IMG/VR virus record: IMGVR_UViG_3300008262_000238
Coordinates: 1-56,728 of that record
Direction: 5' to 3' (one strand)
Length of the DNA: 56,728 bases
Origin: a virus
Taxonomy: Duplodnaviria > Caudoviricetes
In this document: in pieces, positions 1-56,728 of the stretch
Numbering within the stretch: the stretch's first letter is position 1
How the letters are laid out: the number at the start of each line of letters is the position of its first letter
Program-made: the position numbers and the translations under genes
The notes under the pieces: generated by a model
Seen by the model: only the letters and a program-made list of their open reading frames with translations
What the model was told of the DNA's origin: nothing
The model's database searches: none

Positions 1-120
1 AAAGAATAAGTAGAATTACTGATACTACTAACGAAATTTTTGAGATCTTTGACATAATAATAAATATGTCATAACACACTCTTTTGAAAGTAAATAATAT
101 TTATAAAAAAAATATATATT

Positions 121-729
121 ATGAACTATACAAGAGAACAAATTGAAAATGCGGTTAAGGTAAAGGGTTACAAATGGTTTGAGGATGTGTCAAATAAAAG
201 TTATGATGTGAACATTGTTGGTGTAAGAAACAACGCACCAAGCGTGGCAGATAAAGTAACAAATGTGTTTGATGATCATTTAACATTATCATTTAAAGAT
301 GAAAATGGTGTTTGGCAGTTCTACTGCTGGATGGGAACTTGTGATCCCGGTAAAAAAGGTGTTATGGAATTTCATAACAAAAGAGGGGTTGCAAGATTAG
401 TACCGGGACAATACAGAAGTGTTTGGAAGATTGACAAACATCAAGGAAAGTATGATGCTCTTTGTCAAAGAAATGGTAATGTTACTGTGTGGAGAGATGG
501 TAATAAAGACCTTATGTTTGAGGAGAAGGTAACAGACACCGGAATGTTCGGAATAAACATTCACAAGGCAGGTCAGGACTCAACTTGGGTTGAGAACTGG
601 AGTGAGGGTTGTCAGGTATTTAAACGAGTTAAAGATTTTGATGTATTTATGTCAATTTGTAAAAAAGCAGCAAAAATACATGGAAATACATTTAGTTACA
701 CATTACTTGAATCAACAGATATTATTTAA
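121..729 (+). CDS. Putative L,D-transpeptidase (YkuD-like)/cell-wall enzyme
   Basis: 202-aa ORF; C-terminal IHKAG...WSEGCQV resembles the YkuD H-x(14-17)-S-x-G-C catalytic motif. Confidence 0.5.
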   Translation: MNYTREQIENAVKVKGYKWFEDVSNKSYDVNIVGVRNNAPSVADKVTNVFDDHLTLSFKDENGVWQFYCWMGTCDPGKKGVMEFHNKRGVARLVPGQYRSVWKIDKHQGKYDALCQRNGNVTVWRDGNKDLMFEEKVTDTGMFGINIHKAGQDSTWVENWSEGCQVFKRVKDFDVFMSICKKAAKIHGNTFSYTLLESTDII

Positions 730-732
730 TAA

Positions 733-762
733 AGAAAGGGGGTCAGTGACCCCCATTTTTTA
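733..762. terminator. Bidirectional intrinsic terminator
   Basis: GGGGGTCA-G-TGACCCCC inverted repeat with A/T tails between convergent genes. Confidence 0.7.
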
Positions 763-1509
763 TTTCTTAAACCAATGGTTTGAAACGTCCATCAAACCAC
801 CGAATTTACCATCCCAATTTTTGATTTGAGATCTTGGAACCCAAAATTCCATCTCACCAATCTCCTCAATTTTTTTCAGGTAATCCTCACGGAACTTCTC
901 CACCTGACTTGAGTTTGTAATATACTCAATTCCCAAATTTTTAGCACAAATCTTACCAACACCAGTCAACATTGAGAACTCATCGGTCAGAGTACGAGCA
1001 CAACAAGTACAAACAGATCCTTTCTTTGATGTCAATTTCCCTGAAAATTTAACAGCCTTTGCCGTGAAAGAAAGAACTTTGGTAACATCAATAAGAATTG
1101 GATTAAACTTAAGATCGTGCTTCTCCTTAAGGGACTCACCGATAGAACGACCGATCTTGATCGTATCACCAACCGCAGGAATGTTCACATTACGAACAAC
1201 AGGTTTATTCATTTCCTTATCAATCTGACTGATCGCAGAAGATACTTGTTTATCAGTAAGACTACCGTATTGAGCAAGTTTTGACTTGATTTCATTCACA
1301 AAGGAATTAGTACCTTCGTAAGATGCGATTTTTTTCATGTCATCGGTCATCTCCACCATTTTAGATTCAACAGGTGCTGACAAAATCTTCTCAACCGCAG
1401 ATCTCTGCTTTGGTGTGAGGGATCCGTATTTGTTAAGACTATCTTTCATTTTGTTAATGAAAGAATTTTTACCATTGTAGTTTCTTACTTTTGTTGTGAT
1501 ATCTGACAT
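760..1509 (-). CDS. Phage protein with DUF6011-like Zn finger and two N-terminal repeats
   Basis: CTCCARTLTD..S..TGVGKICA motif; repeats NSF.N..K..L..YGSLT.KQ twice; TATCTTTG promoter at 1536-1543. Confidence 0.65.
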   Translation of the reverse strand: MSDITTKVRNYNGKNSFINKMKDSLNKYGSLTPKQRSAVEKILSAPVESKMVEMTDDMKKIASYEGTNSFVNEIKSKLAQYGSLTDKQVSSAISQIDKEMNKPVVRNVNIPAVGDTIKIGRSIGESLKEKHDLKFNPILIDVTKVLSFTAKAVKFSGKLTSKKGSVCTCCARTLTDEFSMLTGVGKICAKNLGIEYITNSSQVEKFREDYLKKIEEIGEMEFWVPRSQIKNWDGKFGGLMDVSNHWFKK

Positions 1510-1633
1510 AGGATCTTTGTTTTATGATTACATTACAAAGATATACACTCTCAGGCATTCTGGGTCTCGCACCTGACAATCCATCTTATTTAACCCTTTG
1601 GGGCGATACGGGAACCTAAGTTTATGTGTTTTG

Positions 1634-1707
1634 TGGATCTTGTTGGAATCGAACCAACCACCTACTGATTATGAGTCAGTTGCTCTAACCGAATGAGCTA
1701 AAGGACC
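1634..1707 (-). tRNA. tRNA-Ile2/Met (CAT)
   Basis: Cloverleaf; ACTGA-CTCATAA-TCAGT; TTCGATT T-loop; two acceptor-stem mismatches. Confidence 0.8.
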
Positions 1708-1712
1708 TTATG

Positions 1713-1798
1713 TAGTCAGGACAGGATTCGAACCTGTACTAATCCTGGCATTCACCATATTAAATTAGGAACGTGTTACCAATTACACCACCTGACTA
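1713..1798 (-). ncRNA. tRNA-like element 1 (TAGTCAGG family)
   Basis: AGTCAGG/CCTGACT acceptor, D-arm, ACAGG-TTCGAAT-CCTGT T-arm; oversized loop in place of an anticodon loop. Confidence 0.8.
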
Positions 1799-1800
1799 AT

Positions 1801-1974
1801 TTATTTTACTTGGACATCAACAAGTCCATCTTCAATATCATTTAATAGTTTTCCAATTATGTTAGAAGTAACTATTTTCTTATCACTCTTTGTTGCTTTG
1901 AAATCGGTTATGATTTCCATTCCAACCTCAATCAATCTTACAAGTTGTTCTTCGGTAAGTTCAAATTTCTTCAT
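1801..1974 (-). CDS. Small hypothetical protein (57 aa, MKKFELTEEQL...)
   Basis: ORF fills the gap between tRNA-like elements 2 and 1; A-rich start context. Confidence 0.65.
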   Translation of the reverse strand: MKKFELTEEQLVRLIEVGMEIITDFKATKSDKKIVTSNIIGKLLNDIEDGLVDVQVK

Positions 1975-1990
1975 ATTATTTTCTTTTTAG

Positions 1991-2114
1991 TAGTCAGGAC
2001 AGGACTCGAACCTGTACCAGTTTTACATTATTAAGCGAACCTAATAAATACCATACCCACTTATGACGTGAATCAGTGATGGGGATATGCGTTTACCATT
2101 CTGCCACCTGACTA
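1991..2114 (-). ncRNA. tRNA-like element 2
   Basis: Same acceptor/D/T arms with a ~70-nt unique core. Confidence 0.8.
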
Positions 2115-2372
2115 AATTAACACCCTTATTTATCCAACTCACAGGTGTCTTGGTTGTCCCCACCATAAAAGTAGGTTAGGAATAGTCAGTTCGTCCTCAC
2201 GAGGTCGGGTTGACTTTCAATCTATCTCTGTTGAGATATGTGTTACCACTGTATCAAATACAACTTACTTACCCAGTCGTTCTCCCTATACGACAAAGTA
2301 CGTTCCCCTACGGACATCAATCCGTTTCTCGTCGTGTGGGGCACACTATGGGGTGATGAACCCGCAACGTGA

Positions 2373-2487
2373 TGTCAGGGAGGGATTCGAACCCACAATG
2401 AGCAACCTTACGACTCCATAGAACCCACAAGTTTCTGGGACTATTGGTCTTGGGGACTCGGCACCATGCCTCATTACACTCCTGACA
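2373..2487 (-). ncRNA. tRNA-like element 3 (divergent)
   Basis: TGTCAGG...GGGTTCGAATCCCTCCCTGACA with a long structured core. Confidence 0.6.
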
Positions 2488-2591
2488 AACCCGACTCTTC
2501 AGCATTCTACTCCCCGCACATACATAAATGTAACACGAAATTGTATCTAATTTAACCCTACGTTGGCGGTACGGGTACTGAAGTTTATCGT

Positions 2592-2678
2592 TGGTACTCG
2601 AAGAGGGACTCGAACCCTCACAACCCAATGGTCAACAGAGCTTAAACCTGTCGTGTCTACCAATTCCACCATCCGAGC
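2592..2678 (-). tRNA. tRNA-Leu (TAA)
   Basis: Class II cloverleaf, ACAGG-TTTAAGC-TCTGT, encoded CCA. Confidence 0.9.
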
Positions 2679-2689
2679 ATTTTAAAGAG

Positions 2690-2752
2690 TTATTTTCTCT
2701 TTCTTACCATAAAGATAAATAATATAAACAATACAAACAATATTGGTGTCAT
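2690..2752 (-). CDS. Micro-ORF, 20-aa membrane peptide MTPILFVLFILFIFMVRKRK
   Basis: AAATTAAAATT-ATG start context; hydrophobic helix with basic tail; fills the spacer. Confidence 0.5.
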   Translation of the reverse strand: MTPILFVLFILFIFMVRKRK

Positions 2753-2767
2753 AATTTTAATTTTTAG

Positions 2768-2874
2768 TAGTCAGGACAGGATTCGAACCTGTACGTAGTC
2801 CATCGAGGTTGTATTTATAATCCAAACTACTTAATTATCACCCTGAGCGTCTAACCAATTCCGCCACCTGACTA
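2768..2874 (-). ncRNA. tRNA-like element 4
   Basis: Conserved ends TAGTCAGGTGGCGGAATTGG / TACAGGTTCGAATCCTGTCCTGACTA, unique core. Confidence 0.8.
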
Positions 2875-2876
2875 TA

Positions 2877-2942
2877 TTAATGATTTATCTCACTTAACAT
2901 AAATCCTACAAATATTACAAATATTACTATAATCCACCCCAT
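2877..2942 (-). CDS. Micro-ORF, 21-aa membrane peptide MGWIIVIFVIFVGFMLSEINH
   Basis: AAAAAACA-ATG start context; fills the spacer between elements 5 and 4. Confidence 0.5.
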   Translation of the reverse strand: MGWIIVIFVIFVGFMLSEINH

Positions 2943-2958
2943 TGTTTTTTAATTTTAG

Positions 2959-3051
2959 TAGTCAGGAGAGGAATCGAACCTCTCTACAGGGAGCTACCCA
3001 ACATCCATGATCTTCCATCGGACTCGAACCGACCTTGTACCAACCTGACTA
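2959..3051 (-). ncRNA. tRNA-like element 5 (two T-loop hairpins)
   Basis: TAGTCAGG/CCTGACTA ends; internal TCGG-TTCGAGT-CCGA plus terminal GAGG-TTCGATT-CCTC. Confidence 0.75.
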
Positions 3052-3059
3052 TAAAAAAA

Positions 3060-3576
3060 GATCCTGAATTGTCCCTGCACTAATCAGGAGGATCTTTTAG
3101 TTTTCTTATATTTAGTGTCTCTATATCCCTCACCGTTATAACTAGAATTCGCTAGTCCATAGTAACCATCCCCGGTGGGTTTCTACTTTCACACTCCGTC
3201 TTTATTCTATCTCACCATCAATACGAGTGGAATCAAACTCAGCGTTCAGTGCTGCCCTCAGGACATCTTCACCCTACCCCCAAAGTTACGTGGCGAGTCT
3301 CACTCGGAAGCTGAGTGTATATTGTAGGATTGTCCAGTATTCCTACAACTTGTGGATTGTATTACGATCACTTAAGACCCCTCACCCCCTTAATCCATAA
3401 TGGGGAATCCTTACCTAACCCGTGTAGCCTCCCCCATAGCCTTGAAGCCTTCAAGTCAGGATCACACACCATAACGATCGGATATTTTCGTTAATCGTGG
3501 GGTCTTAAAAGTAGAGTATGACGTATGCTCGTTTTATAGTTGTTTCCATCCGCAAACTCACGGTTCTCTCTACTTT
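3060..3576 (-). ncRNA. Structured non-coding RNA region (several stem-closed modules)
   Basis: GC-enriched, no long ORF; closing stems TTAAGACCCC/GGGGTCTTAA (3372-3508), AAAGTAGAG/CTCTACTTT (3508-3576), GATCCT/AGGATC (3060-3094). Confidence 0.55.
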
Positions 3577-3577
3577 G

Positions 3578-3677
3578 TAGTCAGGACAGGATTCGAACCT
3601 GTGTTGCCCTTAGTTGCTCTTACTTCTCAGTAAAGTGTGGGATCGAACCACACCTGGACCAAAGTTCCACCTGACTA
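3578..3677 (-). ncRNA. tRNA-like element 6 (two T-loop hairpins)
   Basis: Conserved ends; internal GTGTGG-TTCGATC-CCACAC hairpin. Confidence 0.75.
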
Positions 3678-3684
3678 AATATTG

Positions 3685-3824
3685 TTGATAGTGATGGAGT
3701 ACCCGTCTCGCTCCAATCTTAACTGCTTCTTCTGACTTTTATCAGGGCCCCGGCAGAAAGGGTGCTGAATTCCTGATCCACTCTGGATTGTCGACATCCG
3801 TTGAGTGGGGAAAACCACTATCAA
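3685..3824 (-). ncRNA. Candidate structured RNA
   Basis: Closed by TTGATAGTG/CACTATCAA; GC-rich, no ORF. Confidence 0.5.
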
Positions 3825-3835
3825 TATTTTAAAAA

Positions 3836-4062
3836 TGGTAAGACCTTAAGATTTACTTATTCGTGGGTCACCCCATCTTTACTACCTATACCTCGCCTTC
3901 AACATCCGTTCTACCCAAACCATCGTTTATATACCTGTTAACCTCTCGGTTATCTCTGAGTACCTCCTCAACGTTTTTAATCTGATAGGGGCTCCATTTT
4001 GCTCGTTATTTCTAACTCCTCTGTGGGATTCTGCTGATATAGGTCTATCTGCTATCTTACCA
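3836..4062 (-). ncRNA. Candidate structured RNA
   Basis: Closed by TGGTAAGA/TCTTACCA; no long ORF. Confidence 0.45.
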
Positions 4063-4067
4063 ATCTA

Positions 4068-4220
4068 TTATTTCAAAATCATATATTTAACTCCGTTAAC
4101 AATCTTAACTTCGTAATTCCCCTTATTTTGGGATCTCTTTGTTGATTTGGCGGTTTTTGTATTTTTCTCCGCTTCACCAAATTTGGTCTTAATCACCTGA
4201 TTCATTGAAAATCTTTCCAT
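4068..4220 (-). CDS. Small basic protein (50 aa, MERFSMNQ...)
   Basis: Start moved to 4220 because the promoter TTTG(4265-4268)...TAACTTTG(4238-4245) lies in the upstream part of the track ORF. Confidence 0.6.
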   Translation of the reverse strand: MERFSMNQVIKTKFGEAEKNTKTAKSTKRSQNKGNYEVKIVNGVKYMILK

Positions 4221-4237
4221 ATCTCTTATTGTTTCTA

Positions 4238-4268
4238 CAAAGTTATAAAAAATTTTTGATCTGCCAAA
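4238..4268 (-). promoter_or_regulatory. Bacteroidota-type sigmaA promoter
   Basis: -33 TTTG and -7 TAACTTTG; same -7 motif at 1536, 5478, 7330, 7721, 9947, 19249(+), 27456(+), 29266, 29952(+), 36941, 44877(+), 47833, 55372, 56675. Confidence 0.75.
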
Positions 4269-4285
4269 CATTTTTTAACTTTTTG

Positions 4286-4359
4286 TAATCAGGACAGGAT
4301 TTGAACCTGCAATCTCACCCACATACTGTAAGCGCGCGTTACCAATTAGCCACCTGACC
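4286..4359 (-). ncRNA. tRNA-like element 7 (tRNA-sized, non-canonical anticodon arm)
   Basis: GGTCAGG/CCTGATT acceptor; CGCTTAC-AGTAT-GTGGGTG arm lacks U33. Confidence 0.7.
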
Positions 4360-4440
4360 ATGTAGTGGAGCGTCACTTATTTCTAAGTTATCCACTTCGG
4401 TTACGTTATCTTTCGATAAGAGGCTTTACCGAGCCCAAGG

Positions 4441-4539
4441 TAGTCAGGACAGGATTCGAACCTGTATTTAGGGTTATTTAATCGGGTTTCATACCGTACC
4501 TACATCGCGAGTGCGTCTACCAATTCCGCCACCTGACTA
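4441..4539 (-). ncRNA. tRNA-like element 8
   Basis: Conserved ends TAGTCAGGTGGCGGAATTGGTAGACGC / TACAGGTTCGAATCCTGTCCTGACTA. Confidence 0.8.
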
Positions 4540-4668
4540 TTTTTTACTGCTCACGTAGAACACACAATCTTTTTTTCGTTTGCTCTTAAAGACTATCTCT
4601 TTATCTTGCTTAACTTGCCACCATATTCCTATCCATGCATGACATTTCTTTTCTATTGTGTAATTCAT
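4537..4668 (-). CDS. Micro-ORF, 43 aa (MNYTIEKKCHAWIGIWWQVK...)
   Basis: Fills the spacer between elements 9 and 8; its TAG stop is the first three bases of element 8. Confidence 0.55.
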   Translation of the reverse strand: MNYTIEKKCHAWIGIWWQVKQDKEIVFKSKRKKDCVFYVSSKK

Positions 4669-4683
4669 AACTTTAATTTTTTG

Positions 4684-4779
4684 CAGTCAGGACAGGATTC
4701 GAACCTGTATTAACCTATATCCGCTTCCTTATCAGATTATCTACGATTCCTTAATCCTACCAATTCCACCACCTGACTA
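4684..4779 (-). ncRNA. tRNA-like element 9
   Basis: Conserved acceptor/D/T arms, unique core. Confidence 0.8.
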
Positions 4780-4993
4780 TTTCGGGAAGGGAGCGAGCAA
4801 CTCCCTTTTATTCCCTACTAATTTTATTAGTTTGTTTCTAAGATCAAAAACTCTTTTATGTAAAAATGACCTCCTTTTTCTATTCCCGAAACTATTAAAC
4901 GGAGTTGTTATGTTATATAAACTACTTAAAGTCATCGGCTTTATTTAACGTCTAAAACCTGCGTCTAACAACAGACCACAAAAAGACGACTCG

Positions 4994-5068
4994 TATTCCG
5001 TACGGGATTCGAACCCGTGATCTCTTCCGTGAAAGGGAAGTGTCCTAAACCAGCTAGACGAACGGAAC
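4994..5068 (-). tRNA. tRNA-Glu (TTC)
   Basis: CTTCC-CTTTCAC-GGAAG; canonical cloverleaf. Confidence 0.92.
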
Positions 5069-5080
5069 AAAATAATGTTG

Positions 5081-5154
5081 TGGATACATACGGGATTTGA
5101 ACCCGTGACTCCTGATTGCAAGTCAGGTGTGATCGCCAGCTTCACCAATGACCC
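5081..5154 (-). tRNA. tRNA-Ala (TGC)
   Basis: CCTGA-CTTGCAA-TCAGG; G3:U70 present; 1-nt acceptor bulge. Confidence 0.85.
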
Positions 5155-5496
5155 AAAATTACCCCCTCTTGAGATTACAGAGGAGTAGTCGTATCGGTTT
5201 TTCCTATTTCAAAAACCTGATGGGCATCCCCGATAAAAACGTCAATCCTTACTTGGGGGAGAGGAGGATTTTCCAAACCGATTCCCAATGAGTACCACAT
5301 ACACGCGATAGTACCAGCTTCGTTAAGTTTTTATGAAGAAAACTTAAAAACTTCGGGTATCTCTTTCCCATTTTTAAAAAGACACAAAAAATAAGTGTAG
5401 TATTGTCCTCAAAAACCGGAGAAGATGAGGGTTCTTATTTATGTGTCTTATTTAGTATTTATCTTTCATTTAGAATACAAAGATATACTATTTTTT

Positions 5497-6321
5497 TTAA
5501 TTTTCAAAATTTTTCACATCATTAATAATATTCAAAATATCATTTTCATACTCTTTTTTTAATAATGTTTTAACTTTGTATCTTTTTAGTTTATAATTTT
5601 CTATTATTTTTGTCTCCCTTGTTATTTCTTTTAAACTATTTTCATCGTGAAATCTTTCACCATCAATTTCAACACACAAATTCAGTTTTGGGAAAAAGAA
5701 ATCAACATAATAAATATCAAACTTGAATTGTTGTATAAAATCTAAACCTTTGGTAAGTCCGTTTTTTTCTATAAATTCTCTAAAGAATTTTTCGGGATAT
5801 GATTCTTTAATTCCGGCACATAATCTATTAGGATGTAACTCAGGATTTTTTTTAAATCTATCCTTCATATTTTTACTAAGTTTTTCTTTATACAATAAAC
5901 AACTTTTTTGACATTCACTAGAACAATATATGTTGTGATTTTTTTTAACTTTTTTACCACAAACTAAACAATTTGGTCTGACCCTCTTAACATTATTTTC
6001 TTTGTTATAGTTTTTTACACCAATAGTAATTTTATTTTTAATTTCTTCAGATAAAATCCTACCGGTATTATTAAACTTAGCACTACAACTGTTATTACAA
6101 AATCTTCTTTTATCACTTTTATATGATTTAAATGACTTACCACAATTGTAACAACTAACAATTTCTTTAGACTCTTTTTTAAGGTATTTAACACCAAGTC
6201 TAATACATTTATTAGTTATGGATCTAAATGTCATACCCATTAACTCACTTATTTCTTTATAGGTTTTACCTTGTGAAATTAATTTTTTTAATTCGTTTTC
6301 TTTGTTTTCATCCCATTTCAT
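5497..6321 (-). CDS. Putative homing endonuclease (HTH + Zn fingers + DUF559/Vsr-like domain)
   Basis: C-terminal YYVDFFFPKLNLCVEIDGERFH; CxxC...FCxxxC modules; inserted among tRNAs. Confidence 0.75.
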   Translation of the reverse strand: MKWDENKENELKKLISQGKTYKEISELMGMTFRSITNKCIRLGVKYLKKESKEIVSCYNCGKSFKSYKSDKRRFCNNSCSAKFNNTGRILSEEIKNKITIGVKNYNKENNVKRVRPNCLVCGKKVKKNHNIYCSSECQKSCLLYKEKLSKNMKDRFKKNPELHPNRLCAGIKESYPEKFFREFIEKNGLTKGLDFIQQFKFDIYYVDFFFPKLNLCVEIDGERFHDENSLKEITRETKIIENYKLKRYKVKTLLKKEYENDILNIINDVKNFEN

Positions 6322-6386
6322 ATATATATAAATATCTTGAAATGAGTTAAAATTCAGATTTGAACCTAATTTTTAGTAAATTTTTG

Positions 6387-6457
6387 AGCGGATAGATGGT
6401 ACCTCCCCATCTTCCTCAGTTTGGAAGACTGACGCATTAATTTTATGCTATACCCGC
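6387..6457 (-). tRNA. tRNA-Gly (TCC), atypical D/T loops
   Basis: GCGGGTA/TATCCGC-U73; TCAGT-CTTCCAA-ACTGA; T-loop GGAGGTA; D-loop lacks GG. Confidence 0.8.
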
Positions 6458-6676
6458 AAAATTGTGACAACCTTTGGGGTCAGTTGTCACGTTTACGTGA
6501 ATGAGGTGATCAAACCTTCTTATATCACGGGTGTAGATTCGTCTCGTCAATCATCTCTCCCAATACGTTAGTTATTTCTCGTAAAACTAAAAAAGCCGAC
6601 TTGACACCTTGTAACCCCAATTTTAAGTGTGTGTTACCATCCTCTCTCAAGTTGAGCTCTACTGCATGCACTCCCG

Positions 6677-6750
6677 TACCGAAGAAGGGACTTGAACCCA
6701 TAACCTTGACGATATAAGCGTCCTGCTCTCACCTGTTGAGCTACCTCGGC
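6677..6750 (-). tRNA. tRNA-Ile (TAT)
   Basis: GACG-CTTATAT-CGTC anticodon arm; A73; TTCAAGT T-loop. Confidence 0.8.
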
Positions 6751-6833
6751 AAAAATTGTCAGTCTTTCCTGACCGTCACCCCTAACCCACAGGTATTACC
6801 CGTATCGTAGTAAAGCTTGGTTGGCTGTGTTAG

Positions 6834-6906
6834 TAGCAACGCCTTGGAATCGCACCAAGTTAAACCGGCTTATGAGACCGGTGAGATCCTCTACCTCCCG
6901 CCTGCT
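6834..6906 (-). tRNA. tRNA-Met (CAT), atypical
   Basis: CCGGT-CTCATAA-GCCGG; T-loop TGCGATT; acceptor bulge. Confidence 0.7.
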
Positions 6907-6913
6907 ATGTTTG

Positions 6914-7006
6914 TAGATAAGAAAGGATTCGAACCCATAACGCCGTTTTTAACTCGGCATCTCCCCCAAATTGAGGATAGCGTCTACCAATTCCGCCACT
7001 CACCTA
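6914..7006 (-). ncRNA. tRNA-like element 10 (Leu-like D arm, no canonical anticodon arm)
   Basis: AGGTGAG/CTTATCT acceptor, TGGCGGAATTGGTAGACGC, long variable hairpin, GGTTCGAATCC. Confidence 0.65.
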
Positions 7007-7114
7007 TTTTTGTGATTTAGTAGTTAACACACACTCTCGTTTCACTATCTTATGTTAACAGGTTGATACACTTTACGAGTTTCCCGTTTCTTACAACCAC
7101 AATATTTTAAAAAT

Positions 7115-7251
7115 TTGAGATTTATATGTATCAGCATCATTACTCCATCGTTAAATGCTTTATGGCGGATTAGACCATACTAGTCGGAGCAAGCTAGTTC
7201 AATACATACTACCTAAAGTTTTCCCCCTCGTTTTAGTGTAATAAATCTCAA
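7115..7251 (-). ncRNA. Candidate structured RNA
   Basis: Closed by a 10-bp TTGAGATTTA/TAAATCTCAA stem, immediately after a boxA-like element. Confidence 0.45.
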
Positions 7252-7254
7252 CAA

Positions 7255-7360
7255 TTTCAAAGAACTTTCCCTTTTGACACGGGAGTAGGATCACCATCTC
7301 TAATCTTCCTACCCCCGTTGTTTGTCTTACAAAGATATGTAATGTTTTTTAATCTGCCAA
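7255..7360 (-). promoter_or_regulatory. Promoter + hairpin + boxA-like element
   Basis: TTGG...TATCTTTG, then hairpin ACGGGGGTAGGA/TCCTACTCCCGT, then GTTCTTTGAAA. Confidence 0.6.
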
Positions 7361-7361
7361 A

Positions 7362-7571
7362 TTAATTGTGGATCATTTCTAAAATTTCTTCAACAGTTTC
7401 TGTTACTGAAAATCCCCCGTTGTTGTGAGTTGTAACACCAACACGAGTATGTTCTTTTTCAGTAACTCTTCCGTATTCCACTTTTTCATCAACAGGGTAA
7501 AAGTGTCCGATATGTTCAACATTCAAAACAATGATGTTCCCGTTTTTTGCTGTTAATTTGATAAATTTCAT
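7362..7571 (-). CDS. Small FlbD-like protein
   Basis: MKFIKLT..NG..IVLN..HI ... V.ETVEEI pattern resembles the FlbD family. Confidence 0.55.
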   Translation of the reverse strand: MKFIKLTAKNGNIIVLNVEHIGHFYPVDEKVEYGRVTEKEHTRVGVTTHNNGGFSVTETVEEILEMIHN

Positions 7572-7594
7572 ATAATTTTATTTTTAATCGTTTG

Positions 7595-7678
7595 TACTCG
7601 GAGAGGGACTCGAACCCTCACTCCCGTCTGGGAACGGCAGCTTAAATGCAGCGTGTCTACCAATTCCACCATCCGAGC
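7595..7678 (-). tRNA. tRNA-Leu (TAA), second copy
   Basis: Class II cloverleaf, loop TTTAAGC; one anticodon-stem mismatch. Confidence 0.85.
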
Positions 7679-7684
7679 ATTTCA

Positions 7685-7701
7685 CCAATATGTCAAAGAA
7701 C
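7685..7701 (-). promoter_or_regulatory. boxA-like antitermination element
   Basis: GTTCTTTGACATATTGG, identical 17-mer at 12180-12196. Confidence 0.65.
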
Positions 7702-7756
7702 CTTTATCGTTTCTGCCTTACAAATGTAAGTAATCTTTTTTAATTGCACAAGTCCT

Positions 7757-7793
7757 GAAAACAAAAAACCCACCTCTTTTTGGAGATGGGTTT
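7757..7793 (-). terminator. Attenuator terminator of leader 2
   Basis: AAACCCATCTC-CAAAAA-GAGGTGGGTTT + TTTGTTTT. Confidence 0.85.
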
Positions 7794-7815
7794 AAAATTT
7801 TTTATGTATATAATA

Positions 7816-7884
7816 TTACACCCTCTCCTTGAAAGTTGTCTCAGCTAAATCGCCCCCTATCAATGATATGTGTAAATTTTTCAT
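7816..7884 (-). CDS. Leader peptide 2 MKNLHISLIGGDLAETTFKERV (attenuator)
   Basis: 22-aa ORF after ATATTTATA motif; 3' codons GGAGA-GGGT complementary to the terminator 5' arm ACCC-A-TCTCC. Confidence 0.8.
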   Translation of the reverse strand: MKNLHISLIGGDLAETTFKERV

Positions 7885-7943
7885 TTGCGTTTTTATTATT
7901 TTGTTATAAATATATAATACTTTTCAAAAGTGTCAAGTTTTTT

Positions 7944-8264
7944 TTAAAAATCTTCATCATAATCACCAAGAACCTCATAAAGGTAATCCTCATAATTCAA
8001 TGAAATATAGTCCGCTAATAACGTGAACAAGTCATCTTGAAAGTCACCCATAATATCTTTAGCCAAAGCCATGGCCTTTTTTCCCATAGTTGCATCATCA
8101 TAATCACCAAGATCGTAAAGAGATTCCCTAACCTCCTTAAACACATCATCCAATGTAATGGATATTCTCATACCTTCCATTTTATCTTCTTCGTTATCTT
8201 CTTTAATAACTCGTTTAACAATCCTTGTTAAATCCGATTCTGTTAATTTAGTTACTCTTTTCAT
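7944..8264 (-). CDS. Acidic protein with LTESDL leader
   Basis: MKRVTKLTESDLTRIVKRVIKE N-terminus. Confidence 0.8.
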   Translation of the reverse strand: MKRVTKLTESDLTRIVKRVIKEDNEEDKMEGMRISITLDDVFKEVRESLYDLGDYDDATMGKKAMALAKDIMGDFQDDLFTLLADYISLNYEDYLYEVLGDYDEDF

Positions 8265-8318
8265 AATTTATATTTATTTTATAAATATTTTATGTTTTTT
8301 AAATGTGTCAAGTTTTTT

Positions 8319-8699
8319 TTAAAATTCTCCTTCACCCTCAATTTTACCCCAAACGTTTTTATATTCCGGGTTTTGTAAGAATAAATCGGCTTCAGTTGAT
8401 TCATTCTCCAAATCACTGATATAATCTTTTAACAAATCAATTACTTGTCTGATTCTTTCCTGTCTTTGTCTTGGACTAACTTTTCTTGATAGTTGGTGTT
8501 CTCTTGATAAATACCCGTATTCACCAGGATCACTAAAAACATTACCTTCATCTTTTCTAAAGAAGATGTCATTTAGTTTATCCCTTAAATTTAGATCTTT
8601 AGACTCTTTTTTATTGGATCTAAATCCCTCACCTTCTCTAATCACTTTTTTAACAATCCTTGTTAAATCCGATTCGGTTAATTTTATGACTTTTTTCAT
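8319..8699 (-). CDS. Protein with LTESDL leader
   Basis: True start MKKVIKLTESDL at 8699; the track extension overlaps tRNA-Leu. Confidence 0.8.
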   Translation of the reverse strand: MKKVIKLTESDLTRIVKKVIREGEGFRSNKKESKDLNLRDKLNDIFFRKDEGNVFSDPGEYGYLSREHQLSRKVSPRQRQERIRQVIDLLKDYISDLENESTEADLFLQNPEYKNVWGKIEGEGEF

Positions 8700-8732
8700 A
8701 ATAATAAATATATCATTATTTGAAAATGTTTG

Positions 8733-8813
8733 TACCCCCGGAGAGATTCGAACTCTCACACCTCTCGGCATCAGATCCTAAATCTGACGTGTCTACCATT
8801 CCACCACGAGGGT
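8733..8813 (-). tRNA. tRNA-Leu (TAG)
   Basis: TCAGA-TTTAGGA-TCTGA; class II. Confidence 0.92.
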
Positions 8814-8822
8814 ATTTTGTTG

Positions 8823-8894
8823 AGCTCAGGGTGGGATTTGAACCCACATACCAAGGTTTTGCAGACCTGGACTTTACCCATCAGACACCTGAGC
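8823..8894 (-). tRNA. tRNA-Cys (GCA)
   Basis: AGGT-CTGCAAA-ACCT; U73. Confidence 0.85.
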
Positions 8895-8896
8895 AA

Positions 8897-9352
8897 TTAG
8901 CGGCAGTGGTGATCTGCCTCCCTTGTTGCGATTTGGTTGTTGGGCTTAATATTTGTTTTAAAACCTAACGAGTTTGCCCATCCGACCGTAGGTGAAACCA
9001 GTCGTGAACTGAAGTGTTTTTCTTCAGCATTGTAATCCAAATCAATCTCCACCTTTACATTAACTTTTTTTGTTAACCATTCCGCAACTTGTATTGAATA
9101 ATCAGCCTCATTCCATAATCTTGTCCATTTATCTTTGATCTTTTTTATCTTTTCCTTATGGTAGATGTAATGAACACCACGATTACCATATCTATAAGCA
9201 ATTGCCGTTACATATACGGTACTTCTTCTATGATTTTGAGAGTCAGTACCAATATGGATCTCAACGTATGGACATTCCCTTAATATTTCAAGCGTGTGAG
9301 ATACAACATCGGTAACCACCTCACCAGAAACCTTTCTAAATATTTTTTTCAT
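8897..9352 (-). CDS. RNase H-like YkuK (DUF458) family protein
   Basis: IHIGTDSQ, VEIDLDYN and ADH motifs. Confidence 0.75.
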   Translation of the reverse strand: MKKIFRKVSGEVVTDVVSHTLEILRECPYVEIHIGTDSQNHRRSTVYVTAIAYRYGNRGVHYIYHKEKIKKIKDKWTRLWNEADYSIQVAEWLTKKVNVKVEIDLDYNAEEKHFSSRLVSPTVGWANSLGFKTNIKPNNQIATREADHHCR

Positions 9353-9366
9353 CTCACTACTTTTTG

Positions 9367-9442
9367 CGGAACCATAGGGAGTCGAACCCTAACTTTTGGA
9401 TTTTCAGTCCAACGTGACACACCATACTTACACCATAGTTCC
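9367..9442 (-). tRNA. tRNA-Phe (GAA)
   Basis: TTGGA-CTGAAAA-TCCAA. Confidence 0.85.
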
Positions 9443-9444
9443 TT

Positions 9445-9942
9445 TTATTTAATTTCAAATGCACAACGCATTGGCCTTTTCAATTTTTGGGAATCCTCAA
9501 AGTTCCCAATAACAACACCGTCTTTGATCGTAAAGGCATGACATTTAACCAACACAATGAAAGTCCCCTTTGGATATTTCTTTACAAATGTACCAACGGT
9601 CATTTTTCTATTAACTATTTCATTTTTAACTTTAACAGGATAATCCAAAGAATTAATCATATAGTCATTTTTTCTTTCACCAACAGGATGAACTTTTTTA
9701 CCATTTACCCTAATTCCATTATCCGACATTTTAACAAGTTTCATTGGAGTACCAAATGTTCCCCTTCTTGGTTTTCTCCCAAATTCTTCGGCAACATACT
9801 TATGAGCATAATCATATGAAATTTCAAATGAAGATGCAAATGCTCTTACAACACAATCACTTGTTTCCCATTTAGCAATCTCAGAGTCATTATAACCTTT
9901 GATTGCAGTTCCTGTTGATTCGTACGGTAGTTTGTTTTTCAT
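9445..9942 (-). CDS. Phage protein with DCVVRA...H motif (possible papain-like Cys-His fold)
   Basis: SDCVVRAFA and KCHAFTIKDG; promoter at 9947-9954 supports start at 9942. Confidence 0.6.
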   Translation of the reverse strand: MKNKLPYESTGTAIKGYNDSEIAKWETSDCVVRAFASSFEISYDYAHKYVAEEFGRKPRRGTFGTPMKLVKMSDNGIRVNGKKVHPVGERKNDYMINSLDYPVKVKNEIVNRKMTVGTFVKKYPKGTFIVLVKCHAFTIKDGVVIGNFEDSQKLKRPMRCAFEIK

Positions 9943-9989
9943 ATCACAAAGATACAAAAACTTTTTTGATCGGCAAAATTAATTTTTAG

Positions 9990-10060
9990 CACGCGCCGTT
10001 AGAATCGAACTAACCCACCGAGGTTTTGGAGACCTGGCCGACACCTTGTCTGTGACGCGC
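9990..10060 (-). tRNA. tRNA-Trp (CCA)
   Basis: AGGT-CTCCAAA-ACCT; G73. Confidence 0.85.
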
Positions 10061-10071
10061 TTATATTATTG

Positions 10072-10144
10072 TACCCCCACAGAGATTCAAACTCCGATCC
10101 CACCCTTAGAAGGGGTGTGTCCTATTCAGTTGGACGATGGGGGC
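10072..10144 (-). tRNA. tRNA-Arg (TCT)
   Basis: CACCC-CTTCTAA-GGGTG. Confidence 0.88.
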
Positions 10145-10149
10145 AATTG

Positions 10150-10222
10150 TACCCTCAAAGAGATTCAAACTCCTATCTCTGGATCCGTAGTCCAGGGTTT
10201 TATTCAGTTAAACTATGTGGGC
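10150..10222 (-). tRNA. tRNA-Arg (ACG)
   Basis: CTGGA-CTACGGA-TCCAG. Confidence 0.88.
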
Positions 10223-10413
10223 AATTAAAGAATTTTGGTCAACCACTCGCATCCCACCAATCTCTTGTATCAAACTTTTTGTAGTCCAAACGATTCCTTT
10301 ATTGAACTTAATCATTTTGGTAATATCTCCTACGACTCATTCTCAACTCACTTGCCTAAGCCTTGTAACCAGGATATGAGCCCGGCTCGGACACCTGTCC
10401 TATCGGTATGTTG

Positions 10414-10502
10414 AGGAAAGCAGTGGTAACGATCCACAATCGGTTTCTCACCGATCACATTGTTTAGCAAACAAGTCCCGTCGCCTTCAGGGATTACTTT
10501 CC
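10414..10502 (-). tRNA. tRNA-Ser (GCT)
   Basis: TTGT-TTGCTAA-ACAA; long variable arm; T-loop ATCGTTA. Confidence 0.8.
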
Positions 10503-10507
10503 ATTTG

Positions 10508-10580
10508 TGCTCATCACCGGTTACGATCCGATTCTCTCCACGATATCAGCGTGGTGCTTTCCCGATTAAGCTAGATGAGC
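10508..10580 (-). tRNA. tRNA-Ile (GAT)
   Basis: CCACG-CTGATAT-CGTGG; T-loop ATCGTAA. Confidence 0.85.
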
Positions 10581-10583
10581 CTG

Positions 10584-11117
10584 TTATAATAGTTTTTCGT
10601 GTATCTCAGCATGACAATTTGAGCACACTAATAAACATTTATCCACTTCTTCTTTTAATCTGTCAAATGACAAACTCTTTCCTGAAATTGTGAAGTCTTT
10701 TTCATTTGGATTTTTATGGTGGAATTGTAGTGCGGTCAGACATTTATTATAACCACATATTTCACACTTCCCTCCCTTGTATTCAATCAATTTCTTTTTA
10801 GTTCTCTTTCTCCATGATATAACAGATTGAGACCCACTAATCTTTTTAACCCTAACAACACTTTTAACGTGTTTTTTAACAGTTTCAAAAGACCTACCCG
10901 TAATCCTTACAACTTTTTTTAAGGAACCCACTTCATCGTATAATTTTTGAAGTTGTTCTTTTTCTTCTTCTGTTACTTTTTGATTGTTGTTGCCTAATTT
11001 ATGTATCTGACAATGATACGACACTGTTGACATTGCGCAACCTAAAATTTTTGTAATTTCTTTGTAGGTTTTTCCTTCTTTCCTCAAAGATATAATTTTT
11101 TCCGAATACCTTTCCAT
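10584..11117 (-). CDS. HNH homing endonuclease with N-terminal HTH
   Basis: CEICGY...LQFHH...CSNCHAEIH. Confidence 0.85.
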   Translation of the reverse strand: MERYSEKIISLRKEGKTYKEITKILGCAMSTVSYHCQIHKLGNNNQKVTEEEKEQLQKLYDEVGSLKKVVRITGRSFETVKKHVKSVVRVKKISGSQSVISWRKRTKKKLIEYKGGKCEICGYNKCLTALQFHHKNPNEKDFTISGKSLSFDRLKEEVDKCLLVCSNCHAEIHEKLL

Positions 11118-11167
11118 AACATTAACATTTTATATTAATAAATATCTGATAGTTCGGAAAAAATAAG

Positions 11168-11255
11168 CTGATGGGGTGGGATTCGAACCCACGGTGGAGA
11201 AAATTCTCGTCGGATTAACAGTCCGATGCGTTCGGCCAACTACGCGAACCCATCA
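11168..11255 (-). tRNA. tRNA-Asn (GTT) with long variable arm
   Basis: TCGGA-CTGTTAA-TCCGA; GAGAA-TT-TTCTC variable hairpin; G73. Confidence 0.85.
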
Positions 11256-11264
11256 ATTTTTTTG

Positions 11265-11347
11265 TGGGAGAGGAGGGACTTGAACCCCCACGTCCTCACG
11301 GAAACGGTTTTACAGACCGCCGAGCCAACCAATTGCTCAACACTCCC
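11265..11347 (-). tRNA. tRNA-Tyr (GTA)
   Basis: GCGGT-CTGTAAA-ACCGT; class II. Confidence 0.9.
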
Positions 11348-11490
11348 AAATTTAGGAAATCAGAAGATGGTTGCGTGGACATCTGATTTTACGATTGGCG
11401 TTACTTTGGTGTATATCTCCCAACTCCGATGATACTGACCGATATACACTCTCGTGTCATTAGTATCACCCTTCCCCAATCAACCTATAG

Positions 11491-11561
11491 TACCCCAAGA
11501 TGGATTTGAACCACCACCGATAGTATGTAACACTATCACGCTCCCATTACGCCATTGAGGT
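11491..11561 (-). tRNA. tRNA-Val (TAC)
   Basis: ATAGT-GTTACAT-ACTAT. Confidence 0.85.
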
Positions 11562-11630
11562 GTTTTAGTTTTTCAGAACAAAAGTAACCATTTTTTGGTA
11601 ACTATCACCCCTTTTTACTAAATTTTTTTG

Positions 11631-11705
11631 TGACCCCGGTGAGACTTGAACTCACGACCCCTCCGTTAAAAGCGGAGTGCTCTAAACCAACTGAGCTACG
11701 AGATC
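11631..11705 (-). tRNA. tRNA-Lys (TTT)
   Basis: CTCCG-CTTTTAA-CGGAG. Confidence 0.92.
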
Positions 11706-11723
11706 TTCTGTTTGTCATACTTG

Positions 11724-11912
11724 TCACTTTCCATAAGACATTAGTTTTTGATTGTTTATTTTTATTTCTGTTTCTACCCTTTTTAGTTCTTCACTTAAAT
11801 CCCCACGGTAGGATGGGTCTTTACTAATTTTGGATAAACTTAAGTAATAATTGTTTAAACCCTCAAGTCTTCCTTTAATTGCAATTTTTTCACATTCTTC
11901 GTTTGTTACCAT
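11724..11912 (-). CDS. Small coiled-coil hypothetical protein (62 aa)
   Basis: Start MVTNEE at 11912; the track extension overlaps tRNA-Pro. Confidence 0.55.
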   Translation of the reverse strand: MVTNEECEKIAIKGRLEGLNNYYLSLSKISKDPSYRGDLSEELKRVETEIKINNQKLMSYGK

Positions 11913-11927
11913 TTTTTTAAATTTTAG

Positions 11928-12000
11928 TAGGGTAGACAGGGGTCGAACCTGCATCGTCCACGTCCCAAACGTGGTGACTTACCAATTAGTCAACTACCCT
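11928..12000 (-). tRNA. tRNA-Pro (TGG)
   Basis: CCACG-TTTGGGA-CGTGG. Confidence 0.88.
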
Positions 12001-12006
12001 ATGTTG

Positions 12007-12090
12007 AGGAAGCCTGAGGTGTCGATCCCCATACCTTTCAGTACCGCCCGTTTTCAAGACGGGGTTGCAAGCCGTTGCAATTAGACTTCC
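12007..12090 (-). tRNA. tRNA-Ser (TGA)
   Basis: CCCGT-CTTGAAA-ACGGG; long variable arm; T-loop ATCGACA. Confidence 0.82.
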
Positions 12091-12099
12091 TTTTTGTTG

Positions 12100-12171
12100 A
12101 TCTCCCCCGAGGGTTCGAACCTCAATTCCATGGACCAAAACCATGTGTCCTGCCAGTTAGACGAGGGGAGA
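12100..12171 (-). tRNA. tRNA-Gln (TTG)
   Basis: CATGG-TTTTGGT-CCATG. Confidence 0.9.
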
Positions 12172-12179
12172 ATTTAAGG

Positions 12180-12196
12180 CCAATATGTCAAAGAAC
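12180..12196 (-). promoter_or_regulatory. boxA-like antitermination element
   Basis: GTTCTTTGACATATTGG between tRNA-Thr and tRNA-Gln. Confidence 0.65.
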
Positions 12197-12210
12197 ATTT
12201 TCTTTTTTTG

Positions 12211-12282
12211 AGGTCTCTGTCGGAACTGACCCGACAACTCAACTTTACAAGAGTCGTATTTTTCCTGTTAAACTAAGAGACC
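12211..12282 (-). tRNA. tRNA-Thr (TGT)
   Basis: CGACT-CTTGTAA-AGTTG; T-loop GTCAGTT. Confidence 0.82.
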
Positions 12283-12287
12283 AATGT

Positions 12288-12320
12288 AAAACAAAAAACC
12301 CGAGATTTTGTGTCTCGGGT
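12288..12320 (-). terminator. Attenuator terminator of leader 1
   Basis: ACCCGAGA-CACAAAA-TCTCGGGT + TTTTTGTTTT directly before tRNA-Thr. Confidence 0.85.
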
Positions 12321-12351
12321 CTTTCATTTTTATTTTATATTTGATGATACG

Positions 12352-12462
12352 TTATACCATACTATTAAATGAAAGACACCGAAGACGCTGAAGCGTAATA
12401 TACGACTTGACCCAATTCTGACACGGGTTACTAAAGTTCATATGTTTCATTGTTGTTTTCAT
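12352..12462 (-). CDS. Leader peptide 1 MKTTMKHMNFSNPCQNWVKSYITLQRLRCLSFNSMV (attenuator)
   Basis: 36-aa ORF after ATATTTATA; contains TCGG-T-GTCTTTCATTT, complementary to AAATGAAAGAC-CCGA overlapping the terminator 5' arm. Confidence 0.85.
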   Translation of the reverse strand: MKTTMKHMNFSNPCQNWVKSYITLQRLRCLSFNSMV

Positions 12463-12544
12463 CTTGGTTATAAATATATGTATTTTACAAAAAGTTTTAA
12501 ATTCTTTTACAAATTTAGTAATATTTTTTTATTTGACAAGCATT

Positions 12545-12658
12545 TTATTGATTTTTTTCATAAAATTCTTCTTGATCCTCTTTTAATTTATGTAAATAAA
12601 CATAAAATTCTTCAGAGTTTATAAATTCATTATGAATTATTTCTAAAATTTCGTCCAT
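12545..12658 (-). CDS. Small acidic protein (37 aa, MDEILEIIHNEF...)
   Basis: ORF directly after a TAACTTTG motif. Confidence 0.4.
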   Translation of the reverse strand: MDEILEIIHNEFINSEEFYVYLHKLKEDQEEFYEKNQ

Positions 12659-12739
12659 GTAACAAAGTTAAATATTTTTTTAATAAAAGACAACTTTTGT
12701 AGTTTAATTGGATATTTATATAATATAATCCATTAGACT

Positions 12740-13261
12740 ATGAAAAAAGAAGAATTAGAAAACTTGATAAATGATGGTAAGTCATTGAACCAAATTAGTA
12801 AGGAAATAGGTAAGTCTTTAACATCTGTTAGGTATTGGGCAAAAAAACACAAAATACCTTTTGAAACTAAAAATTTCTCAAATCAAGGGATAAAGGATTA
12901 TGGGGAATCAAGATTATGCCCAAGATGTAAAAAATCATGTTCTATTGATCAATTTTATGATAGGAGAGGTAAAAAAAATAGTTCAGTATATTGTAAAAAA
13001 TGTACCACTGAACAGGTTGTGGAACGAACTCAGAAATTGAAACAAGAAATGGTAAACTATAAAGGGGGTTGTTGTGAATTATGTGGGTATGACAAATATA
13101 TAGGTGCGTTAGATTTTCATCATATAAACCCAAATGAAAAAGATTTTACAATTGCAAAAGTTAGACAATATAAATTTGATGAAGTAATAAAGGAAGAATT
13201 GGATAAATGTATGTTAGTATGTTCTAATTGTCACCGTGAGATACACGGTGGATTAAAGTAG
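12740..13261 (+). CDS. HNH homing endonuclease with N-terminal HTH and Zn finger
   Basis: CELCGY...LDFHH...CSNCHREIH; paralog of 10584-11117. Confidence 0.85.
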   Translation: MKKEELENLINDGKSLNQISKEIGKSLTSVRYWAKKHKIPFETKNFSNQGIKDYGESRLCPRCKKSCSIDQFYDRRGKKNSSVYCKKCTTEQVVERTQKLKQEMVNYKGGCCELCGYDKYIGALDFHHINPNEKDFTIAKVRQYKFDEVIKEELDKCMLVCSNCHREIHGGLK

Positions 13262-13335
13262 TACACCCGCCAGGATTCAAACCTGGAATCTACTCATTAG
13301 AAGTGAGTTGCATTGTTCAATTATGCTACGGGTGC
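13262..13335 (-). tRNA. tRNA-Arg (TCT), second copy
   Basis: ACTCA-CTTCTAA-TGAGT. Confidence 0.88.
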
Positions 13336-13341
13336 ATTTTA

Positions 13342-13527
13342 TCAGATCTTCTTTACCTCATAAGTATGACCTGAATCTGAATTAGTTTGAAAGATGTCTT
13401 TCATTTTTTCAGCATCTTCTTCTGTTTCAAATTCCCAAACTTCATTATCACTATTTAGAAGGATAACAGGTAGTCTTTTTGTGGGGATTGAACTTGATAC
13501 TTTTACGTGTTTAACTATTACATACAT
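13342..13527 (-). CDS. Hypothetical protein (61 aa)
   Basis: ORF track, plausible composition. Confidence 0.65.
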   Translation of the reverse strand: MYVIVKHVKVSSSIPTKRLPVILLNSDNEVWEFETEEDAEKMKDIFQTNSDSGHTYEVKKI

Positions 13528-13674
13528 ATGACAATTATAATAACTTATTTTTGATCTGTCAATAGGTATAAAACAAAATGGGGATTACTCCCCACTTTGC
13601 TAGATAATAAACACCTCCCTTTCTTTTGATGGTTTATCCTCACCCAACAACTACGTCAGATAAGTTTCATCGGG

Positions 13675-15441
13675 TTAATCAGTACCTTTAATTTTCTTAA
13701 GTATTGATTCAACCATAGTTTTTTTCTTCTTACTTTGTATTGCTTCTGAAATTGTATTTTTAACAATTGACTCAAGTTGCATTCCTGGAGTTTTTTGTAT
13801 TGTTTTCATATAATCTTTTAAACAAAACTTATCAATACCAACTTTTGATCTTTTCTTATCGGTTGTTTGATAACATCTATATAATGACTTTAATTCATCT
13901 CTAATTCCAAATTCACCCTCAACAAAGTTTTTATCTTCATCACATTTTATAACGGTTTCTTTTAATTTAGTTAAAGTGTTTGAATCCAAACCTTCAAGAT
14001 CCTTAAATTGTATAATTCTTTCAGATTTGAATGCTCTATAATAAAGTTGTTTAACCGCACTTTTACAAGCCTTTCTTTTTACTTCAGGTCTTGTATCTGC
14101 CGATTTTGCTGTATTTATGATATTATCAACATCAACTTTCTCTGACTCAGAATAAGATGCTTTCCATATTGGAGTTGTGTTTCCGTAATGTTTTTCATAA
14201 ACACTTCCTCCATATTGTTCAAGACTTTTGAAAAATTCACCAACAGTAGTTTTTGTTCCTAACAACTCAGGTTTATCTAATGATGGTTCAACAAAAGTAT
14301 AACCTTTTGATTCAACGAATTTTTTAACTTCAGGATTAATTACTACCTCATCTTTTTTTGGTGTTGGGGTAGGTGTAGGAGTTGTACCTTGTGGTTTTGT
14401 ATCACTCATAGGATCCGATGAAGATTTTGGTGGCATTCTACTAATGTTTTGCTCAAACAATCTTAAGTTAAGAACTTTCTTAACAACGGATTCTGACATG
14501 GTTTCATAAGAATCATCAAATGTTGATTCTTCTTCTGTTGGTTGCCAATCACTCTTAGGATCTTTAATAAGTTTAATAATTGTTTTTTGATTATTATCTA
14601 AACCTGCAGTTAAATAACCAACCTCACCTTTTTTTGCTTTACCTTGTGGGTGTATTGGGTATAAGACAACATAGTAATCACCATTTTTAAAATCATTAAC
14701 TAATTTTTGAATTCCTGATTCTGATGTTGTATCAATTTCTTGTGGTGTCAATTCAACCTTTGATTCATTTTTATCGTATTTAATTACATATACAAACGTT
14801 TGAGTTTTTGGTATAAACTTTAATGCTCCCAAATTAGTTATTTGACCATTCTTCATTAAAGTTTTCCACCATTCTTTTTGTTCTTCAGGTCCAAATTTCA
14901 ATCCACCACCAGGAGTTACAGGAGAAGAAGAACAGATTGATTCAATCTCTTCTTTTGTTGCAGAAGTTTTACCTGTTTTTAATTTTAATGCGGACTCTGT
15001 ATTTGACCCAAAGTATGAATCTTGTTTTGATCCGAGACATCCTTGTAGTTTGTAAATTGATCCATTAACATTTGGACTTCCCTTTGAGGATCCAGGATCT
15101 TTACATCCTTTTACAAATGGCCCTGTTGTACAATCATTGTATGTTTGACTTACAGGTGTTATTGTATCGTCAGTGTTTGAGGTTACTTCTTTTCTTTTAA
15201 TATGATAACTTGTACTATTGTTTGCTTTACACAAATAAGTTTTTTTATCGTATATTTTTTCACTTGCTTTGTTATAATTTTCTTCTGGTTGTCTAGACCA
15301 ACCATCTGACGCTAATGCATTAAGATCGGATTTACATTTACTAAAAGAGGGCTCTGTGGTTGGTTTACCACCTGGTTTACCACCATCTTTTTTTGGCTTA
15401 CCACTTGGTTTACCTTCACTAATATATTTAATTGGTTTCAT
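13675..15441 (-). CDS. Large putative virion protein, possible peptidoglycan-binding segment
   Basis: 588 aa; KLQGCLG..QDSYFG.NTESALK resembles a PG-binding module; Pro/Thr linkers. Confidence 0.6.
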   Translation of the reverse strand: MKPIKYISEGKPSGKPKKDGGKPGGKPTTEPSFSKCKSDLNALASDGWSRQPEENYNKASEKIYDKKTYLCKANNSTSYHIKRKEVTSNTDDTITPVSQTYNDCTTGPFVKGCKDPGSSKGSPNVNGSIYKLQGCLGSKQDSYFGSNTESALKLKTGKTSATKEEIESICSSSPVTPGGGLKFGPEEQKEWWKTLMKNGQITNLGALKFIPKTQTFVYVIKYDKNESKVELTPQEIDTTSESGIQKLVNDFKNGDYYVVLYPIHPQGKAKKGEVGYLTAGLDNNQKTIIKLIKDPKSDWQPTEEESTFDDSYETMSESVVKKVLNLRLFEQNISRMPPKSSSDPMSDTKPQGTTPTPTPTPKKDEVVINPEVKKFVESKGYTFVEPSLDKPELLGTKTTVGEFFKSLEQYGGSVYEKHYGNTTPIWKASYSESEKVDVDNIINTAKSADTRPEVKRKACKSAVKQLYYRAFKSERIIQFKDLEGLDSNTLTKLKETVIKCDEDKNFVEGEFGIRDELKSLYRCYQTTDKKRSKVGIDKFCLKDYMKTIQKTPGMQLESIVKNTISEAIQSKKKKTMVESILKKIKGTD

Positions 15442-15443
15442 TA

Positions 15444-16772
15444 TTACTCAATATATTTAAATGTTCCGTTTTTATATTCATATTTAAAATCTTGACTACC
15501 ATCATTAACGATAAATATATCACCATCTTTTCTAAAAGTTTCGTTACCAGTATAATCGGATCCCCAATCATTTTTAATAAATTCAGTAAAGTCACCAATT
15601 GTTACCTCACCAACACCAACTTCAGTATTAGATTCTTCACTACTTTTCCACCATTCTTTACCACTACACAAATCTCTATAAAAGTTAGAATCTGAAATAG
15701 TCCAAAAATCAGGAATGTCAGCAAAGGACAATAAACTGCAAGTTGTTTTTTTCCAAAGACCATTATCCATACCAATAAAATCCCCAAAAGCAGACAAAGC
15801 GGTTGCTATACCAATAAAACCAACGGCACATCCTGGTGCCTTATAAAAAGTTTTCCAATCTATCTTACCAATCCCACAACTTTCTTTCAGTTTTTGTGCC
15901 ATTTTTTGTATTCTACCCAATTTTTGAGATTGTTTACCCGCCGTACCTGAGTTAATTTTTTCAATTCTAGTTCCTACTTGACCTAAAAAATCATTTACAT
16001 CTATGCTAGTTTTACCTTTATACATTGTTGTATATACAAATTCACGTAATTCCTCAGTTTGATCATCAGATAATTTATATTTTGACTCCTTTAATCCTTG
16101 ATCAAATACAATGTCAAATTCCGGGTCAGTACCTTTTACATATTTTCCAGGACTTGATATTGTTGTTGTGGTTGGGCTTGGTTTTGTTACAAATTTACTT
16201 TTACCCGCAGATCCTACAACATCATCAACTACACCTGAACTCTTCAAACTATTGTAAGAGTTATCAACAAACTCTTTTCTTAATGCGATAACTAAATCAT
16301 TTATTTGACTATCGGATTTAATTAAAGTTTCAGACATATTATTAAGATAGTCCATAACTTCACTAGAAGTGTATTTATTTCCTGATGTTTTTAATCTATT
16401 TATGGTGTCCAGGGCTTTTTTATGGACATCACCACCCAGTTGACCCCAAACTTTTTTTGCAAAATTAGTCAAATTAACATCACTTAAATTGTTAATAATT
16501 TTAATTACAACGACTTGAGCGTCACTACCTCCTTTAGCTAGTTTTGTAATATCATCAGGCTTAAGAGTTCCTTTAGGTAACCCAAACTTTTTTTCTAATT
16601 TTGTAATTTTTGCCGTAATATCATCAGTAGATTTAACACCAAACCTTACGGATGCTGAAATTATATCATCAACTATACTTTCATTAAGTATTTGAGATTT
16701 TTCCGAATCTATCTTCATCATCTCAAGAATTCTTGTTACTTCTTCTTTTAGGATCAAATTTTTATCTTTCAT
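15444..16772 (-). CDS. Putative virion protein (442 aa)
   Basis: N-terminal LILKEE..RILEMM..ILNES leader; hydrophobic segment AVGFIGIATALSAF. Confidence 0.65.
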   Translation of the reverse strand: MKDKNLILKEEVTRILEMMKIDSEKSQILNESIVDDIISASVRFGVKSTDDITAKITKLEKKFGLPKGTLKPDDITKLAKGGSDAQVVVIKIINNLSDVNLTNFAKKVWGQLGGDVHKKALDTINRLKTSGNKYTSSEVMDYLNNMSETLIKSDSQINDLVIALRKEFVDNSYNSLKSSGVVDDVVGSAGKSKFVTKPSPTTTTISSPGKYVKGTDPEFDIVFDQGLKESKYKLSDDQTEELREFVYTTMYKGKTSIDVNDFLGQVGTRIEKINSGTAGKQSQKLGRIQKMAQKLKESCGIGKIDWKTFYKAPGCAVGFIGIATALSAFGDFIGMDNGLWKKTTCSLLSFADIPDFWTISDSNFYRDLCSGKEWWKSSEESNTEVGVGEVTIGDFTEFIKNDWGSDYTGNETFRKDGDIFIVNDGSQDFKYEYKNGTFKYIE

Positions 16773-16824
16773 TTTTTTTATTTATAAATATTTATTTTTT
16801 TTAAAAAAAATTAACCACTTGAGT

Positions 16825-18960
16825 TTATTTTTGTATTTTTGGGGAATATGTGACTCTATTATGTCCTTTTCTACCAACCTCATTAAACTTATCAAAATTT
16901 ATTGGGTTCCATTTTTTAAACCTCTCACTCCAAATATAGAAATCATAATTATCTTTATCCCTTTCCAGTTTTTCAAATTCAAAATCATTTAAAACTTCTT
17001 TTGTTGATTTTGGTTTAAGTGTAATTTTATCATCTTGTACTGGTTCTAACTTACCAAATAATTCTTCATCCTTTATATTATCCGTTTTTGTTGTTTCATT
17101 TGGTTTTCCGATTTGTTGTTTACCTCCAAACCACTTTTCGGCAGACCTATCCAATTCTTCTTCAGTTCCAAATTCAAGCATGTTAGAAGCAATATTTTCT
17201 TGACTTACTTTACTTAATTGTTCTTCTAAGACTCTAGCTTGTTCTTCTGCCTCCGGTAATCCTTTTTGTTGTATCAAATAATAGAGTTTTCTAATATCAG
17301 AATTTTGTCTATCCTCATCTCTACCAAAAACCGCCAAATATAATTTATCAATACCTACCATAGTTCCACCAACATTTATTAACATTTTTGGGATAGTACC
17401 AACTGGGAATTCCTTTTTAAATGAATTAATAATCCACGACATTGTTTGGTAGAACTTTTTTAAAGATTCCTTTGGTGATAGTTTACTCACCTCCTTCAAA
17501 AAGTTGGATGGGATGTTTTTAGTTACATTTTTACTAATTTGTTTTTCAACTCCCTGAGTGATTTCCTTCTCTATTACGCCAAGCTCCTTTTTCAAATTTT
17601 GATAAACAACTTTTTGGGTGGTTTCTAATTCACCTTTAGCACCTTTCTCTAATAATTCTAATGTTCCTTCTTTACCTAATTTAACCGCAGTTTTAGATCC
17701 TCTAAGAACTTTTAAAAATTCACCACCAGGAATAATCTCAAGGGCTAACATCATTGATCCCATATATTTATCACCCTCATAGAAATATGTTGCCGAATCA
17801 CCCAAACCTGCCGCTGTTGATACACCTAATAGAATTGGGCTTAATGGTGAAGGTATTAATCCTAAAATTAATGTACCAATTTCAACAATAGTTAAAAAAG
17901 TGTGCATATCAGAAGATGTCATTTCTCCTGTTGGATATCCACCTTTCCATCCAGGTACTTTAACCAATTTTGGGTAGTCAGCGATTTTTATTTGTGATAA
18001 ATTATCTGTACCCCAATACGTAGTAAACCAATTCCACCAACCATCAGGAAATAATTCTGATCTATATGCATTTTTGTCTAATTTAAATGTATCATTTAAA
18101 TCTTTCTGTATTTTACCCCAATCAAAATAGAAATTGGTTAAAAATGTATATTGTGGTGGTTTTAATCCTTGAGCATTTTCGTCTTTTTTTGAATTAACTT
18201 TATTTGCCATGCTCAAATTAAAACTATCTACGGTCATATAAGATCCTGGAGGACAAGTACTCCCAACTTTTTTTACACAAACTGAATATGCACTATCACC
18301 GGCACCAACTATTCTTTGTTGTATTTTATCTGTTAATTTTTTTGTTGCTCTAATTGCAGCAAGAGCAAATGCGTGGTTATTACTAATCGCACCACTAGGA
18401 TCTAATCCGTTTGATTTTAAAAAATCAATTGTGGGTTTTAATTCTTCTGTTGCCTTTTCCGATTTTATTTGTTTCAAATGGTCTTTATATTGTTGACCAT
18501 ATTTAACCCAAGCCTTTCTAATATATTCATTATCATAAGCACCTTTCGGACTCAAATTAATAGTTTTTGCAAATTCAGGGTCTTTGTTTATAATCCAACT
18601 TCTAAATTTATTTCCTTGATCTGTATTTTTTATATAAAAAACGGATCCAATACCTGATTTTTTAAAAACATTTGATAATACTGAAATTGCATTTTTATCT
18701 TTTGTTGAATCAAGATCAACATATTGATCATTAAATTCTATTCTAGACCATTTACCATCAGAAGGAGTCCAATAATAGGTTTTACCTGTTGGGCTGTCAA
18801 TTCTAATTCTATTGTATTCCTTTTCATATGTTACAATATAATCACCAACTTTTGCCGATTGCTCAACCAATACAACATTATAGTTTTCCTTTAATGTCAT
18901 TTTTGAATCGTACTTCATATTAAGAAGAACTCTATGTAATATGTCCTCCATATTATTCAT
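16825..18960 (-). CDS. Putative virion/ejection protein (711 aa)
   Basis: Leader ILHRVLL.MKYD...LKENY..LVEQ; hydrophobic Gly/Ala-rich helices. Confidence 0.65.
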   Translation of the reverse strand: MNNMEDILHRVLLNMKYDSKMTLKENYNVVLVEQSAKVGDYIVTYEKEYNRIRIDSPTGKTYYWTPSDGKWSRIEFNDQYVDLDSTKDKNAISVLSNVFKKSGIGSVFYIKNTDQGNKFRSWIINKDPEFAKTINLSPKGAYDNEYIRKAWVKYGQQYKDHLKQIKSEKATEELKPTIDFLKSNGLDPSGAISNNHAFALAAIRATKKLTDKIQQRIVGAGDSAYSVCVKKVGSTCPPGSYMTVDSFNLSMANKVNSKKDENAQGLKPPQYTFLTNFYFDWGKIQKDLNDTFKLDKNAYRSELFPDGWWNWFTTYWGTDNLSQIKIADYPKLVKVPGWKGGYPTGEMTSSDMHTFLTIVEIGTLILGLIPSPLSPILLGVSTAAGLGDSATYFYEGDKYMGSMMLALEIIPGGEFLKVLRGSKTAVKLGKEGTLELLEKGAKGELETTQKVVYQNLKKELGVIEKEITQGVEKQISKNVTKNIPSNFLKEVSKLSPKESLKKFYQTMSWIINSFKKEFPVGTIPKMLINVGGTMVGIDKLYLAVFGRDEDRQNSDIRKLYYLIQQKGLPEAEEQARVLEEQLSKVSQENIASNMLEFGTEEELDRSAEKWFGGKQQIGKPNETTKTDNIKDEELFGKLEPVQDDKITLKPKSTKEVLNDFEFEKLERDKDNYDFYIWSERFKKWNPINFDKFNEVGRKGHNRVTYSPKIQK

Positions 18961-19208
18961 AATAACGTATTCGCCTTTCCTCTAACAAGTTTATTCAAGG
19001 ATTTCCAAGTTACCTTATAATCTATTTGGTTTGCCACACTTCTTGTTAATCCTGTTTCCCATTTTGTGACCGCAGGATAACCTTCACCCCCACCACCTGA
19101 AGATGGAGCTGCCGCGGCGGCATCATCTTGCTCACCAATTTCACCCTCATTATCGGTAAAAGTATATTTCTTCATTAAGAAAATTAAATCATCTAAATTT
19201 GCTTCCAT
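18957..19208 (-). CDS. Hypothetical protein (83 aa)
   Basis: ORF after TATTTATA motif; overlaps next gene by 4 nt. Confidence 0.7.
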   Translation of the reverse strand: MEANLDDLIFLMKKYTFTDNEGEIGEQDDAAAAAPSSGGGGEGYPAVTKWETGLTRSVANQIDYKVTWKSLNKLVRGKANTLL

Positions 19209-19283
19209 AATTATTTATATAAATACTTGTGGGAATGTAAAATTTTTGTATCTTTGTGATATAAGTTAATAAATAAACCAAAT

Positions 19284-19790
19284 ATGAAAAGCATTTTTTA
19301 TTTTATCGTTTCAATCTTTATTCTAACTTCTTGTGTTAAGTATGAACAAGCACCTCTATTGAGTTTGAGTGGTGAATACCGTGTTGATAAGATCACATAT
19401 GAAGAAGTTGATAACACTTCTTCAAGTAATAACTATGTTTATTACCCTGGTGATCTATATGTTAACCCAAGTGAGGTATTTCCAATGGATACTATTGAGG
19501 TTGGTTTTACAAGAATTCATATGGATTATTCTATGATGAGATTTAAACCTATTGATAATCCTGACGGATCTGTTACTTGGACTAAGGAGTGCTACTACTA
19601 CGTTCACGGTCAAACCACACAATATGATCTTGGGTATATTCAAGTTCAAATTGATGGATCAACTCGTACATTTAAGATTATTGATGATGGTGATGAATCT
19701 TTGGTGTTGAGAACTACGGGTACTTGGGCTAGTGGTAGTGCCGGATCTGATGTTTCCGTAACAATGTTTTTGACAAGAGTCGGGCCTTGA
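19284..19790 (+). CDS. Lipoprotein (possibly lipocalin-like)
   Basis: Signal peptide II MKSIFYFIVSIFILTS-C; TATCTTTG promoter at 19249. Confidence 0.75.
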   Translation: MKSIFYFIVSIFILTSCVKYEQAPLLSLSGEYRVDKITYEEVDNTSSSNNYVYYPGDLYVNPSEVFPMDTIEVGFTRIHMDYSMMRFKPIDNPDGSVTWTKECYYYVHGQTTQYDLGYIQVQIDGSTRTFKIIDDGDESLVLRTTGTWASGSAGSDVSVTMFLTRVGP

Positions 19791-19801
19791 TTGTCCGACT
19801 C

Positions 19802-20110
19802 TTAAAATAATTCAGGTTTAGGTAATTTTTTTGGATTTACGATATAGTATTCGTTAAGATAGGAGATTAACATTTCTTCATCAATGGTATCAAAATCTCC
19901 AAAGTCGTCAAATTCTTCCTCATCTTCATCCTCTTCATCATATAGATCAAAGGCTTCTTGTATTAAATCATAACCAAACTCTTCGGCTTCATCAATATTG
20001 ATTATATCATTTCTGACCTCATCTTCATCATCATTCATCATTCTGAATGATACTTCAATTCTTCTTGAGGTTTCGTGTATATAATATGAAACTATTTCGC
20101 TGACTTCCAT
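19802..20110 (-). CDS. Acidic hypothetical protein
   Basis: 102-aa ORF. Confidence 0.7.
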   Translation of the reverse strand: MEVSEIVSYYIHETSRRIEVSFRMMNDDEDEVRNDIINIDEAEEFGYDLIQEAFDLYDEEDEDEEEFDDFGDFDTIDEEMLISYLNEYYIVNPKKLPKPELF

Positions 20111-20148
20111 TTGTTTCGAACATAAACCATTATAAGATAAAAGAAATA

Positions 20149-20838
20149 TTAGTTATATTTTTTAAACCTTTTGAACATATCTAAAGATTCATTTATCTTT
20201 TGAGTTAATTCAGGTAATATTTCCTCATCAACATCATTTGTAAATTCATCTTCCATTATTGGGTCAAAATCGTCATCCTCATCGTAGTCATCACCATAAT
20301 TAAAATCATCTTCATAATAATCATTATATTTCTCAAAATCATCATCCATTTCAGATCCAACTAATCTTGTACCCTCAAAATCAGACATTCCTGGTTCAAA
20401 TATCTTTGGTAATTTTCTGTAATTTTCAGGAGAGTAATCATCAAAACGTATCTTCATTCTATGATCATCCCAACCTTCCTCAACTTCACCACAATCGGAA
20501 CATTCATCTTCCAATCCAAGTGAGATATACTCAATATTCTCGTCCTCCCAGTTTGTTTCACCATCAATATCAACGGTTCCATTGATTAGATCCATATCAC
20601 CATCTCCAATCATATCCAATCCTGAATGTGATTCGTTTATACCAATGTTTGTATATGTCTTAACCTCACCTTTATTGTTAACTGTAATTCCTTCCTTATC
20701 ATTTGCAAAATCTTGCACATAAAGAGGTTGCTGATTGTTTTGCCCATATTGAGTAACATAACCATCATAAAGTGATTTATGTTGATCTAAAATGTTTTTT
20801 CTTTCTGCTGGTGTTATACCAAAAAAATATTGTGCCAT
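20149..20838 (-). CDS. Acidic hypothetical protein
   Basis: 229 aa; AERKNILDQH leader-type N-terminus. Confidence 0.75.
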   Translation of the reverse strand: MAQYFFGITPAERKNILDQHKSLYDGYVTQYGQNNQQPLYVQDFANDKEGITVNNKGEVKTYTNIGINESHSGLDMIGDGDMDLINGTVDIDGETNWEDENIEYISLGLEDECSDCGEVEEGWDDHRMKIRFDDYSPENYRKLPKIFEPGMSDFEGTRLVGSEMDDDFEKYNDYYEDDFNYGDDYDEDDDFDPIMEDEFTNDVDEEILPELTQKINESLDMFKRFKKYN

Positions 20839-20865
20839 AGTTTTCTTTTTTTATAAATATTAATG

Positions 20866-21507
20866 TTAAGGTATTCTTCCGCCTGCAATTTTAAAGTAGG
20901 CAACTATCATCTTTTTTGAGAATTCGTCAACCGCCTTACTAACTTTTTTTAAATTAACTTCTTCCCCTTTTTCTTGTAAGTATTTCATAGATCCTCTGAT
21001 CATTTCATCCCTAACTTCATCCGCCATTTCCAATACTTTTTCATATTCCTCTTCATTATGAATATTATCATAATGATGTTCATGTTCAATCCTTTCTCTA
21101 CCCATATAAAGATATGGTCTTGCACCAAACATATTTGTTATTGATGATGATCTTAAAGCCTTTAAATATCTGTGTAATAATCCGTGATTAAAGTATCTAA
21201 ATAATTCTCTATTTTGTTCATAAAAATTTTCGTTTAAAAAATTCTTTTTTTTTATTACAGTTTCATTTGTGGAAAATACTCTACTTTTTCTTGACTGGGA
21301 TTCCTTCATCCATTTGTCCGCACCTTCAACCAAGGAGAGTCTTGATCCATTATCCCAATTTACATAATATATTTTATCACCAAAAACTTCAGAAACACCC
21401 ATAACAGTTCCTTTCATTCCTGTTGTTATTGGGAAATCATCATTCATTTGGATACATATTACTCTATCTCCTTCTTCTAATTCCGGGTTATATTTTGACT
21501 TATCCAT
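20866..21507 (-). CDS. DUF4314-like domain protein
   Basis: GDRV..I.M.D...G..GTV..V...YVNWDNGSRLSLV...D pattern. Confidence 0.65.
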   Translation of the reverse strand: MDKSKYNPELEEGDRVICIQMNDDFPITTGMKGTVMGVSEVFGDKIYYVNWDNGSRLSLVEGADKWMKESQSRKSRVFSTNETVIKKKNFLNENFYEQNRELFRYFNHGLLHRYLKALRSSSITNMFGARPYLYMGRERIEHEHHYDNIHNEEEYEKVLEMADEVRDEMIRGSMKYLQEKGEEVNLKKVSKAVDEFSKKMIVAYFKIAGGRIP

Positions 21508-21546
21508 ACACAAATAAATATATCACAATATTTATTTATATAAATT

Positions 21547-22167
21547 ATGAAAATAATAATCACAGAAAACCAAAAAAAATCATTATTAAATGAGTCTATT
21601 GCAAATAAAATTGCGGATTCAGTAACTAAAATGAAAAATTTCACTAAAAAAGTTATTAGTGAGTCATCCGAACAAACAGGACTTGATTTTTCGTTCTTAT
21701 TAAGTTGGGGTGCGACTCTTGGGGGTCTTATGATTCCTGTTTCTCAATTTATTGAGGGTAATCATCCAGAACTATCCTCAATGGATCTATCTCTTATTAT
21801 TATTGGTGCAATAACAACATATTATACTTCAAACAAAAAAATAATATCAAAATTACTTGATGAAATTAAAAAAAGAGGTTTAATTGATATTTTTGATGAA
21901 GTGTTGTCAGCTACCGAAAATTTAAAAAACGTATTTTTGTCTTTCGTTGAGAGTTTAAATATCACCGTTAATAGAATGTCAAATATGTTGGCATATACTT
22001 TTATAATACCTCTATTACCTCAATTACTTGAAATTGCACAATCAGGGTTTGATGAAAATTTAATTAGATCATTATCAATGAGATTGGCTGGGTATGGGGT
22101 TGTTACCATCTCAAGTACGGTATTAAAAAATTTAATAACAAAGATTATAAAAAGATTTAGAAGTTAA
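21547..22167 (+). CDS. Membrane protein with MKIIITENQ leader
   Basis: Several hydrophobic helices. Confidence 0.75.
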   Translation: MKIIITENQKKSLLNESIANKIADSVTKMKNFTKKVISESSEQTGLDFSFLLSWGATLGGLMIPVSQFIEGNHPELSSMDLSLIIIGAITTYYTSNKKIISKLLDEIKKRGLIDIFDEVLSATENLKNVFLSFVESLNITVNRMSNMLAYTFIIPLLPQLLEIAQSGFDENLIRSLSMRLAGYGVVTISSTVLKNLITKIIKRFRS

Positions 22168-22550
22168 ATCTCAATTAAGTAATGAATTTCATAACTTAAA
22201 ATATCCTCAAACATAGTATATTTAAGATCCGTGATCATACCGCCAGCAAAATTATTTTCATAACTTCTATTTAAATTCAATTTTTCATCAAAACTTATTT
22301 TTTTAAATAATTTAAACATTTTACTATTCGTATCGTTTAAAACCACAAAAAGGTCTTCAATCATTCCACTAAACTCAATACTTACCTTAACAAACACAGA
22401 AAGTGTATATACTCCACCATCATCAAGGTCAACATCAAAATCAATTTCTGTATTAGCATCTATTCCACCAACAGAATAAATTATATATTTAATCTTATCA
22501 AGTTTTTTTACCAAATCAGGATTATTTCTAAATTGTTCTTTATATGACAT
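22164..22550 (-). CDS. Hypothetical protein
   Basis: 128-aa ORF abutting the upstream gene. Confidence 0.7.
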   Translation of the reverse strand: MSYKEQFRNNPDLVKKLDKIKYIIYSVGGIDANTEIDFDVDLDDGGVYTLSVFVKVSIEFSGMIEDLFVVLNDTNSKMFKLFKKISFDEKLNLNRSYENNFAGGMITDLKYTMFEDILSYEIHYLIEI

Positions 22551-23162
22551 TTATTTATGATTTAATATTTTATTTATGATTTTATCACTTTCTTGATCTG
22601 ACAATCTGTGTAGATCTTTATGGGTGTCAAACCATTTTCTAACCACATCCTCAAATGGTTTTTTAGTTAATTTTGATAATCTTTTAAAACCATAATGTTG
22701 AGCGTCAATTTCATGTGGTTGACTATAATAAGTATAAGGATCTGAAGTTGTTTGTCCCCCAATATCATAAGTCTTTTTAATTTCTTGATAAAAATGTCTC
22801 AATTCATGTGCAATTAGTTCATTTAGTTCACCAATTAAATCATATAAAATACCATTTTTATTTGTTGGGTTATAAGATATATTAATTTCAATCGTTTCCT
22901 CCTCATTTACGTAATTTGCATTAACCACAAAATCATCCACACTTTCATTTTCCTCAATGGACAAATCAATAGTTAGATTAGACCCAAACTTCTTTATATT
23001 ATAAACCATTTCATCACGATCCTCAAAATATTCAGGTAATGTAAATTCACCATTATCATTTTCTTTAAAAACAATAATAATATCTCTTACCATTTCTCTT
23101 ATAGTATGTCGCATGGAATTGTTTTCTAGTAAAACTTTTTTTATACTTTCTCTCAAATTCAT
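22551..23162 (-). CDS. Putative zincin metallopeptidase-like protein
   Basis: IAHELRHFYQ (HExxH) followed by EIDA; MNLRESIKKVLLE leader. Confidence 0.65.
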   Translation of the reverse strand: MNLRESIKKVLLENNSMRHTIREMVRDIIIVFKENDNGEFTLPEYFEDRDEMVYNIKKFGSNLTIDLSIEENESVDDFVVNANYVNEEETIEINISYNPTNKNGILYDLIGELNELIAHELRHFYQEIKKTYDIGGQTTSDPYTYYSQPHEIDAQHYGFKRLSKLTKKPFEDVVRKWFDTHKDLHRLSDQESDKIINKILNHK

Positions 23163-23231
23163 ATTAATAAATATAGTAATTTTTTTTATAAATTGTTGTT
23201 TTTGTTAAACTAAAATATTATCATTGAATCA

Positions 23232-23660
23232 ATGGAATTAATATCAACACATCCTATCAAAAAATCTGATCTTGGTTTTCACGGAAATTTATTCGGAGGA
23301 AAATTACTTGCATGGCTTGATGCTTCGGCTGTTGCTTATGCTATGCAACTATGTGACACACCAAGAATGGTCACAGTATCAATTGATAAATGTATTTTTG
23401 AGAAACCCGCAAAAGAAAGTCAATTAGTTAAAATTTTTGGTTATCCATCAAATTTAGGTTTAACATCGGTTACTCTTTATATTGAAGCGAGGGCTCACAA
23501 CGTTAGAACTGGTAGACAGGAAATAATATTGAAAACTCATACCAAATTTGTTTACATTGATGAGGAAGGTCATCCAGTACCAATTGGGGAAAAAGCAAGA
23601 AAACGAATACAAACATTAATTGATAAAATAGAAACAAATGAAGATGAAAAAGAAATTTGA
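23232..23660 (+). CDS. Acyl-CoA thioesterase (hotdog fold, YciA-like)
   Basis: DLGFHGNLFGGKLLAWLD and FVYIDEEGHPVPI. Confidence 0.88.
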   Translation: MELISTHPIKKSDLGFHGNLFGGKLLAWLDASAVAYAMQLCDTPRMVTVSIDKCIFEKPAKESQLVKIFGYPSNLGLTSVTLYIEARAHNVRTGRQEIILKTHTKFVYIDEEGHPVPIGEKARKRIQTLIDKIETNEDEKEI

Positions 23661-24603
23661 TTTTGAACACATTACATTATTACCAAATTTGTCTTATGTG
23701 GAAACAAGATCAGAATGTGATACCACAATTAGATTTGGTAAACATAAATTTAGGTTACCTGTTGTTCCTGCAAATATGGAAAGTATCATTAATGAGGAAA
23801 TGGCTATTGAATTTGCAAAAAAGGGGTATTTTTATGTTTTACATAGATTTGGTGTTGATCAAATTGAATTCATTAGGGAGACAAAAAAATTAGGGTTGAT
23901 AAGTTCAATATCAATTGGGGTGAACAATGATTCTTATGAACTAATTGATCTGTTATCAGATATTGATATGGTTCCAGATTATATTACAATTGATATTGCT
24001 CACGGTCATTCTTTGAAAATGAAGAAAATGATCAAACACGTAAAAAGTAAATTACCTCACACATTTTTAATTGGTGGTAATGTTTGTACTCCATCGGCAG
24101 TTATTGATCTTGAGGAGTGGGGTTGTGATTCCGTTAAAGTTGGCATTGCTGGTGGATCCGCATGCACTACATACCACTCAACAGGATTTGGTAATCGTGG
24201 TTGGCAGGCAAATATGATTATGGATTGTTCTAAAGTTGCAAAAAAACCTATAATTGCGGACGGATCAATTAAAGAACATTCAGATATAGTTAAAAGTCTT
24301 GTACTGGGAGCTTCAATGGTTATGATTGGGGGGATGTTTGCCGGATATAAAGAGTCACCGGGTAAACTAATTCAAAAAGATAAAAATTGGTATAAAACTT
24401 TTTGGGGATCCGCATCATCAGAACAAAGTGGTAAATCAAGTAGAATTGAGGGGACAAAAATTTTAGTACCATATAAGGAAGAATCAATTTTTGATAAACT
24501 TAATGAAATTGAGGAATCATTACAAAGTGCCATATCCTATGCTGGGGGTAATCCCGCAACACTTGATTGTTTTTGTACCGTTGAGTACGTTGTGGTAAAA
24601 TAA
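23638..24603 (+). CDS. guaC: GMP reductase
   Basis: PVVPANM, ITIDIAHGHS, KVGIAGGSACTT, IIADG, LQSAISYAGG. Confidence 0.92.
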   Translation: MKMKKKFDFEHITLLPNLSYVETRSECDTTIRFGKHKFRLPVVPANMESIINEEMAIEFAKKGYFYVLHRFGVDQIEFIRETKKLGLISSISIGVNNDSYELIDLLSDIDMVPDYITIDIAHGHSLKMKKMIKHVKSKLPHTFLIGGNVCTPSAVIDLEEWGCDSVKVGIAGGSACTTYHSTGFGNRGWQANMIMDCSKVAKKPIIADGSIKEHSDIVKSLVLGASMVMIGGMFAGYKESPGKLIQKDKNWYKTFWGSASSEQSGKSSRIEGTKILVPYKEESIFDKLNEIEESLQSAISYAGGNPATLDCFCTVEYVVVK

Positions 24604-25608
24604 TTATAATTCCTTTATTTTAATTACCAAATCACCATTTCCTTTAATGACTCTGTGAAATGTTTCGGAGGGGATTTTAAAACGATCCCCTTCTTTTAAC
24701 ATTTTAGGTAATTCATTATCCATTTGGAATTTCCATCCACTTCCTTTTACAACTTCAACTATTCTATCTCTTTCATCACGATGCCATTTAAGTTCGTGAT
24801 CATCAATATTCTCATCAAAAACTCTGGTTTTTATTCCGTTTTTAATTGTTTGGTTAAATGGTAATGTGGATTCGTCAAGTTTTCTACCTAAACATTTTAA
24901 TTCCCATTCTAAATTTTGTTTATGACTTTCAATTGTTGAACTACTACCCCCTTTTATTTCGGCATCTTTTAATTGAGGGATTCCATCCCTTAAAATGGGT
25001 ATCATTTTTTTTATTTGGATGTTAGATCTATCTGAATCATCCTGAGTAAATGGTTTTTCAAATAATGAGATTATTCTAACACTTAACCCATCGTTGTATT
25101 TTTCTTTACCCACAATTGAGGTATATCCAACAAAATTTTCACTTTTTAATGGTTTAAATCTTGATAAGAATTTATTGATTCTATTTTCCATTCTTTGGAA
25201 ATATTCTTCAGTATATTTTTCTTCTTTAATTGTCATTTTTTGTTCAGGTAGAAATTTTCTTACTTGAGGTATTAATTCGTCCTCATATTTTTTATATTCA
25301 TTTTTTGTTTTCATATTAATATCATAATCCGCATTCTTAAGAATTGGAAAAACCATTTTAATTCTTTTAACTAATTCCAATCCGTGTTGCCTTGCCATAT
25401 TTTTTGCGGGATATGATAAGAATTTATTAAAAATGTAAAATAAATTTATGGTGTAATTTGATTGAAATCTGTTCCACAAAATATACGGATCTATTTTAAT
25501 AAACTTAAAGTCAACATCATCTGTTCCATACACAAAAGGCTCATAATTATCAATAATTTTTCTTATTGATAATTCTAACCTATCAATCATTTTCTTATTT
25601 AATTTCAT
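24604..25608 (-). CDS. Multidomain protein with C-terminal cupin
   Basis: WHRD...WKFQMD...IP..FHRVIKG cupin motif. Confidence 0.65.
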   Translation of the reverse strand: MKLNKKMIDRLELSIRKIIDNYEPFVYGTDDVDFKFIKIDPYILWNRFQSNYTINLFYIFNKFLSYPAKNMARQHGLELVKRIKMVFPILKNADYDINMKTKNEYKKYEDELIPQVRKFLPEQKMTIKEEKYTEEYFQRMENRINKFLSRFKPLKSENFVGYTSIVGKEKYNDGLSVRIISLFEKPFTQDDSDRSNIQIKKMIPILRDGIPQLKDAEIKGGSSSTIESHKQNLEWELKCLGRKLDESTLPFNQTIKNGIKTRVFDENIDDHELKWHRDERDRIVEVVKGSGWKFQMDNELPKMLKEGDRFKIPSETFHRVIKGNGDLVIKIKEL

Positions 25609-25611
25609 AAA

Positions 25612-26247
25612 TCACCAATAACCTCCATATGTTTTACCACCCCATAGATGACCATAACGATTAATTCTACAAGCCCAATAACCTGCCTTCATTCTGTCTT
25701 TCTTATCTTTACAATTATGACGAGCTGCAAATCTTCTTCTCGCCTCAGGATTTGACACTTTAGCGGTTAAACCACCTTTAACATCTCCAAATGTTATTTT
25801 TTTGATCTTACCTGTTGATGGATTTTTAACATATACTTTATATTTCTTTCCACCACCAGTATTCCTCATAGGGTATCCAACCTTAACTTTTTTACCCTGA
25901 TATTCAGCCTCAGACAATAGTTCTTCTTCTGTCATTAGATAAGGACAATCTAAAGAAACAATCTCCCCGGTACTTAATTTTACTCTTTTACCTAAATCAG
26001 TTTCAATTAACCATTTATCACTATTACTTAATTGAATAAAACCTAAATTGTGTAGATCTCTAACCTCACAAACCAGATCAAAGTAAGAATCAGAATACGG
26101 TCTGAAAACATTTTCGGTTAATGAAATTCCATTATTTAAATGATAGGACAGGTCATCAGATATAACCACATTTTCAGTTAACATCATTTTTTTTGGTGAA
26201 AAAGACTCATTTAAGACCCTTTTTACTATATGTTCAATTTTATTCAT
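25612..26247 (-). CDS. Conserved phage protein with basic C-terminal domain
   Basis: AEYQG...KKYKVYVKNP..GKIKKITFGD...FAARHNC...AGYWAC. Confidence 0.75.
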   Translation of the reverse strand: MNKIEHIVKRVLNESFSPKKMMLTENVVISDDLSYHLNNGISLTENVFRPYSDSYFDLVCEVRDLHNLGFIQLSNSDKWLIETDLGKRVKLSTGEIVSLDCPYLMTEEELLSEAEYQGKKVKVGYPMRNTGGGKKYKVYVKNPSTGKIKKITFGDVKGGLTAKVSNPEARRRFAARHNCKDKKDRMKAGYWACRINRYGHLWGGKTYGGYW

Positions 26248-26323
26248 ATTAATATATATTTATATACATAAATACCATAAAACTTATTGTTTATTAGATA
26301 TTTATTTAAAAAGTTTTTTTACT

Positions 26324-26848
26324 ATGAAAAGATTAATAAAAGAAAGTGATATTAAAAGAGCACTTTATAAAATTATTAAAGAGGATAATATGGATTCCTC
26401 CAAAAAAAGAGAAGTTAAACCAAGATGTATTCCTGAAAATGTCATCCAATTAGATGAGATTGTTGGGGACTCTGAAGATTTTGGTAGATACTCTTCAGGT
26501 ATCTCTAAAAGAAATAGAGGTGTTAATGGATTTGTTGACACATTAGGAATATTAAACAACATCAGATTATTTAAGGATGTTAAGGACGGTGGTGAACATT
26601 TGGCATATGAAATGATGAACAATTTAAATCGTTTCAGAAATAAAAACTATTATGATGAAACAAGTGGTCAATGTAATAAAGCAATGGATAAGATCCTTGA
26701 ACTTTACAAAGAGAATGAACACGGAACAGAATTAGTTAAGGACATTGAGAAGGTTTTAAACCTACAAGTTAGAGAAGATGAGTATACCCCTTCTCCAAGA
26801 ACAAAAGAGTATTTAAAACAATGTATTAACCTTATAAAAGGTGTATAA
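26324..26848 (+). CDS. Hypothetical protein with leader MKRLIKESDI
   Basis: 174-aa ORF. Confidence 0.75.
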   Translation: MKRLIKESDIKRALYKIIKEDNMDSSKKREVKPRCIPENVIQLDEIVGDSEDFGRYSSGISKRNRGVNGFVDTLGILNNIRLFKDVKDGGEHLAYEMMNNLNRFRNKNYYDETSGQCNKAMDKILELYKENEHGTELVKDIEKVLNLQVREDEYTPSPRTKEYLKQCINLIKGV

Positions 26849-26960
26849 TTTTTAATTAGGGCCGTTGTCGTTAAGGCAACATCTAAAAGGGACAATTCGC
26901 TACTGTCCCTTTTTTATTTGTAAAATATTTATTGTAAATAAACCTAAAAATATAAATAAA

Positions 26961-27092
26961 ATGGCAAAGGCAAAAGGATCATCATCATCACAACTAAAAC
27001 AAAGTTTTGGTAAAAAAAGAGTAGGTAAATTAAAGAGAAAATATGGCCCTAAAGAACAAAAACCAAAGGCATATAGAGGACAAGGTAGGTAA
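26961..27092 (+). CDS. Small basic protein ending KAYRGQGR (43 aa)
   Basis: AAATAAA-ATG start; highly basic. Confidence 0.65.
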   Translation: MAKAKGSSSSQLKQSFGKKRVGKLKRKYGPKEQKPKAYRGQGR

Positions 27093-27145
27093 TATAGGTT
27101 TTTTACAAAAAATGTAAATATTTATAGTAATAAAAAACAAAAATT

Positions 27146-27379
27146 ATGAAGAAAAATTTTTTTAGAGAAATGTTTACAGATGAGAACGATGTAGTATCAT
27201 CAAAAAGAATTGCCGGTATGTTATGTGTTGTTGCATTAGTGATCTCATTAGTTGCAAACACTTTCACTCACGGAGACATTAAACCTTCAGATGCATTGGT
27301 TGATGCGGTTGCATTATTCGCATTTGGGGCGTTAGGGCTGACCTCAATTGATAAATTCACAAAAAATAAGTTCAAATAA
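27146..27379 (+). CDS. Putative holin-like two-TM protein
   Basis: SSKR followed by two hydrophobic helices and a basic tail. Confidence 0.55.
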   Translation: MKKNFFREMFTDENDVVSSKRIAGMLCVVALVISLVANTFTHGDIKPSDALVDAVALFAFGALGLTSIDKFTKNKFK

Positions 27380-27467
27380 AGAGGTTCAATTTAGTTTTTT
27401 CATATTATTTTTTTAATTCCCCTCCAAAAGAGGGGTTTTTATTTAAAAAAAATGTTATCTTTGTATT

Positions 27468-27623
27468 ATGAAAGATAAAAACATTAAAAACAAGGTGGCT
27501 CATAAGAAATATGAGAGAGTTTATGAATTTGATGATTGTACAATTATCTATAAATACGACACAAGTAAGACCACTTCTGGGCCTTTTGAGACCGAAATTA
27601 GACAGAAAAAACCTAAAAAATGA
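27468..27623 (+). CDS. Small hypothetical protein (51 aa)
   Basis: ATG 4 nt after TATCTTTG (near-leaderless). Confidence 0.5.
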   Translation: MKDKNIKNKVAHKKYERVYEFDDCTIIYKYDTSKTTSGPFETEIRQKKPKK

Positions 27624-27666
27624 CCTTTTTTAGGGGGTATTTTAGGGTATTTTTACCCTAAAATAC

Positions 27667-27876
27667 TTAATTTTTAACCAAATTTCGTCTAATTTTGGTC
27701 ATTTCATGATCAAAAGTGAACATTTTTTCCAAAATATCGTGTTTTTTCATCGTTTTTTGGTGTTTTTTAATGAAATTATTGAATAATTCACTACAAATTA
27801 GTAGTTGATCGGTGTTTTTTACTGATTTTAACACCTTTATGACCCATTCAAAGTCAGATTTAGTTGTTTTTTTCAT
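27667..27876 (-). CDS. Hypothetical protein
   Basis: 69-aa ORF. Confidence 0.6.
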   Translation of the reverse strand: MKKTTKSDFEWVIKVLKSVKNTDQLLICSELFNNFIKKHQKTMKKHDILEKMFTFDHEMTKIRRNLVKN

Positions 27877-28073
27877 TTTTTCTTAAAAAAATCACCAAAA
27901 TTTTGTAATTCCTTCATTAAATCCCTATTATTTAAAGGAAATTGAGGTGTTTTACTCATATTTTTGATCAAATTAAACATTTCTTTACCATATTTTTTCC
28001 ACCACAGGTAAAAACCAATAAAAATGGTTAAAATAACTAAAGAAAAGAATATTAGTGCTATTGATAGTATCAT
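27873..28073 (-). CDS. Small membrane protein
   Basis: N-terminal TM helix. Confidence 0.6.
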   Translation of the reverse strand: MILSIALIFFSLVILTIFIGFYLWWKKYGKEMFNLIKNMSKTPQFPLNNRDLMKELQNFGDFFKKK

Positions 28074-28402
28074 ATTTGTATGTTTTTACAAAAAATACGA
28101 TTAATTTACATCTTAATCAACGTTTTTTACTGTTTTTTACATAAAAAAAGATAGAAAATATCAATATTGGTGTAATAAGACCAACTATTATCTCAATGTT
28201 CATTATTTTGGGGTTAAAATGTTTATTTATCCTGTTTAGGATCCGCAATATTATGTGTTAAACGAAAAATCGTTATTAAAGGAGTCTATTAAAATGGAAT
28301 AAATCGGTTATATCAATAAATAGTGTTCATAACTGAGTTAAAATGTGATTTTGAGTAAACAATACCTTTATTTTACCATTTATTGGGTTTATTTTTTCAT
28401 AT

Positions 28403-28675
28403 ATGGAGCGTCATTTACAGATAATTCTAAATAGAGCATTAAAAGAACATAAAGATTTGTTATATGGATCAAATTCGGAGATTATAGTTGAAAAAATTGA
28501 TTGGATTATTACCAAAAAATCACATATTATTAATGTTAAGATTATTATGGATGATCCTAATCTATATTTAGAGTCTCATCCCCACGGAATTGACTTTCTT
28601 ATCCACGAAAGTTTACCAATAATAGGAAAAATTAAAAATGCTGTAGTTATTTCAACGGTAGAGTTTAAAGATTAA
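28403..28675 (+). CDS. Hypothetical protein
   Basis: 90-aa ORF. Confidence 0.6.
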   Translation: MERHLQIILNRALKEHKDLLYGSNSEIIVEKIDWIITKKSHIINVKIIMDDPNLYLESHPHGIDFLIHESLPIIGKIKNAVVISTVEFKD

Positions 28676-29250
28676 TCCCACCACCATCTAATTCTCTCAT
28701 TTAATATTCTAAAAAGTAGATTTTGTGCTTTTTGCTGATTATATATTGAGATATAATGACAAAGTGTTCGTTTATCAATGTTAGGTTTTAGTTTTAAAAT
28801 TTTACGAACAGTAGATGGGTATTTATTAATGAAATCATCATAACGATTACTTATTACATCAATATCAAACCCTTTTGAATTGTGTTTTCCCGGAATTTCA
28901 GAAAAAACAATTTTGGATTCTTCATAATCAAGATATTCAATTTCATAAAATTCTGTTTTAACCCTCTCAATTAGATTTAATACAATTGTCATATCACGAT
29001 TATCGGTTGCAATACGTGTATGGCGATTGGCATTGACGAGTTCTTCTCTTTGTAGTTCTATTTTTTTTTGTAGAATGGTGAATATGTATGAATCATCCCA
29101 ATTTCTATCTTTATATAAAGTTGGGATCCACCTAATTATATTTTTTATTCCAGTAAAAAATGAATAAATGAAAGATGGGAAATATCTTTTTATTGATTTT
29201 CTTTCCCATGCCGAATCTTTAGGTATTTTAAGTGGTTTGTACTTTTTCAT
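28672..29250 (-). CDS. Conserved phage protein (C-terminal WWD)
   Basis: WIP.LYKDR.WD...RWWWD; promoter at 29266. Confidence 0.75.
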   Translation of the reverse strand: MKKYKPLKIPKDSAWERKSIKRYFPSFIYSFFTGIKNIIRWIPTLYKDRNWDDSYIFTILQKKIELQREELVNANRHTRIATDNRDMTIVLNLIERVKTEFYEIEYLDYEESKIVFSEIPGKHNSKGFDIDVISNRYDDFINKYPSTVRKILKLKPNIDKRTLCHYISIYNQQKAQNLLFRILNERIRWWWD

Positions 29251-29303
29251 TTTGTTATTTTAATGCAAAGATAGGTAAACTTTTAGGATAACAAAATAAA
29301 AAA

Positions 29304-29915
29304 TTATATTTTAGGTGGTAATGGTGGGTTGAGTAAGAATTTACGATTAACCCAAGTTCTCAACTCATTCTCAACAAAATATTCTGGAACTTCCTCATCG
29401 TCAGGCATTTCACTCGCCAATTCTGAAATATATCTGGCAAATTGTACTTTATACTTTGGTTCCATCATTGTCATTAAACCATCAGATATAAAGAATATTT
29501 TTGACAAAGGATCTTTAATACCTAATTCTCCTTCTGCAATATTAAAAGCTCTTAATACTGATTTACCCCACCAAGTTTTATAGTTTGATGTTTCTTCTAA
29601 TGTCGGTCTAACTATTTTATTTATTGCTCTTATTGCCGATCCGAATACGCCTGCAAATATGAGTTGGGGTATGAACCACGGTATTAGTCTGATTGTTGCC
29701 TTAAATCCGCCTTCACCAACAAAAAGAGCTAATCTCTTTTTTCTTGATTCCTCAACTAAAGCTCTTAATTGTCCGAATGTTATTTTACCTTGAGCATTAC
29801 AGAATCTTTCACTATCACAAATATTCTTTACCGCTTTTCCTGATGGTTCAATTGATTCAACTTCCATCATTAACTCAATAATTTTTTTTTGTTCTTCTGT
29901 AATTATTATTTTCAT
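29304..29915 (-). CDS. Protein with MKIIITEEQ leader
   Basis: 203-aa ORF. Confidence 0.75.
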   Translation of the reverse strand: MKIIITEEQKKIIELMMEVESIEPSGKAVKNICDSERFCNAQGKITFGQLRALVEESRKKRLALFVGEGGFKATIRLIPWFIPQLIFAGVFGSAIRAINKIVRPTLEETSNYKTWWGKSVLRAFNIAEGELGIKDPLSKIFFISDGLMTMMEPKYKVQFARYISELASEMPDDEEVPEYFVENELRTWVNRKFLLNPPLPPKI

Positions 29916-29987
29916 ACTTAATAAATATTTGGCAGATAGGAATAATTGTGTTATATTTGTAGTATATTTATTTAAAACAAGATAGTT

Positions 29988-30266
29988 ATGTGTTCAAAAG
30001 AGGAAAAATTGAAGTCTTTGTCTGTTAGTGTTGAGAAATTTAAATCTAAATTGAGATTCTCAATCAATAGTTTTGTGTTTTTTCTGTCTATGATGTTTAT
30101 TCATATGATGAATCCTGTATTTGGGTCATTTGTAACAATTGGGTTTGGGATCGCCTCTCTTGTTTTTATTCAACAAATAATCCGATCTTACAATTATCTA
30201 AAGTTTTACAAGATGTCATATAATGCATATGTTATTATGCATGAAGTTATTGAGGACATGAAATAA
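29988..30266 (+). CDS. Two-TM membrane protein
   Basis: Hydrophobic helices; TATATTTG promoter at 29952. Confidence 0.7.
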   Translation: MCSKEEKLKSLSVSVEKFKSKLRFSINSFVFFLSMMFIHMMNPVFGSFVTIGFGIASLVFIQQIIRSYNYLKFYKMSYNAYVIMHEVIEDMK

Positions 30267-30291
30267 AAAAAGGGACTCAAGTCCCTTTTTA

Positions 30292-30723
30292 TTATTTTTT
30301 GTATCCACCTCCGAAACTATGACCACTTTTCATACCTCCGACCATTGGTTCCATAATGTTTTTATAGAATTTAGATTTGTGAAATCTACTTGGTTCTGCC
30401 TCAAATTTAAACATTGGCATTCCTTTTGAAGTTGTTGTGATTCTAACATCACCTCTATAATTAGAGTCTTTAGCCTTCTCTAAAACTGACTCAATTGAGT
30501 TAATAAGATCTTCTTCCTCAAGACCGTTTTCTTCCAAAAGGTCTTCCATTCTTCTAATTAGATCTGTTTTAAGTTCCTCAAGTTCTTCTTTTCCAGGACC
30601 AAACATACCTTCTTCCATTTCACCATGCATACCTTCTTCCATATCCATATGCTGAGTTTCAGTAATAATTCTTTCTATTAGGTCTGTTAATTCACTTTCC
30701 GTTAATCTTATAACTTTTTTCAT
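30292..30723 (-). CDS. Protein with LTESEL leader
   Basis: MKKVIRLTESELTDLIERIITE; MEEGM repeats. Confidence 0.8.
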   Translation of the reverse strand: MKKVIRLTESELTDLIERIITETQHMDMEEGMHGEMEEGMFGPGKEELEELKTDLIRRMEDLLEENGLEEEDLINSIESVLEKAKDSNYRGDVRITTTSKGMPMFKFEAEPSRFHKSKFYKNIMEPMVGGMKSGHSFGGGYKK

Positions 30724-30779
30724 AATATTTTTTTGTTTTTTAATTATTTATCTATAAATATATTGGTTTTATAAAAAAA

Positions 30780-31274
30780 TCATTCTCCACGTAATTGAGG
30801 TATAACATTTTCAGAAAAAAACATACTAAATTCGTGTTCAATCGCTTGAATTTTATCTTTCAATCTAACGTCTTCATCTGATAATACACTATAAAAATCA
30901 AAATCTAAGAAATACCCGTTTAAGTTTGTAATAATTACCCCCAAATATTCATCTCCATCAAATTTAAGTTCACCATAATAATAAATGTTATCACCATCAG
31001 TTGATTCTTCACTAAACGTAAACTGAACAGGTAAACGAGAAATATAATCTGTGAATACCTCACCTTCTCTTTCATCATATTTTTCGGTAGGATCCACAAA
31101 CTCATCAGGTCTTCCTCCCTTATTCATATAATCAGAATAATTTTTTAAATATCTCTTTTCATCAATAGTTAATGATTCATAACCACCATCAGACATTTTA
31201 TCTAATATTGAGTCAGTTTTTTCTTGACTCTCAATTATTCTATTATATTGGGATTCTGTAATTAAGAATTTCAT
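30780..31274 (-). CDS. Protein with MKFLITESQ leader
   Basis: D.ILDKMS..G.ESLT..EK..L motif follows the leader. Confidence 0.75.
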   Translation of the reverse strand: MKFLITESQYNRIIESQEKTDSILDKMSDGGYESLTIDEKRYLKNYSDYMNKGGRPDEFVDPTEKYDEREGEVFTDYISRLPVQFTFSEESTDGDNIYYYGELKFDGDEYLGVIITNLNGYFLDFDFYSVLSDEDVRLKDKIQAIEHEFSMFFSENVIPQLRGE

Positions 31275-31561
31275 TTTTTCATATAATTCATATATGCATT
31301 TTCCGCATAATCCAAAAATTTATCACCATAAATACGAACTAATCTGTTCATTATTAATTGAGGATTTTTTCTCATATACCTTAAAACATCATTTGGTATT
31401 TGTTCTTCATATTTACCAAACATTTTTTGGATCTGAACTTCCCTTGGTTGTTTCCCAACTTCTGGCTCAACACTAAATGAATTTTCATCATCAAATTCAA
31501 ATTCTTCTTTGATAACTTTAGTTAGTGCTTTTTTTATTATGTTATTTGACACATTTTTCAT
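31271..31561 (-). CDS. Hypothetical protein
   Basis: Start MKNVSNN at 31561 after TATTTAT. Confidence 0.7.
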   Translation of the reverse strand: MKNVSNNIIKKALTKVIKEEFEFDDENSFSVEPEVGKQPREVQIQKMFGKYEEQIPNDVLRYMRKNPQLIMNRLVRIYGDKFLDYAENAYMNYMKK

Positions 31562-31580
31562 ACATATAAATACTTTGTTT

Positions 31581-32144
31581 TTATAAAAGTTCCACATAAA
31601 TCTCGTCAGGACTAAAACTATAATTTTTACCACATATTTTATATCCCATATCCTGTATCGTATCCCTAATATCCGTATACACCTCATTCCAAATATTATC
31701 AGGAATTTCATCTATGTAAAGTAGACTATAATAATGTCCATCATCAAAAAATTCACCATCTAAAATTTGAAATTTTATTTCAAAGGAATTATCCCTATCA
31801 ACTTCTGAAATTTTTACTATCTTAAAGGTAAAGTCATATTCACCAACATATATTCCCATATCCTCCAAATCATTAGTTGTAAGAACTCTACCTTCATAAT
31901 TATTTTTTATTTCTTCCAATATGGTATCAAAACCACCATACCACTCAACGATCCATTCTTCTAATAATCCATAATGTTCCAAACCAACTGATTTTGCTAA
32001 CGCCAAATTGGCTTTTGGTTTTATTCCCATGGATTTTTGCTTATCCCATAATTTGAATATCTTGGATTTAAGTTTATCTGATGGAGTATAAAATAAACTT
32101 TCCTTTATAACTCGTCTAACTATTTTATTTAATGGTGTTTTCAT
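31581..32144 (-). CDS. Hypothetical protein, paralog of 32141-32704
   Basis: Shared FKLWDKQKS.GIKPK...WYGG. Confidence 0.75.
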   Translation of the reverse strand: MKTPLNKIVRRVIKESLFYTPSDKLKSKIFKLWDKQKSMGIKPKANLALAKSVGLEHYGLLEEWIVEWYGGFDTILEEIKNNYEGRVLTTNDLEDMGIYVGEYDFTFKIVKISEVDRDNSFEIKFQILDGEFFDDGHYYSLLYIDEIPDNIWNEVYTDIRDTIQDMGYKICGKNYSFSPDEIYVELL

Positions 32145-32704
32145 ATGTGTATTGTTATGTGATCCAAATATGAACCAAACCCATATTCTTTAGCAACTGA
32201 ATCTATTAATTCCTTAACCAAATCTTTTATCTCATAGGATATCTCCCATCTAATTTCATCATCTATTGATTCTATGTCAGTTAAATCCAACCAGTCACCT
32301 GTTGTTATTAACTCAACCCCACCATCAATAATTTTCATAACGGCAATAATCTCAACCCCACCTTGTTGGGTATTGCGAAGACTCATTTCCTTTATTCTAA
32401 AACTGAATTCGTATCCACCAACATTGATCTCTAAATTTCTTAAATCATCTGTAGTTAAGTGTTTATTTACTAATTTATTTTTAATTTTTGAATATACTTT
32501 ATCAACTCCACCATACCAATCAACTAATATCGTATTTAAATCATATTCACCAAGCTTAAATGTATGTTTTAAGGCGGAATTAATTTTAGGTTTTATACCT
32601 AAAGATTTTTGCTTATCCCACAACTTAAATAAAGTTTTTCTGGCATATTCTTTTAATTTTAGATACTCACTTTCCAATAAAACCTTACGAATAATATCTC
32701 TCAT
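32141..32704 (-). CDS. Hypothetical protein, paralog of 31581-32144
   Basis: Shared FKLWDKQKS.GIKPK...WYGG. Confidence 0.75.
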   Translation of the reverse strand: MRDIIRKVLLESEYLKLKEYARKTLFKLWDKQKSLGIKPKINSALKHTFKLGEYDLNTILVDWYGGVDKVYSKIKNKLVNKHLTTDDLRNLEINVGGYEFSFRIKEMSLRNTQQGGVEIIAVMKIIDGGVELITTGDWLDLTDIESIDDEIRWEISYEIKDLVKELIDSVAKEYGFGSYLDHITIHI

Positions 32705-32776
32705 ATGAAATAAATATCAATTAAACATTTTACAATACCATAAATTAATCATAAACTTATGAAAACAAATAAAAAT

Positions 32777-33202
32777 ATGGGAAAAGTACAAAATGGTGAT
32801 GTAGTAACGGTACATTACACAGGAAAATTGGAAGATGGATCCGTTTTTGATTCATCATTAAGTGAAGGTAGAACACCAATTACCGTTAAATTGGGTGAAG
32901 GTACTCTAATTAAAGGATTTGAAGAAGGTCTACTTGGAATGGAAGTTGGAGAAAAGAAAACCGTAAACATATCTCCAGATAATGCTTATGGATTTAAGAA
33001 TGAAGGGATGATTAATGAAGTTGCAAAAACTCAAGTACCTGAAGGAGTTAATGTTGGTGATATGTTGCAAGCAAATACACCTGCTGGACCTGTCAATGTT
33101 AGAGTTGTTGAAGTTAGGGATGAGGTTATTGTAATTGATGCAAACCACCCTTTGGTTGATAAGACTTTAATTTTTGATCTTGAGATTGTTGGGATCAATT
33201 AA
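32777..33202 (+). CDS. FKBP-type peptidyl-prolyl isomerase (SlyD/FkpB-like)
   Basis: VHYTGKLEDGSVFDSS, LIKGFEEGL, DANHPL. Confidence 0.92.
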   Translation: MGKVQNGDVVTVHYTGKLEDGSVFDSSLSEGRTPITVKLGEGTLIKGFEEGLLGMEVGEKKTVNISPDNAYGFKNEGMINEVAKTQVPEGVNVGDMLQANTPAGPVNVRVVEVRDEVIVIDANHPLVDKTLIFDLEIVGIN

Positions 33203-33235
33203 ATAAAAAAAGGTGAGATTATGTCTCACCTTTTT

Positions 33236-33667
33236 TTATTCTACATCAATTTTAAGTTCAATACTAACTATTTTTACTGTATAAAAATTTTCACTCCATC
33301 CAGGTTTGAATTTTATTTGATAATCTTCAGGTAATGCATTATAGATATCATTTAAATCGTTAGACATTTTTTCAGTGAATTTAATTCCGTACTTCTTATC
33401 ATCAATCAATGGGAGTAATGTTGAGAAACCGTATCTATCATAAAAACTTTTTAATGATTCCCTATCCCACAACTGATTTCTTTTATGTTCGTCTCCCGCA
33501 TATTCAAAAAACTTATCATAATCAATTATTATTTTAACAAAAAGAACCAGATCAAATTTATCATATTCATTTTCATTAACCATAATACCTTTAATAAATG
33601 GGTATTTCCTTTTAATACCCCTTGCAAGCATCTCAAAAGCTTTATTTTGTTTTTTGGTTAATTCCAT
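33236..33667 (-). CDS. YPFI-family hypothetical protein
   Basis: IKRKYPFIKGI. Confidence 0.7.
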   Translation of the reverse strand: MELTKKQNKAFEMLARGIKRKYPFIKGIMVNENEYDKFDLVLFVKIIIDYDKFFEYAGDEHKRNQLWDRESLKSFYDRYGFSTLLPLIDDKKYGIKFTEKMSNDLNDIYNALPEDYQIKFKPGWSENFYTVKIVSIELKIDVE

Positions 33668-33879
33668 AACTATAAATACAAAGATAATACAAATTATCTT
33701 TTGTTGTATTTAAAATATTCCTTACGATCCCTAATTATTGTTATACCAATGAATAATAGTGCAAATATAAATATAAATGATTCCATATTCTATACTTACA
33801 TACATAATACAATAAGTTAGTTAAGGTAATGTTAACAAATCTTTATTAAATAAAAAACCCACCTGATGGTGGGTTTTTG

Positions 33880-34338
33880 TTATTTTAAGAATCTTAATTT
33901 ATATAATGTTGAATTTATTAATTCACATATCGTATCAATTTGATTTTGCAAATAGGAATCTTTACAACAATCTCTCAACCCATCAACCTTCTCATTTAGA
34001 TCTTTCATATATTTTACGGTTGATTCAGTACTACTCCATTTTTCAAAATCCATACTTTTGTACGTGTCAACAATTCCATACTTACCTTGATAAGATTCAA
34101 CTAACCCATCAATTAAAGGATCAATACCTTCGTAATATCCCTGTAGTGCGATATGTTCAGCATATGATTCTGTTTGTAGATGTAATATGTGTGATTGTGT
34201 TTGTGAGTGTAGTAATATTGATGCTAATTCTGCGAAGTCTGAAGTTTTACCTTTTGATTCTTCTTCATTTTCATCATCAACCTGTTCTAATAGTCCTCTT
34301 TTTTTCATCTCATTAAAGAGTTCTTCTTTTAAATCCAT
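33880..34338 (-). CDS. Ferritin/Dps-like phage protein (DUF5856-like)
   Basis: H.LHLQT.SYAEH.AL..YY...D.LVE.YQGKYG ... YKLRFLK. Confidence 0.75.
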   Translation of the reverse strand: MDLKEELFNEMKKRGLLEQVDDENEEESKGKTSDFAELASILLHSQTQSHILHLQTESYAEHIALQGYYEGIDPLIDGLVESYQGKYGIVDTYKSMDFEKWSSTESTVKYMKDLNEKVDGLRDCCKDSYLQNQIDTICELINSTLYKLRFLK

Positions 34339-34368
34339 TTTTTTAAATTTTAAGTTTATTCTAAACCA

Positions 34369-34485
34369 TTATAGTTCTTTTTCAATCCTCTTTATAAGGT
34401 CATAATTTTTTTTCATTCTCATGAGATTTTTAACCAAATTTTGTCTATTTCTTTTTGGTTTTCCTTCTTTTCTTGCCTTTGCCAT
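34369..34485 (-). CDS. Small basic protein (38 aa, MAKARKEGKPKRN...)
   Basis: ORF after ATATTTAT motif. Confidence 0.5.
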   Translation of the reverse strand: MAKARKEGKPKRNRQNLVKNLMRMKKNYDLIKRIEKEL

Positions 34486-34552
34486 AATAGTTTATTTATA
34501 TAATAAATATCATCATAAACAAAAAAACCCACCTATAAGGTGGGGTTAATAA

Positions 34553-34741
34553 TTATCTCATTAAACTTTCAAGTTGTTTCATAATTTTGAGTTGCCTTTG
34601 TTGTAACTCATAAATTTCTCTCTTTTGTCTATCGTTTAGATCAATTGATTCGCCTTTAATTGATGAGATTTGATTTGATAATCTTGTATGTTCATTCAAT
34701 AGTTGACCATACAAATCTGCCTTTACTTTGTTGTTGTCCAT
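34553..34741 (-). CDS. Small coiled-coil protein
   Basis: 62-aa ORF. Confidence 0.65.
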   Translation of the reverse strand: MDNNKVKADLYGQLLNEHTRLSNQISSIKGESIDLNDRQKREIYELQQRQLKIMKQLESLMR

Positions 34742-34789
34742 AATTTAAATATAATTATTTTATTTAATAAGGAAATAATAATAAATTAT

Positions 34790-35551
34790 CTATCCTCTAC
34801 ATCTTTTTCCAAATATACCCATAAATCCTGATAATATTGAGTCTGTTTCACAATTGAAGTAATCGTTTATTTCAATACAAGATTTTGATGGGGTAAAATT
34901 TTCATCTTTTTTATTTGTACACCATTCATTTGAGATTTCCACCGCATTCCATAATGGTTCTAAAAATTTTTGTCCTTTAAAAATATTAAAAATTTTTCTT
35001 TTATCTGGTGATTTCCTTATGTCGTCCCATTTTGTTTTATTTGGGTTATTAGGATCCGATTTAATTGCAATATCCATCAAATCATTTAGGATATCATCTT
35101 CAATCCTACGATCAATAAACATACCTTCTTTAATACTTTTTTGTAATAAATCATATTGAGTCTCAATCATATTTTGATCCATATATAACTCAATCGCACG
35201 TATTAAGTTTTTAACACTATTAAGATTAGGAATAAATTCAGACCAATCGTCCCACAATTCATCATCATATCCATCATCATAAAAAATCTCAAATTGATCA
35301 TTTTTATTTAGTTCAATTAATAACCCTTGAGATATAACCTTATCATCATCACCAATAGTTTCATCTAATTTAATATATATGAAAGGATTAAATTCTTTGG
35401 TTCCCTCATCATATTTTATATCAATCGTTGGATACTTTTTTGATAGTTTATCATACGCCATTTTTAGTGTATTATAACCAACTTCAGATTCATTAATAAC
35501 TCTATCAATGATTCTTGATATATCCGCCTCCGTTAATGTTATTATTTTCAT
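34790..35551 (-). CDS. Protein with LTEADI leader
   Basis: MKIITLTEADISRIIDRVINE. Confidence 0.75.
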   Translation of the reverse strand: MKIITLTEADISRIIDRVINESEVGYNTLKMAYDKLSKKYPTIDIKYDEGTKEFNPFIYIKLDETIGDDDKVISQGLLIELNKNDQFEIFYDDGYDDELWDDWSEFIPNLNSVKNLIRAIELYMDQNMIETQYDLLQKSIKEGMFIDRRIEDDILNDLMDIAIKSDPNNPNKTKWDDIRKSPDKRKIFNIFKGQKFLEPLWNAVEISNEWCTNKKDENFTPSKSCIEINDYFNCETDSILSGFMGIFGKRCRG

Positions 35552-35563
35552 ATCTTTATATAA

Positions 35564-36175
35564 TTATTTTAATTCTTGATAAAATTTATCCGTAATACTT
35601 AATTTTGGTTTTATTAATTCATAATAATCATTATTGAAGAAGTTGATTAGATCGCTAATTGTTTTAATTTTATTAAATCTTCCTACACGGAAAAGGTTTA
35701 TAGAGTCTAAATTATAATCATAGTATGTGGAATCCCCAAAACGTTTTCCTTTAATAATATTACCATAATAAGACCCATCAAATGGTATCTCACACTCACC
35801 TTCATATAAAAATGTCGCATAACCACTAACCCATCTATCCTCAACATAATAATTAAATGATAATGTCCCATCAAAATGGTGATAAAAAACATCAACCATA
35901 GATCCATCATTATACGTATAACTCTTTTTTATTAATTCACTACCGAAGATATAATGATAAAACAAATCTTTCATTTGCTGGCAATTAAAGTTTTCAATAA
36001 TAAAAACATCTTTTAATGTTTCTATTATCAAATTCAAGTTAAAACCGGTAATTGTTTTTATCATTCCAATAGTTTTATCCTGATTATATAACGATAAAAT
36101 CAATTTTTCACTTCTAGTTTTTTTGGAAGATTCTTTAAGAATTTTATATTGGGATTCACTTATGATAAATTTCAT
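35564..36175 (-). CDS. Protein with MKFIISESQ leader
   Basis: Start reassigned to the leader motif. Confidence 0.75.
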   Translation of the reverse strand: MKFIISESQYKILKESSKKTRSEKLILSLYNQDKTIGMIKTITGFNLNLIIETLKDVFIIENFNCQQMKDLFYHYIFGSELIKKSYTYNDGSMVDVFYHHFDGTLSFNYYVEDRWVSGYATFLYEGECEIPFDGSYYGNIIKGKRFGDSTYYDYNLDSINLFRVGRFNKIKTISDLINFFNNDYYELIKPKLSITDKFYQELK

Positions 36176-36240
36176 AAATATAAATATCCTGTAAATACAA
36201 AAACCCCACATAGGTGGGGTTCATATCATTACTAAAATAA

Positions 36241-36453
36241 TCAAAGCCATTTATCCTCAAAATAAGGATAATACTTCATAAAATTTTTGTGTCTTGATAT
36301 TAACATATCGGTCTCAATAGAAATAATAAGAGACCAAATAAAGACCCCAAAATAACTAACCTCAGAAAAGGATACGAACAGGTATTTCAAAGAAATTAAG
36401 ATCACCAAAACAGATAGAACACCATTAATAAAATAAATTGTTAGATTTTTCAT
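36241..36453 (-). CDS. Small membrane protein
   Basis: Two hydrophobic helices. Confidence 0.6.
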   Translation of the reverse strand: MKNLTIYFINGVLSVLVILISLKYLFVSFSEVSYFGVFIWSLIISIETDMLISRHKNFMKYYPYFEDKWL

Positions 36454-36465
36454 ATATAAAATGTA

Positions 36466-36936
36466 TTAAAAAGGAATGTTATTTTCAATTAGTAATTTAT
36501 CCAAACCATCAACTTCAATTCCCAATTCGGTATAAAGTTGATAGTTCAAGACATCTCTAGTACGAGATAAACCTGTAACACGACCGTGTTCTTCTTTTGT
36601 TAGCTCCACCGTTGAGGAATATTTCCTTAATAAACCTATAAATGAATCCAGACTCATATCAGGATTATTATTCAACTCAAAGAAAATATTTTTCATCGCC
36701 TTTGATCTTTGTATGAAATGATCATCAACACCTTTAACATTTGATTCAATTACTCGTTTTGATTTTAGACCTGTTCTCAATTCAGAAGAATTTGATAGAT
36801 CCCATAATGGGTTGCGATTTCGGGACATAAACATTTTGTATAAGTTAACGTCATTCTTAACTTCCCTATAACGACTTAAAAGACACTTAAAGTCTTTTAG
36901 TGTTTCCTCACACTTGAGTTTAAAATTTTCTTTCAT
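36466..36936 (-). CDS. Hypothetical protein (weak His-Me-finger-like DH...LT..EH)
   Basis: 156 aa; TATATTTG promoter at 36941. Confidence 0.65.
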   Translation of the reverse strand: MKENFKLKCEETLKDFKCLLSRYREVKNDVNLYKMFMSRNRNPLWDLSNSSELRTGLKSKRVIESNVKGVDDHFIQRSKAMKNIFFELNNNPDMSLDSFIGLLRKYSSTVELTKEEHGRVTGLSRTRDVLNYQLYTELGIEVDGLDKLLIENNIPF

Positions 36937-37018
36937 ATTACAAATATAGTAAAATATTTGAGAATAAAAATTTTACCCATGAATTTTATGTAATTTTTTT
37001 CTGGGATAATAGTTATAA

Positions 37019-37423
37019 TTATTCGGGAATATTTACGGCAACATACCTAACGTAAAATATACCTTTCTGATTAAAAACGTTAACCAAAATACTTTTAATT
37101 ATATCATCCAAGTTATCCCCATATCTTTCAATACTAACATTATAGGCTTCCTCATTTTCATATTCATATTCGTCATCATAACCGGCAAAAATATGAGTTA
37201 TTTTTCCAATATAACCAGATCTCATTTTAAGATCCTCCTCAATATAAACCCAATCAACTTCTTCATCAGGAAATAATTTAACGAATTCCTTAAAATCAAA
37301 ATAAATGACAATCAAATCTTCACCCACAATGTGATTATCATTTCTTTCCAATCTTATATCAACAATAAAAGGATATCTTGGTTTTAGAGAACGATATAGT
37401 TGATTTAGATATTTTTCATTCAT
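37019..37423 (-). CDS. YPFI-family protein
   Basis: MNEKYL...RYPFIVDI...FPDEEVD. Confidence 0.75.
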   Translation of the reverse strand: MNEKYLNQLYRSLKPRYPFIVDIRLERNDNHIVGEDLIVIYFDFKEFVKLFPDEEVDWVYIEEDLKMRSGYIGKITHIFAGYDDEYEYENEEAYNVSIERYGDNLDDIIKSILVNVFNQKGIFYVRYVAVNIPE

Positions 37424-37452
37424 AACAATAAATATAATAAAAAAGATTTGAG

Positions 37453-38151
37453 TTAAATATATTCTCCCGGTAATAACATACGATAAACTTCTAATCCCGT
37501 TTTTTCTTCAAACCACTCTTTGAAAAGTGGGATCCATTTCTTTCCGAATTTTTGACTTAGGTCATCATAAATCCAATCCTCAATTAATAATCTATTTTTA
37601 AACCCACCATACTCACCAAAATAAATATACGCTTCACGATCCTCTATCGTGAAAGTATATGACCCAAACGCTTTAATCTCATCCTGATAGAAATCATAAA
37701 GCTCAAACCCAACATCATAATCGGGATGTAGTCTTTGGTTAAAATAGTTTATAATAACCTCATTAACTCTTGATTCTGTAATCGTATTTTTTGTTTGATT
37801 AATATAATCGTCAATATAATTTTTTATCTTTTCTTCCAATCTATCCGTATACTCCTCCCAAAGGGAATATGACAATTCCATAGATTTACTATAATCAATA
37901 CCAATCATTTTAACCCATTCACCCATCCTAAAACCACCAGGTGTAGTAAACGTAAATTCATCAGAGCTGTTAAAGGCTAAGTCGTAAAATGTCCCATCTT
38001 TAGAAAAAGGGTATTTTATAAAGGCAACATAATTATATTTCATATACTTATATTTTTTACCCCCAAATATTTTGGTTTCATTTATAAGCATATCAAGAAA
38101 CTTATCATAAATTTTTAATTTAAATTGTGTTTCAGTTATTATGTATTTCAT
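37453..38151 (-). CDS. Two-module protein with MKYIITETQ leader
   Basis: Second leader-like ITES..VI internally. Confidence 0.75.
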   Translation of the reverse strand: MKYIITETQFKLKIYDKFLDMLINETKIFGGKKYKYMKYNYVAFIKYPFSKDGTFYDLAFNSSDEFTFTTPGGFRMGEWVKMIGIDYSKSMELSYSLWEEYTDRLEEKIKNYIDDYINQTKNTITESRVNEVIINYFNQRLHPDYDVGFELYDFYQDEIKAFGSYTFTIEDREAYIYFGEYGGFKNRLLIEDWIYDDLSQKFGKKWIPLFKEWFEEKTGLEVYRMLLPGEYI

Positions 38152-38337
38152 TTACAAATATTTTTTAATGTGATCTATAGTTATATGTCCATTCCTCCAA
38201 CATCTTAACAAGATAATTTTCAAACACTCCTTTATGAAATCTGCGTTTAAAAAATATTGGAATCTCATTACCACTCATATTAATAAATATGGTTAAAAAT
38301 AAAAAACCCCACTGATGAGGTGGGGATTACGTTTAAA

Positions 38338-38416
38338 AGTGTAATATAATACACTATTAGATCTTAAATTGATAAAATTCTTTTAAAATGAATTAAAAAG
38401 TGTAATATAATACACT
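38338..38416. repeat. Two identical palindromes AGTGTA-ATATAA-TACACT
   Basis: Copies at 38338 and 38399, 61 bp apart, intergenic. Confidence 0.7.
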
Positions 38417-38429
38417 TTTTCATAAAATA

Positions 38430-38924
38430 TTATAATTCACCAGTTTCAATATAATAATTAAAGATCGTATTAAATATTTTTTTAATATACATTGGGGACA
38501 TTCTATCCAACCACACATCATATAAGTCGGTGTATTCATCATAGGCATTTCCATCTTCATCATATTCGTAAATAACAATCACAGCATAACCTTCATCATT
38601 AGATATACCAGAATTGGATAAACCAATTTGTTCAATATATGATTTATAAGTTATACCATTCTGTTCTTCTTCACCATATAATATATCTAATCCGAATTCA
38701 TGTAGATGTAATAACCTACTACCATACGCTTCTTCTTTTCTAACGGCATCCTCAATAAATTGGATCTTATTTCTGTTTGATCCAAAATAATCAGGCATAA
38801 GTTTATCAAAAACCTTAAATCCACCCAACGACTTTATTGATTGTATCAAACCCAAATCATCAATCATATTTTTAATACGATCAACAATTCCTTTTTTTTG
38901 GTTCTCATTTAAAATGATTTTCAT
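38430..38924 (-). CDS. Protein with MKIILNENQ leader
   Basis: MI..LG....IK.LGG motif shared with 47-54 kb proteins. Confidence 0.75.
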   Translation of the reverse strand: MKIILNENQKKGIVDRIKNMIDDLGLIQSIKSLGGFKVFDKLMPDYFGSNRNKIQFIEDAVRKEEAYGSRLLHLHEFGLDILYGEEEQNGITYKSYIEQIGLSNSGISNDEGYAVIVIYEYDEDGNAYDEYTDLYDVWLDRMSPMYIKKIFNTIFNYYIETGEL

Positions 38925-38936
38925 ATATAATAAATA

Positions 38937-39212
38937 TTACCTGTTTCTTTCCCAGTATTCTTTTAACTCCTGATAGAAATTGGTTTTTATGAATTGTATA
39001 AATTGATTTCTAACCATAACATATTCTTCTTCAGGTATATTCATTTTTCTAACGATATCACTTGAAACATCCCAAGCCAATTCAGTTAAAAAGTTATCAA
39101 CACTATCAATACGATAAATAGTATGACCTAACAAATATCTATAAATTTTTTCTTCTATTTCTCGGTATCTCCTAATGAACTTGGTTTGATTTTCCGTTAT
39201 AATTATTTTCAT
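38937..39212 (-). CDS. Protein with MKIIITENQ leader
   Basis: 91-aa ORF. Confidence 0.75.
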   Translation of the reverse strand: MKIIITENQTKFIRRYREIEEKIYRYLLGHTIYRIDSVDNFLTELAWDVSSDIVRKMNIPEEEYVMVRNQFIQFIKTNFYQELKEYWERNR

Positions 39213-39505
39213 TTTTTCTTTTTTACTTTATTGTACCCTTTTCTAATCTCCTTATTAAATTGTCCTGAAACAAAGATCAAAAAATCAATCCTATTATAGT
39301 CAATATTTGGGTATCTTTCTTTAAATATTTCCGATACTCTATTAACAACCCACGACTCATATACCCCAAAGTTATCAGGTCTAATATACGATATATCCGC
39401 CTTGATAAATTCTCTTATATCATTAATAACCCTTAGAACAATTTCTTCCAATTCATAGGTTCTTCTAATCAAACCCAATTGAGCTTCGGTTATGGTAATT
39501 TTCAT
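39209..39505 (-). CDS. Protein with MKITITEAQ leader
   Basis: Start reassigned to the leader motif. Confidence 0.75.
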   Translation of the reverse strand: MKITITEAQLGLIRRTYELEEIVLRVINDIREFIKADISYIRPDNFGVYESWVVNRVSEIFKERYPNIDYNRIDFLIFVSGQFNKEIRKGYNKVKKKK

Positions 39506-39564
39506 ATTAGATAAATACTTTGTAAAATAAAAAAACCCCACCTGTAAAAGATGGGGTTATGGGT

Positions 39565-40101
39565 TTAAAATTTTATTTTAGTTTTAATGTGTTCCAGACC
39601 TTTTCCTTTTGCTTCAACCCATTTATTTTGACCCTTTAGACTATAATAATATTTTCCGTTAGATAATTTATAATCGTATGTTCTATCGTTGGTGGTATTT
39701 ATTTTATCTTGTTGTTTTGACATATCTAACTTCTTTGCCGCAACCGCTCTATCCCAACCTTTTTGTTTAATTAGGTTGGAAATTTGACTTAGTCTACTCT
39801 GATCCACACCACTTTCTAAGTTGATATCGGACATTTTAAATCCATTTTTTGCTAACCAAGATTGATATTCACTACTATATTCATTAAAAAAATCATCTCT
39901 AATTGATGGATCCTTATATTCCACACCTATTCTTGGTTGATTTTCATCCACAAATTTAGAAATTAATATTTTTTCCAATTCATTACCACTATTGGTTGAT
40001 TGTTCAATAATAATATTGGATTTACCATATAAACCCTCATTAATCACACGTCTTACAATTCTTGTAAGATCTCTTTCGGTAAGTTTTACTATTTTTTTCA
40101 T
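39565..40101 (-). CDS. Protein with LTERDL leader
   Basis: MKKIVKLTERDLTRIVRRVINE. Confidence 0.78.
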   Translation of the reverse strand: MKKIVKLTERDLTRIVRRVINEGLYGKSNIIIEQSTNSGNELEKILISKFVDENQPRIGVEYKDPSIRDDFFNEYSSEYQSWLAKNGFKMSDINLESGVDQSRLSQISNLIKQKGWDRAVAAKKLDMSKQQDKINTTNDRTYDYKLSNGKYYYSLKGQNKWVEAKGKGLEHIKTKIKF

Positions 40102-40122
40102 AATAATGATATTTTTTTCATT

Positions 40123-40476
40123 TTATTTCAATGACCCCCAAAGATCCCCAATAGTTGGCTCCCAATCATCACCGTCATTATCGTCAAATTCAGAATTGCC
40201 CAATAAATCCTGACAAAAAGATATTATTGATCTCAAATAGTTTTTTCTTTCATCATCAGACATTCCCATTAAATCATATTCAATATCATCAAATATTCCG
40301 TGTGTATCCAAAGGAGAATTATCATCCTCATATTGTTCAACCAGTGGGTTAACATTACCAAGTTTATTCTCAACCAACCCTTTAAAGTTTTTGATATCCA
40401 AGTTCATACCCCCGGTATGTTGTTCTCTTATTGAGTTTTTTTCCTCTTCGGATAAATTATTTAATAAATTTTTCAT
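40123..40476 (-). CDS. Acidic protein (MKNLLNNLSEEEKNSIREQH)
   Basis: 117-aa ORF; broken duplicate nearby. Confidence 0.75.
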   Translation of the reverse strand: MKNLLNNLSEEEKNSIREQHTGGMNLDIKNFKGLVENKLGNVNPLVEQYEDDNSPLDTHGIFDDIEYDLMGMSDDERKNYLRSIISFCQDLLGNSEFDDNDGDDWEPTIGDLWGSLK

Positions 40477-40519
40477 AATTATAATTATTTAGTTATAAAT
40501 ATCTCAATTTTTAATAATT

Positions 40520-41279
40520 ATCAATTTAAATATTCTTCTTCGTATTCACTACAATCTGCATTATCATAATAATCCTCAATTTCCCCACCAAATAATTCCT
40601 CCAAATTATCGTCAAATTCAGAATTGCCCAATAAATCCTGACAAAAAGATATTATTGATCTCAAATAGTTTTTTCTTTCATCATTTAATTACATCTATAC
40701 TTGTGACATTCAACTAGTTAAAAACCGATATCCTCCAACCTATTTTTGATTGCTTTTAGAACTTTACCTCTCATTTTATTTGACTTGTTCATATTACTCC
40801 AATTACTTTGCATCTTTACAAGTTTTTTCATTCCCTCTTCTCCACTACATTTATTTATATCAAATAAAATTTCATCAAGGTTTTTTCCCTCAAAAGTTGA
40901 TATTTTTGATTCACTAAAAATAACATCAGACGTATTCAATTTTTTATTTGAATTTTCTATTAGGAAGTTCCTAAAATTGTCTATGTGTTGTCTCATTTCT
41001 TTACTCATAATTTTCTTTTATATATGTTTATTTAATTCTTTCATTACTCGCGAAAATTTATTATAACCCAGATTTGCTCAAAAGAATTCTGTAATTCCTC
41101 ATCATCCATTTCTTCCCAATATCTTCAAATATTCCGTGTGTATCCAAAGGAGAATTATCATCCTAAGATTGTTCAACCAACCCTTTAAAGTTTTTGATAT
41201 TTAAGTTCATACCCCCGGTATGTTGTTCTCTTATTGAGTTTTTTTCCTCTTCGGATAAATTATTTAATAAATTTTTCAT
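40520..41279 (-). pseudogene. Split duplicate of 40123-40476
   Basis: 5' part near-identical at ~41125-41279 (27-nt deletion, premature TAG); 3' part identical at ~40605-40684; separated by the 40718-41008 insert. Confidence 0.65.
40718..41008 (-). CDS. Hypothetical protein inserted in the duplicate
   Basis: 96-aa ORF. Confidence 0.65.
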   Translation of the reverse strand: MSKEMRQHIDNFRNFLIENSNKKLNTSDVIFSESKISTFEGKNLDEILFDINKCSGEEGMKKLVKMQSNWSNMNKSNKMRGKVLKAIKNRLEDIGF

Positions 41280-41322
41280 AATATAATTATTTAGTTATAA
41301 ATATCTCAATTTTTCATAAATA

Positions 41323-41706
41323 TCAAATATCAAGAAATGGAATATCCAATGTCTTAACCTTATATACGGCAGCATATTCTTCATCATATTTAACAACGGA
41401 TTGGACAAGCACATCAATAATCCTATTTACCTCTCCCCCATATTCAGATACGTCATTACCTCCGGCTGCTTCATTAAATACAAACATTGGATTCATTAAC
41501 ATCCCTCGCTTAATAAAATCAAAATCAATTGTATATTTGGGAAACATATCACGAAGAAGTTCAAGATCAATAATAAAGAAAAAATTATGTTTTCTTTCAT
41601 ACGACCATCTTGCAATTGCGATATCTTTTTTATATTCCAAGTCAATAATGAAAGGGTACTTCAAATGTACAACTCTAAGTATGTTCTTTAATAATTTTTC
41701 GTTCAT
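41323..41706 (-). CDS. YPFI-family protein
   Basis: MNEKLL...KYPFIIDLEY. Confidence 0.78.
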   Translation of the reverse strand: MNEKLLKNILRVVHLKYPFIIDLEYKKDIAIARWSYERKHNFFFIIDLELLRDMFPKYTIDFDFIKRGMLMNPMFVFNEAAGGNDVSEYGGEVNRIIDVLVQSVVKYDEEYAAVYKVKTLDIPFLDI

Positions 41707-41707
41707 A

Positions 41708-42064
41708 TTAATTTTTAATTATTGGTCTATACATTCTATATGCGGTTTCATCATATCTGGTAATAACGCCAATTAAGATATCAATTGTTTTATTCACATC
41801 ATTACCATAGTCAATCATTGTACCATAATACCTAAATATATGAGATATGTTTGGAACCCGAATCTCTTGTTTAATATAGTAATAATCAATCTCTTCATCA
41901 GGGAACATATTATGGATTATATCAACGTCAACAACAAAAACAAAATTATGATCCGATGTACTATAAAATGGACTATCCTCCATATTATAATATTCTATAT
42001 CAATAATGAACGGATATCTGGCCTTTGCCACCTTCAATAAGTTATTTAATATTCTTTCATTCAT
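41708..42064 (-). CDS. YPFI-family protein
   Basis: MNERIL...RYPFIIDIEY. Confidence 0.78.
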   Translation of the reverse strand: MNERILNNLLKVAKARYPFIIDIEYYNMEDSPFYSTSDHNFVFVVDVDIIHNMFPDEEIDYYYIKQEIRVPNISHIFRYYGTMIDYGNDVNKTIDILIGVITRYDETAYRMYRPIIKN

Positions 42065-42069
42065 ATATC

Positions 42070-42456
42070 TTATGTCTTTACCTTATAAATGGTTCTACGA
42101 TCCTCATCATATTTGATTATGGTCTGTATTAAAATTTGAATCATATTGTCAACCTCTCTACCATAACTTTGCGTTTCATCTGATTCAATAAACGCATGGG
42201 TGGGGAGAGTAAGAATATTACGATTGTCTTTAATAAAATACTTATCAATTCTATAATCAGGAAACATATCATGTAACATCTTAAGATCAAAAGCAAAAAT
42301 AAAGTTATGTTCCGCTTCATTCATACCTACTTGTCGGTCAACCACCTGATCATAAAATTTTTTATAATCATTCATATTATAATATTTCAAATCAATAATA
42401 AAAGGATACTTGGCTTTCACCAACCTTAATAAATTATTTAATACTCTTTCGTTCAT
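42070..42456 (-). CDS. YPFI-family protein
   Basis: MNERVL...KYPFIIDLKY. Confidence 0.78.
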   Translation of the reverse strand: MNERVLNNLLRLVKAKYPFIIDLKYYNMNDYKKFYDQVVDRQVGMNEAEHNFIFAFDLKMLHDMFPDYRIDKYFIKDNRNILTLPTHAFIESDETQSYGREVDNMIQILIQTIIKYDEDRRTIYKVKT

Positions 42457-42575
42457 ATAAAAATAAATATATCCAAATATAGAATAAAAAAATCCGACGA
42501 AGTCGGGAACGGGTTATAAAAAAATATACCAAAAGGCAGAAAATAAAAAACCCCACTCCTGAAGAATGGGGATAT

Positions 42576-42893
42576 TTAATGTTCATATAAGATTCTATAT
42601 GATTGATTATCACTAATTGAGGTTATTAACATATTGGTTATTCTATTTAGATCATCACCAAAAGAAAGGTAATCATCAAAGATATGGGAAATGTTGGGAA
42701 CTCTAGCGTGACTTACAATATAATTATAATCAAGTTTTTCATCGGGAAACATATTATGAAGAATATCTATGTCAAAATTAAAAATAAACAAATATCTTGG
42801 TGTTCCTATTTTCTCATAAAAATCCAAACCAGTGATAAACGGAAATTTGGATCTGACAACCTTTAATACGGAATTCAATCTTTTTTGATTCAT
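42576..42893 (-). CDS. YPFI-family protein
   Basis: MNQKRL...KFPFITGL; RVPNISHIF shared with 41708. Confidence 0.75.
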   Translation of the reverse strand: MNQKRLNSVLKVVRSKFPFITGLDFYEKIGTPRYLFIFNFDIDILHNMFPDEKLDYNYIVSHARVPNISHIFDDYLSFGDDLNRITNMLITSISDNQSYRILYEH

Positions 42894-42986
42894 ATTAGAT
42901 AAATACTCCAAATTTATGAAAAATTTTTCCAGAATTTTTTTTAGATATAGGGGGATAAATTAGAGAAGGGGGTGATGTTATGGAAA

Positions 42987-43331
42987 TTATGATTTCATTG
43001 TTTTATAATACTTTTTCATTTCATTATAATATTTCTTTTTTAAATAGGGAACAAGTCCCTGAAAAATTTGTACCAACTCATTTCTATTTCTAAACCAATT
43101 GTCATCATCAACATCCAGATCTTTATAATCATGTATAAAAGTGCTAATCACACCTAAAACAACTGTATTAAAATAATCCTCAAAAGTATTGCTATGAAAC
43201 CAATTACCTTTAGCTTTATAATGTCGTTTAATCAGTTTATCAATAATCTCCATATCACCGATATTAGTCCTTCTTTTAATTTCAGTGGGGATTAAATTAT
43301 ATAATTGATTTTCGGTGATAATAATTTTCAT
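42987..43331 (-). CDS. Protein with MKIIITENQ leader
   Basis: 114-aa ORF. Confidence 0.75.
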   Translation of the reverse strand: MKIIITENQLYNLIPTEIKRRTNIGDMEIIDKLIKRHYKAKGNWFHSNTFEDYFNTVVLGVISTFIHDYKDLDVDDDNWFRNRNELVQIFQGLVPYLKKKYYNEMKKYYKTMKS

Positions 43332-43490
43332 ATAATATAAATACCCAAATTTTATGAAAATTTTTTTCAGTATTTGGGGGTCAATTAAAAGAGGGGGTTG
43401 TGTTTTACAGATTAGAAGGAGTTTACTTTACATATTATAAAAAAACCCCACTGATGAGGGTGGGTCAGTATTAATAATTGTTATTGGAGA

Positions 43491-44153
43491 TTAACCCCCA
43501 AATAAACCTGAACCCTTAAATTCGTTATACATCAATTCTATTTTTTCTTTTTTAAATTTTTCCAACACTTTTTCTATCTTCTCCTTTGAAAACTCACTAA
43601 TATTATCACAGTAGAAACGTTCATATTTCTTATTGATGTTTTCACAATCAATAGAATCATAATTATCCAATACATCTTCTATCATATCAATGTAATGTGT
43701 AACCGTAGAAAATCTATCCCCATGGTTCTCCTTAATCATTTTTTTTGAATCACCAAATTCTATCGCCCCCTTTATAAGACGGGTTATCTTTGTTTTCTCA
43801 TTATCAGATAACTTTAATCCCGGTTTACCATAAAGTTCCTCCAAATAATTAATTCTACCTCTTTTACTAATAATATGAATAAGTAAAATTATTTTATTTA
43901 TATCGTATGATTCTTTTATCCCAACCATAACGTGGTAATCAGACTTTTTAAAGAGGTATAAATCCATATCATCGTTTTTTGTCAAATACTCAAAATTGTT
44001 TTTAATTAATAAATCATATAATGGTTTATATTCACTTTTACCACTATACTCAAATTGAGATGAATCTATTAAGTTATCATATTGACCTTCCTGAATAACC
44101 CTCCTAACAATACGAGTTAAATCTGACTCTGTAAGTTTTATTATCTTTTTCAT
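43491..44153 (-). CDS. Protein with LTESDL leader
   Basis: Start MKKIIKLTESDL at 44153. Confidence 0.75.
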   Translation of the reverse strand: MKKIIKLTESDLTRIVRRVIQEGQYDNLIDSSQFEYSGKSEYKPLYDLLIKNNFEYLTKNDDMDLYLFKKSDYHVMVGIKESYDINKIILLIHIISKRGRINYLEELYGKPGLKLSDNEKTKITRLIKGAIEFGDSKKMIKENHGDRFSTVTHYIDMIEDVLDNYDSIDCENINKKYERFYCDNISEFSKEKIEKVLEKFKKEKIELMYNEFKGSGLFGG

Positions 44154-44435
44154 ATAAGATAAATATACCCACCCATTAGTATGGGGAAAATAGTTTTCAT
44201 TTTTTCCCAAAAATTTTTCCAGAATTTTTTTTACGAATACTTTGTTTAAGGGATTGTCCCCCCTTTTTGACTGTCAGAATGTCATATATGGGGGGCATAC
44301 GGAGGGGGGGAGGGGTATGATCCCCAATAAGGGGGTATGCCAAGATCTGAGGGAGGGGATTATAAGTTATTAACATATGTTGATAAATAATACCTCCCCC
44401 CTATCAGTTCACATATGTAAACATAATGATTGGGG

Positions 44436-44822
44436 TTAATTATAATATGAATTAGTATTAATAAATCTAATGGTGTAATGTTCATCACTCCTCTTCACAG
44501 AATTTATTAATGCCTCAGCCAATTTAACTATGTTGGTTCCGTACTCATATAGTCTCCCATCACAAACATTAAAGTAACCATAGAAGGCTTCAATTGGTAG
44601 GTTGGATCCGTCTTCATTATTTTTTAGATATTCAAGATTAACAATTGCTTCGGGGAACATATCCTCTATCTTTTCTATATCATAATAGAATGTAAAGAAA
44701 TGGAGACCCTTATCTTTATTGTGACTAAAGTTTATGTATCTATATCTAATATCAACAATGGATGGATACTTTACCTTCATTAACTTCAGGATCCTGTCTA
44801 TTATTTTGTCATTAATTTTCAT
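44436..44822 (-). CDS. YPFI-family protein
   Basis: KVKYPSIVDIRY...MFPE. Confidence 0.72.
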   Translation of the reverse strand: MKINDKIIDRILKLMKVKYPSIVDIRYRYINFSHNKDKGLHFFTFYYDIEKIEDMFPEAIVNLEYLKNNEDGSNLPIEAFYGYFNVCDGRLYEYGTNIVKLAEALINSVKRSDEHYTIRFINTNSYYN

Positions 44823-44892
44823 AAGTAATATATAAAAATAAATATATTGTTCTTTGGTTATCTCAATTATTATCCGTATATTTGTATTGACA

Positions 44893-45041
44893 CTTGAGGG
44901 ATCAGTTAAGTCGGGCTGTGGGGAACAACCATTGAAGCTTAATCAGAGGCAGCCTGCTTTATAAAAATATAAGCACAAGAAATTCCCCATCGTTAATTGG
45001 GGATCAAGACATTTTTATTTTGGTTTGGATATCTTCTCAAG
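44893..45041 (+). ncRNA. Candidate small RNA
   Basis: Starts just after TATATTTG (44877); closed by CTTGAG../..CTCAAG; no ORF. Confidence 0.4.
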
Positions 45042-45155
45042 CTTTACGTGCTACTGCGACTGAATGATTAATTCCCTACGTGGGGAACAAAGACATCTTA
45101 TAATAAATATATGGTACTACTTGAAAAGATAAAGATTTATTCGTATCTTTATTAT

Positions 45156-45323
45156 ATGATTTGGACTACCACACTTATGTTTATTGGAATGTTGTTGTTA
45201 ATATTCATCCCCATTATTATCTGTAGTGTTATTATCAACTACTTCCCCAAGTCAAAACTATCTTCATTCATTAGAAAACATATCATTACAGATCAGGATC
45301 TTGATCCACCTGCTCAACTTTGA
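45156..45323 (+). CDS. Small membrane protein
   Basis: One TM helix; likely start MIWTT. Confidence 0.5.
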   Translation: MIWTTTLMFIGMLLLIFIPIIICSVIINYFPKSKLSSFIRKHIITDQDLDPPAQL

Positions 45324-45594
45324 TTCTTGAATGTTCCCTGATTAACATATTCACCTCGTTGAAATCTTTCTCCGATAATCCTCTCTTCTGATAGATGTAT
45401 TCTATCACATCCCCCATATCACATCCCGTCATAATAATAAAGTTCTGAACAATTGGTTTGGATACACCCTTCATTATATGTGTCTCAAATATACAAGTTC
45501 CACTGTGGGGAAAAGTGGGATGACAGTATGTCAGAGTAATAGTACGGTTTTCCTTGGTTATCGTACATATAAATTCATCTAATAATTCCTTCAT
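45286..45594 (-). CDS. Hypothetical protein
   Basis: 102-aa ORF. Confidence 0.6.
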   Translation of the reverse strand: MKELLDEFICTITKENRTITLTYCHPTFPHSGTCIFETHIMKGVSKPIVQNFIIMTGCDMGDVIEYIYQKRGLSEKDFNEVNMLIREHSRIKVEQVDQDPDL

Positions 45595-45599
45595 AATTT

Positions 45600-46360
45600 A
45601 CATTTGTTAACCCCATCAGTGGGGATTTTTGTTAATAACTTTATGTTAAAAAACTTGTTTTTGTCAAAATGTCAGTCGTGAGTTAAACACGACACAATCC
45701 CCTCACAGGGTTTTAACCTTCCCACTCCTTCCCACAATCAACCAAAAAAACCTGACAAATTGTACCTGACAATATGTCTGGCGTCAATTTTTCCCCTCTG
45801 TAGGGGTCAAGAAAACCACTTTTTTAACTATATATAAATTCCAGCAAAAAATATATAGTTATACCTGTAGAGCGGTGGACAGTCCTTTAGGACGTTAGGT
45901 TAATCTCTTCAACCCGACTAAAAGGAGGTTCAACCCCCACTTTATGTGGGTTATAGTGTCCCTCACAACATTTCTCCCTTCAATAATAAGACACCTAAAC
46001 AACATACTAAATAGTTCCTTAAAACTGATTTATTTAAATAATCATTTATGATCCCCATGGTAAATCACAAACGAACAACATTATATGTTCTTACATATAA
46101 TTCACCACAAAATAATGAAATTATATGTAAATGAATATAATATAGAACAACTTGATCTGTTACTCTATTGTCTTCTGAATAAATGGGGGTAAGTAACGAC
46201 CTTGTTCATAAGACGAGGGTAAATAACACCCCCTTCATTAAAGATGGGGAGAACGAAACGAAGTGGGGTGATTTAAAAAAAAGGGGGGATATAAGAGTAT
46301 AGGATTAAATTATGAATGAGATCCGTAGTGAGTTTACGAACGGTAGGATGGAATGAATGA
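45600..46360. other. Long non-coding region (candidate origin/packaging/terminus region)
   Basis: ~760 nt with no ORF >=60 aa; G/C runs; clustered TGTCA/TGACA motifs. Confidence 0.4.
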
Positions 46361-46362
46361 TT

Positions 46363-47196
46363 TTATCCTATAGTCTTCTTATCTATTAACGATAATCTTT
46401 CAGTCTCTATATCACAATATTCTTTGGATAACTCTGAACCAATATAGTTTCTGTTTGTTAGTATACACATTTTTGATGTTGTACCACTTCCCATAAACGG
46501 ATCATATATTAAATCATTTTCATTTGACCAACTCATTATATGTCTTCTTACCAATTCTTCAGGGAATATTGCTGGATGTTTAAATGCAATCTTATCATTT
46601 GTTGTATTACCACCACCCACATAGAAATCCCATATATTATATTCAGGAACCATCTCCTTAACAAAGTAATCATTCTCATTAAACTCTCCGTCTTGATTTC
46701 TTGAGAACTTTTTCTTTCTATATGTTCTCTTATCATTACATTTATTACTTCTCTCCCTGAGTTCTATATTGGTTGTCTTTGGTTTACCTTTTGAGAACAC
46801 AAACATATACTCAAACATCTGTTGATATCTTGTCCCCGAATTTGGCATAGGATTTAATTTCCTATAGATCATTGTGTCGTGAACGTTAAACCCAATCTCC
46901 TTAAAATATAATGCTTGCCTAAATGAATTTAATGTTTCGGATCCATTAACCATGCTGTCATTTACAACCCACACAACAACTCCACCTTTTTTGGTAACCC
47001 TATATAATTCTGTTGATATTTGCTCAAACGGAAATGAATACCCATTGTGATCATCACTTATTTTTCCCACCCTGTTGTTGTAATTTCTGATTTCATCATA
47101 TGGTGGCGAAGTTATTGTTAGATCAATAAAATCATTTGGCATTGATTTCATTGTAGTTAAACAACTCTCATTATATGTCTTATTGATCTCCATCAT
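46363..47196 (-). CDS. Beta-class DNA amino-methyltransferase (likely N4-C)
   Basis: TSPPY catalytic motif, HPAIFP, DPFMGSGTT SAM-binding motif. Confidence 0.92.
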   Translation of the reverse strand: MMEINKTYNESCLTTMKSMPNDFIDLTITSPPYDEIRNYNNRVGKISDDHNGYSFPFEQISTELYRVTKKGGVVVWVVNDSMVNGSETLNSFRQALYFKEIGFNVHDTMIYRKLNPMPNSGTRYQQMFEYMFVFSKGKPKTTNIELRERSNKCNDKRTYRKKKFSRNQDGEFNENDYFVKEMVPEYNIWDFYVGGGNTTNDKIAFKHPAIFPEELVRRHIMSWSNENDLIYDPFMGSGTTSKMCILTNRNYIGSELSKEYCDIETERLSLIDKKTIG

Positions 47197-47281
47197 TTAA
47201 TATTTTTTATTGCAATCAGGTCAACCTTATTCTTGTCTTGTGGTAAGGTACTTCACATATACCCAACCGTTATAAGTAATA

Positions 47282-47473
47282 TTATTTTTGTTCAGATATA
47301 TTTAATATTGATGAACTATGCTGTTCTCCACAATCAGAACACCAACAAACTTGTATTATCATAGACACTTTCCCAAAGTTTTTATCTTTATAAAAATCAT
47401 TACCACTTTCAATATTTGTCTCTATCATATTAGAAACAACATTTGTACTTTTACATTTTTTACATTCAAACAT
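47282..47473 (-). CDS. Small Zn-ribbon protein (cassette 2)
   Basis: CKKC...CSDC; bounded by GTTATAAGT/ACTTATAAC. Confidence 0.65.
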   Translation of the reverse strand: MFECKKCKSTNVVSNMIETNIESGNDFYKDKNFGKVSMIIQVCWCSDCGEQHSSSILNISEQK

Positions 47474-47510
47474 AGTTCATTTTTTAATTGTTAAACAAAA
47501 ATAATACAAC

Positions 47511-47564
47511 TTATAACAAATGATAAACAACATTAAAACGATTGTTTATCATCGGACGTTATAA
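47511..47564 (-). mobile_element. attC-like recombination site
   Basis: TTATAAC-GTCCG-ATGATAAACAA...TTGTTTATCAT-TT-GTTATAA imperfect hairpin between two short genes. Confidence 0.6.
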
Positions 47565-47578
47565 ACAATAAAAAATTA

Positions 47579-47809
47579 TTATTGTTCTTCATCTACAATA
47601 AACCAATTTCCGTTAAAAATATTTAGTTCTCCGTTAGCGTTCTTTTGGTTAATTATCTCATACCAGTTTGTTGGTAAGTTATCTATAATTTCAATCTCAA
47701 ACTCAATATTTTCTTTATCAAGCATTAACACTTTATAGTTACCAAAATCGTAATTGTACAATAGTGTTCCAATCTCCAATTGATTTATTGTTTCTAATTT
47801 CTGTTTCAT
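47579..47809 (-). CDS. Hypothetical protein (cassette 1)
   Basis: Bounded by GTTATAAACA/TGTTTATAAC. Confidence 0.65.
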   Translation of the reverse strand: MKQKLETINQLEIGTLLYNYDFGNYKVLMLDKENIEFEIEIIDNLPTNWYEIINQKNANGELNIFNGNWFIVDEEQ

Positions 47810-47870
47810 AATTTTTTACATGTTTATAACAACAAATATACAAAAAAAATTCTAATACTATTATAGTTTA

Positions 47871-48326
47871 TTAAATAGTTTGGTGATAATATTTTATATA
47901 ATAGTTAATAACCATATCATATATTTCTGAAATTACCTCATCAGATAATTCGTCGTATCCCATATATCGTCCAGCTGTAACTTGTTCCCGTTCCCGTCCA
48001 CCATAATAATATACTGAAACATAATGAGAAAATAACCCTTCTATTTGACTAAGTGTTTCATCAGTATCTGTTAATACTATTGGGGTTTCGTACATATCAT
48101 ATAGAATTAAAATGTTATTATCATCGTGATTATATACAAGATCACTTATAATTTTTATTTTTAATCGTTTGGTTAGTGAATCATCCCCTATTATATCAAG
48201 TATTCTTTTTATCCCACCGAAGATCTTTGTTGCGGTAATGAATCCAGCATCATTAATGGTTTTTATTACCATCCTTTGTTTCGGATTGGTTTCTTCCCTT
48301 AATATATGTCTAATTCTTTCTTTCAT
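47871..48326 (-). CDS. Protein with MKERIRHILREE leader
   Basis: Shared leader. Confidence 0.78.
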   Translation of the reverse strand: MKERIRHILREETNPKQRMVIKTINDAGFITATKIFGGIKRILDIIGDDSLTKRLKIKIISDLVYNHDDNNILILYDMYETPIVLTDTDETLSQIEGLFSHYVSVYYYGGREREQVTAGRYMGYDELSDEVISEIYDMVINYYIKYYHQTI

Positions 48327-48327
48327 A

Positions 48328-48789
48328 TTATCCCATCGTTTCTAAATCTCCACCATCAGTTGTAAAGATGTTTTTTGGGACTATCCCATATTGATTTTTG
48401 ATCCATATTTTAATCCACAGTAAAATATAGAAATGATCACCATTTTCCATAGTGTTTATTACCTTTAAAATATCATTGGACATAAATAATGTTCCACCAT
48501 CATTCATTTCCTCCGTTAGGGCAAAATAGTTTAATCCTTCCCTGAATCTCAATAATGTATACTCATCATCATATTCATCAACAAAAATTATCTCATCCAT
48601 ATCATTAAACAAATTGAGAAATTTCATTGAGTTTTCTACCCCCAATATTCTAATCAAATTATTAACCCCTCCTACCGAACTTATTGCTTGGGAAAGTCCC
48701 GCACCTCTAATAATGGAGATGATCCTTGATCTGAGTCTTTCTTCTCTGCTTTGCTCTTCCCTTAATATATGTCTAATTCTTTCTTTCAT
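48328..48789 (-). CDS. Protein with MKERIRHILREE leader
   Basis: Shared leader. Confidence 0.78.
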   Translation of the reverse strand: MKERIRHILREEQSREERLRSRIISIIRGAGLSQAISSVGGVNNLIRILGVENSMKFLNLFNDMDEIIFVDEYDDEYTLLRFREGLNYFALTEEMNDGGTLFMSNDILKVINTMENGDHFYILLWIKIWIKNQYGIVPKNIFTTDGGDLETMG

Positions 48790-49226
48790 TATTTAATTTC
48801 ATTTAAATGCTTTGACGTTGTGGAGATAATCATAAAATCTTTTAAATTATATTCCTGACCCAACCAATCATATAAGTAATTTATTGTATCATTATTGTTT
48901 AATTCAAAATCATCTCTTAGAACATCCACTATTTTAGCATCATCAATATAAAGTCTATTTACTATATAACTAAAAACCATCAGGTTATGGTTTTCTTTAT
49001 ATGGATATTTATACAATCCAGATATTTCTTCTGATTCTATTGGTGTCATTCCATTAAATAGATGTAGGTAATCCATTGGTGTTTCAATATTCATTATTTT
49101 TTTAAAATTATCAAAACCACCTACCATTTGAAATGTCTTTTCCACCCCAAGATCTTTGATCATAGTCATAACTCTATTTTGAATTGATCTTTCTTCTCTT
49201 AATATATGTCTAATTCTTTCTTTCAT
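48789..49226 (-). CDS. Protein with MKERIRHILREE leader
   Basis: Shared leader. Confidence 0.78.
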   Translation of the reverse strand: MKERIRHILREERSIQNRVMTMIKDLGVEKTFQMVGGFDNFKKIMNIETPMDYLHLFNGMTPIESEEISGLYKYPYKENHNLMVFSYIVNRLYIDDAKIVDVLRDDFELNNNDTINYLYDWLGQEYNLKDFMIISTTSKHLNEIK

Positions 49227-49229
49227 CTT

Positions 49230-49682
49230 TTAATCCGCATATATTATATCCCCGCTTGGTAAAAAATAGAGTGCCCTTCGGATATCCCCTTTAATGTTAT
49301 ATTCATTTTTGAACCATAGCTTTATTGTTGATGATCTATCTGATTCGTTTCTATAAAAATGACTAACCCCCTCAAGTATTCTACTACCCACATATAATTT
49401 TATATACCCATAATCTTCTTCATTAAGAACAAATTGAATGACTCCTTCATCTGTTTTATAAAATATATCATTACCATCAATTTCAATATTTAATCCTTTG
49501 AATATTTTCAAGAATTGTATTGGATTATGTATATCTAAAAACCTGAACAGATTATCCATACCTCCCACCAAATTCGCCGCAAATTTTGTCCCCTCATTTT
49601 TTATCATTGATAATAACTTCTCTTTGAAAACTTCCTTTCTTTCTTCCCTTAATATTCTTCTTATGGATTCTTGTAGGTTCAT
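49230..49682 (-). CDS. Protein with MNLQESIRRILREE leader
   Basis: Shared leader. Confidence 0.78.
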   Translation of the reverse strand: MNLQESIRRILREERKEVFKEKLLSMIKNEGTKFAANLVGGMDNLFRFLDIHNPIQFLKIFKGLNIEIDGNDIFYKTDEGVIQFVLNEEDYGYIKLYVGSRILEGVSHFYRNESDRSSTIKLWFKNEYNIKGDIRRALYFLPSGDIIYAD

Positions 49683-49687
49683 TTTTT

Positions 49688-50002
49688 TTAATGATATAAT
49701 TTATATAATTGTTTAATTTTACCCTCAAGTACGTTGGAAACTTTTTTTACAAATTCTATCTCTTCTTGTTCTGGTAAATCTTCCCATCCCAATTCATATT
49801 CATTCCACATAATTGCCTCCACGGCTCTTAAAGTTAATTCATATTTAAATTGTTCATAACTTTCTGTTTCACCATATACTTGTTCGGCGTTTACTGGAAG
49901 TAACCTACTAACCTGATCAATATCAATTCTTCTACGAAAGAATTTTGATTCATTCAATAGTTCTTCTTTTAATATTCTTCTTATGTTCTCTTGTAGGTTC
50001 AT
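49688..50002 (-). CDS. Protein with MNLQENIRRILKEE leader
   Basis: Shared leader. Confidence 0.78.
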   Translation of the reverse strand: MNLQENIRRILKEELLNESKFFRRRIDIDQVSRLLPVNAEQVYGETESYEQFKYELTLRAVEAIMWNEYELGWEDLPEQEEIEFVKKVSNVLEGKIKQLYKLYH

Positions 50003-50003
50003 A

Positions 50004-50420
50004 TTAACACCATACTGATGATACTTTTATGTCGTTTCCTCTAACTATTCCTTTTCCTAATTCATAAACCATATCTCTAATTTTTTCTTCTAAATCAATT
50101 TCTATACTTCTGTTGATCCACGCATCTAAATTGTTTGGGTCACGTAATGGAATATTAACAAGAGTTCTAATTGAATGAAACCATTTTGACACTACAAAGT
50201 TACATATTGGTTCATTTAAATCGTGTTTTAATATTGTATTAACAATAAACATCATATCTTCCTGTGTTCCTTTTAATTCAAGTATTTTATGAACTTTTTC
50301 TAACGAACCTATTACATTTGATGCCCTTAAAAACCCATTGTTTTTTACCAAATCTCTAACAACACTTTTAAGGGATCTTTCTTCCCTTAATACTCTTCTT
50401 ATGGATTCTTGTAGGTTCAT
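50004..50420 (-). CDS. Protein with MNLQESIRRVLREE leader
   Basis: Shared leader. Confidence 0.78.
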   Translation of the reverse strand: MNLQESIRRVLREERSLKSVVRDLVKNNGFLRASNVIGSLEKVHKILELKGTQEDMMFIVNTILKHDLNEPICNFVVSKWFHSIRTLVNIPLRDPNNLDAWINRSIEIDLEEKIRDMVYELGKGIVRGNDIKVSSVWC

Positions 50421-50891
50421 TTAAAATTTTTTTATTTTAGAGAGTACGTTAATGATATTATCTAATTCTGATATAGATAGGTTTTTTAATTTTTCGGCTC
50501 CATCATAATAATTTTCCCAATCATACTCCCCCATGTCTTCATCATAACCATATTGTTTGTATGTGTAAAATCCGGCAACATAAATATCAATTACTTCCGT
50601 AATATATTTAGAATAATCTGTGTTATTATGTCTTGTATTAACAAAAATATCGTGGTCTCTAACATCAATATAATCCCCATTTTCTTCACCATATCTTTTC
50701 ACAATCTCACTTATCAATTCTATCATTTCACTTTTAGTTATATTATCTCCATATAGTTTTTTAAACTTACTATAATTCCCTACCGCTCTGATCGTATTTA
50801 ATACCCCAAACTTATCAATCATGGTCTTTAATTTATCTGTGATTGATGACTCTTCCTTTAATATTCTTCTTATGGATTCTTGTAGGTTCAT
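50421..50891 (-). CDS. Protein with MNLQESIRRILKEE leader
   Basis: Shared leader. Confidence 0.78.
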   Translation of the reverse strand: MNLQESIRRILKEESSITDKLKTMIDKFGVLNTIRAVGNYSKFKKLYGDNITKSEMIELISEIVKRYGEENGDYIDVRDHDIFVNTRHNNTDYSKYITEVIDIYVAGFYTYKQYGYDEDMGEYDWENYYDGAEKLKNLSISELDNIINVLSKIKKF

Positions 50892-50892
50892 A

Positions 50893-51291
50893 TTATTGTT
50901 TCGGTATCATTTTTAAATATGGTAGGGGTTTATTCATCATATAATATGCTAACGCTCTGTGGTTTCCTTCATTTCCTACCGCTGGATAATCAAGTCCCCT
51001 TTTTTTAATGTCTCTAACAAGTTTTCTAATATAGGGGTCTTCCTTTGCGTTCTCAATATCCCACTCACCAAAAACAGAAAATAAATACTCCTCGTTTTCT
51101 TCAGGACTAATTAAAACATATTCATATAAATAATCTTCAGGACCCTCATCGTAATTATCTTCAAACATAACTTCTATATCTTGTTTTGTTTGTTCAGGTA
51201 ATTCGTTAAATTCATATGATTCACCAACAACCCCTTTGAACTTATTGGTTTCCTCCCTTAATATTCTTCTTATGTTTTCTTGTAGGTTCAT
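50893..51291 (-). CDS. Leader-bearing protein with ParB/Srx-like EGNHR motif
   Basis: I...GL.YP...EGNHRALA. Confidence 0.7.
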   Translation of the reverse strand: MNLQENIRRILREETNKFKGVVGESYEFNELPEQTKQDIEVMFEDNYDEGPEDYLYEYVLISPEENEEYLFSVFGEWDIENAKEDPYIRKLVRDIKKRGLDYPAVGNEGNHRALAYYMMNKPLPYLKMIPKQ

Positions 51292-51893
51292 TTTGTATAA
51301 TAAGTAATTATATTAATTGCATGTTTAACAACCATGCTACCCGCAAGGTTCCACATTTCATCCAGAATTGTGTCGTCACCTTTTATTACCTTTTGAAGTA
51401 TTTTCTTGTTTAATCTAACAATGTTTTCTTCATTATGTTCTAAACCATTTTCTTTTATGATTCTGTGAGATATTATGGGAATCATACTTCTTACATCTTG
51501 GATTGCCTGTTTAAACTCACTTTCGGAAGGTTTATTCAATTCTTCCCTTAATATTCTTCTTATGTTCTCTTGTAGGTTCTCAACTAATCTGTAACTAAAT
51601 CTTGGTTTTTTTAATATTTTAGCAGCAATTAACCTATGGTAACCATCTTCTAAACCTTTTTCATCATAAACCAAATCAGTTATCTTATCGGGGTTATTAA
51701 TAAAGTGTTTTATTGTCTTTATGTTTTCATTCTTGTGGTCAGATAGTGAATCCCAATTATCAACAATATCTTGTAAAGTATAATCTTTTAAAGTATTAAA
51801 CTTTGAATTTTTGTACTTACTAAATTCTTTATTAGTTGATTTAGTTTTTTTATCTTCCCTTAATATTCTTTTTATGTTCTCTTGTAGGTTCAT
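51288..51893 (-). CDS. Fusion of two leader-bearing modules; first has ParB-like DGYHR
   Basis: MNLQENIKRILRE start and internal NLQENIRRILREE. Confidence 0.72.
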   Translation of the reverse strand: MNLQENIKRILREDKKTKSTNKEFSKYKNSKFNTLKDYTLQDIVDNWDSLSDHKNENIKTIKHFINNPDKITDLVYDEKGLEDGYHRLIAAKILKKPRFSYRLVENLQENIRRILREELNKPSESEFKQAIQDVRSMIPIISHRIIKENGLEHNEENIVRLNKKILQKVIKGDDTILDEMWNLAGSMVVKHAINIITYYTK

Positions 51894-51922
51894 AATTATA
51901 AATATCATATATTTATCTTTAT

Positions 51923-52357
51923 ATGAAAGTTATTATAAACGAAAATAGAATGAAGCCAATTCTACGTAAACTTCTTAATATGGTATACGAAGGGTTTGAT
52001 GATATTTACTATGATTGGGCTGATTATAATTGCGGAATGGGAGTATGTTGTGATCCATATGCCGTTGGATTTACTCTACCTAAAAGTCATCATGATGACT
52101 ATCTATTTAAGTTGGTTGATGGTGAAAAATATGATGATGATGGGGATTATCCTGAAGAACTTAAAGGTGATTTACCTGAACCTTGTTATGAACGTCCAGA
52201 TCTAAAAAATCCTTACTTTGATACCATAATATTTTATGATGATTATGCCGAACGAATTAAGAATGTTTTGGGTAATGAAAAAAATTGGGAATTTGTTTTA
52301 TTGGATGTAATAAATGAAATGTTTGGGTGTGACGCAATTAGAATTATTTTTAGATAA
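51923..52357 (+). CDS. Protein with MKVIINEN leader, inverted relative to the array
   Basis: 144-aa ORF after ATATTTAT. Confidence 0.72.
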   Translation: MKVIINENRMKPILRKLLNMVYEGFDDIYYDWADYNCGMGVCCDPYAVGFTLPKSHHDDYLFKLVDGEKYDDDGDYPEELKGDLPEPCYERPDLKNPYFDTIIFYDDYAERIKNVLGNEKNWEFVLLDVINEMFGCDAIRIIFR

Positions 52358-52381
52358 ATTAATCCCCACAATTTGACACTA

Positions 52382-52449
52382 CTTTTGAAATAAATAGGTA
52401 ATTCAGTTTCTTCCCTTAATATTCTTCTTATGGATTCTTGTAGGTTCAT
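52382..52449 (-). pseudogene. Truncated 5' duplicate of 52446-52778
   Basis: 68 nt identical to 52711-52778. Confidence 0.7.
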
Positions 52450-52778
52450 CTAATTTCGTAGAAGTGTTTTAGGTTTTGTTTTGAATAATATTTACTTAAA
52501 AAATCCCATAGTTGATTAAATCTGTTGTCACCATCACTGAGTTCTAATTCAAAGTTTTCAATTACCTCTTCTATTAAATTTGATGTGACAAGCACATTAA
52601 ATTTATATGGTGTCATCGCAAATAACTTTTTTTTATTGTCAGTGTATCTTTTTGACACCACCTTTAAAACAAATTGATATATTTGTTCAATAGTTTTCAT
52701 ATCTAACCTTCTTTTGAAATAAATAGGTAATTCAGTTTCTTCCCTTAATATTCTTCTTATGGATTCTTGTAGGTTCAT
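52446..52778 (-). CDS. Protein with MNLQESIRRILREE leader
   Basis: Shared leader. Confidence 0.78.
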   Translation of the reverse strand: MNLQESIRRILREETELPIYFKRRLDMKTIEQIYQFVLKVVSKRYTDNKKKLFAMTPYKFNVLVTSNLIEEVIENFELELSDGDNRFNQLWDFLSKYYSKQNLKHFYEIR

Positions 52779-52790
52779 GTCTATTAATTA

Positions 52791-53093
52791 TTACTCATTA
52801 TTACATTTTGTATCGGTTACCATTGTAAAGAGTTTCAATGGTAATATTTTTTTTATAAATTCATTTAATTGATTATCTAAAGTCCAAGGTGATGATCCGT
52901 TATATAAAAGCAAAATGACATATAATCCATCTGAAAATACGGCAGCAACATCACACACATTTTTTTCACCAACATACGCAATTGTTATTTTTTCCAAAGC
53001 ATCAGAAAATTTACCTCTTTCAACCCCTTCCTTATTGAACTTTTTTATTGTTTGTTCTTTGAGGGCTCTTCTTATATTTTTTTTAATTTCCAT
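52791..53093 (-). CDS. Protein with leader variant MEIKKNIRRALKE
   Basis: 100-aa ORF. Confidence 0.72.
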   Translation of the reverse strand: MEIKKNIRRALKEQTIKKFNKEGVERGKFSDALEKITIAYVGEKNVCDVAAVFSDGLYVILLLYNGSSPWTLDNQLNEFIKKILPLKLFTMVTDTKCNNE

Positions 53094-53098
53094 ATATT

Positions 53099-53551
53099 TT
53101 ATTTTACAGTTGCCATTGATGGGTATTGAAATGTTTTCTCCTTAAAATTATCAACAAATCTAGCCTTTATTCCGGTTTTAGATATGAAGAAGTCTCCCAC
53201 CACCGATTGTTTTTGCCAATCTAATTTATATACTCTTGATAGTATATTCCATATCTCATCCCAATCAACATACAAAATATTTGATACTGTATCATAAACC
53301 ATTAAATTCTTACCTGGTTTTCTTCTAAATAAGATCCATTCAGGTTTTACTTCACTTGGAACCATTTCCAAATCATCAAATATTTTAATATAATCATTTG
53401 GGTTTCCGTTAAATGCAATTCTATTAATGCTTTTAACATCAATACCAATCAACTGTGAAGTTTTTTTTAACCCATATTGTTTAACCATTGAGGTTAACTT
53501 ACTTTTTAGGGATCTTTCTTCTTTTAATATTTGTCTAATTATTTCTTTCAT
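53099..53551 (-). CDS. Protein with MKEIIRQILKEE leader
   Basis: Shared leader; NLMVY body similar to 48789. Confidence 0.75.
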   Translation of the reverse strand: MKEIIRQILKEERSLKSKLTSMVKQYGLKKTSQLIGIDVKSINRIAFNGNPNDYIKIFDDLEMVPSEVKPEWILFRRKPGKNLMVYDTVSNILYVDWDEIWNILSRVYKLDWQKQSVVGDFFISKTGIKARFVDNFKEKTFQYPSMATVK

Positions 53552-54141
53552 TTTTTGTCATTACCACTACTATATTTTATTTTACCGAACTCATCTCGTT
53601 CCCATTTTCTCCAATCACCATTTGAATCTTTATAAGTTTTTGGCATACCATCTTTATAATATTCATATCGTTTCCAGAATCCATCTGAATTTTCATAATA
53701 TATCATATTACCGTCATCATCATATTCATTTCTTTCTTTAAATCCTTTTGAATCAACTGAAAAAACCTGAGATCCAAAATCATTATATTTATTTAAAAAC
53801 CAATCACCAAAATGTGTTTCATAATATAAAATATTACCATTTTCATTAGCAATAGTTTGTCCGAAAGGGGAAACTCTAACAGGTTCACTAAATATATAAC
53901 TAAAGATCTCTGTGAATAATTCTAAATTATCATCAAGAAAATAAGAACGTAATGTTTGAAAATAAGGTGGTTCTATACCAGATAGGACATCATCTATGTC
54001 ATTCCCAAGGGTCTTTTTTAAATTCTTAAAACCACCAACAGCATTAATTGCACGAATCAATCCGTGTTTTGATATAAGATCTTTTATTTTTTGTGTTGAC
54101 GATCTTTCCTCCCTTAATATTTGTCTAATTATTTCTTTCAT
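53548..54141 (-). CDS. Leader-bearing protein with YD-like repeats
   Basis: EYDDDGNMIYYENSDG-type repeats. Confidence 0.72.
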   Translation of the reverse strand: MKEIIRQILREERSSTQKIKDLISKHGLIRAINAVGGFKNLKKTLGNDIDDVLSGIEPPYFQTLRSYFLDDNLELFTEIFSYIFSEPVRVSPFGQTIANENGNILYYETHFGDWFLNKYNDFGSQVFSVDSKGFKERNEYDDDGNMIYYENSDGFWKRYEYYKDGMPKTYKDSNGDWRKWERDEFGKIKYSSGNDKK

Positions 54142-54142
54142 T

Positions 54143-54634
54143 TTATCCAATGTGAAAATTATATCGTTTTTGGGATGTTATATCAATTTCAATATCATCC
54201 CAATCAAAATTATATTCATTACATAATATCTCACTGAAAGATCTAAATAGATATTTAATCTCATATTTTATGTTCCACCAATCATTATGAAAACGAATTT
54301 CGTCACCTAATAAATCATATGTTTTATCATATTCATTAACCTCACCTTCAATTATATCATAATAAAAAATAAGTTCATTATTGTTCGTATTTTCAATATG
54401 TTTTAAAGTAAATTTTATTTTATATCCACTCCTGTTTATTGAAAATATTTTTCCAAGTAAATACTTTGAGAGTACAATGGATGGTCTCATTTTTAATATC
54501 TTACCTATCGTTTCTATTCCTCCAAAATATAATGATGTTTCTTTTAACCCTTTGGTATCAATTAAATGTAATACTCTTTTTTGTAAAGATGTTTCTTCCT
54601 TCAATATTTTTATTATGGATTCCCTTAAAATCAT
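54143..54634 (-). CDS. Protein with MILRESIIKILKEE leader
   Basis: Shared leader; C-terminal body resembles 32141. Confidence 0.75.
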   Translation of the reverse strand: MILRESIIKILKEETSLQKRVLHLIDTKGLKETSLYFGGIETIGKILKMRPSIVLSKYLLGKIFSINRSGYKIKFTLKHIENTNNNELIFYYDIIEGEVNEYDKTYDLLGDEIRFHNDWWNIKYEIKYLFRSFSEILCNEYNFDWDDIEIDITSQKRYNFHIG

Positions 54635-54875
54635 ATATTATAAATATAACAAAACCCACAATCTATTGGATCATGGGTTTGTAAAACTTGATTTTTTTTA
54701 ATTATTCAAAATAGAATTTGTCAACAGGAATTCGTTTCTCCATATAGTTTTTGTTTGTGTATAGTCTTGAAAATGTTATTTTTTTGTAGTATTATAAAAA
54801 CCAAAAAAAGGTTCATCAAATCCAAGTGCTTTCATTCTTAAAGCAAGTGGATATGGTACAAATTCATATTCCATA

Positions 54876-55097
54876 TTACTTAATGTTTGTTAGTGGATAA
54901 GCATTTAAAAATCTATCTGCAACTAATTCAAAATTTTCCTTAGTTCTTGGGTAGTACTCATTAGCTGCTTCTTCCAATGCAGCTTCTACATGAAGTTTGG
55001 CAAATTCAATCATTACTTCTCTTATATCAAACTCTATACTTGGTACATTTTTATGTTGCAAGTCTAAAAATTCTTCTGCTGTTGGTATTTTTTCCAT
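54876..55097 (-). CDS. Small phage protein (IPTAEEF...MIEFAKLHVEAAL...YPL.NIK)
   Basis: 73-aa ORF. Confidence 0.7.
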   Translation of the reverse strand: MEKIPTAEEFLDLQHKNVPSIEFDIREVMIEFAKLHVEAALEEAANEYYPRTKENFELVADRFLNAYPLTNIK

Positions 55098-55098
55098 A

Positions 55099-55329
55099 CT
55101 ACTTAATTTTACGATACACAGGTTCTTGTATCAGTTTATACTTAGATTCTTTCTCACAGGGAACACATTTCTGAGGAGTTCTGATTGAAAAAAGAGCTAT
55201 CAGAGAAGTTATATAAACAAAGAACCATATAACATATTTGAATGATTGTCCGTTGTTGTCAAACTTAGCAAGTGTTGCCCCAACAGGAATACATAGTATT
55301 AAAGCTGCTATTATCTCAATTATCTCCAT
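55099..55329 (-). CDS. Small membrane protein
   Basis: Two hydrophobic helices. Confidence 0.6.
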   Translation of the reverse strand: MEIIEIIAALILCIPVGATLAKFDNNGQSFKYVIWFFVYITSLIALFSIRTPQKCVPCEKESKYKLIQEPVYRKIK

Positions 55330-55588
55330 ATCACACACGTTTTAAAATTAAAAAATTACATATTAATAATACAAATATATAAAAATTGTTTGGATCCACA
55401 AAATTAAACCCAAACAATTTTCTTTTTACCAACACCACAATTTAAAGATTTAGTTAACTCATCAATGAATTCTTTTTCACTTACTTTACAATATTGATCA
55501 CTCTCATTATCAAAATTCATTACCATTTTAAAATACTCAAGAATTGATTTGTCCATCTTTACTATTTGTACATTATCTTTCATAATTT

Positions 55589-55915
55589 TTATTTTTGTTT
55601 ATTATACCAATTAATGAATTTCACAACACCATCAAAAGCGATATTTATTTCACAAGAAAAAACAGTTTCTTCAAGATCCCTAAGTATGTAAATATCATTT
55701 GCGTCTTTTGGATTACTCAATAGGTTCTTACACGTTTTAACTACTGGCATCAACCATTCCCAAGACTTATTATATTTCATTTCATTAGGCTCTAAGAAAG
55801 GAAAATCCAAATCATAAAAATAGTATCTATCATCATTTATACCTTCGTGATATCTAAGTGTTTTAATACCCATAAAGTCCGCGATCATTACATTCTTTTC
55901 TTCAATTGTTACCAT
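55589..55915 (-). CDS. Phage protein (IADFMG...Y..SW.WLMPVV...FI.WYN)
   Basis: 108-aa ORF. Confidence 0.72.
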   Translation of the reverse strand: MVTIEEKNVMIADFMGIKTLRYHEGINDDRYYFYDLDFPFLEPNEMKYNKSWEWLMPVVKTCKNLLSNPKDANDIYILRDLEETVFSCEINIAFDGVVKFINWYNKQK

Positions 55916-55920
55916 ATCTT

Positions 55921-56283
55921 TTATTTTTCTCGTTCAATAAATTCAATTAACTTTTCAAGACAAGCAATCTCTGCAAGTTCAAATGTCTCATATAAGTCAC
56001 CGTAGTATATCCTGTCCTTTTGAAAGTTATCAAGTGTATAACTCCAATTATTTTTTGTCACTTGGTTTATTTTGATTGTCCACAGGTAGTTTTCTCTAAA
56101 CCACCTAAATGCTTGTGAGAATGTTGGGGCTAAAACATTTGTTTCTGCCACATTGTTTGGATTTACATATTTAATTTTACCTAATTCCTTAAATCCGCCC
56201 ATATAAAAACTAAAACAAGGTTCATCAAAACCCAATTGTTTCAATTTTAAAGCGTGGTCATAAGGTACAAATTCTTTTTCCAT
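55921..56283 (-). CDS. Phage protein (FVPY..AL.LK.LGFDEPC...APT..QAFRWFRE)
   Basis: 120-aa ORF; a short related 5' remnant EFVPYPLALRMKALGFDEP lies at ~54810-54870. Confidence 0.75.
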   Translation of the reverse strand: MEKEFVPYDHALKLKQLGFDEPCFSFYMGGFKELGKIKYVNPNNVAETNVLAPTFSQAFRWFRENYLWTIKINQVTKNNWSYTLDNFQKDRIYYGDLYETFELAEIACLEKLIEFIEREK

Positions 56284-56384
56284 ATCTCTTAGTCTTTTCT
56301 ATTTATATTAATACCTATGATAATTCCCGTGATTATCCCAATCGCTAACATTAATGTTTCTATATTCATATCTCTTATTGTTTA

Positions 56385-56657
56385 TTACTCATTAATAACT
56401 TCTTTAGCCAGTCTTAAAATACAATCTTTGTATGACTCTGTTTCAACTGAACCGTAGGTTTTACCCCAAAGACCAGTAACGATTACTTGTGTCTCTTTAA
56501 ACGGTAATGGTTCATTAATTTTGGTTTTACCTAACACCAATAACATACCTTCAATCGCACCCAATCGTCTTAGAATATCTTTACTATTGTGTTTTTGATC
56601 GTGCATGTTAATAATGATAATTGAAATGTCTTTTTTGATTTCTTCTCTGGTCTTCAT
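56385..56657 (-). CDS. Hypothetical protein
   Basis: Start MKTREE after the TATCTTTG promoter (56675). Confidence 0.7.
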   Translation of the reverse strand: MKTREEIKKDISIIIINMHDQKHNSKDILRRLGAIEGMLLVLGKTKINEPLPFKETQVIVTGLWGKTYGSVETESYKDCILRLAKEVINE

Positions 56658-56728
56658 ATCTCTTATTGTTTCTACAAAGATACAACGCAAATAAAAAACC
56701 CACAACCTGTTAAAGTGTGGGTTTTGAT

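What the first reader, a model, noticed from the sequence alone, without database searches (positions are those of the whole stretch)
1634..12480. Two tRNA operons partition the genetic code and each has its own sensor
Block A (12282-8733) and block B (7678-1634) carry almost non-overlapping specificities. Even the split amino acids are divided by codon box: Leu CUN versus UUR, Ile AUY versus AUA. The two leaders follow the same split (CTT/ATT in leader 1; TTA/TTG/ATA in leader 2) and together contain all 20 amino acids. Inference: a translation-surveillance and tRNA-rescue circuit, i.e. inducible counter-defence rather than constitutive codon supplementation. I do not know of this being described for phage tRNA clusters.
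Basis: inference. Interest (0 to 1): 0.85.

Follow-up and report, generated by a model that had tools for sequence, protein, structure and literature searches.

The report
Codon-matched leader attenuators before phage tRNA arrays
Each of the two tRNA gene arrays of this freshwater phage is preceded by a tiny reading frame and a transcription stop signal built like a classic amino-acid attenuator, and the tiny frame spells out the codons read by the tRNAs behind it, which suggests the phage makes tRNAs on demand.

Summary
Two minus-strand tRNA arrays (12282-8733 and 7678-1634) carry non-overlapping canonical specificities. Each follows a module of promoter, short ORF (36 and 22 codons) and intrinsic terminator.

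Both ORFs stay open in every full-length relative (30 and 26 distinct sequences). The last codons of each ORF can pair with the terminator's 5' arm. For leader 2 this antiterminator covaries with the terminator.

Leader 1 uses Leu CTN 50:1 and Ile ATY 51:1 across the family. Leader 2 uses Leu TTR 81:1 and Ile ATA 41:13. A relative with one merged array (L054) has one 47-codon leader containing all 20 amino acids.

In 35 leader families from Bacteroidota-phage contigs, 334 of 360 downstream tRNA specificities appear in the array's own leader. Shuffled pairings miss 74±6.5 instead of 26.

Best reading (0.8): trp-type ribosome-mediated attenuators that make tRNA-array transcription respond to slow decoding of the codons those tRNAs serve.

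The counter-defence purpose is untested and there are no expression data. In this window a second promoter lies behind sensor 2, and the His and Asp leader codons have no phage tRNA. Eight literature searches found no prior description.

The parts
12510..12540 (-). Promoter-like site upstream of leader 1 (CTTG, 19 nt, TAAATTTG). It fits the Bacteroidota -33/-7 type; that consensus is recalled, not taken from a call.
   Evidence: The pattern CTTG N18-21 TAnnTTTG occurs 5 times in the window against 0.96 expected. The segment is conserved in the L1 alignment.
12352..12462 (-). Leader ORF 1: 36 codons plus stop, MKTTMKHMNFSNPCQNWVKSYITLQRLRCLSFNSMV.
   Evidence: The frame is open in 30 of 30 distinct homologs, with 0 stops in frame against 76 and 142 in the other two frames, and all ORF gaps are 3 nt.
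12367..12388 (-). Leader 1 region 2 (antiterminator 5' strand), lying in codons 25-32 of the ORF.
   Evidence: With the terminator 3' arm removed, 12 of 12 nt of the terminator 5' arm pair here. Shuffled controls give a mean of 1.0 nt, and 0 of 100 shuffles reach the observed value.
12288..12329 (-). Leader 1 region 3, the terminator hairpin (12294-12325) and the T-run (12288-12297). It ends 5 nt before tRNA-Thr.
   Evidence: Folding energy about -16 kcal/mol. RNAalifold consensus over 30 sequences has 11 pairs, 4 with compensatory changes. Weak Rfam Thr_leader hit at 12289-12376: 27.6 bits, cut-off 55.
8733..12282 (-). tRNA block A: 14 canonical tRNAs, 2 weak candidates and interspersed ORFs (HTH/HNH-like 10584-11117, unknown 9445-9957, RNaseH-like 8897-9352).
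12180..12196 (-). boxA-like motif GTTCTTTGACATATTGG between tRNA-Thr and tRNA-Gln.
   Evidence: The same 17-mer lies between the spacer tRNA and 23S in 4 of 4 Bacteroidota rrn loci checked.
7905..7937 (-). Promoter-like site upstream of leader 2 (TTGACA, 16 nt, TATATT). The same motif precedes ORF 8264-7944.
   Evidence: (11 of 12 consensus matches), repeat family D7.
7816..7884 (-). Leader ORF 2: 22 codons plus stop, MKNLHISLIGGDLAETTFKERV.
   Evidence: The frame is open (22-24 codons) in 26 of 26 aligned sequences, with 0 stops in frame against 86 and 34 in the other frames.
7819..7828 (-). Leader 2 region 2 (GGAGAGGGTG, last sense codons): antiterminator 5' strand.
   Evidence: Helix at alignment columns 63-70 with 108-115: 93.8% of cells paired, 4 pairs with compensatory change, and 0 of 500 shuffles reach the covariation score.
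7757..7793 (-). Terminator 2: hairpin 7766-7793 plus T-run.
   Evidence: 11 pairs. 94.1% of cells paired. Column 110 covaries both with column 125 (terminator) and with column 68 (antiterminator).
7721..7752 (-). Second promoter-like site (CTTG, 20 nt, TACATTTG) between terminator 2 and block B. It could bypass sensor 2.
   Evidence: The segment is present in about a third of L2 homologs and absent in the rest, where boxA follows the terminator directly.
7685..7701 (-). boxA-like motif 6 nt upstream of tRNA-Leu taa.
1634..7678 (-). tRNA block B: Leu taa x2, Ile tat, Gly tcc, Ala tgc, Glu ttc, Met cat, about nine aberrant tRNA-like paralogs, and a DUF559/endonuclease-like ORF at 5497-6321.

Best explanation
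Both modules are ribosome-mediated (leader-peptide) transcription attenuators of the trp/his/thr type. They are placed in front of tRNA arrays instead of amino-acid biosynthesis genes.

Proposed sequence of events:
1. Transcription starts at a Bacteroidota-type promoter and a ribosome translates the short leader ORF.
2. If decoding is fast, the ribosome reaches the stop codon and covers the last codons (region 2). The terminator hairpin forms and transcription ends before the first tRNA.
3. If the ribosome is slowed at any earlier codon, region 2 stays free and pairs with the 5' arm of the terminator. RNA polymerase then reads through.
4. Polymerase passes a boxA-like element, presumably acquiring rrn-type Nus-factor antitermination, and transcribes the multi-kilobase untranslated array.

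The leader does not carry a run of one regulatory codon. It carries one to a few codons for nearly every tRNA encoded downstream, so a shortage of any of those aminoacyl-tRNAs raises synthesis of the whole array, and plentiful phage tRNA shuts it down again. This would be a supply-and-demand homeostat.

Shown here: the anatomy, its conservation, covariation of the alternative helices, and codon-tRNA matching. Inferred: translation of the ORFs, stalling-dependent read-through, NusB/boxA action, and the cause of tRNA shortage.
For: 1. Anatomy in the window. Promoter-like site, ORF, terminator, then a tRNA 5 nt (leader 1) or 88 nt (leader 2) later.

2. Conservation. Among 64 related IMG/VR loci, 39 of 43 loci with tRNA-Thr have a leader-1 ORF just upstream, and 33 of 37 with tRNA-Leu-tag have leader 2 downstream. 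The frames are stop-free in 30 of 30 and 26 of 26 distinct sequences, with pairwise nucleotide identity down to 0.49 and 0.46. The other two frames hold 76/142 and 86/34 stops. All gaps inside the ORFs are 3 nt.

3. Alternative pairing.
- Leader 2: antiterminator 93.8% paired with 4 compensatory pairs; terminator 94.1% paired. One terminator column covaries with both partners (UA14:GC9 and AU15:CG10).
- Folding with the 3' arm removed pairs the terminator 5' arm with the ORF 3' end in 25 of 26 leader-2 and 18 of 30 leader-1 sequences. Means are 7.7 and 5.4 nt against 2.1 and 0.9 nt in shuffles. The window's leader 1 pairs 12 of 12 nt.
- Across 37 modules the best duplex site for the arm ends within -30 to +12 nt of the ORF end in 33.

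4. Codon match in the family.
- Leader 1 (28 distinct sequences): Leu 50 CTN to 1 TTR and Ile 51 ATY to 1 ATA. Fifteen block-A classes are present in 28 of 28, and Glu is never present.
- Leader 2 (23 distinct sequences): Leu 81 TTR to 1 CTN and Ile 41 ATA to 13 ATY. All seven block-B classes are present in 23 of 23, and Pro, Gln, Trp and Ser-AGY never are.
- Phage background: Leu 70% TTR and Ile 39% ATA.

5. Rearranged relatives.
- L054 has one merged 27-tRNA array and one 47-codon leader with all 20 amino acids and both boxes of Leu, Ile, Arg and Ser.
- The L162 leader lacks only Pro, and its array lacks only Pro.

6. Generality.
- A fixed-rule scan found 108 modules in 35 peptide families. 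Of 360 downstream tRNA specificities, 334 are present in the array's own leader. Shuffled pairings miss 73.7 +/- 6.5 (minimum 46 in 100,000) against 26 observed.
- Excluding the window's own family (27 families): 19 of 265 missing against 52.5 +/- 5.4.
- Within-locus swaps, which control for genome composition: 15 of 15 informative pairs fit better when correctly paired, with 5 missing against 109.
- Trp is in 20 of 21 leaders whose array has tRNA-Trp (7.0 expected) and in 5 of 14 whose array lacks it.
Against: - No expression or ribosome data. No RNA run holds the locus, so translation and read-through are inferred.
- The leader-1 antiterminator is not in the minimum-energy fold of 12 of 30 homologs, and 8 of these show no pairing at all. 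It is irregular, with internal mismatches.
- The match in the window is imperfect. CAT, CAC and GAT have no phage tRNA. Leader 1 has 3 internal ATG codons but the Met tRNA sits in block B. Arg-tct in block A has no AGR codon in the window's leader 1. Nine of the 22 leader-2 codons are of block-A type.
- Leaders do not follow recent tRNA losses (L044, L046).
- L008 and L056 lost leader 2, and there the same terminator simply follows a protein gene.
- The L060-L063 clade has arrays behind plain promoters with no leader.
- A promoter-like site lies behind terminator 2 in the window.
- Codons placed inside region 2 (the Leu and Arg codons of leader 1) would, on the classical model, favour termination when they stall the ribosome. 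Not every codon can be a sensor.
- Ser codon boxes show no clear match across families.
- 26 of 360 specificities are missing from their own leader.
Confidence: 0.8

Rival explanations
1. The short ORFs are sensors of general translation status rather than of the particular tRNAs downstream. They would report ribosome availability, transcription-translation coupling or amino-acid starvation. Their high amino-acid diversity would serve only to sample translation broadly.
For: Leaders are more diverse than random peptides: mean z of the distinct-residue count is 1.0, 26 of 35 lie above expectation, and the combined P is 5.6e-7. Several leaders contain amino acids with no tRNA downstream: 85 'leader only' cells in the pooled table. 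A stalled ribosome cannot tell a missing tRNA from a missing amino acid.
Against: Composition is specific to each leader's own array. Shuffled pairings and within-locus swaps are far worse. Codon boxes of Leu and Ile are split between the two leaders of one phage. Leader diversity rises with array size (Spearman 0.51, P=0.0017). The L162 leader and its array both lack only Pro.
Confidence: 0.09
2. The ORFs encode small functional peptides, or are untranslated. The hairpins are then ordinary terminators of the upstream genes, and the arrays are transcribed from their own promoters.
For: In L008 the same terminator directly follows the homolog of ORF 8264-7944, with no leader. In the window a promoter-like site lies between terminator 2 and boxA-2. 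Several peptide positions are conserved. No expression data exist.
Against: There is no room for a promoter between terminator 1 and tRNA-Thr (5 nt). In about two thirds of leader-2 homologs boxA follows the terminator directly. The C-terminal codons covary with the terminator stem, which points to an RNA-level constraint. The codon-tRNA matching has no explanation under this reading.
Confidence: 0.07
3. It is chance: AT-rich DNA throws up short ORFs, and the match to the tRNA blocks is post hoc.
For: The distinct-residue count of the window's leader 1 is unremarkable (P=0.32).
Against: The frames are conserved over 30 and 26 diverged sequences. There is covariation. No stretch free of A/D/E/G was seen in 200,000 random windows. 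In 100,000 permutations none reached the observed match.
Confidence: 0.02

Closest known systems
Leader-peptide transcription attenuators of amino-acid biosynthesis operons (trp, his, leu, thr, pheA, ilv). General description recalled; for PMC1183508 I saw the abstract only, in the search listing.
   Same: A short ORF between promoter and intrinsic terminator. An antiterminator whose 5' strand lies at the ORF end and competes with the terminator. Regulatory codons related to the operon's product. A predicted 1:2 pairing in leader 1 (start region with UUUUCAU).
   Different: The regulated genes are tRNAs, not enzymes. There is no tandem run of one codon: one to a few codons for up to 24 decoding classes are dispersed along the leader. 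The product (tRNA) acts directly on the sensor. The host is a Bacteroidota phage. The Rfam Thr_leader hit scores 27.6 bits against a cut-off of 55, so this is not a member of that sequence family.
T-box riboswitches (recalled)
   Same: They also couple tRNA status to transcription read-through at a terminator/antiterminator switch.
   Different: T-boxes bind uncharged tRNA directly, need no translation and control aminoacyl-tRNA synthetase or amino-acid genes. No T-box match was found in window 1-14000 at E<=1.
Leader peptides that sense ribosome stalling by antibiotics or general translation stress, such as ermCL (abstracts seen in the listing: PMC5118997, PMC5499644)
   Same: A short upstream ORF converts ribosome slowing into expression of downstream genes through alternative RNA structure.
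   Different: Those respond to a drug-bound ribosome and a specific nascent peptide, and mostly act on translation initiation. Here the codon set is matched to downstream tRNA genes and the output is terminator read-through.
rrn boxA / Nus-factor antitermination (PMC13753749, passages read: E. coli UGCUCUUUAACA, B. subtilis AUGAUCUUUGAAA, located upstream of 16S and 23S)
   Same: The 17-mer GTTCTTTGACATATTGG shares the UCUUUGA core. It sits before long untranslated RNA genes. The identical 17-mer lies between the spacer tRNA and 23S in 4 of 4 Bacteroidota rrn loci checked.
   Different: Here it is carried by a phage, downstream of an attenuator, within or in front of tRNA arrays. NusB binding was not tested.
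Phage tRNA clusters read as codon supplementation or as escape from tRNA-targeting defence (T5 and others: PMC10264068; PARIS: PMC11464382). I saw only the search listings and the start of the abstracts.
   Same: Large phage-borne tRNA sets that could replace host tRNAs.
   Different: Those abstracts concern what the tRNAs are for. They describe no leader-peptide control of the arrays. Whether the full texts do was not checked.

Membership tests
Ribosome-mediated (leader-peptide) transcription attenuator | Short ORF between promoter and terminator, kept open by selection | tested here: met
   36 and 22 codons. There are 0 in-frame stops in 30 and 26 distinct homologs against 76/142 and 86/34 in the other frames. 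ORF gaps are all 3 nt.
Ribosome-mediated (leader-peptide) transcription attenuator | Intrinsic terminator between the leader ORF and the regulated genes | tested here: met
   Hairpins of about -15 to -17 kcal/mol followed by T-runs. Compensatory changes are seen. tRNA-Thr starts 5 nt after T-run 1.
Ribosome-mediated (leader-peptide) transcription attenuator | Antiterminator mutually exclusive with the terminator, with its 5' strand at the ORF end where a terminating ribosome would mask it | tested here: met
   Leader 2: covariation and 25 of 26 folds. Leader 1: 12 of 12 arm nt paired in the window, but only 18 of 30 homologs in the MFE fold. Across families: 33 of 37 modules.
Ribosome-mediated (leader-peptide) transcription attenuator | Regulatory codons cognate to the operon's product | tested here: met
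   Imperfect in the window for His, Asp, Met and Arg-AGR.
Ribosome-mediated (leader-peptide) transcription attenuator | Tandem run of the same regulatory codon | tested here: not met
   Codon classes occur 1-4 times each and are dispersed. This is the main departure from the classical family.
Ribosome-mediated (leader-peptide) transcription attenuator | Read-through rises when the cognate aminoacyl-tRNA is limiting | not testable with these tools
   No RNA run holds the locus.
Rfam RF00506 Thr_leader | Score at or above the gathering cut-off | tested here: not met
   27.6 bits against 55, E=0.11, at 12289-12376.
T-box riboswitch | Match to the T-box covariance model upstream of the terminator | tested here: not met
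   No such match at gathering score or at E<=1 in window 1-14000.
rrn-type boxA antitermination element | boxA-like sequence found in the host phylum's rrn operons upstream of 23S | tested here: met
   More than 120 genome hits, nearly all Bacteroidota. In 4 of 4 rrn loci the 17-mer lies between the spacer tRNA and 23S. It shares the UCUUUGA core with the published consensus.
rrn-type boxA antitermination element | Binds NusB/S10 and confers termination resistance | not testable with these tools
   Inference only.

The most novel reading that the evidence does not exclude
Codon-matched 'pangram' leader attenuators are a widespread, undescribed class of control element in Bacteroidota phages. 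They turn tRNA arrays into per-codon surveillance-and-rescue circuits. When host tRNAs are destroyed (anticodon nucleases, PARIS-like systems, host shut-off) or are simply ill-matched, the stalled leader ribosome switches on exactly the array that carries the replacement. On this reading it is an inducible counter-defence, and the leader gives a readable list of which decoding capacities the phage expects to lose.
Probability: 0.35. Interest if true: 0.95.

Novelty: new variant of a known kind. Interest (0 to 1): 0.88.

Why it matters
Phage tRNA genes have been debated for decades as either codon supplements or anti-defence spares. In the literature I could search, they are treated as constitutive cargo.

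A leader-peptide attenuator whose codon set mirrors the downstream tRNA set would mean three things:
- tRNA genes can be regulated by their own products, through translation speed.
- Attenuation can integrate up to 24 decoding classes in one 30-50 codon leader rather than one amino acid.
- Phages monitor decoding capacity codon by codon.

The idea is directly testable with reporters and tRNA depletion. The elements are also compact natural sensors of translation capacity that could be reused. The co-option of the host rrn boxA shows how a phage secures transcription of long untranslated arrays.

Tried and rejected
Relatives among cultured phages. INPHARED searches with 7500-13400 and with 7590-7800 matched only tRNA and HNH pieces, and 0 records covered 80% or more of the query. 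There is no isolate to point to.

Expression. No RNA holder is listed for 7500-12600, and the 20 holders are DNA metagenomes.

Sigma-70 scan. Promoter-like hits in 1-14500 are at chance level overall (48 found against 49.6 expected), so I relied on conserved motifs instead.

Motif AAAACTTGACAC. It is not enriched (12 found against 10.1 expected).

The 16-mer, later read as boxA. With 3 mismatches allowed it is not enriched in the window (2 found against 1.87 expected). Its meaning came only from the collection scans.

Distinct-residue count of the window's leader 1. Not unusual (P=0.32).

Simple duplex search for the leader-1 antiterminator in the window. It picked another site, at -56 nt. Full folding was needed.

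Column-wise pair counting for the leader-1 antiterminator. Not run, because the helix shifts register between sub-lineages.

His, Asp and Trp tRNAs of relatives. They have no counterpart in window 1-14500.

Pfam and PHROGs. They gave little for the large neighbouring ORFs.

Literature. Eight searches found no paper describing leader-peptide control of tRNA arrays. Subscription journals and supplements were not searchable, so this is not proof of absence.

Structure, complex, atlas and large protein-search tools were not needed.

Full report
WHAT IS THERE

The window is a 56.7-kb contig with no close relative among deposited phages. It recurs in lake and freshwater DNA metagenomes.

All tRNA genes lie on the minus strand.

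Block A (12282-8733) holds 14 canonical tRNAs: Thr, Gln, Pro, Lys, Val, Tyr, Asn, Ile-gat, Ser-gct, Arg-acg, Arg-tct, Phe, Cys and Leu-tag. Two weak candidates, Ser-tga and Trp, appear only at relaxed settings.

Block B (7678-1634) holds Leu-taa twice, Ile-tat, Gly-tcc, Ala, Glu and Met. It also holds about nine tRNA-like paralogs that share acceptor, D and T arms but have aberrant anticodon regions.

No canonical anticodon is shared between the blocks.

THE TWO LEADERS IN THE WINDOW

Upstream of block A the order is:
- a promoter-like site at 12510-12540;
- a 36-codon ORF at 12462-12352;
- a hairpin with T-run at 12325-12288;
- tRNA-Thr, 5 nt later.

Upstream of block B the order is:
- a promoter-like site at 7937-7905;
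- a 22-codon ORF at 7884-7816;
- a hairpin with T-run at 7793-7757;
- a second promoter-like site at 7752-7721;
- a 17-nt motif at 7701-7685;
- tRNA-Leu-taa.

Leader 1 codons:
- 28 of 36 are read by canonical block-A tRNAs.
- 3 are read by the weak block-A candidates.
- 4 are ATG.
- 1, CAT, has no phage tRNA.
- It contains no Ala, Asp, Glu or Gly. That was seen in 0 of 200,000 random 36-residue windows of the contig's own proteins.

Leader 2 codons:
- 11 are of block-B type: ATG, TTA x2, TTG, ATA x2, GGG, GGC, GCT, GAG x2.
- 9 are of block-A type.
- 2 have no phage tRNA: CAC and GAT.

ATTENUATOR GEOMETRY

Full-length folds show the terminators at about -16 kcal/mol. In leader 1 they also show a pairing of the start region AUGAAAA with UUUUCAU near the ORF end.

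When the terminator 3' arm is left out, its 5' arm pairs with the last codons of the ORF. This held in all 17 sequences first tried. It then held in 25 of 26 leader-2 and 18 of 30 leader-1 sequences, against 2.1 and 0.9 paired nt in shuffles. The window's leader 1 pairs 12 of 12 nt.

For leader 2 the antiterminator helix is 93.8% paired with four compensatory pairs, and the terminator is 94.1% paired. One column of the shared arm covaries with both partners. The C-terminal residues of the peptide therefore change together with the terminator stem.

The ORF stops 23-31 nt before the terminator arm. A terminating ribosome would mask region 2 but not the terminator. This rests on recalled ribosome footprint sizes and is an inference. 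That is trp-type logic: fast translation terminates and slow translation reads through.

CONSERVATION

The RNaseH-like ORF inside block A retrieved 64 IMG/VR loci, many from 200-300-kb contigs. Gene order is conserved:

Arg-tct, leader 1, Thr Gln (Ser) Pro Lys Val Tyr Asn Ile (Ser) His Arg Arg Trp Phe Cys Leu-tag, leader 2, Leu-taa Met Ile-tat Gly Ala Glu Asp, odd elements, Met.

Leader 1 precedes tRNA-Thr in 39 of 43 loci. Leader 2 follows Leu-tag in 33 of 37.

Both frames are stop-free in all distinct homologs despite identities down to 0.46-0.49. The other frames carry 34-142 stops, and all ORF gaps are 3 nt.

CODON MATCHING IN THE FAMILY

Leader 1, 28 distinct sequences:
- Leu is CTN 50 times and TTR once.
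- Ile is ATY 51 times and ATA once.
- Fifteen block-A classes occur in every sequence.
- Glu never occurs.

Leader 2, 23 distinct sequences:
- Leu is TTR 81 times and CTN once.
- Ile is ATA 41 times and ATY 13 times.
- All seven block-B classes occur in every sequence.
- Pro, Gln, Trp and Ser-AGY never occur.

The phage's own genes use 70% TTR and 39% ATA.

Leaders also prefer G-ending codons read by wobble by the U34 phage tRNAs: 177 of 313 against 373 of 2124 in the background, with CCG 33 of 36 and GAG 40 of 43. These counts are over related sequences, so they are not independent events. However, the Leu and Ile codons sit at different positions in different lineages.

L054 is a 66%-identity relative. 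Its tRNAs of both blocks form one 27-gene array with no second leader. The single leader is 47 codons long and contains all 20 amino acids and both boxes of Leu, Ile, Arg and Ser.

L057 has a different order. All 12 amino acids of its first array are in its 30-codon leader.

Recent losses are not followed:
- L044 and L046 lack five tRNAs with an unchanged leader.
- The window lacks His and Asp tRNAs.
- L008 and L056 lost leader 2.

GENERALITY

The 17-nt motif retrieved more than 116 further viral loci.

A fixed rule was applied: an ATG ORF of 17-60 codons ending no more than 60 nt before a perfect-stem terminator, with a tRNA less than 200 nt after it, taking the longest ORF. This gave 108 modules in 35 peptide families.

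- Of 360 downstream specificities (Met excluded), 334 are in the array's own leader. Re-pairing leaders and arrays at random misses 73.7 +/- 6.5, and never fewer than 46 in 100,000 trials.
- Without the window's own family: 19 of 265 missing against 52.5 +/- 5.4.
- Swapping the two leaders of one locus, which removes any effect of genome composition, is worse in 15 of 15 informative pairs. Missing specificities are 5 against 109. The pairs include three unrelated families.
- Trp is present in 20 of 21 leaders when the array has tRNA-Trp (7.0 expected) and in 5 of 14 when it does not.
- The L162 leader and its array both lack only Pro. L121 packs all 20 amino acids into 31 codons (random P about 7e-5).
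- The antiterminator site lies at the ORF end in 33 of 37 modules.
- Box-level matching holds for Ile (29:4), Leu-CUN (14:9 against a 30% background) and Arg-CGN (9:6 against 16%). It does not clearly hold for Ser.

THE 17-MER AND THE HOST

GTTCTTTGACATATTGG occurs at 12196-12180, between Thr and Gln, and at 7701-7685. In a scan of species-representative genomes it hit more than 120 contigs, nearly all Bacteroidota. In 4 of 4 rrn loci checked it lies between the spacer tRNA and 23S.

It shares the UCUUUGA core of published boxA elements, which sit upstream of 16S and 23S and recruit NusB/S10 (passages of PMC13753749).

I read it as a co-opted host boxA that protects the long untranslated array from termination once polymerase has passed the attenuator. 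This is an inference. It also points to a Bacteroidota host.

CAVEATS

There are no RNA data.

In the window, block B may also be transcribed from the promoter-like site behind terminator 2. In about two thirds of homologs that segment is absent and boxA abuts the terminator.

Codons lying inside region 2 cannot act as inducing sensors on the classical model.

The purpose, whether counter-defence, host shut-off or codon mismatch, is open.

NOVELTY

Eight full-text searches found no description of leader-peptide control of tRNA arrays. Supplements and subscription journals were not covered.

The mechanism class is known. The regulated target and the many-codon matched leader are new.

Noticed in passing
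window 12180-12196 and 7685-7701 (-): An identical 17-mer, GTTCTTTGACATATTGG, sits 6-8 nt upstream of a tRNA. It equals the motif found between the spacer tRNA and 23S in Bacteroidota rrn operons. It looks like a phage-borne boxA antitermination element, and it occurs in more than 116 IMG/VR contigs.
   Followed up: yes
window 1713-1797, 1991-2113, 2768-2873, 2959-3056, 3578-3680, 4286-4359, 4441-4538, 4684-4778, 6914-7005 (-): A family of about nine tRNA-like paralogs shares nearly identical acceptor (AGUCAGG), D and T arms. Their anticodon arm is replaced by 20-60-nt insertions or by a 6-nt loop. ARAGORN calls them intron-bearing, 2-base-anticodon or 'stop' tRNAs. Similar odd elements occur in relatives. 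Their function is unknown.
   Followed up: partly
window 2880-4280: About 1.4 kb has no ORF of 60 codons or more and no Rfam match other than partial tRNA hits. It is filled with the odd tRNA-like elements and spacers.
   Followed up: no
window 12352-12462 and 7816-7884 (-), and homologs: Leaders strongly prefer G-ending codons (CCG, TCG, ACG, CAG, GAG) that the phage's U34 tRNAs would read by wobble. These codons are rare in the phage's own genes. This may tune sensitivity, or it may make the leader depend on host C34 tRNAs.
   Followed up: partly
window 13262-13335 (-) and 13534-13562 (-): An extra tRNA-Arg(tct) lies upstream of, and outside, attenuator 1. This position is conserved in relatives. 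It directly follows a 61-codon ORF that is preceded by a perfect TTGACA-17-TATAAT site. AGA is the phage's main Arg codon (68%).
   Followed up: no
window 10584-11117 (-), 12740-13261 (+), 5497-6321 (-): HTH plus HNH-like and DUF559-like endonuclease ORFs are interspersed in or next to the arrays. They are probably homing endonucleases that may drive the tRNA gains and losses seen among relatives.
   Followed up: no
window 8319-8696 and 7944-8264 (-): Two paralogous small acidic proteins, both starting MK(K/R)V.KLTESDLTRIVK.VI, lie between the blocks. The second has the same promoter motif as leader 2. In L008 its homolog is followed directly by the 'leader 2' terminator.
   Followed up: partly
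L162 (minus strand of the locus; my script coordinates 998-1096) and its array: A 32-codon leader has 19 amino acids and lacks only Pro. It sits in front of a 20-tRNA array that lacks only tRNA-Pro. This is the cleanest single match outside the window's family.
   Followed up: partly
L060-L063 loci: A more distant clade (59% identity in the RNaseH-like protein) has arrays that start behind plain promoter-like sites plus a boxA-like motif, with no leader ORF. The sensor is therefore not universal, even among relatives.
   Followed up: partly

What the first reader, a model, noticed from the sequence alone, without database searches (positions are those of the whole stretch)
7757..7915. Second attenuator (leader 2) matched to the remaining tRNAs
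Same architecture: TTGACA...ATATTTATA, 22-aa ORF MKNLHISLIGGDLAETTFKERV, then terminator AAACCCATCTC/GAGGTGGGTTT-U-tract. The final codons (GGAGA-GGGT, 7820-7828) pair with ACCC-A-TCTCC (7782-7791) of the terminator arm. The core codons TTA-CAC-ATA-TCA-TTG-ATA-GGG-GGC-GAT-TTA-GCT-GAG match the downstream block: Leu-UAA x2 (TTA/TTG), Ile-UAU and Ile2-CAU (ATA twice), Gly, Ala and Glu. Caveats: His and Asp codons are present but I found no His/Asp tRNA in the window. A sigmaA-type promoter (7721-7728) lies downstream of the terminator, so attenuation would control only the ATATTTATA-driven transcript.
Basis: partly seen in the sequence, partly recalled or inferred. Interest (0 to 1): 0.9.

Follow-up and report, generated by a model that had tools for sequence, protein, structure and literature searches.

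The report
Leader-peptide attenuator gating phage tRNA genes
A 22-codon mini-gene wired to a switchable transcription stop sits in front of this phage's second block of tRNA genes and is written largely in the codons those tRNAs read, so the phage probably makes more of these tRNAs when ribosomes run short of them.

Summary
On the minus strand a promoter-like site (7936-7905) is followed by a 22-codon ORF (7884-7816). Next come an 11-bp intrinsic terminator (7793-7766) with a U-tract, a boxA-like motif, and tRNA-Leu(taa).

The module is conserved in more than 160 loci of uncultured phages with contigs up to about 300 kb. In 99 distinct versions:
- The frame is never broken, and all ORF indels are 3 nt long.
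- The last codons can pair with the terminator's 5' arm (96% of cells paired, GC:47 against UA:44 at one pair).

In 33 of 103 relatives tRNA-Leu lies 25-39 nt behind the terminator with no promoter of its own.

The codon-to-tRNA match is weak for this window alone (5 of 6 tRNA species, P=0.28). It is strong across 17 leader families found here:
- 216 of 240 block tRNAs have a cognate codon in frame, against 161 and 152 in the other two frames.
- No simulation or permutation reached the observed value.

Best reading: a ribosome-mediated attenuator that senses the supply of the tRNAs it gates. No RNA or bench evidence exists. Earlier notes of this scan report the same design on other phage DNA. 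I found no published account in the searches listed.

The parts
7931..7936 (-). -35-like hexamer of the leader's promoter
   Evidence: 11 of 12 consensus match together with the -10-like hexamer. It stands at a fixed distance in 99 of 115 distinct upstream regions, including 67 of 83 where the search did not require it.
7905..7914 (-). -10-like, AT-rich 10-mer. Its 8-nt core recurs before many genes of this phage.
   Evidence: The 8-mer occurs 33 times in the window against 15.7 +/- 4.2 in shuffles; 0 of 100 shuffles reach 33.
7885..7904 (-). A-rich 5' untranslated stretch without a Shine-Dalgarno sequence
   Evidence: It is unpaired in all minimum-energy folds.
7816..7884 (-). Leader ORF: 22 codons plus stop
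   Evidence: In 99 distinct relatives there are 0 broken frames, ORF lengths are 69, 75 or 78 nt, and only 3-nt indels occur. Variation is not concentrated at third codon positions.
7849..7875 (-). Proposed sensor codons 4-12 (Leu His Ile Ser Leu Ile Gly Gly Asp).
   Evidence: 10 of 12 residues of codons 4-15 are L, I, G, D, A or E, against 39.4% in long ORFs (binomial 0.0024; the stretch was chosen after seeing the data). Leu codons are 3 of 3 UUR and Ile codons 2 of 2 AUA.
7870..7875 (-). Region 1: candidate protector strand (codons 4-5), pairing with 7821-7816
   Evidence: Present in the minimum-energy folds. Weak in this class (-9.0 against -6.5 +/- 2.2 kcal/mol; 13% of shuffles do as well) and stronger in the 24-codon class (2.6%).
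7820..7828 (-). Region 2: antiterminator 5' strand, made of the last codons and ending 1 nt before the stop codon
7782..7793 (-). Region 3: terminator 5' arm, which is also the antiterminator's partner (7791-7782)
   Evidence: 96.3% of cells paired; 0 of 500 shuffles reach this; registers slid by 1-3 columns give at most 78.6%.
7766..7776 (-). Region 4: terminator 3' arm
7756..7765 (-). U-rich tail of the terminator
7721..7728 (-). Bacteroidota-type -7 promoter motif downstream of the terminator. It offers an attenuator-independent route to the tRNAs.
   Evidence: The same motif lies in an 81-114 nt gap in 32 of 65 relatives that have tRNA-Leu first, and is absent in 33. The consensus itself is recalled, not tested.
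7684..7701 (-). boxA-like motif in the tRNA precursor's 5' leader
   Evidence: In 78 of 172 contexts it lies 10-18 nt before a tRNA. The boxA reading comes from first-reader note e1-6319842.
7594..7678 (-). tRNA-Leu(taa), the first gated gene
1633..7005 (-). Rest of tRNA block 2: an odd tRNA at 6913-7005, CAU tRNA at 6829-6907, Ile(tat), Gly(tcc) at about 6387-6457, Ala(tgc), Glu(ttc), Leu(tag), several tRNA-like paralogues, Leu(taa) and Met(cat)

Best explanation
This is a ribosome-mediated (leader-peptide) transcription attenuator placed at the head of the phage's second tRNA block.

**Proposed mechanism**
1. Transcripts start at the promoter-like site at 7936-7905 and carry a 22-codon ORF.
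2. If ribosomes read the ORF quickly, the ribosome reaching the stop codon (7818-7816) sits on the last codons (7828-7820).
3. The terminator's 5' arm then pairs with its 3' arm, and transcription ends at 7766-7756.
4. If a ribosome lingers in codons 4 to about 14 (Leu-UUR, Ile-AUA, Gly, Asp, Ala, Glu), the last codons stay free and pair with the terminator's 5' arm.
5. The polymerase then runs on through the boxA-like motif into tRNA-Leu(taa) and the rest of the block.

Because the sensor codons are mostly those read by the tRNAs encoded downstream, the loop would raise tRNA synthesis when those tRNAs are scarce and shut it off when they are plentiful.

**What is shown:** the elements, their conservation, the translational constraint on the ORF, the alternative pairing with compensatory changes, and the codon-tRNA match across families.

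**What is inferred:** that the ORF is translated in vivo, that stalling decides between the two folds, and that the signal is tRNA supply.

In this window a host-type promoter at 7728-7721 lies behind the terminator. Only transcripts from the upstream promoter, or from the genes upstream of it, would be gated.
For: **1. The ORF is constrained as a reading frame, not as a protein.**
- 0 of 99 distinct versions have a broken frame. The three ORF indel sites are all 3 nt, while the spacer behind the stop codon has 1-5 nt indels.
- Variation is not concentrated at third codon positions (summed minor-allele fractions 0.72/0.70/1.13 in the 22-codon class and 1.93/3.25/2.36 in the 24-codon class).

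**2. Antiterminator.**
- It is the minimum-energy fold once the 3' arm is removed.
- On 99 sequences 96.3% of cells pair, 0 of 500 shuffles reach this, and slid registers give at most 78.6%. Three of 8 pairs change on both sides (GC:47 with UA:44; GC:85, GU:8, AU:3).
- RNAalifold finds the same helix without being told.
- Duplex energy is -16.3 and -14.1 kcal/mol against about -6 +/- 2.6 for shuffled strands (fractions 0.002 and 0.006).

**3. Position.**
- It is one of only two promoter / short-ORF / terminator modules in the 56.7-kb window, and both head a tRNA block.
- In 65 of 103 distinct relatives tRNA-Leu(taa) is the next gene. In 33 of those 65 the gap is 25-39 nt with no promoter motif.

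**4. Codon match.**
- The pan-family block behind this leader holds Gly 44, Glu 43, Leu(taa) 41, Asp 39, CAU 32 and Ile(tat) 19 of 49 loci. The leader core is built of L, I, G, D, A and E in all sequence classes.
- Synonymous choice follows the block. The leader-2 family uses UUR 208 to CUN 2 and AUA 100 to AUY 34. The leader-1 family uses CUN 18 to UUR 2 and AUY 21 to AUA 1. Genome usage is UUR 70.6% and AUA 37.3%.
- Own-block against other-block codons differ between the two leaders (Fisher 8.6e-4 in the window, 1.4e-3 in the 304-kb relative).

**5. Generality across 17 leader clusters.** These are one representative per cluster of the 67 of 80 peptides that have at least 5 tRNA species in their block.
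- They cover 216 of 240 tRNA species of their own block. Random ORFs with phage codon usage give a summed coverage of 11.5 +/- 0.46 against 15.64 observed (0 of 200,000).
- Same-length short ORFs from the same loci give 11.4 +/- 0.44 (0 of 100,000).
- Leaders dealt out to other blocks give 13.1 +/- 0.5 (0 of 100,000).
- The other two frames of the same DNA cover 161 and 152 of 240.

**6. A prediction that held.** From a truncated contig's leader (L254) I predicted Asn, Ile(tat) and Arg(tct) tRNAs in its block. All three are seen in its relative L247.
Against: - **No expression data.** The one RNA run holds only contigs, and none lies on the leader.
- **The window's own match is weak.** It covers 5 of 6 tRNA species (P=0.28); in the 304-kb relative 7 of 7 (P=0.067). 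Ten of its 21 codons are not read by block-2 tRNAs.
- **The leader does not track gene loss.**
  - The window has an Asp codon but no Asp tRNA.
  - The 304-kb relative has Ala codons but no Ala tRNA was found.
  - His is never in this block.
- **The window's antiterminator is imperfect.** It carries a G.A mismatch or bulge at the pair that covaries. Seven of 99 versions are unpaired there, and most within-class switches break the pair rather than restore it. The main GC/UA split follows the two sequence classes, so it may count as one or two events.
- **The 1:2 protector helix is not significant in the window's class**.
- **The terminator could simply end the upstream gene.** The 106-codon gene at 8264-7944 has no terminator of its own.
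- **A promoter lies behind the terminator in this window** (7728-7721).
- **One relative (L038) has lost the terminator but keeps the ORF**.
- **Leader 1 of most relatives shows no ORF-to-terminator pairing** (11 of 13 are no better than shuffles).
- **The transcribing polymerase is unknown,** as is whether it is coupled to ribosomes in this host.
Confidence: 0.6

Rival explanations
1. The same switch acts as a general gauge of translation capacity. It would report ribosome supply, host shut-off, or tRNA-cleaving or ribosome-targeting defence, rather than the specific tRNAs. Any slowing of the leader's translation would open the tRNA block. The mixed codon content would only make the leader a fair sample of phage codons.
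For: - About half of the window leader's codons (10 of 21) are not read by block-2 tRNAs.
- The leader keeps Asp, Ala and His codons where the matching tRNA gene is absent.
- A bacterial tRNA array induced by translational stress is in print, though it works through a repressor protein (PMC10272220, abstract read).
Against: - Leaders fit their own block better than other blocks (0 of 100,000 permutations; within the leader-2 family exact P=0.047).
- Synonymous codon choice follows the isoacceptors of the block.
Confidence: 0.15
2. The hairpin is a constitutive, partly leaky terminator or insulator. It ends the upstream protein-gene transcript, and the short ORF is translated or not without any regulatory consequence.
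For: - The upstream gene (8264-7944) has no terminator of its own.
- A promoter follows the terminator in this window and in 32 of 65 relatives.
- The 1:2 helix is weak.
Against: - This reading does not explain the frame conservation with 3-nt indels only.
- It does not explain the conserved own promoter.
- It does not explain the compensatory antiterminator pairs.
- It does not explain the in-frame codon match: 216 against 161 and 152 of 240.
- In 33 relatives tRNA-Leu has no other visible promoter.
Confidence: 0.12
3. The module is a stand-alone small gene with its own promoter and terminator. It would make either a 22-24-residue micropeptide or a roughly 130-nt small RNA, and would be unrelated to control of the tRNAs.
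For: - The unit is conserved as a block in more than 160 loci, while what follows it varies.
- One relative keeps the ORF after losing the terminator (L038).
Against: - The variation is not that of a protein under purifying selection.
- The residue order is rearranged between classes while the composition is kept.
- A small RNA would not need an open frame.
- The module is always at the head of a tRNA block.
- No Rfam family matches it at E <= 0.1.
Confidence: 0.08
4. The terminator/antiterminator choice is set by a bound factor, either a phage or host RNA-binding protein or a tRNA in T-box fashion, and not by the ribosome.
For: Alternative pairing alone does not say what selects between the folds.
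Against: - No T-box or other known leader family matches.
- The leader is too short for a T-box (recalled length range).
- The frame constraint and the frame-specific codon match point to translation.
Confidence: 0.03

Closest known systems
Multivalent leader-peptide attenuators of amino-acid operons (E. coli ilvGMEDA, ilvBN, thr; single-amino-acid ones such as trp, his, leu, pheA). Recalled textbook knowledge, not fetched here.
   Same: All share a promoter, a short translated leader, and a stop codon placed so that the finishing ribosome masks the strand that would otherwise pair with the terminator's 5' arm. An intrinsic terminator stands before the regulated genes. The ilv and thr leaders also read out several aminoacyl-tRNAs at once.
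   Different: - The regulated genes here are tRNA genes, not biosynthetic enzymes.
- There are no tandem runs of one codon, only one to four codons for each of about six to seven tRNAs.
- The element is in a phage, apparently of Bacteroidota.
- There is no sequence or Rfam-family relationship.
- The protector (1:2) helix is weak in this class.
pheST (pheM leader) attenuator controlling an aminoacyl-tRNA synthetase (recalled)
   Same: This is leader-peptide attenuation applied to a gene of the translation apparatus. It forms a feedback loop on decoding capacity.
   Different: It senses one amino acid's charged tRNA and controls a synthetase. Here the product of the gated genes is the sensed molecule itself.
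T-box riboswitches (recalled; searched for through Rfam)
   Same: They use a tRNA-dependent choice between a terminator and an antiterminator.
   Different: A T-box binds uncharged tRNA directly and needs no translation. No T-box match was found here, and the ORF is under frame constraint.
Stress-induced long tRNA array (trn operon) of Anabaena under the repressor TrcR. For PMC10272220 I read the abstract. In PMC8421152 a term search found none of 'attenuat', 'leader peptide' or 'terminator'.
   Same: An accessory tRNA array is switched on when translation is impaired.
   Different: Control is by a DNA-binding repressor in a cyanobacterial megaplasmid. No leader peptide or terminator switch is described.
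rrn-type boxA / Nus antitermination (recalled consensus; the idea comes from first-reader note e1-6319842)
   Same: A boxA-like motif lies in the transcribed leader just before stable-RNA genes.
   Different: It is an accessory element downstream of the attenuator, not the switch itself. Binding of Nus factors is untested.

Membership tests
Ribosome-mediated (leader-peptide) transcription attenuator | A short translatable ORF lies between the promoter and the terminator | tested here: met
   A 22-codon ORF at 7884-7816. In 99 distinct relatives there are 0 broken frames and only 3-nt indels. One stop-loss variant (L148) was set aside beforehand.
Ribosome-mediated (leader-peptide) transcription attenuator | An intrinsic terminator stands upstream of the regulated genes | tested here: met
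   An 11-bp stem plus U-tract at 7793-7756. It is present in 101 of 103 distinct relatives.
Ribosome-mediated (leader-peptide) transcription attenuator | A mutually exclusive antiterminator uses the terminator's 5' arm and is masked by a ribosome at the leader's stop codon | tested here: met
   The strand ends 1 nt before the stop codon. The window's own helix has one mismatch or bulge.
Ribosome-mediated (leader-peptide) transcription attenuator | A protector or pause helix (1:2) sequesters the antiterminator strand when the leader is not translated | tested here: inconclusive
   It is present in minimum-energy folds. 13% of shuffles do as well in the 22-codon class and 2.6% in the 24-codon class.
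Ribosome-mediated (leader-peptide) transcription attenuator | Leader codons correspond to the molecule sensed and to the genes regulated | tested here: met
   - Window alone, weak: 5 of 6 species, P=0.28.
- Leader-2 family: 57 of 61 species, P=0.047.
- Across 17 clusters: 216 of 240 in frame against 161 and 152 out of frame; 0 of 200,000 simulations reach the observed value.
Ribosome-mediated (leader-peptide) transcription attenuator | Read-through depends on translation of the leader | not testable with these tools
   The only RNA run holds contigs that do not cover the leader.
Known Rfam leader and riboswitch families (T-box; Thr, Leu, His, Trp leaders) | A match to the family's covariance model | tested here: not met
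   cmscan of 1-15000 at E <= 0.1 gives no match within 7757-7915.
Small-protein gene under purifying selection | Substitutions concentrate at synonymous (third) positions and residue order is conserved | tested here: not met
   Variation per codon position is 0.72/0.70/1.13 and 1.93/3.25/2.36. The classes differ in residue order but keep composition.
boxA / Nus antitermination site (for the 7701-7684 motif only) | A boxA consensus lies in the transcribed leader of stable-RNA operons | tested here: inconclusive
   In 78 of 172 contexts the motif lies 10-18 nt before a tRNA, and it often lies behind a -7 promoter motif. The likeness to boxA is recalled and not scored against a model.

The most novel reading that the evidence does not exclude
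Phage tRNA arrays are commonly autoregulated by 'sampler' leader peptides. Each block of tRNA genes would sit behind a mini-gene that contains at least one in-frame codon for nearly every tRNA of that block. A ribosome stalled for want of any one of them would open the terminator. In this phage two such leaders divide the genetic code between them, down to isoacceptor boxes (Leu CUN against UUR, Ile AUY against AUA). If so, this would be the first attenuator whose sensed molecules are the products of the genes it gates, and a direct read-out of tRNA supply during infection.
Probability: 0.5. Interest if true: 0.9.

Novelty: new variant of a known kind. Interest (0 to 1): 0.8.

Why it matters
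Why phages carry tRNA genes, and when they use them, is still debated. Codon-usage compensation, host tRNA decay and escape from tRNA-cleaving defences have all been proposed (recalled). A leader that measures decoding of exactly the codons served by the phage's own tRNAs would show that supply is regulated by demand.

It would also give a simple genetic handle for testing those ideas: leader codons, stop-codon position and terminator arms can each be changed.

It would extend classical attenuation to RNA genes, to phages and to Bacteroidota-type hosts, where translation starts without a Shine-Dalgarno sequence.

It gives annotators a rule as well: look for a short ORF plus a terminator 24-36 nt behind it at the head of tRNA arrays.

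The design is widespread.

Tried and rejected
**Searches and checks that led nowhere**
- Close cultured relatives: none. A distant BLAST of 6500-9500 against the phage collection hit only tRNAs.
  - Megablast of two other leader-bearing loci hit only single tRNAs.
  - The Flavobacterium phage reached that way has four tRNAs and no leader/terminator module that I could see.
- RNA evidence: the one metatranscriptome run (X20) is kept as contigs. Its five pieces lie at 6759-6812, 7021-7093, 7224-7366, 8228-8264 and 8996-9130, none on the leader. This says nothing either way.
- Pfam scan of ten neighbouring ORFs: no polymerase. The only sigma-family hit was a Sigma-70 region 4 match, below Pfam's cut-off, among the helix-turn-helix matches to the 177-residue protein.
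- The contig that would have tested my tRNA prediction for L254 ends 190 nt after its last tRNA. A pattern search for longer relatives found only L254 itself. The prediction was met in L247 instead.

**Results that weaken or complicate the reading**
- Leader 1's antiterminator is strong in 2 of 13 variants (the window's subtype) and no better than shuffles in 11. A cruder arm definition gave 0.23 for the window's leader 1, so that figure depends on how the arm is cut.
- In the 17-cluster set, ORF-to-arm pairing beats 95% of shuffles in 8 of 17 and is borderline (0.053) in 2.

**Rows dropped before counts**
- L046, L075 and L111 are other genes that matched my pattern by chance.
- L148 has lost the stop codon. 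L038 has no terminator.
- 13 of 166 instances are cut by contig ends.
- 13 of 80 leader peptides have fewer than 5 tRNA species in their block.

**Literature.** Eight full-text searches listed no paper on leader-peptide or attenuator control of phage or cellular tRNA genes. I read only listings, one passage, one abstract and outline and one term search. Supplements were not consulted.
Full report
**What is there.** The window is a whole 56.7-kb virus record with 30.8% G+C. About 30 tRNA genes lie on the minus strand between 13335 and 1633.

Reading 7936 to 7594 on the minus strand gives, in order:
- a -35-like hexamer, 16 nt, and a -10-like hexamer that runs into an AT-rich 10-mer (7936-7905);
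- a 20-nt A-rich untranslated stretch;
- an ATG-started ORF of 22 codons (7884-7816);
- a 22-nt AT-rich spacer;
- an 11-bp hairpin with a U-rich tail (7793-7756);
- a host-type -7 promoter motif (7728-7721);
- a boxA-like 17-mer (7701-7685);
- tRNA-Leu(taa) (7678-7594).

The full stretch folds into the terminator (-30.7 kcal/mol, z = -3.5).

**Relatives.** The neighbouring 106-residue protein led to two IMG/VR contigs, one of 304 kb. A pattern made of the promoter and the ORF start found 46 viral stretches.

Of the 166 instances:
- 13 are cut by contig ends;
- three chance hits to other genes were dropped (L075 and L111 in this set; L046 had been dropped from the earlier viral set);
- one has lost its stop codon (L148);
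- one has lost the terminator (L038).

The rest give 111 distinct versions of the -22 to +150 stretch. The ORF comes in a 22-codon class (stop UAA, as in the window), 24-codon classes (mostly stop UGA) and a 25-codon form.

In an alignment of 99 distinct versions:
- no frame is broken;
- the only three indel sites inside the ORF are 3 nt long;
- the spacer behind the stop varies by 1-5 nt indels while staying 20-25 nt long.

Substitutions are not concentrated at third positions, and the classes rearrange the order of residues. This is the pattern expected of an ORF that must be translated but whose peptide sequence matters little. Because my patterns fixed the first 17 nt of the ORF, conservation there says nothing.

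**The switch.**
- On the 99 sequences the proposed antiterminator has 96.3% of its cells paired. None of 500 column shuffles reaches this, and sliding the partner by 1-3 columns gives at most 78.6%.
- One pair is G-C in 47 sequences and U-A in 44, with 1 U-G and 7 unpaired. A second pair runs G-C 85, G-U 8, A-U 3, and a third has a single G-C for A-U.
- RNAalifold, run blind on the same alignment, returned this helix as the consensus.
- Duplex energies are -16.3 and -14.1 kcal/mol for the two classes, against about -6 +/- 2.6 with shuffled strands.

Caveats:
- The G-C/U-A split largely follows the two classes.
- Within classes most switches break the pair.
- The window itself carries the mismatch, which reads as a one-base bulge.

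The antiterminator strand ends one base before the stop codon, so a ribosome at the stop would cover it.

A further helix between codons 3-9 and the ORF's end (region 1:2) appears in the folds of all classes, with different sequences. It is significant only in the 24-codon class (2.6% of shuffles against 13% in the window's class). The conserved His codon lies inside that helix.

**Position.**
- A scan of the whole window for the AT-rich promoter motif followed by an ORF of at most 60 codons and a terminator finds two modules only. One is this one. The other is at 12476, 'leader 1', in front of tRNA-Thr and the first block.
- Of 103 distinct 400-nt downstream stretches, 65 have tRNA-Leu(taa) as the next gene.
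- In 33 of these 65 the gap is only 25-39 nt and holds the boxA-like motif but no -7 promoter motif. Those tRNAs can hardly be transcribed except through the terminator.
- In 32 of the 65 (the window's type) an 81-114-nt gap holds a -7 motif.
- The boxA-like motif lies 10-18 nt before a tRNA in 78 of 172 contexts, and often about 20 nt behind a -7 motif, which places it in the precursor's 5' leader. The boxA reading was first made in note e1-6319842.

**Do the codons match the tRNAs?**

*In the window.* The block behind the terminator holds Leu(taa) twice, Ile(tat), two CAU tRNAs, a weak Gly(tcc), Ala(tgc), Glu(ttc) and Leu(tag), plus odd tRNA-like paralogues. No Asp or His tRNA is present.

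*In relatives.* Among 49 distinct loci with at least 3 kb downstream, the block holds Gly(tcc) in 44, Glu in 43, Leu(taa) in 41, Asp(gtc) in 39, CAU in 32, Ile(tat) in 19, Arg(tct) in 10 and Ala in 7. His does not: in the complete 304-kb relative it lies in block 1.

*Simulation for this leader alone.* Random ORFs drawn from the window's codon usage show that the match is weak. It covers 5 of 6 species (P=0.28) and 10 of 21 codons are read by its own block (P=0.04). In the 304-kb relative the figures are 7 of 7 (P=0.067) and 12 of 23 (P=0.065). Its matched codons are simply common ones.

*Leader 1.* It is much more telling:
- It covers 15 of 16 species (P=0.003) in the window and 15 of 15 (P=5e-5) in the relative.
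- The window's copy lacks A, D, E and G altogether (chance 7e-5).

*The two leaders compared.*
- They differ in own-block against other-block codons (Fisher 8.6e-4 and 1.4e-3).
- They differ in synonymous choice. Against genome usage of 70.6% UUR for Leu and 37.3% AUA for Ile, the leader-2 family uses UUR 208 to CUN 2 and AUA 100 to AUY 34. The leader-1 family uses CUN 18 to UUR 2 and AUY 21 to AUA 1. Family counts are not independent events.

**A general test.** A search with the boxA-like motif brought in about 100 further viral loci of other lineages. I then scanned all held DNA for an ORF of 15-45 codons that ends at most 60 nt before a strong hairpin with a U-tract, itself lying at most 135 nt before a tRNA. 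This gave 154 modules with 80 distinct peptides.

I kept the 67 peptides whose block has at least 5 tRNA species. Blocks were cut at the next strong terminator, at a gap over 2.5 kb, or at the locus end. Clustering at 45% identity gave 17 clusters, and I took the member with the largest block from each.

| Comparison | Summed coverage over 17 clusters | Reaching the observed value |
|---|---|---|
| Leaders, own block (observed) | 15.64 | n/a |
| Random ORFs with each locus's codon usage | 11.5 +/- 0.46 | 0 of 200,000 |
| Same-length short ORFs of the same loci | 11.4 +/- 0.44 | 0 of 100,000 |
| Leaders dealt to other blocks | 13.1 +/- 0.5 | 0 of 100,000 |

- The leaders contain a cognate codon for 216 of 240 block tRNAs with liberal wobble rules and for 210 with strict rules. 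The combined P over the clusters is 7e-15.
- The same DNA read in the other two frames covers 161 and 152 of 240.
- In 14 of 17 clusters the stop codon lies 24-36 nt before the terminator arm. In 8 of 17 the ORF pairs with that arm better than 95% of shuffles.

Within the leader-2 family itself, eight sub-types with different blocks cover 57 of 61 species, with an exact permutation P of 0.047. Sub-types whose block holds Thr(tgt), Leu(tag), Phe or Asn have gained the matching codons. My prediction from a truncated contig that Asn, Ile(tat) and Arg(tct) tRNAs would be in that block was met in its relative L247.

The clusters may still share deep ancestry, so the permutation result partly reflects co-inheritance. 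The frame control and the random-ORF control do not have that weakness.

**Reading.** The best explanation is a classical ribosome-mediated attenuator applied to tRNA genes:
- Fast translation of the leader parks the ribosome on the antiterminator strand, and the terminator forms.
- A ribosome held up at the sensor codons leaves that strand free, and transcription runs on into the tRNA block.

Since the sensor codons are mostly those served by the block's own tRNAs, this is a demand-driven feedback on phage tRNA supply.

Not shown: that the ORF is translated, that the terminator works with the polymerase that uses this promoter, that transcription and translation are coupled here, or that read-through is conditional.

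The rivals are set out in their own section: a general translation gauge, a plain leaky terminator for the upstream gene, a stand-alone small gene, and a factor-driven switch. The first is a variant of the same mechanism. The others leave the frame constraint and the frame-specific codon match unexplained.

**Known or new.**
- No Rfam family matches.
- Eight literature searches listed nothing on leader-peptide control of tRNA genes.
- The nearest item in print that I saw is the stress-induced tRNA array of Anabaena, which is controlled by a repressor protein.
- Earlier notes of this scan describe the same design on other phage DNA: giant phages, Caulobacter phages and a marine Bacteroidota phage. 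They are unchecked AI notes and I did not count them as evidence. My 17-cluster test is an independent check of the general claim on the DNA held here.

I class this as a new variant of a known kind: the mechanism is textbook attenuation, while the target (tRNA genes), the sensing logic (a leader that samples the gated tRNAs) and the setting (phage) are not in print as far as my searches reach.

Noticed in passing
window 12462-12298 (minus strand): 'Leader 1' is a 36-codon ORF (12462-12352) with a terminator (about 12320-12298) just before tRNA-Thr and the first tRNA block. It covers 15 of 16 block-1 tRNA species (P=0.003) and lacks A, D, E and G. Its ORF pairs strongly with the terminator arm in the window's subtype only (2 of 13 variants).
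   Followed up: partly
window 1712-1797, 1991-2113, 2768-2873, 4286-4359, 4441-4538 (minus strand): A family of tRNA-like paralogues shares nearly the same acceptor and T arms. Their anticodon regions are divergent and often carry insertions. ARAGORN calls them odd or intron-bearing tRNAs.
   Followed up: no
window 12196-12180, 7701-7685, 7265-7255 (minus strand): A boxA-like motif lies 10-18 nt before tRNA-Gln and tRNA-Leu and before an unassigned, apparently structured stretch at about 7250-7045. The same motif recurs before tRNAs and other non-coding stretches in many phage loci.
   Followed up: partly
window 7224-7366: The only exact RNA-library contig on this stretch (143 nt, flanked by adapter-like letters) covers the end of the 69-codon ORF and the region around the boxA-like variant. 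It may mark an expressed non-coding RNA. A single contig shows nothing firm.
   Followed up: no
window 8311-8264 and 7936-7884 (minus strand): The leader's promoter region is a near-repeat of the promoter of the 106-codon gene just upstream. That gene and the next one (8771-8319) share a conserved N-terminal motif.
   Followed up: no
L038 (about 443-614) and L148: These are natural variants. L038 has lost the terminator hairpin cleanly but keeps the leader ORF and the boxA-like motif. L148 has lost the stop codon, so its ORF runs through the terminator arm. They are ready-made 'mutants' for comparison.
   Followed up: partly
loci L171, L183, L190, L195, L209, L213, L215, L222, L230, L245, L247, L249, L254, L262, L263 (leader ORF coordinates): Unrelated or distantly related leader/terminator modules stand ahead of tRNA arrays in other phage contigs. 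Several leaders of 25-42 codons cover every tRNA of their block (10 of 10, 14 of 14, 20 of 20). The stop-to-terminator spacing is 24-36 nt in 14 of 17 clusters.
   Followed up: yes
window 6321-5497, 9352-8897, 11117-10584 (minus strand): Protein genes are interspersed among the tRNAs. They include a DUF559 endonuclease-like protein, an RNase H-like protein (PF04308) and a helix-turn-helix protein. They may be homing-endonuclease-type cargo of the tRNA region.
   Followed up: no

What the first reader, a model, noticed from the sequence alone, without database searches (positions are those of the whole stretch)
12288..12480. Codon-sampling leader-peptide attenuator in front of a phage tRNA operon (leader 1)
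Seen on the minus strand: ATATTTATA motif, then a 36-codon ORF, then an intrinsic terminator, then tRNA-Thr and 15 more tRNAs down to 8733. Codons R-C-L-S-F near the ORF end (TCGG-T-GTCTTTCATTT, 12367-12382) can pair with AAATGAAAGAC-CCGA (12315-12329), which includes the terminator's 5' arm: a mutually exclusive antiterminator. Just upstream, a 17-codon stretch F-S-N-P-C-Q-N-W-V-K-S-Y-I-T-L-Q-R contains 14 different amino acids. These are exactly the 14 served by the downstream tRNAs (Thr, Gln, Ser, Pro, Lys, Val, Tyr, Asn, Ile, Arg, Trp, Phe, Cys, Leu). Isoacceptor boxes match too: AGT and TCG for the two Ser tRNAs, ATT for Ile-GAU, CTT for Leu-UAG, CGT for Arg-ACG. Ala, Asp, Glu and Gly are absent from both the leader and this block. 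Established: trp/his/thr attenuators use runs of one or two amino acids. Inference: this leader carries about one codon per tRNA, so loss of any of these tRNAs (starvation or host anticodon nucleases such as PrrC, RloC or PARIS) would stall the ribosome, free the antiterminator and switch on the phage tRNAs.
Basis: partly seen in the sequence, partly recalled or inferred. Interest (0 to 1): 0.96.

Follow-up and report, generated by a model that had tools for sequence, protein, structure and literature searches.

The report
Leader-peptide attenuator gating phage tRNA genes
A tiny conserved reading frame and a switchable transcription stop sit directly in front of a giant lake phage's tRNA genes, and the tiny frame contains one or more codons for every amino acid those tRNAs carry, so the phage probably makes these tRNAs when ribosomes decode slowly, a control not yet described in print for tRNA genes.

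Summary
On the minus strand there is a Bacteroidota-type promoter, a 36-codon ORF (12462..12352), a hairpin with a T-tract (12321..12288), then tRNA-Thr and 15 more tRNAs.

I found 35 distinct versions of the ORF in related jumbo-phage contigs.
- All have 34-37 codons.
- All 5 indels inside the ORF are 3 nt long.
- pN/pS is about 1, so the frame is kept but the peptide sequence is not.
- The terminator covaries.
- The ORF's 3' part complements the terminator's 5' arm in 23 of 35 versions, with arm and complement changing together. A 12-member clade lacks this.

Of the 35 leaders, 33 hold all 16 amino acids of the family's full block. They use CUN, not UUR, for Leu, matching tRNA-Leu(UAG).

A second leader before the next block shows the same wiring with UUR/AUA codons. 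A relative with one merged array has one leader holding all 20 amino acids.

Leaders do not follow recent tRNA losses, and nothing is shown experimentally.

My reading is a ribosome-dependent attenuator. A codon set matched to the tRNA set is probable but not proven.

My literature searches found no such control of tRNA genes. This scan has noted the same kind of element on other phage DNA.

The parts
12510..12539 (-). Promoter-like site TTG-N19-TAAATTTG (Bacteroidota -33/-7 type)
   Evidence: Read. The pattern TTG-N17-21-TAnnTT[TC]G lies 45-53 nt before the ATG in 33 of 34 leaders that have at least 100 nt of upstream sequence. Assigning this consensus to Bacteroidota rests on recall and on search listings.
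12468..12477 (-). ATATTTATAA motif 5 nt before the ATG (possible second -7 box)
   Evidence: The motif has 10 exact copies in the window against 2.1 expected. Nine are on the minus strand. By my comparison with the ORF starts, seven lie 3-20 nt before an ATG. It belongs to repeat family D9, also seen at 8267-8334 and 7892-7959.
12352..12462 (-). Leader ORF, 36 codons plus stop
   Evidence: There are 35 distinct homologues of 34-37 codons. All 5 indels inside it are 3 nt long. Median pN/pS is 0.97.
12367..12386 (-). Antiterminator 5' strand (GUCU-U-CGG-U-GUCUUUCAUUU; codons 26-32)
   Evidence: Folds. Duplex with the terminator arm is -13.7 kcal/mol against -9.0 +/- 2.5 in 500 shuffles.
12344..12360 (-). 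Small hairpin AUGGUAU-AAC-GUAUCAU enclosing the leader stop codon
   Evidence: Present in the MFE folds. Other clades have a hairpin of different sequence at the same place, such as AGUUAAA-AACG-UUUAACU. It was not recovered by RNAalifold because the alignment is out of register there.
12310..12329 (-). Antiterminator 3' strand: AAAUGAAAGAC plus the terminator 5' arm and first loop bases
   Evidence: The 11-nt perfect complement was reached in 0 of 300 shuffles.
12288..12321 (-). Intrinsic terminator: stem GACCCGAGA/UCUCGGGUU, loop CACAAAA, T-tract
   Evidence: It is the RNAalifold consensus over 34 sequences. Four of its 11 pairs show compensatory changes, and the T-tract is invariant.
8732..12282 (-). 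tRNA block 1: Thr, Gln, Ser(UGA), Pro, Lys, Val, Tyr, Asn, Ile(GAU), Ser(GCU), Arg(ACG), Arg(UCU), Trp, Phe, Cys, Leu(UAG), with three ORFs among them
   Evidence: The same order is found in relatives.

Best explanation
**What it is.** The region is a ribosome-dependent transcription attenuator that gates the first tRNA block of a jumbo phage with a probable Bacteroidota host.

**How it works (all inferred).** Transcription starts at a conserved promoter about 50 nt upstream of the leader ORF. The 36-codon leader is translated while RNA polymerase moves on.
- If the ribosome moves quickly into the last third of the ORF, it covers the segment (codons 26-32) that is complementary to the 5' arm of the terminator. 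The terminator hairpin then forms, and transcription stops 5 nt before tRNA-Thr.
- If the ribosome is held up anywhere in the first roughly 24 codons, that segment pairs with the terminator's 5' arm as an antiterminator. Polymerase then reads into the tRNA genes.

**What the leader senses (inferred).** The leader holds at least one codon for each of the 16 amino acids served by the family's full block, in the codon boxes those tRNAs read (CUN, AUY, both Ser boxes). A shortage of any of these charged tRNAs would therefore turn the block on.

**Shown versus inferred.** The sequence anatomy, its conservation and the composition statistics are shown. Translation, stalling, read-through and the physiological trigger are inferred.
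For: **The ORF is kept as a reading frame, not as a protein.**
- There are 35 distinct versions of 34-37 codons with the start codon kept.
- All 5 gap runs inside the ORF are 3 nt long. After the stop, only 3 of 14 gap runs are multiples of 3.
- Median pN/pS is 0.97, and the three codon positions change equally often (1242/1230/1216).

**The terminator is real.** It is the only RNAalifold consensus structure. Four of its 11 pairs show compensatory changes and the T-tract is invariant. In this window only 5 nt separate the T-tract from tRNA-Thr.

**Alternative pairing.**
- In the window, the terminator state is -40.5 kcal/mol and the antiterminator state -38.5 kcal/mol.
- The 11-nt complement was reached in 0 of 300 shuffles.
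- The last 45 nt of the ORF pair with each sequence's own terminator arm better than shuffles in 23 of 35 sequences. z is -0.4 to -4.5 in the window's clade, about -3 in the L034 clade and -1.3 to -2.0 in the L049 clade.
- Arm and complement change together: GACCCGAGAC with GUCUUCGG, CGAACC with GGUUCG, CCCAGGGCG with CGUCCGGGG.

**A second unit 4.5 kb downstream has the same wiring.** In leader 2 (7883..7815), the ORF end complements the terminator arm in all 27 variants (z -1.0 to -4.8; p<0.05 in 19 of 27). ORF end, 5' arm and 3' arm co-change.

**Distant clades keep the design.** L081's leader ends in GGUUCGG, against the arm CCGAACC. L078's ORF end carries GACUCG, against the arm CGAGUC.

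**Codon set.**
- 33 of 35 leaders hold all 16 block-1 amino acids. The two exceptions lack Arg and Val, and their blocks lack tRNA-Arg and tRNA-Val.
- Coverage exceeds column-shuffled controls: p=0.035 with 4 clade representatives and p=0.0034 with 6.
- Leu codons are CUN 15 to UUR 1 in leader 1 and CUN 1 to UUR 10 in leader 2 (Fisher 1.4e-5). Phage genes use UUR 70% of the time.
- Leader 2 always holds L, M, I, G, A, E, D and never P, Q, W.
- L078 has one merged array for 20 amino acids and one 47-codon leader holding all 20, with both Leu boxes and both Ile boxes. The chance of that is about 1%.
Against: - One clade, 12 of 35 leaders (L014/L028 type), shows no complementarity to the terminator arm beyond shuffles (z -0.5 to +0.9).
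- On the family alignment, the window-derived helix shows no significant covariation.
- In leader 1 the antiterminator strand lies 16-35 nt before the stop codon. A ribosome waiting at the stop would leave most of it free, so the model needs kinetic coupling. Leader 2 has the canonical geometry.
- Leaders do not follow recent tRNA loss. L001, L012, L022, L028 and L068 have reduced blocks with unchanged leaders.
- Leaders carry amino acids that block 1 does not serve: Ala in 19, Gly in 6 and Asp in 3 of 35.
- The window's own block lacks tRNA-His and tRNA-Met, although the leader has those codons.
- Classical attenuators use runs of codons, and single codons should give low sensitivity to partial starvation (established knowledge).
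- Avoidance of stop codons is not significant by itself.
- There is no direct evidence of translation, termination or read-through.
Confidence: 0.5

Rival explanations
1. It is a ribosome-dependent attenuator, but a generic one. It reports whether translation keeps pace with transcription at all (ribosome supply, coupling, global stress). Its amino-acid variety was not selected to mirror the tRNA set.
For: All the architecture evidence applies. Leaders do not follow tRNA losses. Ala, Gly and Asp occur in many leaders. A 35-residue peptide has about 15 different amino acids anyway: the mean is 14.6-15.7.
Against: Full coverage of the 16 occurs in only about 1% of random small ORFs, yet it is kept in 33 of 35 leaders and beats column shuffles. 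The two leaders use opposite Leu codon boxes that match their own blocks. The merged array goes with a 20-amino-acid leader.
Confidence: 0.22
2. The ORF is an ordinary small phage gene with its own promoter and terminator. The tRNAs behind it are made by leaky read-through, and the match to the tRNA set is coincidence.
For: The promoter, ORF and terminator form a complete unit. In this window, leader 2's terminator is followed by another promoter-like site before the tRNA. The N-terminal two-thirds of the peptide is well conserved.
Against: pN/pS is about 1 and codon positions change equally, unlike a protein under selection. The peptide has no family hit in PHROGs. Complementarity between the ORF end and the terminator arm, with co-changes in two separate leaders, has no role in this reading. 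In this window only 5 nt lie between the T-tract and tRNA-Thr, which leaves no room for a promoter.
Confidence: 0.15
3. The leader is a nascent-peptide (arrest-peptide) sensor. The conserved residues (His-Met, Pro, Trp, Tyr-x-Thr) stall the ribosome in response to a small molecule or antibiotic, as with TnaC or the Erm leaders, and so control the terminator.
For: A few positions are invariant across all clades (H7-M8, P, W, Y, T).
Against: The invariant codons are also invariant at synonymous sites, so the peptide need not be what is selected. Leader 2 shares none of these residues yet has the same wiring. No ligand logic fits a tRNA operon.
Confidence: 0.05
4. The region is an untranslated structured 5' leader of the pre-tRNA transcript, such as a processing or stability element. 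The open frame is incidental.
For: Substitutions look non-coding. Stop avoidance is weak. Several local hairpins are present.
Against: All 5 indels inside the frame are 3 nt long, against 3 of 14 multiples of 3 after the stop. The ATG and the length are conserved in 35 of 35 versions. The only consensus structure is the terminator.
Confidence: 0.05

Closest known systems
Multivalent leader-peptide attenuators of enterobacterial amino-acid operons (ilvGMEDA: Ile/Val/Leu; thr: Thr/Ile), and the trp/his/leu/phe leaders
   Same: A short translated leader ORF, an intrinsic terminator before the regulated genes, and an alternative pairing that takes over the terminator's 5' arm when the ribosome lags. 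The best sub-threshold Rfam match is Thr_leader (27.6 bits).
   Different: The regulated genes are tRNAs, not biosynthetic enzymes. There are no runs of regulatory codons: 16 different amino acids appear about once or twice each. The match is below every Rfam gathering score (55 for Thr_leader). The host is probably Bacteroidota. There is no sequence relationship to these leaders.
The cryptic trn tRNA operon of Anabaena sp. PCC 7120, induced under translational stress (PMC8421152; PMC10272220)
   Same: An accessory array of tRNA genes is kept off and switched on when translation is impaired.
   Different: In Anabaena, control is at the promoter through direct repeats and the repressor TrcR. 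The passages I read in PMC8421152 say so. The words attenuat-, leader and terminator have 0 occurrences in both papers. That operon is cellular, not phage-borne.
T-box riboswitches
   Same: They sense the supply of charged tRNA and act through a terminator/antiterminator choice.
   Different: T-boxes bind uncharged tRNA directly, need no translation, and control synthetase and amino-acid genes mostly in Firmicutes. No T-box match appeared in the Rfam search.
Earlier notes of this scan on other phages (phiCbK-like Caulobacter phages, a crAss-like phage, lake phages)
   Same: They describe the same architecture: promoter, mini-ORF whose codons mirror the tRNA block, terminator/antiterminator.
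   Different: They concern different phage lineages and unrelated leader sequences. They are AI notes, unchecked here and unpublished.

Membership tests
Leader-peptide (ribosome-mediated) transcription attenuators | A short ORF in the 5' leader that is translated | tested here: inconclusive
   The ORF is conserved in 35 of 35 versions and its indels keep the frame (5 of 5). Translation itself cannot be shown with these tools.
Leader-peptide (ribosome-mediated) transcription attenuators | An intrinsic terminator between the leader ORF and the regulated genes | tested here: met
   A hairpin plus T-tract lies 5 nt before tRNA-Thr. It is the consensus structure, with 4 compensatory pairs of 11.
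Leader-peptide (ribosome-mediated) transcription attenuators | A mutually exclusive antiterminator that involves the ORF or nearby sequence and the terminator's 5' arm | tested here: met
   Met for this window: -38.5 against -40.5 kcal/mol, with 0 of 300 shuffles reaching the 11-nt complement. Met in 23 of 35 family members and absent in the 12-member L014/L028 clade.
Leader-peptide (ribosome-mediated) transcription attenuators | Regulatory codons cognate to the operon's product, classically in runs | tested here: not met
   There are no runs. Instead there is at least one codon for each of the 16 amino acids served by the full block, in 33 of 35 leaders. This is the variant feature.
Leader-peptide (ribosome-mediated) transcription attenuators | Read-through rises when the ribosome stalls | not testable with these tools
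   This needs a reporter, Term-seq or Ribo-seq. One contig from an RNA library spans ORF, terminator and tRNA-Thr, but DNA carry-over cannot be excluded.
Rfam Thr_leader / His_leader / Trp_leader / Phe_leader | Score at or above the family's gathering score | tested here: not met
   Scores against gathering scores are 27.6 vs 55, 22.8 vs 49, 21.5 vs 41 and 17.5 vs 55.
T-box riboswitch | Match to the Rfam T-box model | tested here: not met
   No T-box hit at gathering score or at E up to 5.

The most novel reading that the evidence does not exclude
Phage tRNA arrays are gated by a 'checksum' leader. This is a mini-ORF that samples every codon family its tRNA block serves, so that loss of any one of those tRNAs lifts termination and switches on the phage's replacement set. 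Such loss could come from starvation, phage-induced host shut-off, or host anticodon nucleases. The code is partitioned between two such sensors (CUN/AUY with 16 amino acids; UUR/AUA with Gly, Ala, Asp, Glu). Where the arrays merge, the sensors merge into one 20-amino-acid leader.
Probability: 0.4. Interest if true: 0.9.

Novelty: new variant of a known kind. Interest (0 to 1): 0.8.

Why it matters
- It is not well understood how phage tRNA genes are regulated, or why phages keep large arrays of them.
- An attenuator that reads tRNA supply directly through a leader sampling many codons would be a new input logic for a classic mechanism.
- It would be an attenuator that controls tRNA genes themselves. 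I found none in print in four full-text searches.
- It would be a leader-peptide attenuator in the Bacteroidota world, where such control is, to my knowledge, little described.
- It would tie phage tRNA arrays to moments when host tRNAs fail, including tRNA-cleaving defences. It would also give a compact, portable sensor of decoding capacity.
- The family here offers natural variants for testing: reduced blocks, a merged array, and a clade without an antiterminator.

Tried and rejected
**Searches that gave no relatives.**
- DNA searches of the phage collection found only HNH-gene matches or nothing.
- The 588-aa neighbouring protein gave no related loci.
- The exact terminator pattern gave nothing.
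- The gapped palindrome pattern returned 12 loci, of which 10 (L002-L011) are unrelated.

**Structure tests that were weak.**
- RNAalifold recovered neither the antiterminator nor the stop-codon hairpin as a consensus.
- For the window-derived helix laid on the family alignment, covariation was no better than shuffles for most measures. Cells paired were 70.6% and 82.4% against 30-63% when slid, but this helix was derived from one of the sequences.
- The probability that the 5' arm is paired in transcripts lacking the 3' arm exceeded shuffles clearly only in part of the window's clade.

**Other tests that were weak or negative.**
- The stop-codon avoidance test gave p=0.47 with 4 representatives.
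- Tracking of tRNA loss by the leader gave only 2 agreeing cases (L013 Arg, L022 Val) against many reduced blocks with unchanged leaders. I take this as not supported.
- The sub-threshold Rfam hits (Thr, His, Trp leaders and several sRNAs) probably reflect the terminator.
- PHROGs gave no family for the peptide.

**RNA libraries.**
- Only Logan contigs were available. They cannot show transcript ends, strand or level.
- One 286-nt contig of a relative in run X19 spans 12173-12441. Runs X17 and X18 are probably DNA.

**Errors and limits.**
- My pattern for the second promoter box was mis-specified, so its count is void.
- The more distant arrays L084-L087 start right after a promoter with no leader.
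- I did not ask for supplementary files of papers. They may hold transcript maps of Bacteroidota phages that bear on the novelty claim.
Full report
**What is in the window.**

On the minus strand the region reads in this order:
- a promoter-like site TTG-N19-TAAATTTG (12539..12510);
- the motif ATATTTATAA (12477..12468);
- a 36-codon ORF (12462..12352, MKTTMKHMNFSNPCQNWVKSYITLQRLRCLSFNSMV);
- a small hairpin that encloses its stop codon (12360..12344);
- an A-rich spacer;
- a hairpin GACCCGAGA/UCUCGGGUU with a T-tract (12321..12288);
- 5 nt later, tRNA-Thr (12282).

ARAGORN at default settings gives 14 tRNAs down to 8732. Rfam at gathering score gives 13. At a relaxed threshold tRNA-Ser(UGA) (12006-12090) and tRNA-Trp(CCA) (9989-10062) appear.

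Three ORFs lie among the tRNAs: an HNH endonuclease with an HTH domain, a protein of unknown function, and an RNaseH-like protein. A further HNH gene lies upstream on the other strand.

The contig is the whole 'genome' held and has about 29% G+C.

**The alternative fold in the window.**

GUCUUUCAUUU (12377..12367) and AAAUGAAAGAC (12329..12319) are perfect complements. None of 300 dinucleotide shuffles of the region gave an inverted repeat of 11 nt or more.

With CGG:CCG and GUCU:AGAC, the pairing runs over the whole 5' arm of the terminator.
- Forced terminator state: -40.5 kcal/mol.
- Forced antiterminator state: -38.5 kcal/mol.
- Terminator hairpin alone: -13.1 kcal/mol.
- Antiterminator module alone: -18.2 kcal/mol.

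The whole region folds better than shuffles (z = -3.3).

**Relatives.**

The phage collection held no close relative. Exact-pattern scans with a 27-mer of tRNA-Thr found 5 viral and 8 metagenome loci besides L001. A protein scan with the RNaseH-like ORF found 64 viral loci from contigs of up to 304 kb. The window is therefore a piece of a jumbo phage family from fresh water (run labels).

Upstream of tRNA-Thr(UGU) there are 41 distinct regions:
- 35 carry a complete homologous ORF of 34-37 codons;
- 3 are cut by the locus end and hold its 3' part (L016, L030, L074);
- 3 have tRNA-Thr inside an array behind another tRNA (L081, L084/L087, L085).

The promoter pattern TTG-N17-21-TAnnTT[TC]G lies 45-53 nt before the ATG in 33 of the 34 leaders that have enough upstream sequence. 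That this is the Bacteroidota consensus I know from recall and from search listings only.

**Is the ORF a reading frame?**

I aligned 34 of the 35 versions, leaving out L038, whose leader ORF is identical to L017's. In this alignment all 5 distinct gap runs inside the ORF are 3 columns long. Of 14 gap runs after the stop codon, 3 are multiples of three. One further 4-column run lies at the ORF end, where the window's clade has two more codons.

The substitution pattern is not that of a protein. Median pN/pS over 120 pairs is 0.97, and the three codon positions differ equally often (1242/1230/1216). Avoidance of stop codons is not significant by itself.

So the frame and length are kept while the peptide sequence is not, apart from a few codons that are invariant at all three positions. 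This is what one expects of a regulatory upstream ORF rather than a working peptide. PHROGs gives no family for it.

**The terminator.**

RNAalifold on the 34 sequences returns the terminator as the only consensus structure. It has 11 pairs, 4 of them with compensatory changes on both sides (for example A-U/G-C 19:13 and C-G/A-U/G-C 18:7:6), and an invariant T-tract.

**The antiterminator across the family.**

The window's helix, laid on the alignment, keeps 71-82% of cells paired against 30-63% when slid. Its covariation is not above the shuffles, and it was derived from one of the sequences.

A register-free test is clearer. For each sequence I took the best duplex between the last 45 nt of the ORF and that sequence's own terminator arm, and compared it with 500 dinucleotide shuffles.

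| Clade | Members | z |
|---|---|---|
| Window's clade | 11 | -0.4 to -4.5 |
| L034 clade | 6 | about -3 |
| L049 clade | 6 | -1.3 to -2.0 |
| L014/L028 clade | 12 | -0.5 to +0.9 |

In every sequence the first 45 nt of the ORF pair less well with the arm. Arm and complement change together:
- GACCCGAGAC with GUCUUCGG (window);
- CGAACC with GGUUCG (L017);
- CCCGGA with UCCG (L013);
- ACCCGAGACU/G with A/CGUCGAGGGU (L034/L047);
- CCCAGGGCG with CGUCCGGGG (L072).

The switch is thus supported in 23 of 35 versions and absent in one clade.

**A second unit with the same wiring.**

At 7959..7760 the window has a promoter of the same repeat family, a 22-codon ORF (MKNLHISLIGGDLAETTFKERV), a terminator, a further promoter-like site and then tRNA-Leu(UAA).

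The unit is conserved in relatives, and in several of them the terminator directly precedes the tRNA. In all 27 variants tested the last codons complement the terminator's 5' arm. z runs from -1.0 to -4.8, with p<0.05 in 19 of 27. ORF end, 5' arm and 3' arm change together: GGAGAUGG/CCAUCUCC, GAAGAUGG/CCAUCUUC, GAAGAGGG/CCCUCUUC. Here the strand lies right at the stop codon, which is the canonical geometry.

More distant clades keep the design with other sequences. L081 has a 30-codon leader ending in GGUUCGG against the arm CCGAACC. L078's ORF end carries GACUCG against CGAGUC.

Two separate leaders, plus distant homologues, all wired to their own terminators, are the strongest argument for attenuation.

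**The codon set.**

The family's full block 1 is Thr, Gln, Ser(UGA), Pro, Lys, Val, Tyr, Asn, Ile(GAU), Ser(GCU), Met, His, Arg(ACG), Arg(UCU), Trp, Phe, Cys, Leu(UAG). That is 16 amino acids. The window has lost tRNA-His and tRNA-Met.
- 33 of the 35 leaders hold all 16. The two exceptions lack Arg (L013, whose block has no tRNA-Arg) and Val (L022, whose block has no tRNA-Val, among other losses). Glu never occurs; Asp occurs in 3, Gly in 6 and Ala in 19.
- Random small ORFs of this composition hold all 16 in 1.2% of draws, and all 16 without A, D, E, G in 0.04%. For 36-residue windows of real proteins the figures are 9 of 4053 and 0.
- Coverage is kept although residues move. Cys sits at three or more different columns in different clades. 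L013 lost His7 and has His at another position.
- Shuffling each alignment column among sequences gives full coverage far less often than observed: p=0.035 with 4 clade representatives, p=0.0034 with 6, and less than 5e-5 with 16 related ones.
- At codon level, counted as distinct column-codon combinations, leader 1 uses CUN 15 times and UUR once. The phage's genes use UUR for 70% of Leu. Leader 1 uses AUA once in 10 Ile codons (genes 39%) and CGN in 9 of 13 Arg codons (genes 16%).
- Leader 2 uses UUR 10 times and CUN once (Fisher 1.4e-5 against leader 1). It always holds L, M, I, G, A, E, D, the core of block 2, and never P, Q, W.
- L078 has one merged array for 20 amino acids, counting its first tRNA, which ARAGORN finds only at the relaxed threshold and calls Ser(UGA), as the Thr orthologue. 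The array includes both Leu(UAA) and Leu(UAG) and both Ile(UAU) and Ile(GAU). It has a single 47-codon leader with all 20 amino acids and both Leu and Ile boxes. All 20 occur in 1.1% of 47-residue windows.
- L081's 30-codon leader holds all 12 amino acids of the block behind it, which happens by chance in 0.3-1.2% of cases.

**What speaks against the codon-set reading.**
- Leaders are unchanged where blocks have shrunk: L001 lacks tRNAs for Pro, Asn, Arg and Phe; L012 has 7 tRNAs; L022 has 8; L028 and L068 are also reduced.
- Ala is common in leader 1 without a block-1 tRNA.
- A 35-residue peptide has about 15 different amino acids anyway.
- The leaders of leader-1 type are homologous, so their coverage is not independent evidence.
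- Single codons should respond weakly to partial starvation (established knowledge on attenuators).
- In leader 1 the antiterminator strand would be largely free behind a ribosome waiting at the stop codon, so the timing of transcription and translation must do the work (inference).

**Expression.**

Only contigs of RNA libraries were available. One 286-nt contig of a relative from a metatranscriptome run spans 12173-12441, that is tRNA-Thr, the terminator and most of the ORF. DNA carry-over cannot be excluded, and contigs show no ends. This is a weak hint of read-through at most.

**Comparison with what is known.**

The element works like the leader-peptide attenuators of amino-acid operons. 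The closest are the multivalent ilvGMEDA and thr leaders. It is not a member of their Rfam families: the best match is Thr_leader at 27.6 bits against a gathering score of 55. It also lacks codon runs and controls tRNA genes.

Four full-text searches found no paper on leader-peptide attenuation of tRNA genes; I saw the listings and abstract starts only. The nearest in print is the Anabaena trn operon, induced by translational stress through promoter repeats and the repressor TrcR. I read passages of PMC8421152. The words attenuat-, leader and terminator have 0 occurrences in it and in PMC10272220.

This scan has noted the same kind of element in other phage lineages. Those notes are unchecked here and are not independent proof.

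**Verdict.**

- The attenuator reading is well supported by comparison. My estimate is about 0.7 for any ribosome-dependent attenuator.
- The claim that the leader's codon set is matched to the tRNA set is probable but not proven, at about 0.4-0.5 overall.

The element is a new variant of a known kind of control, and it is of high interest.

Noticed in passing
window 7757-7959 (-): A second leader unit. It has a promoter of the same repeat family, a 22-codon ORF MKNLHISLIGGDLAETTFKERV and a terminator whose 5' arm complements the last codons. A further promoter-like site TTG-N19-TTACATTTG then precedes tRNA-Leu(UAA). The unit is conserved in 27 variants with three-way covariation.
   Followed up: yes
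L078 6898-7095 and 7099-12280: A 66%-identity relative has one 47-codon leader holding all 20 amino acids, a strong terminator, and a single merged tRNA array. The array serves all 20 amino acids if its first tRNA, found only at the relaxed threshold, is the Thr orthologue.
   Followed up: partly
window 13340-13562 (-): A perfect TTGACA-17-TATAAT site lies 6 nt before a 62-codon acidic ORF (13525..13340). The ORF ends 5 nt before tRNA-Arg(UCU), with no terminator between them. A homologous ORF precedes tRNA-Arg(UCU) in L081.
   Followed up: partly
window 12180-12196 and 7685-7701 (-): The 17-mer GTTCTTTGACATATTGG occurs exactly twice, each time 6-8 nt before a tRNA (Gln; Leu-UAA). It is also seen in relatives before tRNAs. 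Its function is unknown.
   Followed up: no
window, 10 sites (e.g. 16782-16791, 20851-20860, 40493-40502, 54638-54647): ATATTTATAA occurs 10 times against 2.1 expected. Nine copies are on the minus strand, and seven that I checked lie 3-20 nt before an ATG. It may be a phage promoter box that gives very short 5' leaders.
   Followed up: partly
window 12740-13261 (+), 10584-11117 (-), 8897-9352 (-): Two HNH endonuclease genes and an RNaseH-like gene lie inside or beside the tRNA array. tRNA content differs greatly among close relatives (7 to 18 tRNAs in block 1), as if the array were eroded and rebuilt around such genes.
   Followed up: partly
window 1712-1797 and 6913-7005 (-): ARAGORN calls two tRNA-like genes with an undefined two-base anticodon. 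Rfam finds further long tRNA-like hits (1991-2113, 2768-2873, 4441-4538) that share a nearly identical acceptor/T-arm sequence.
   Followed up: no
L084 5700-6046, L085, L087: In the most distant group (59% identity of the RNaseH-like protein), the array starts right after a promoter-like TATATTTA box with no leader or terminator.
   Followed up: no
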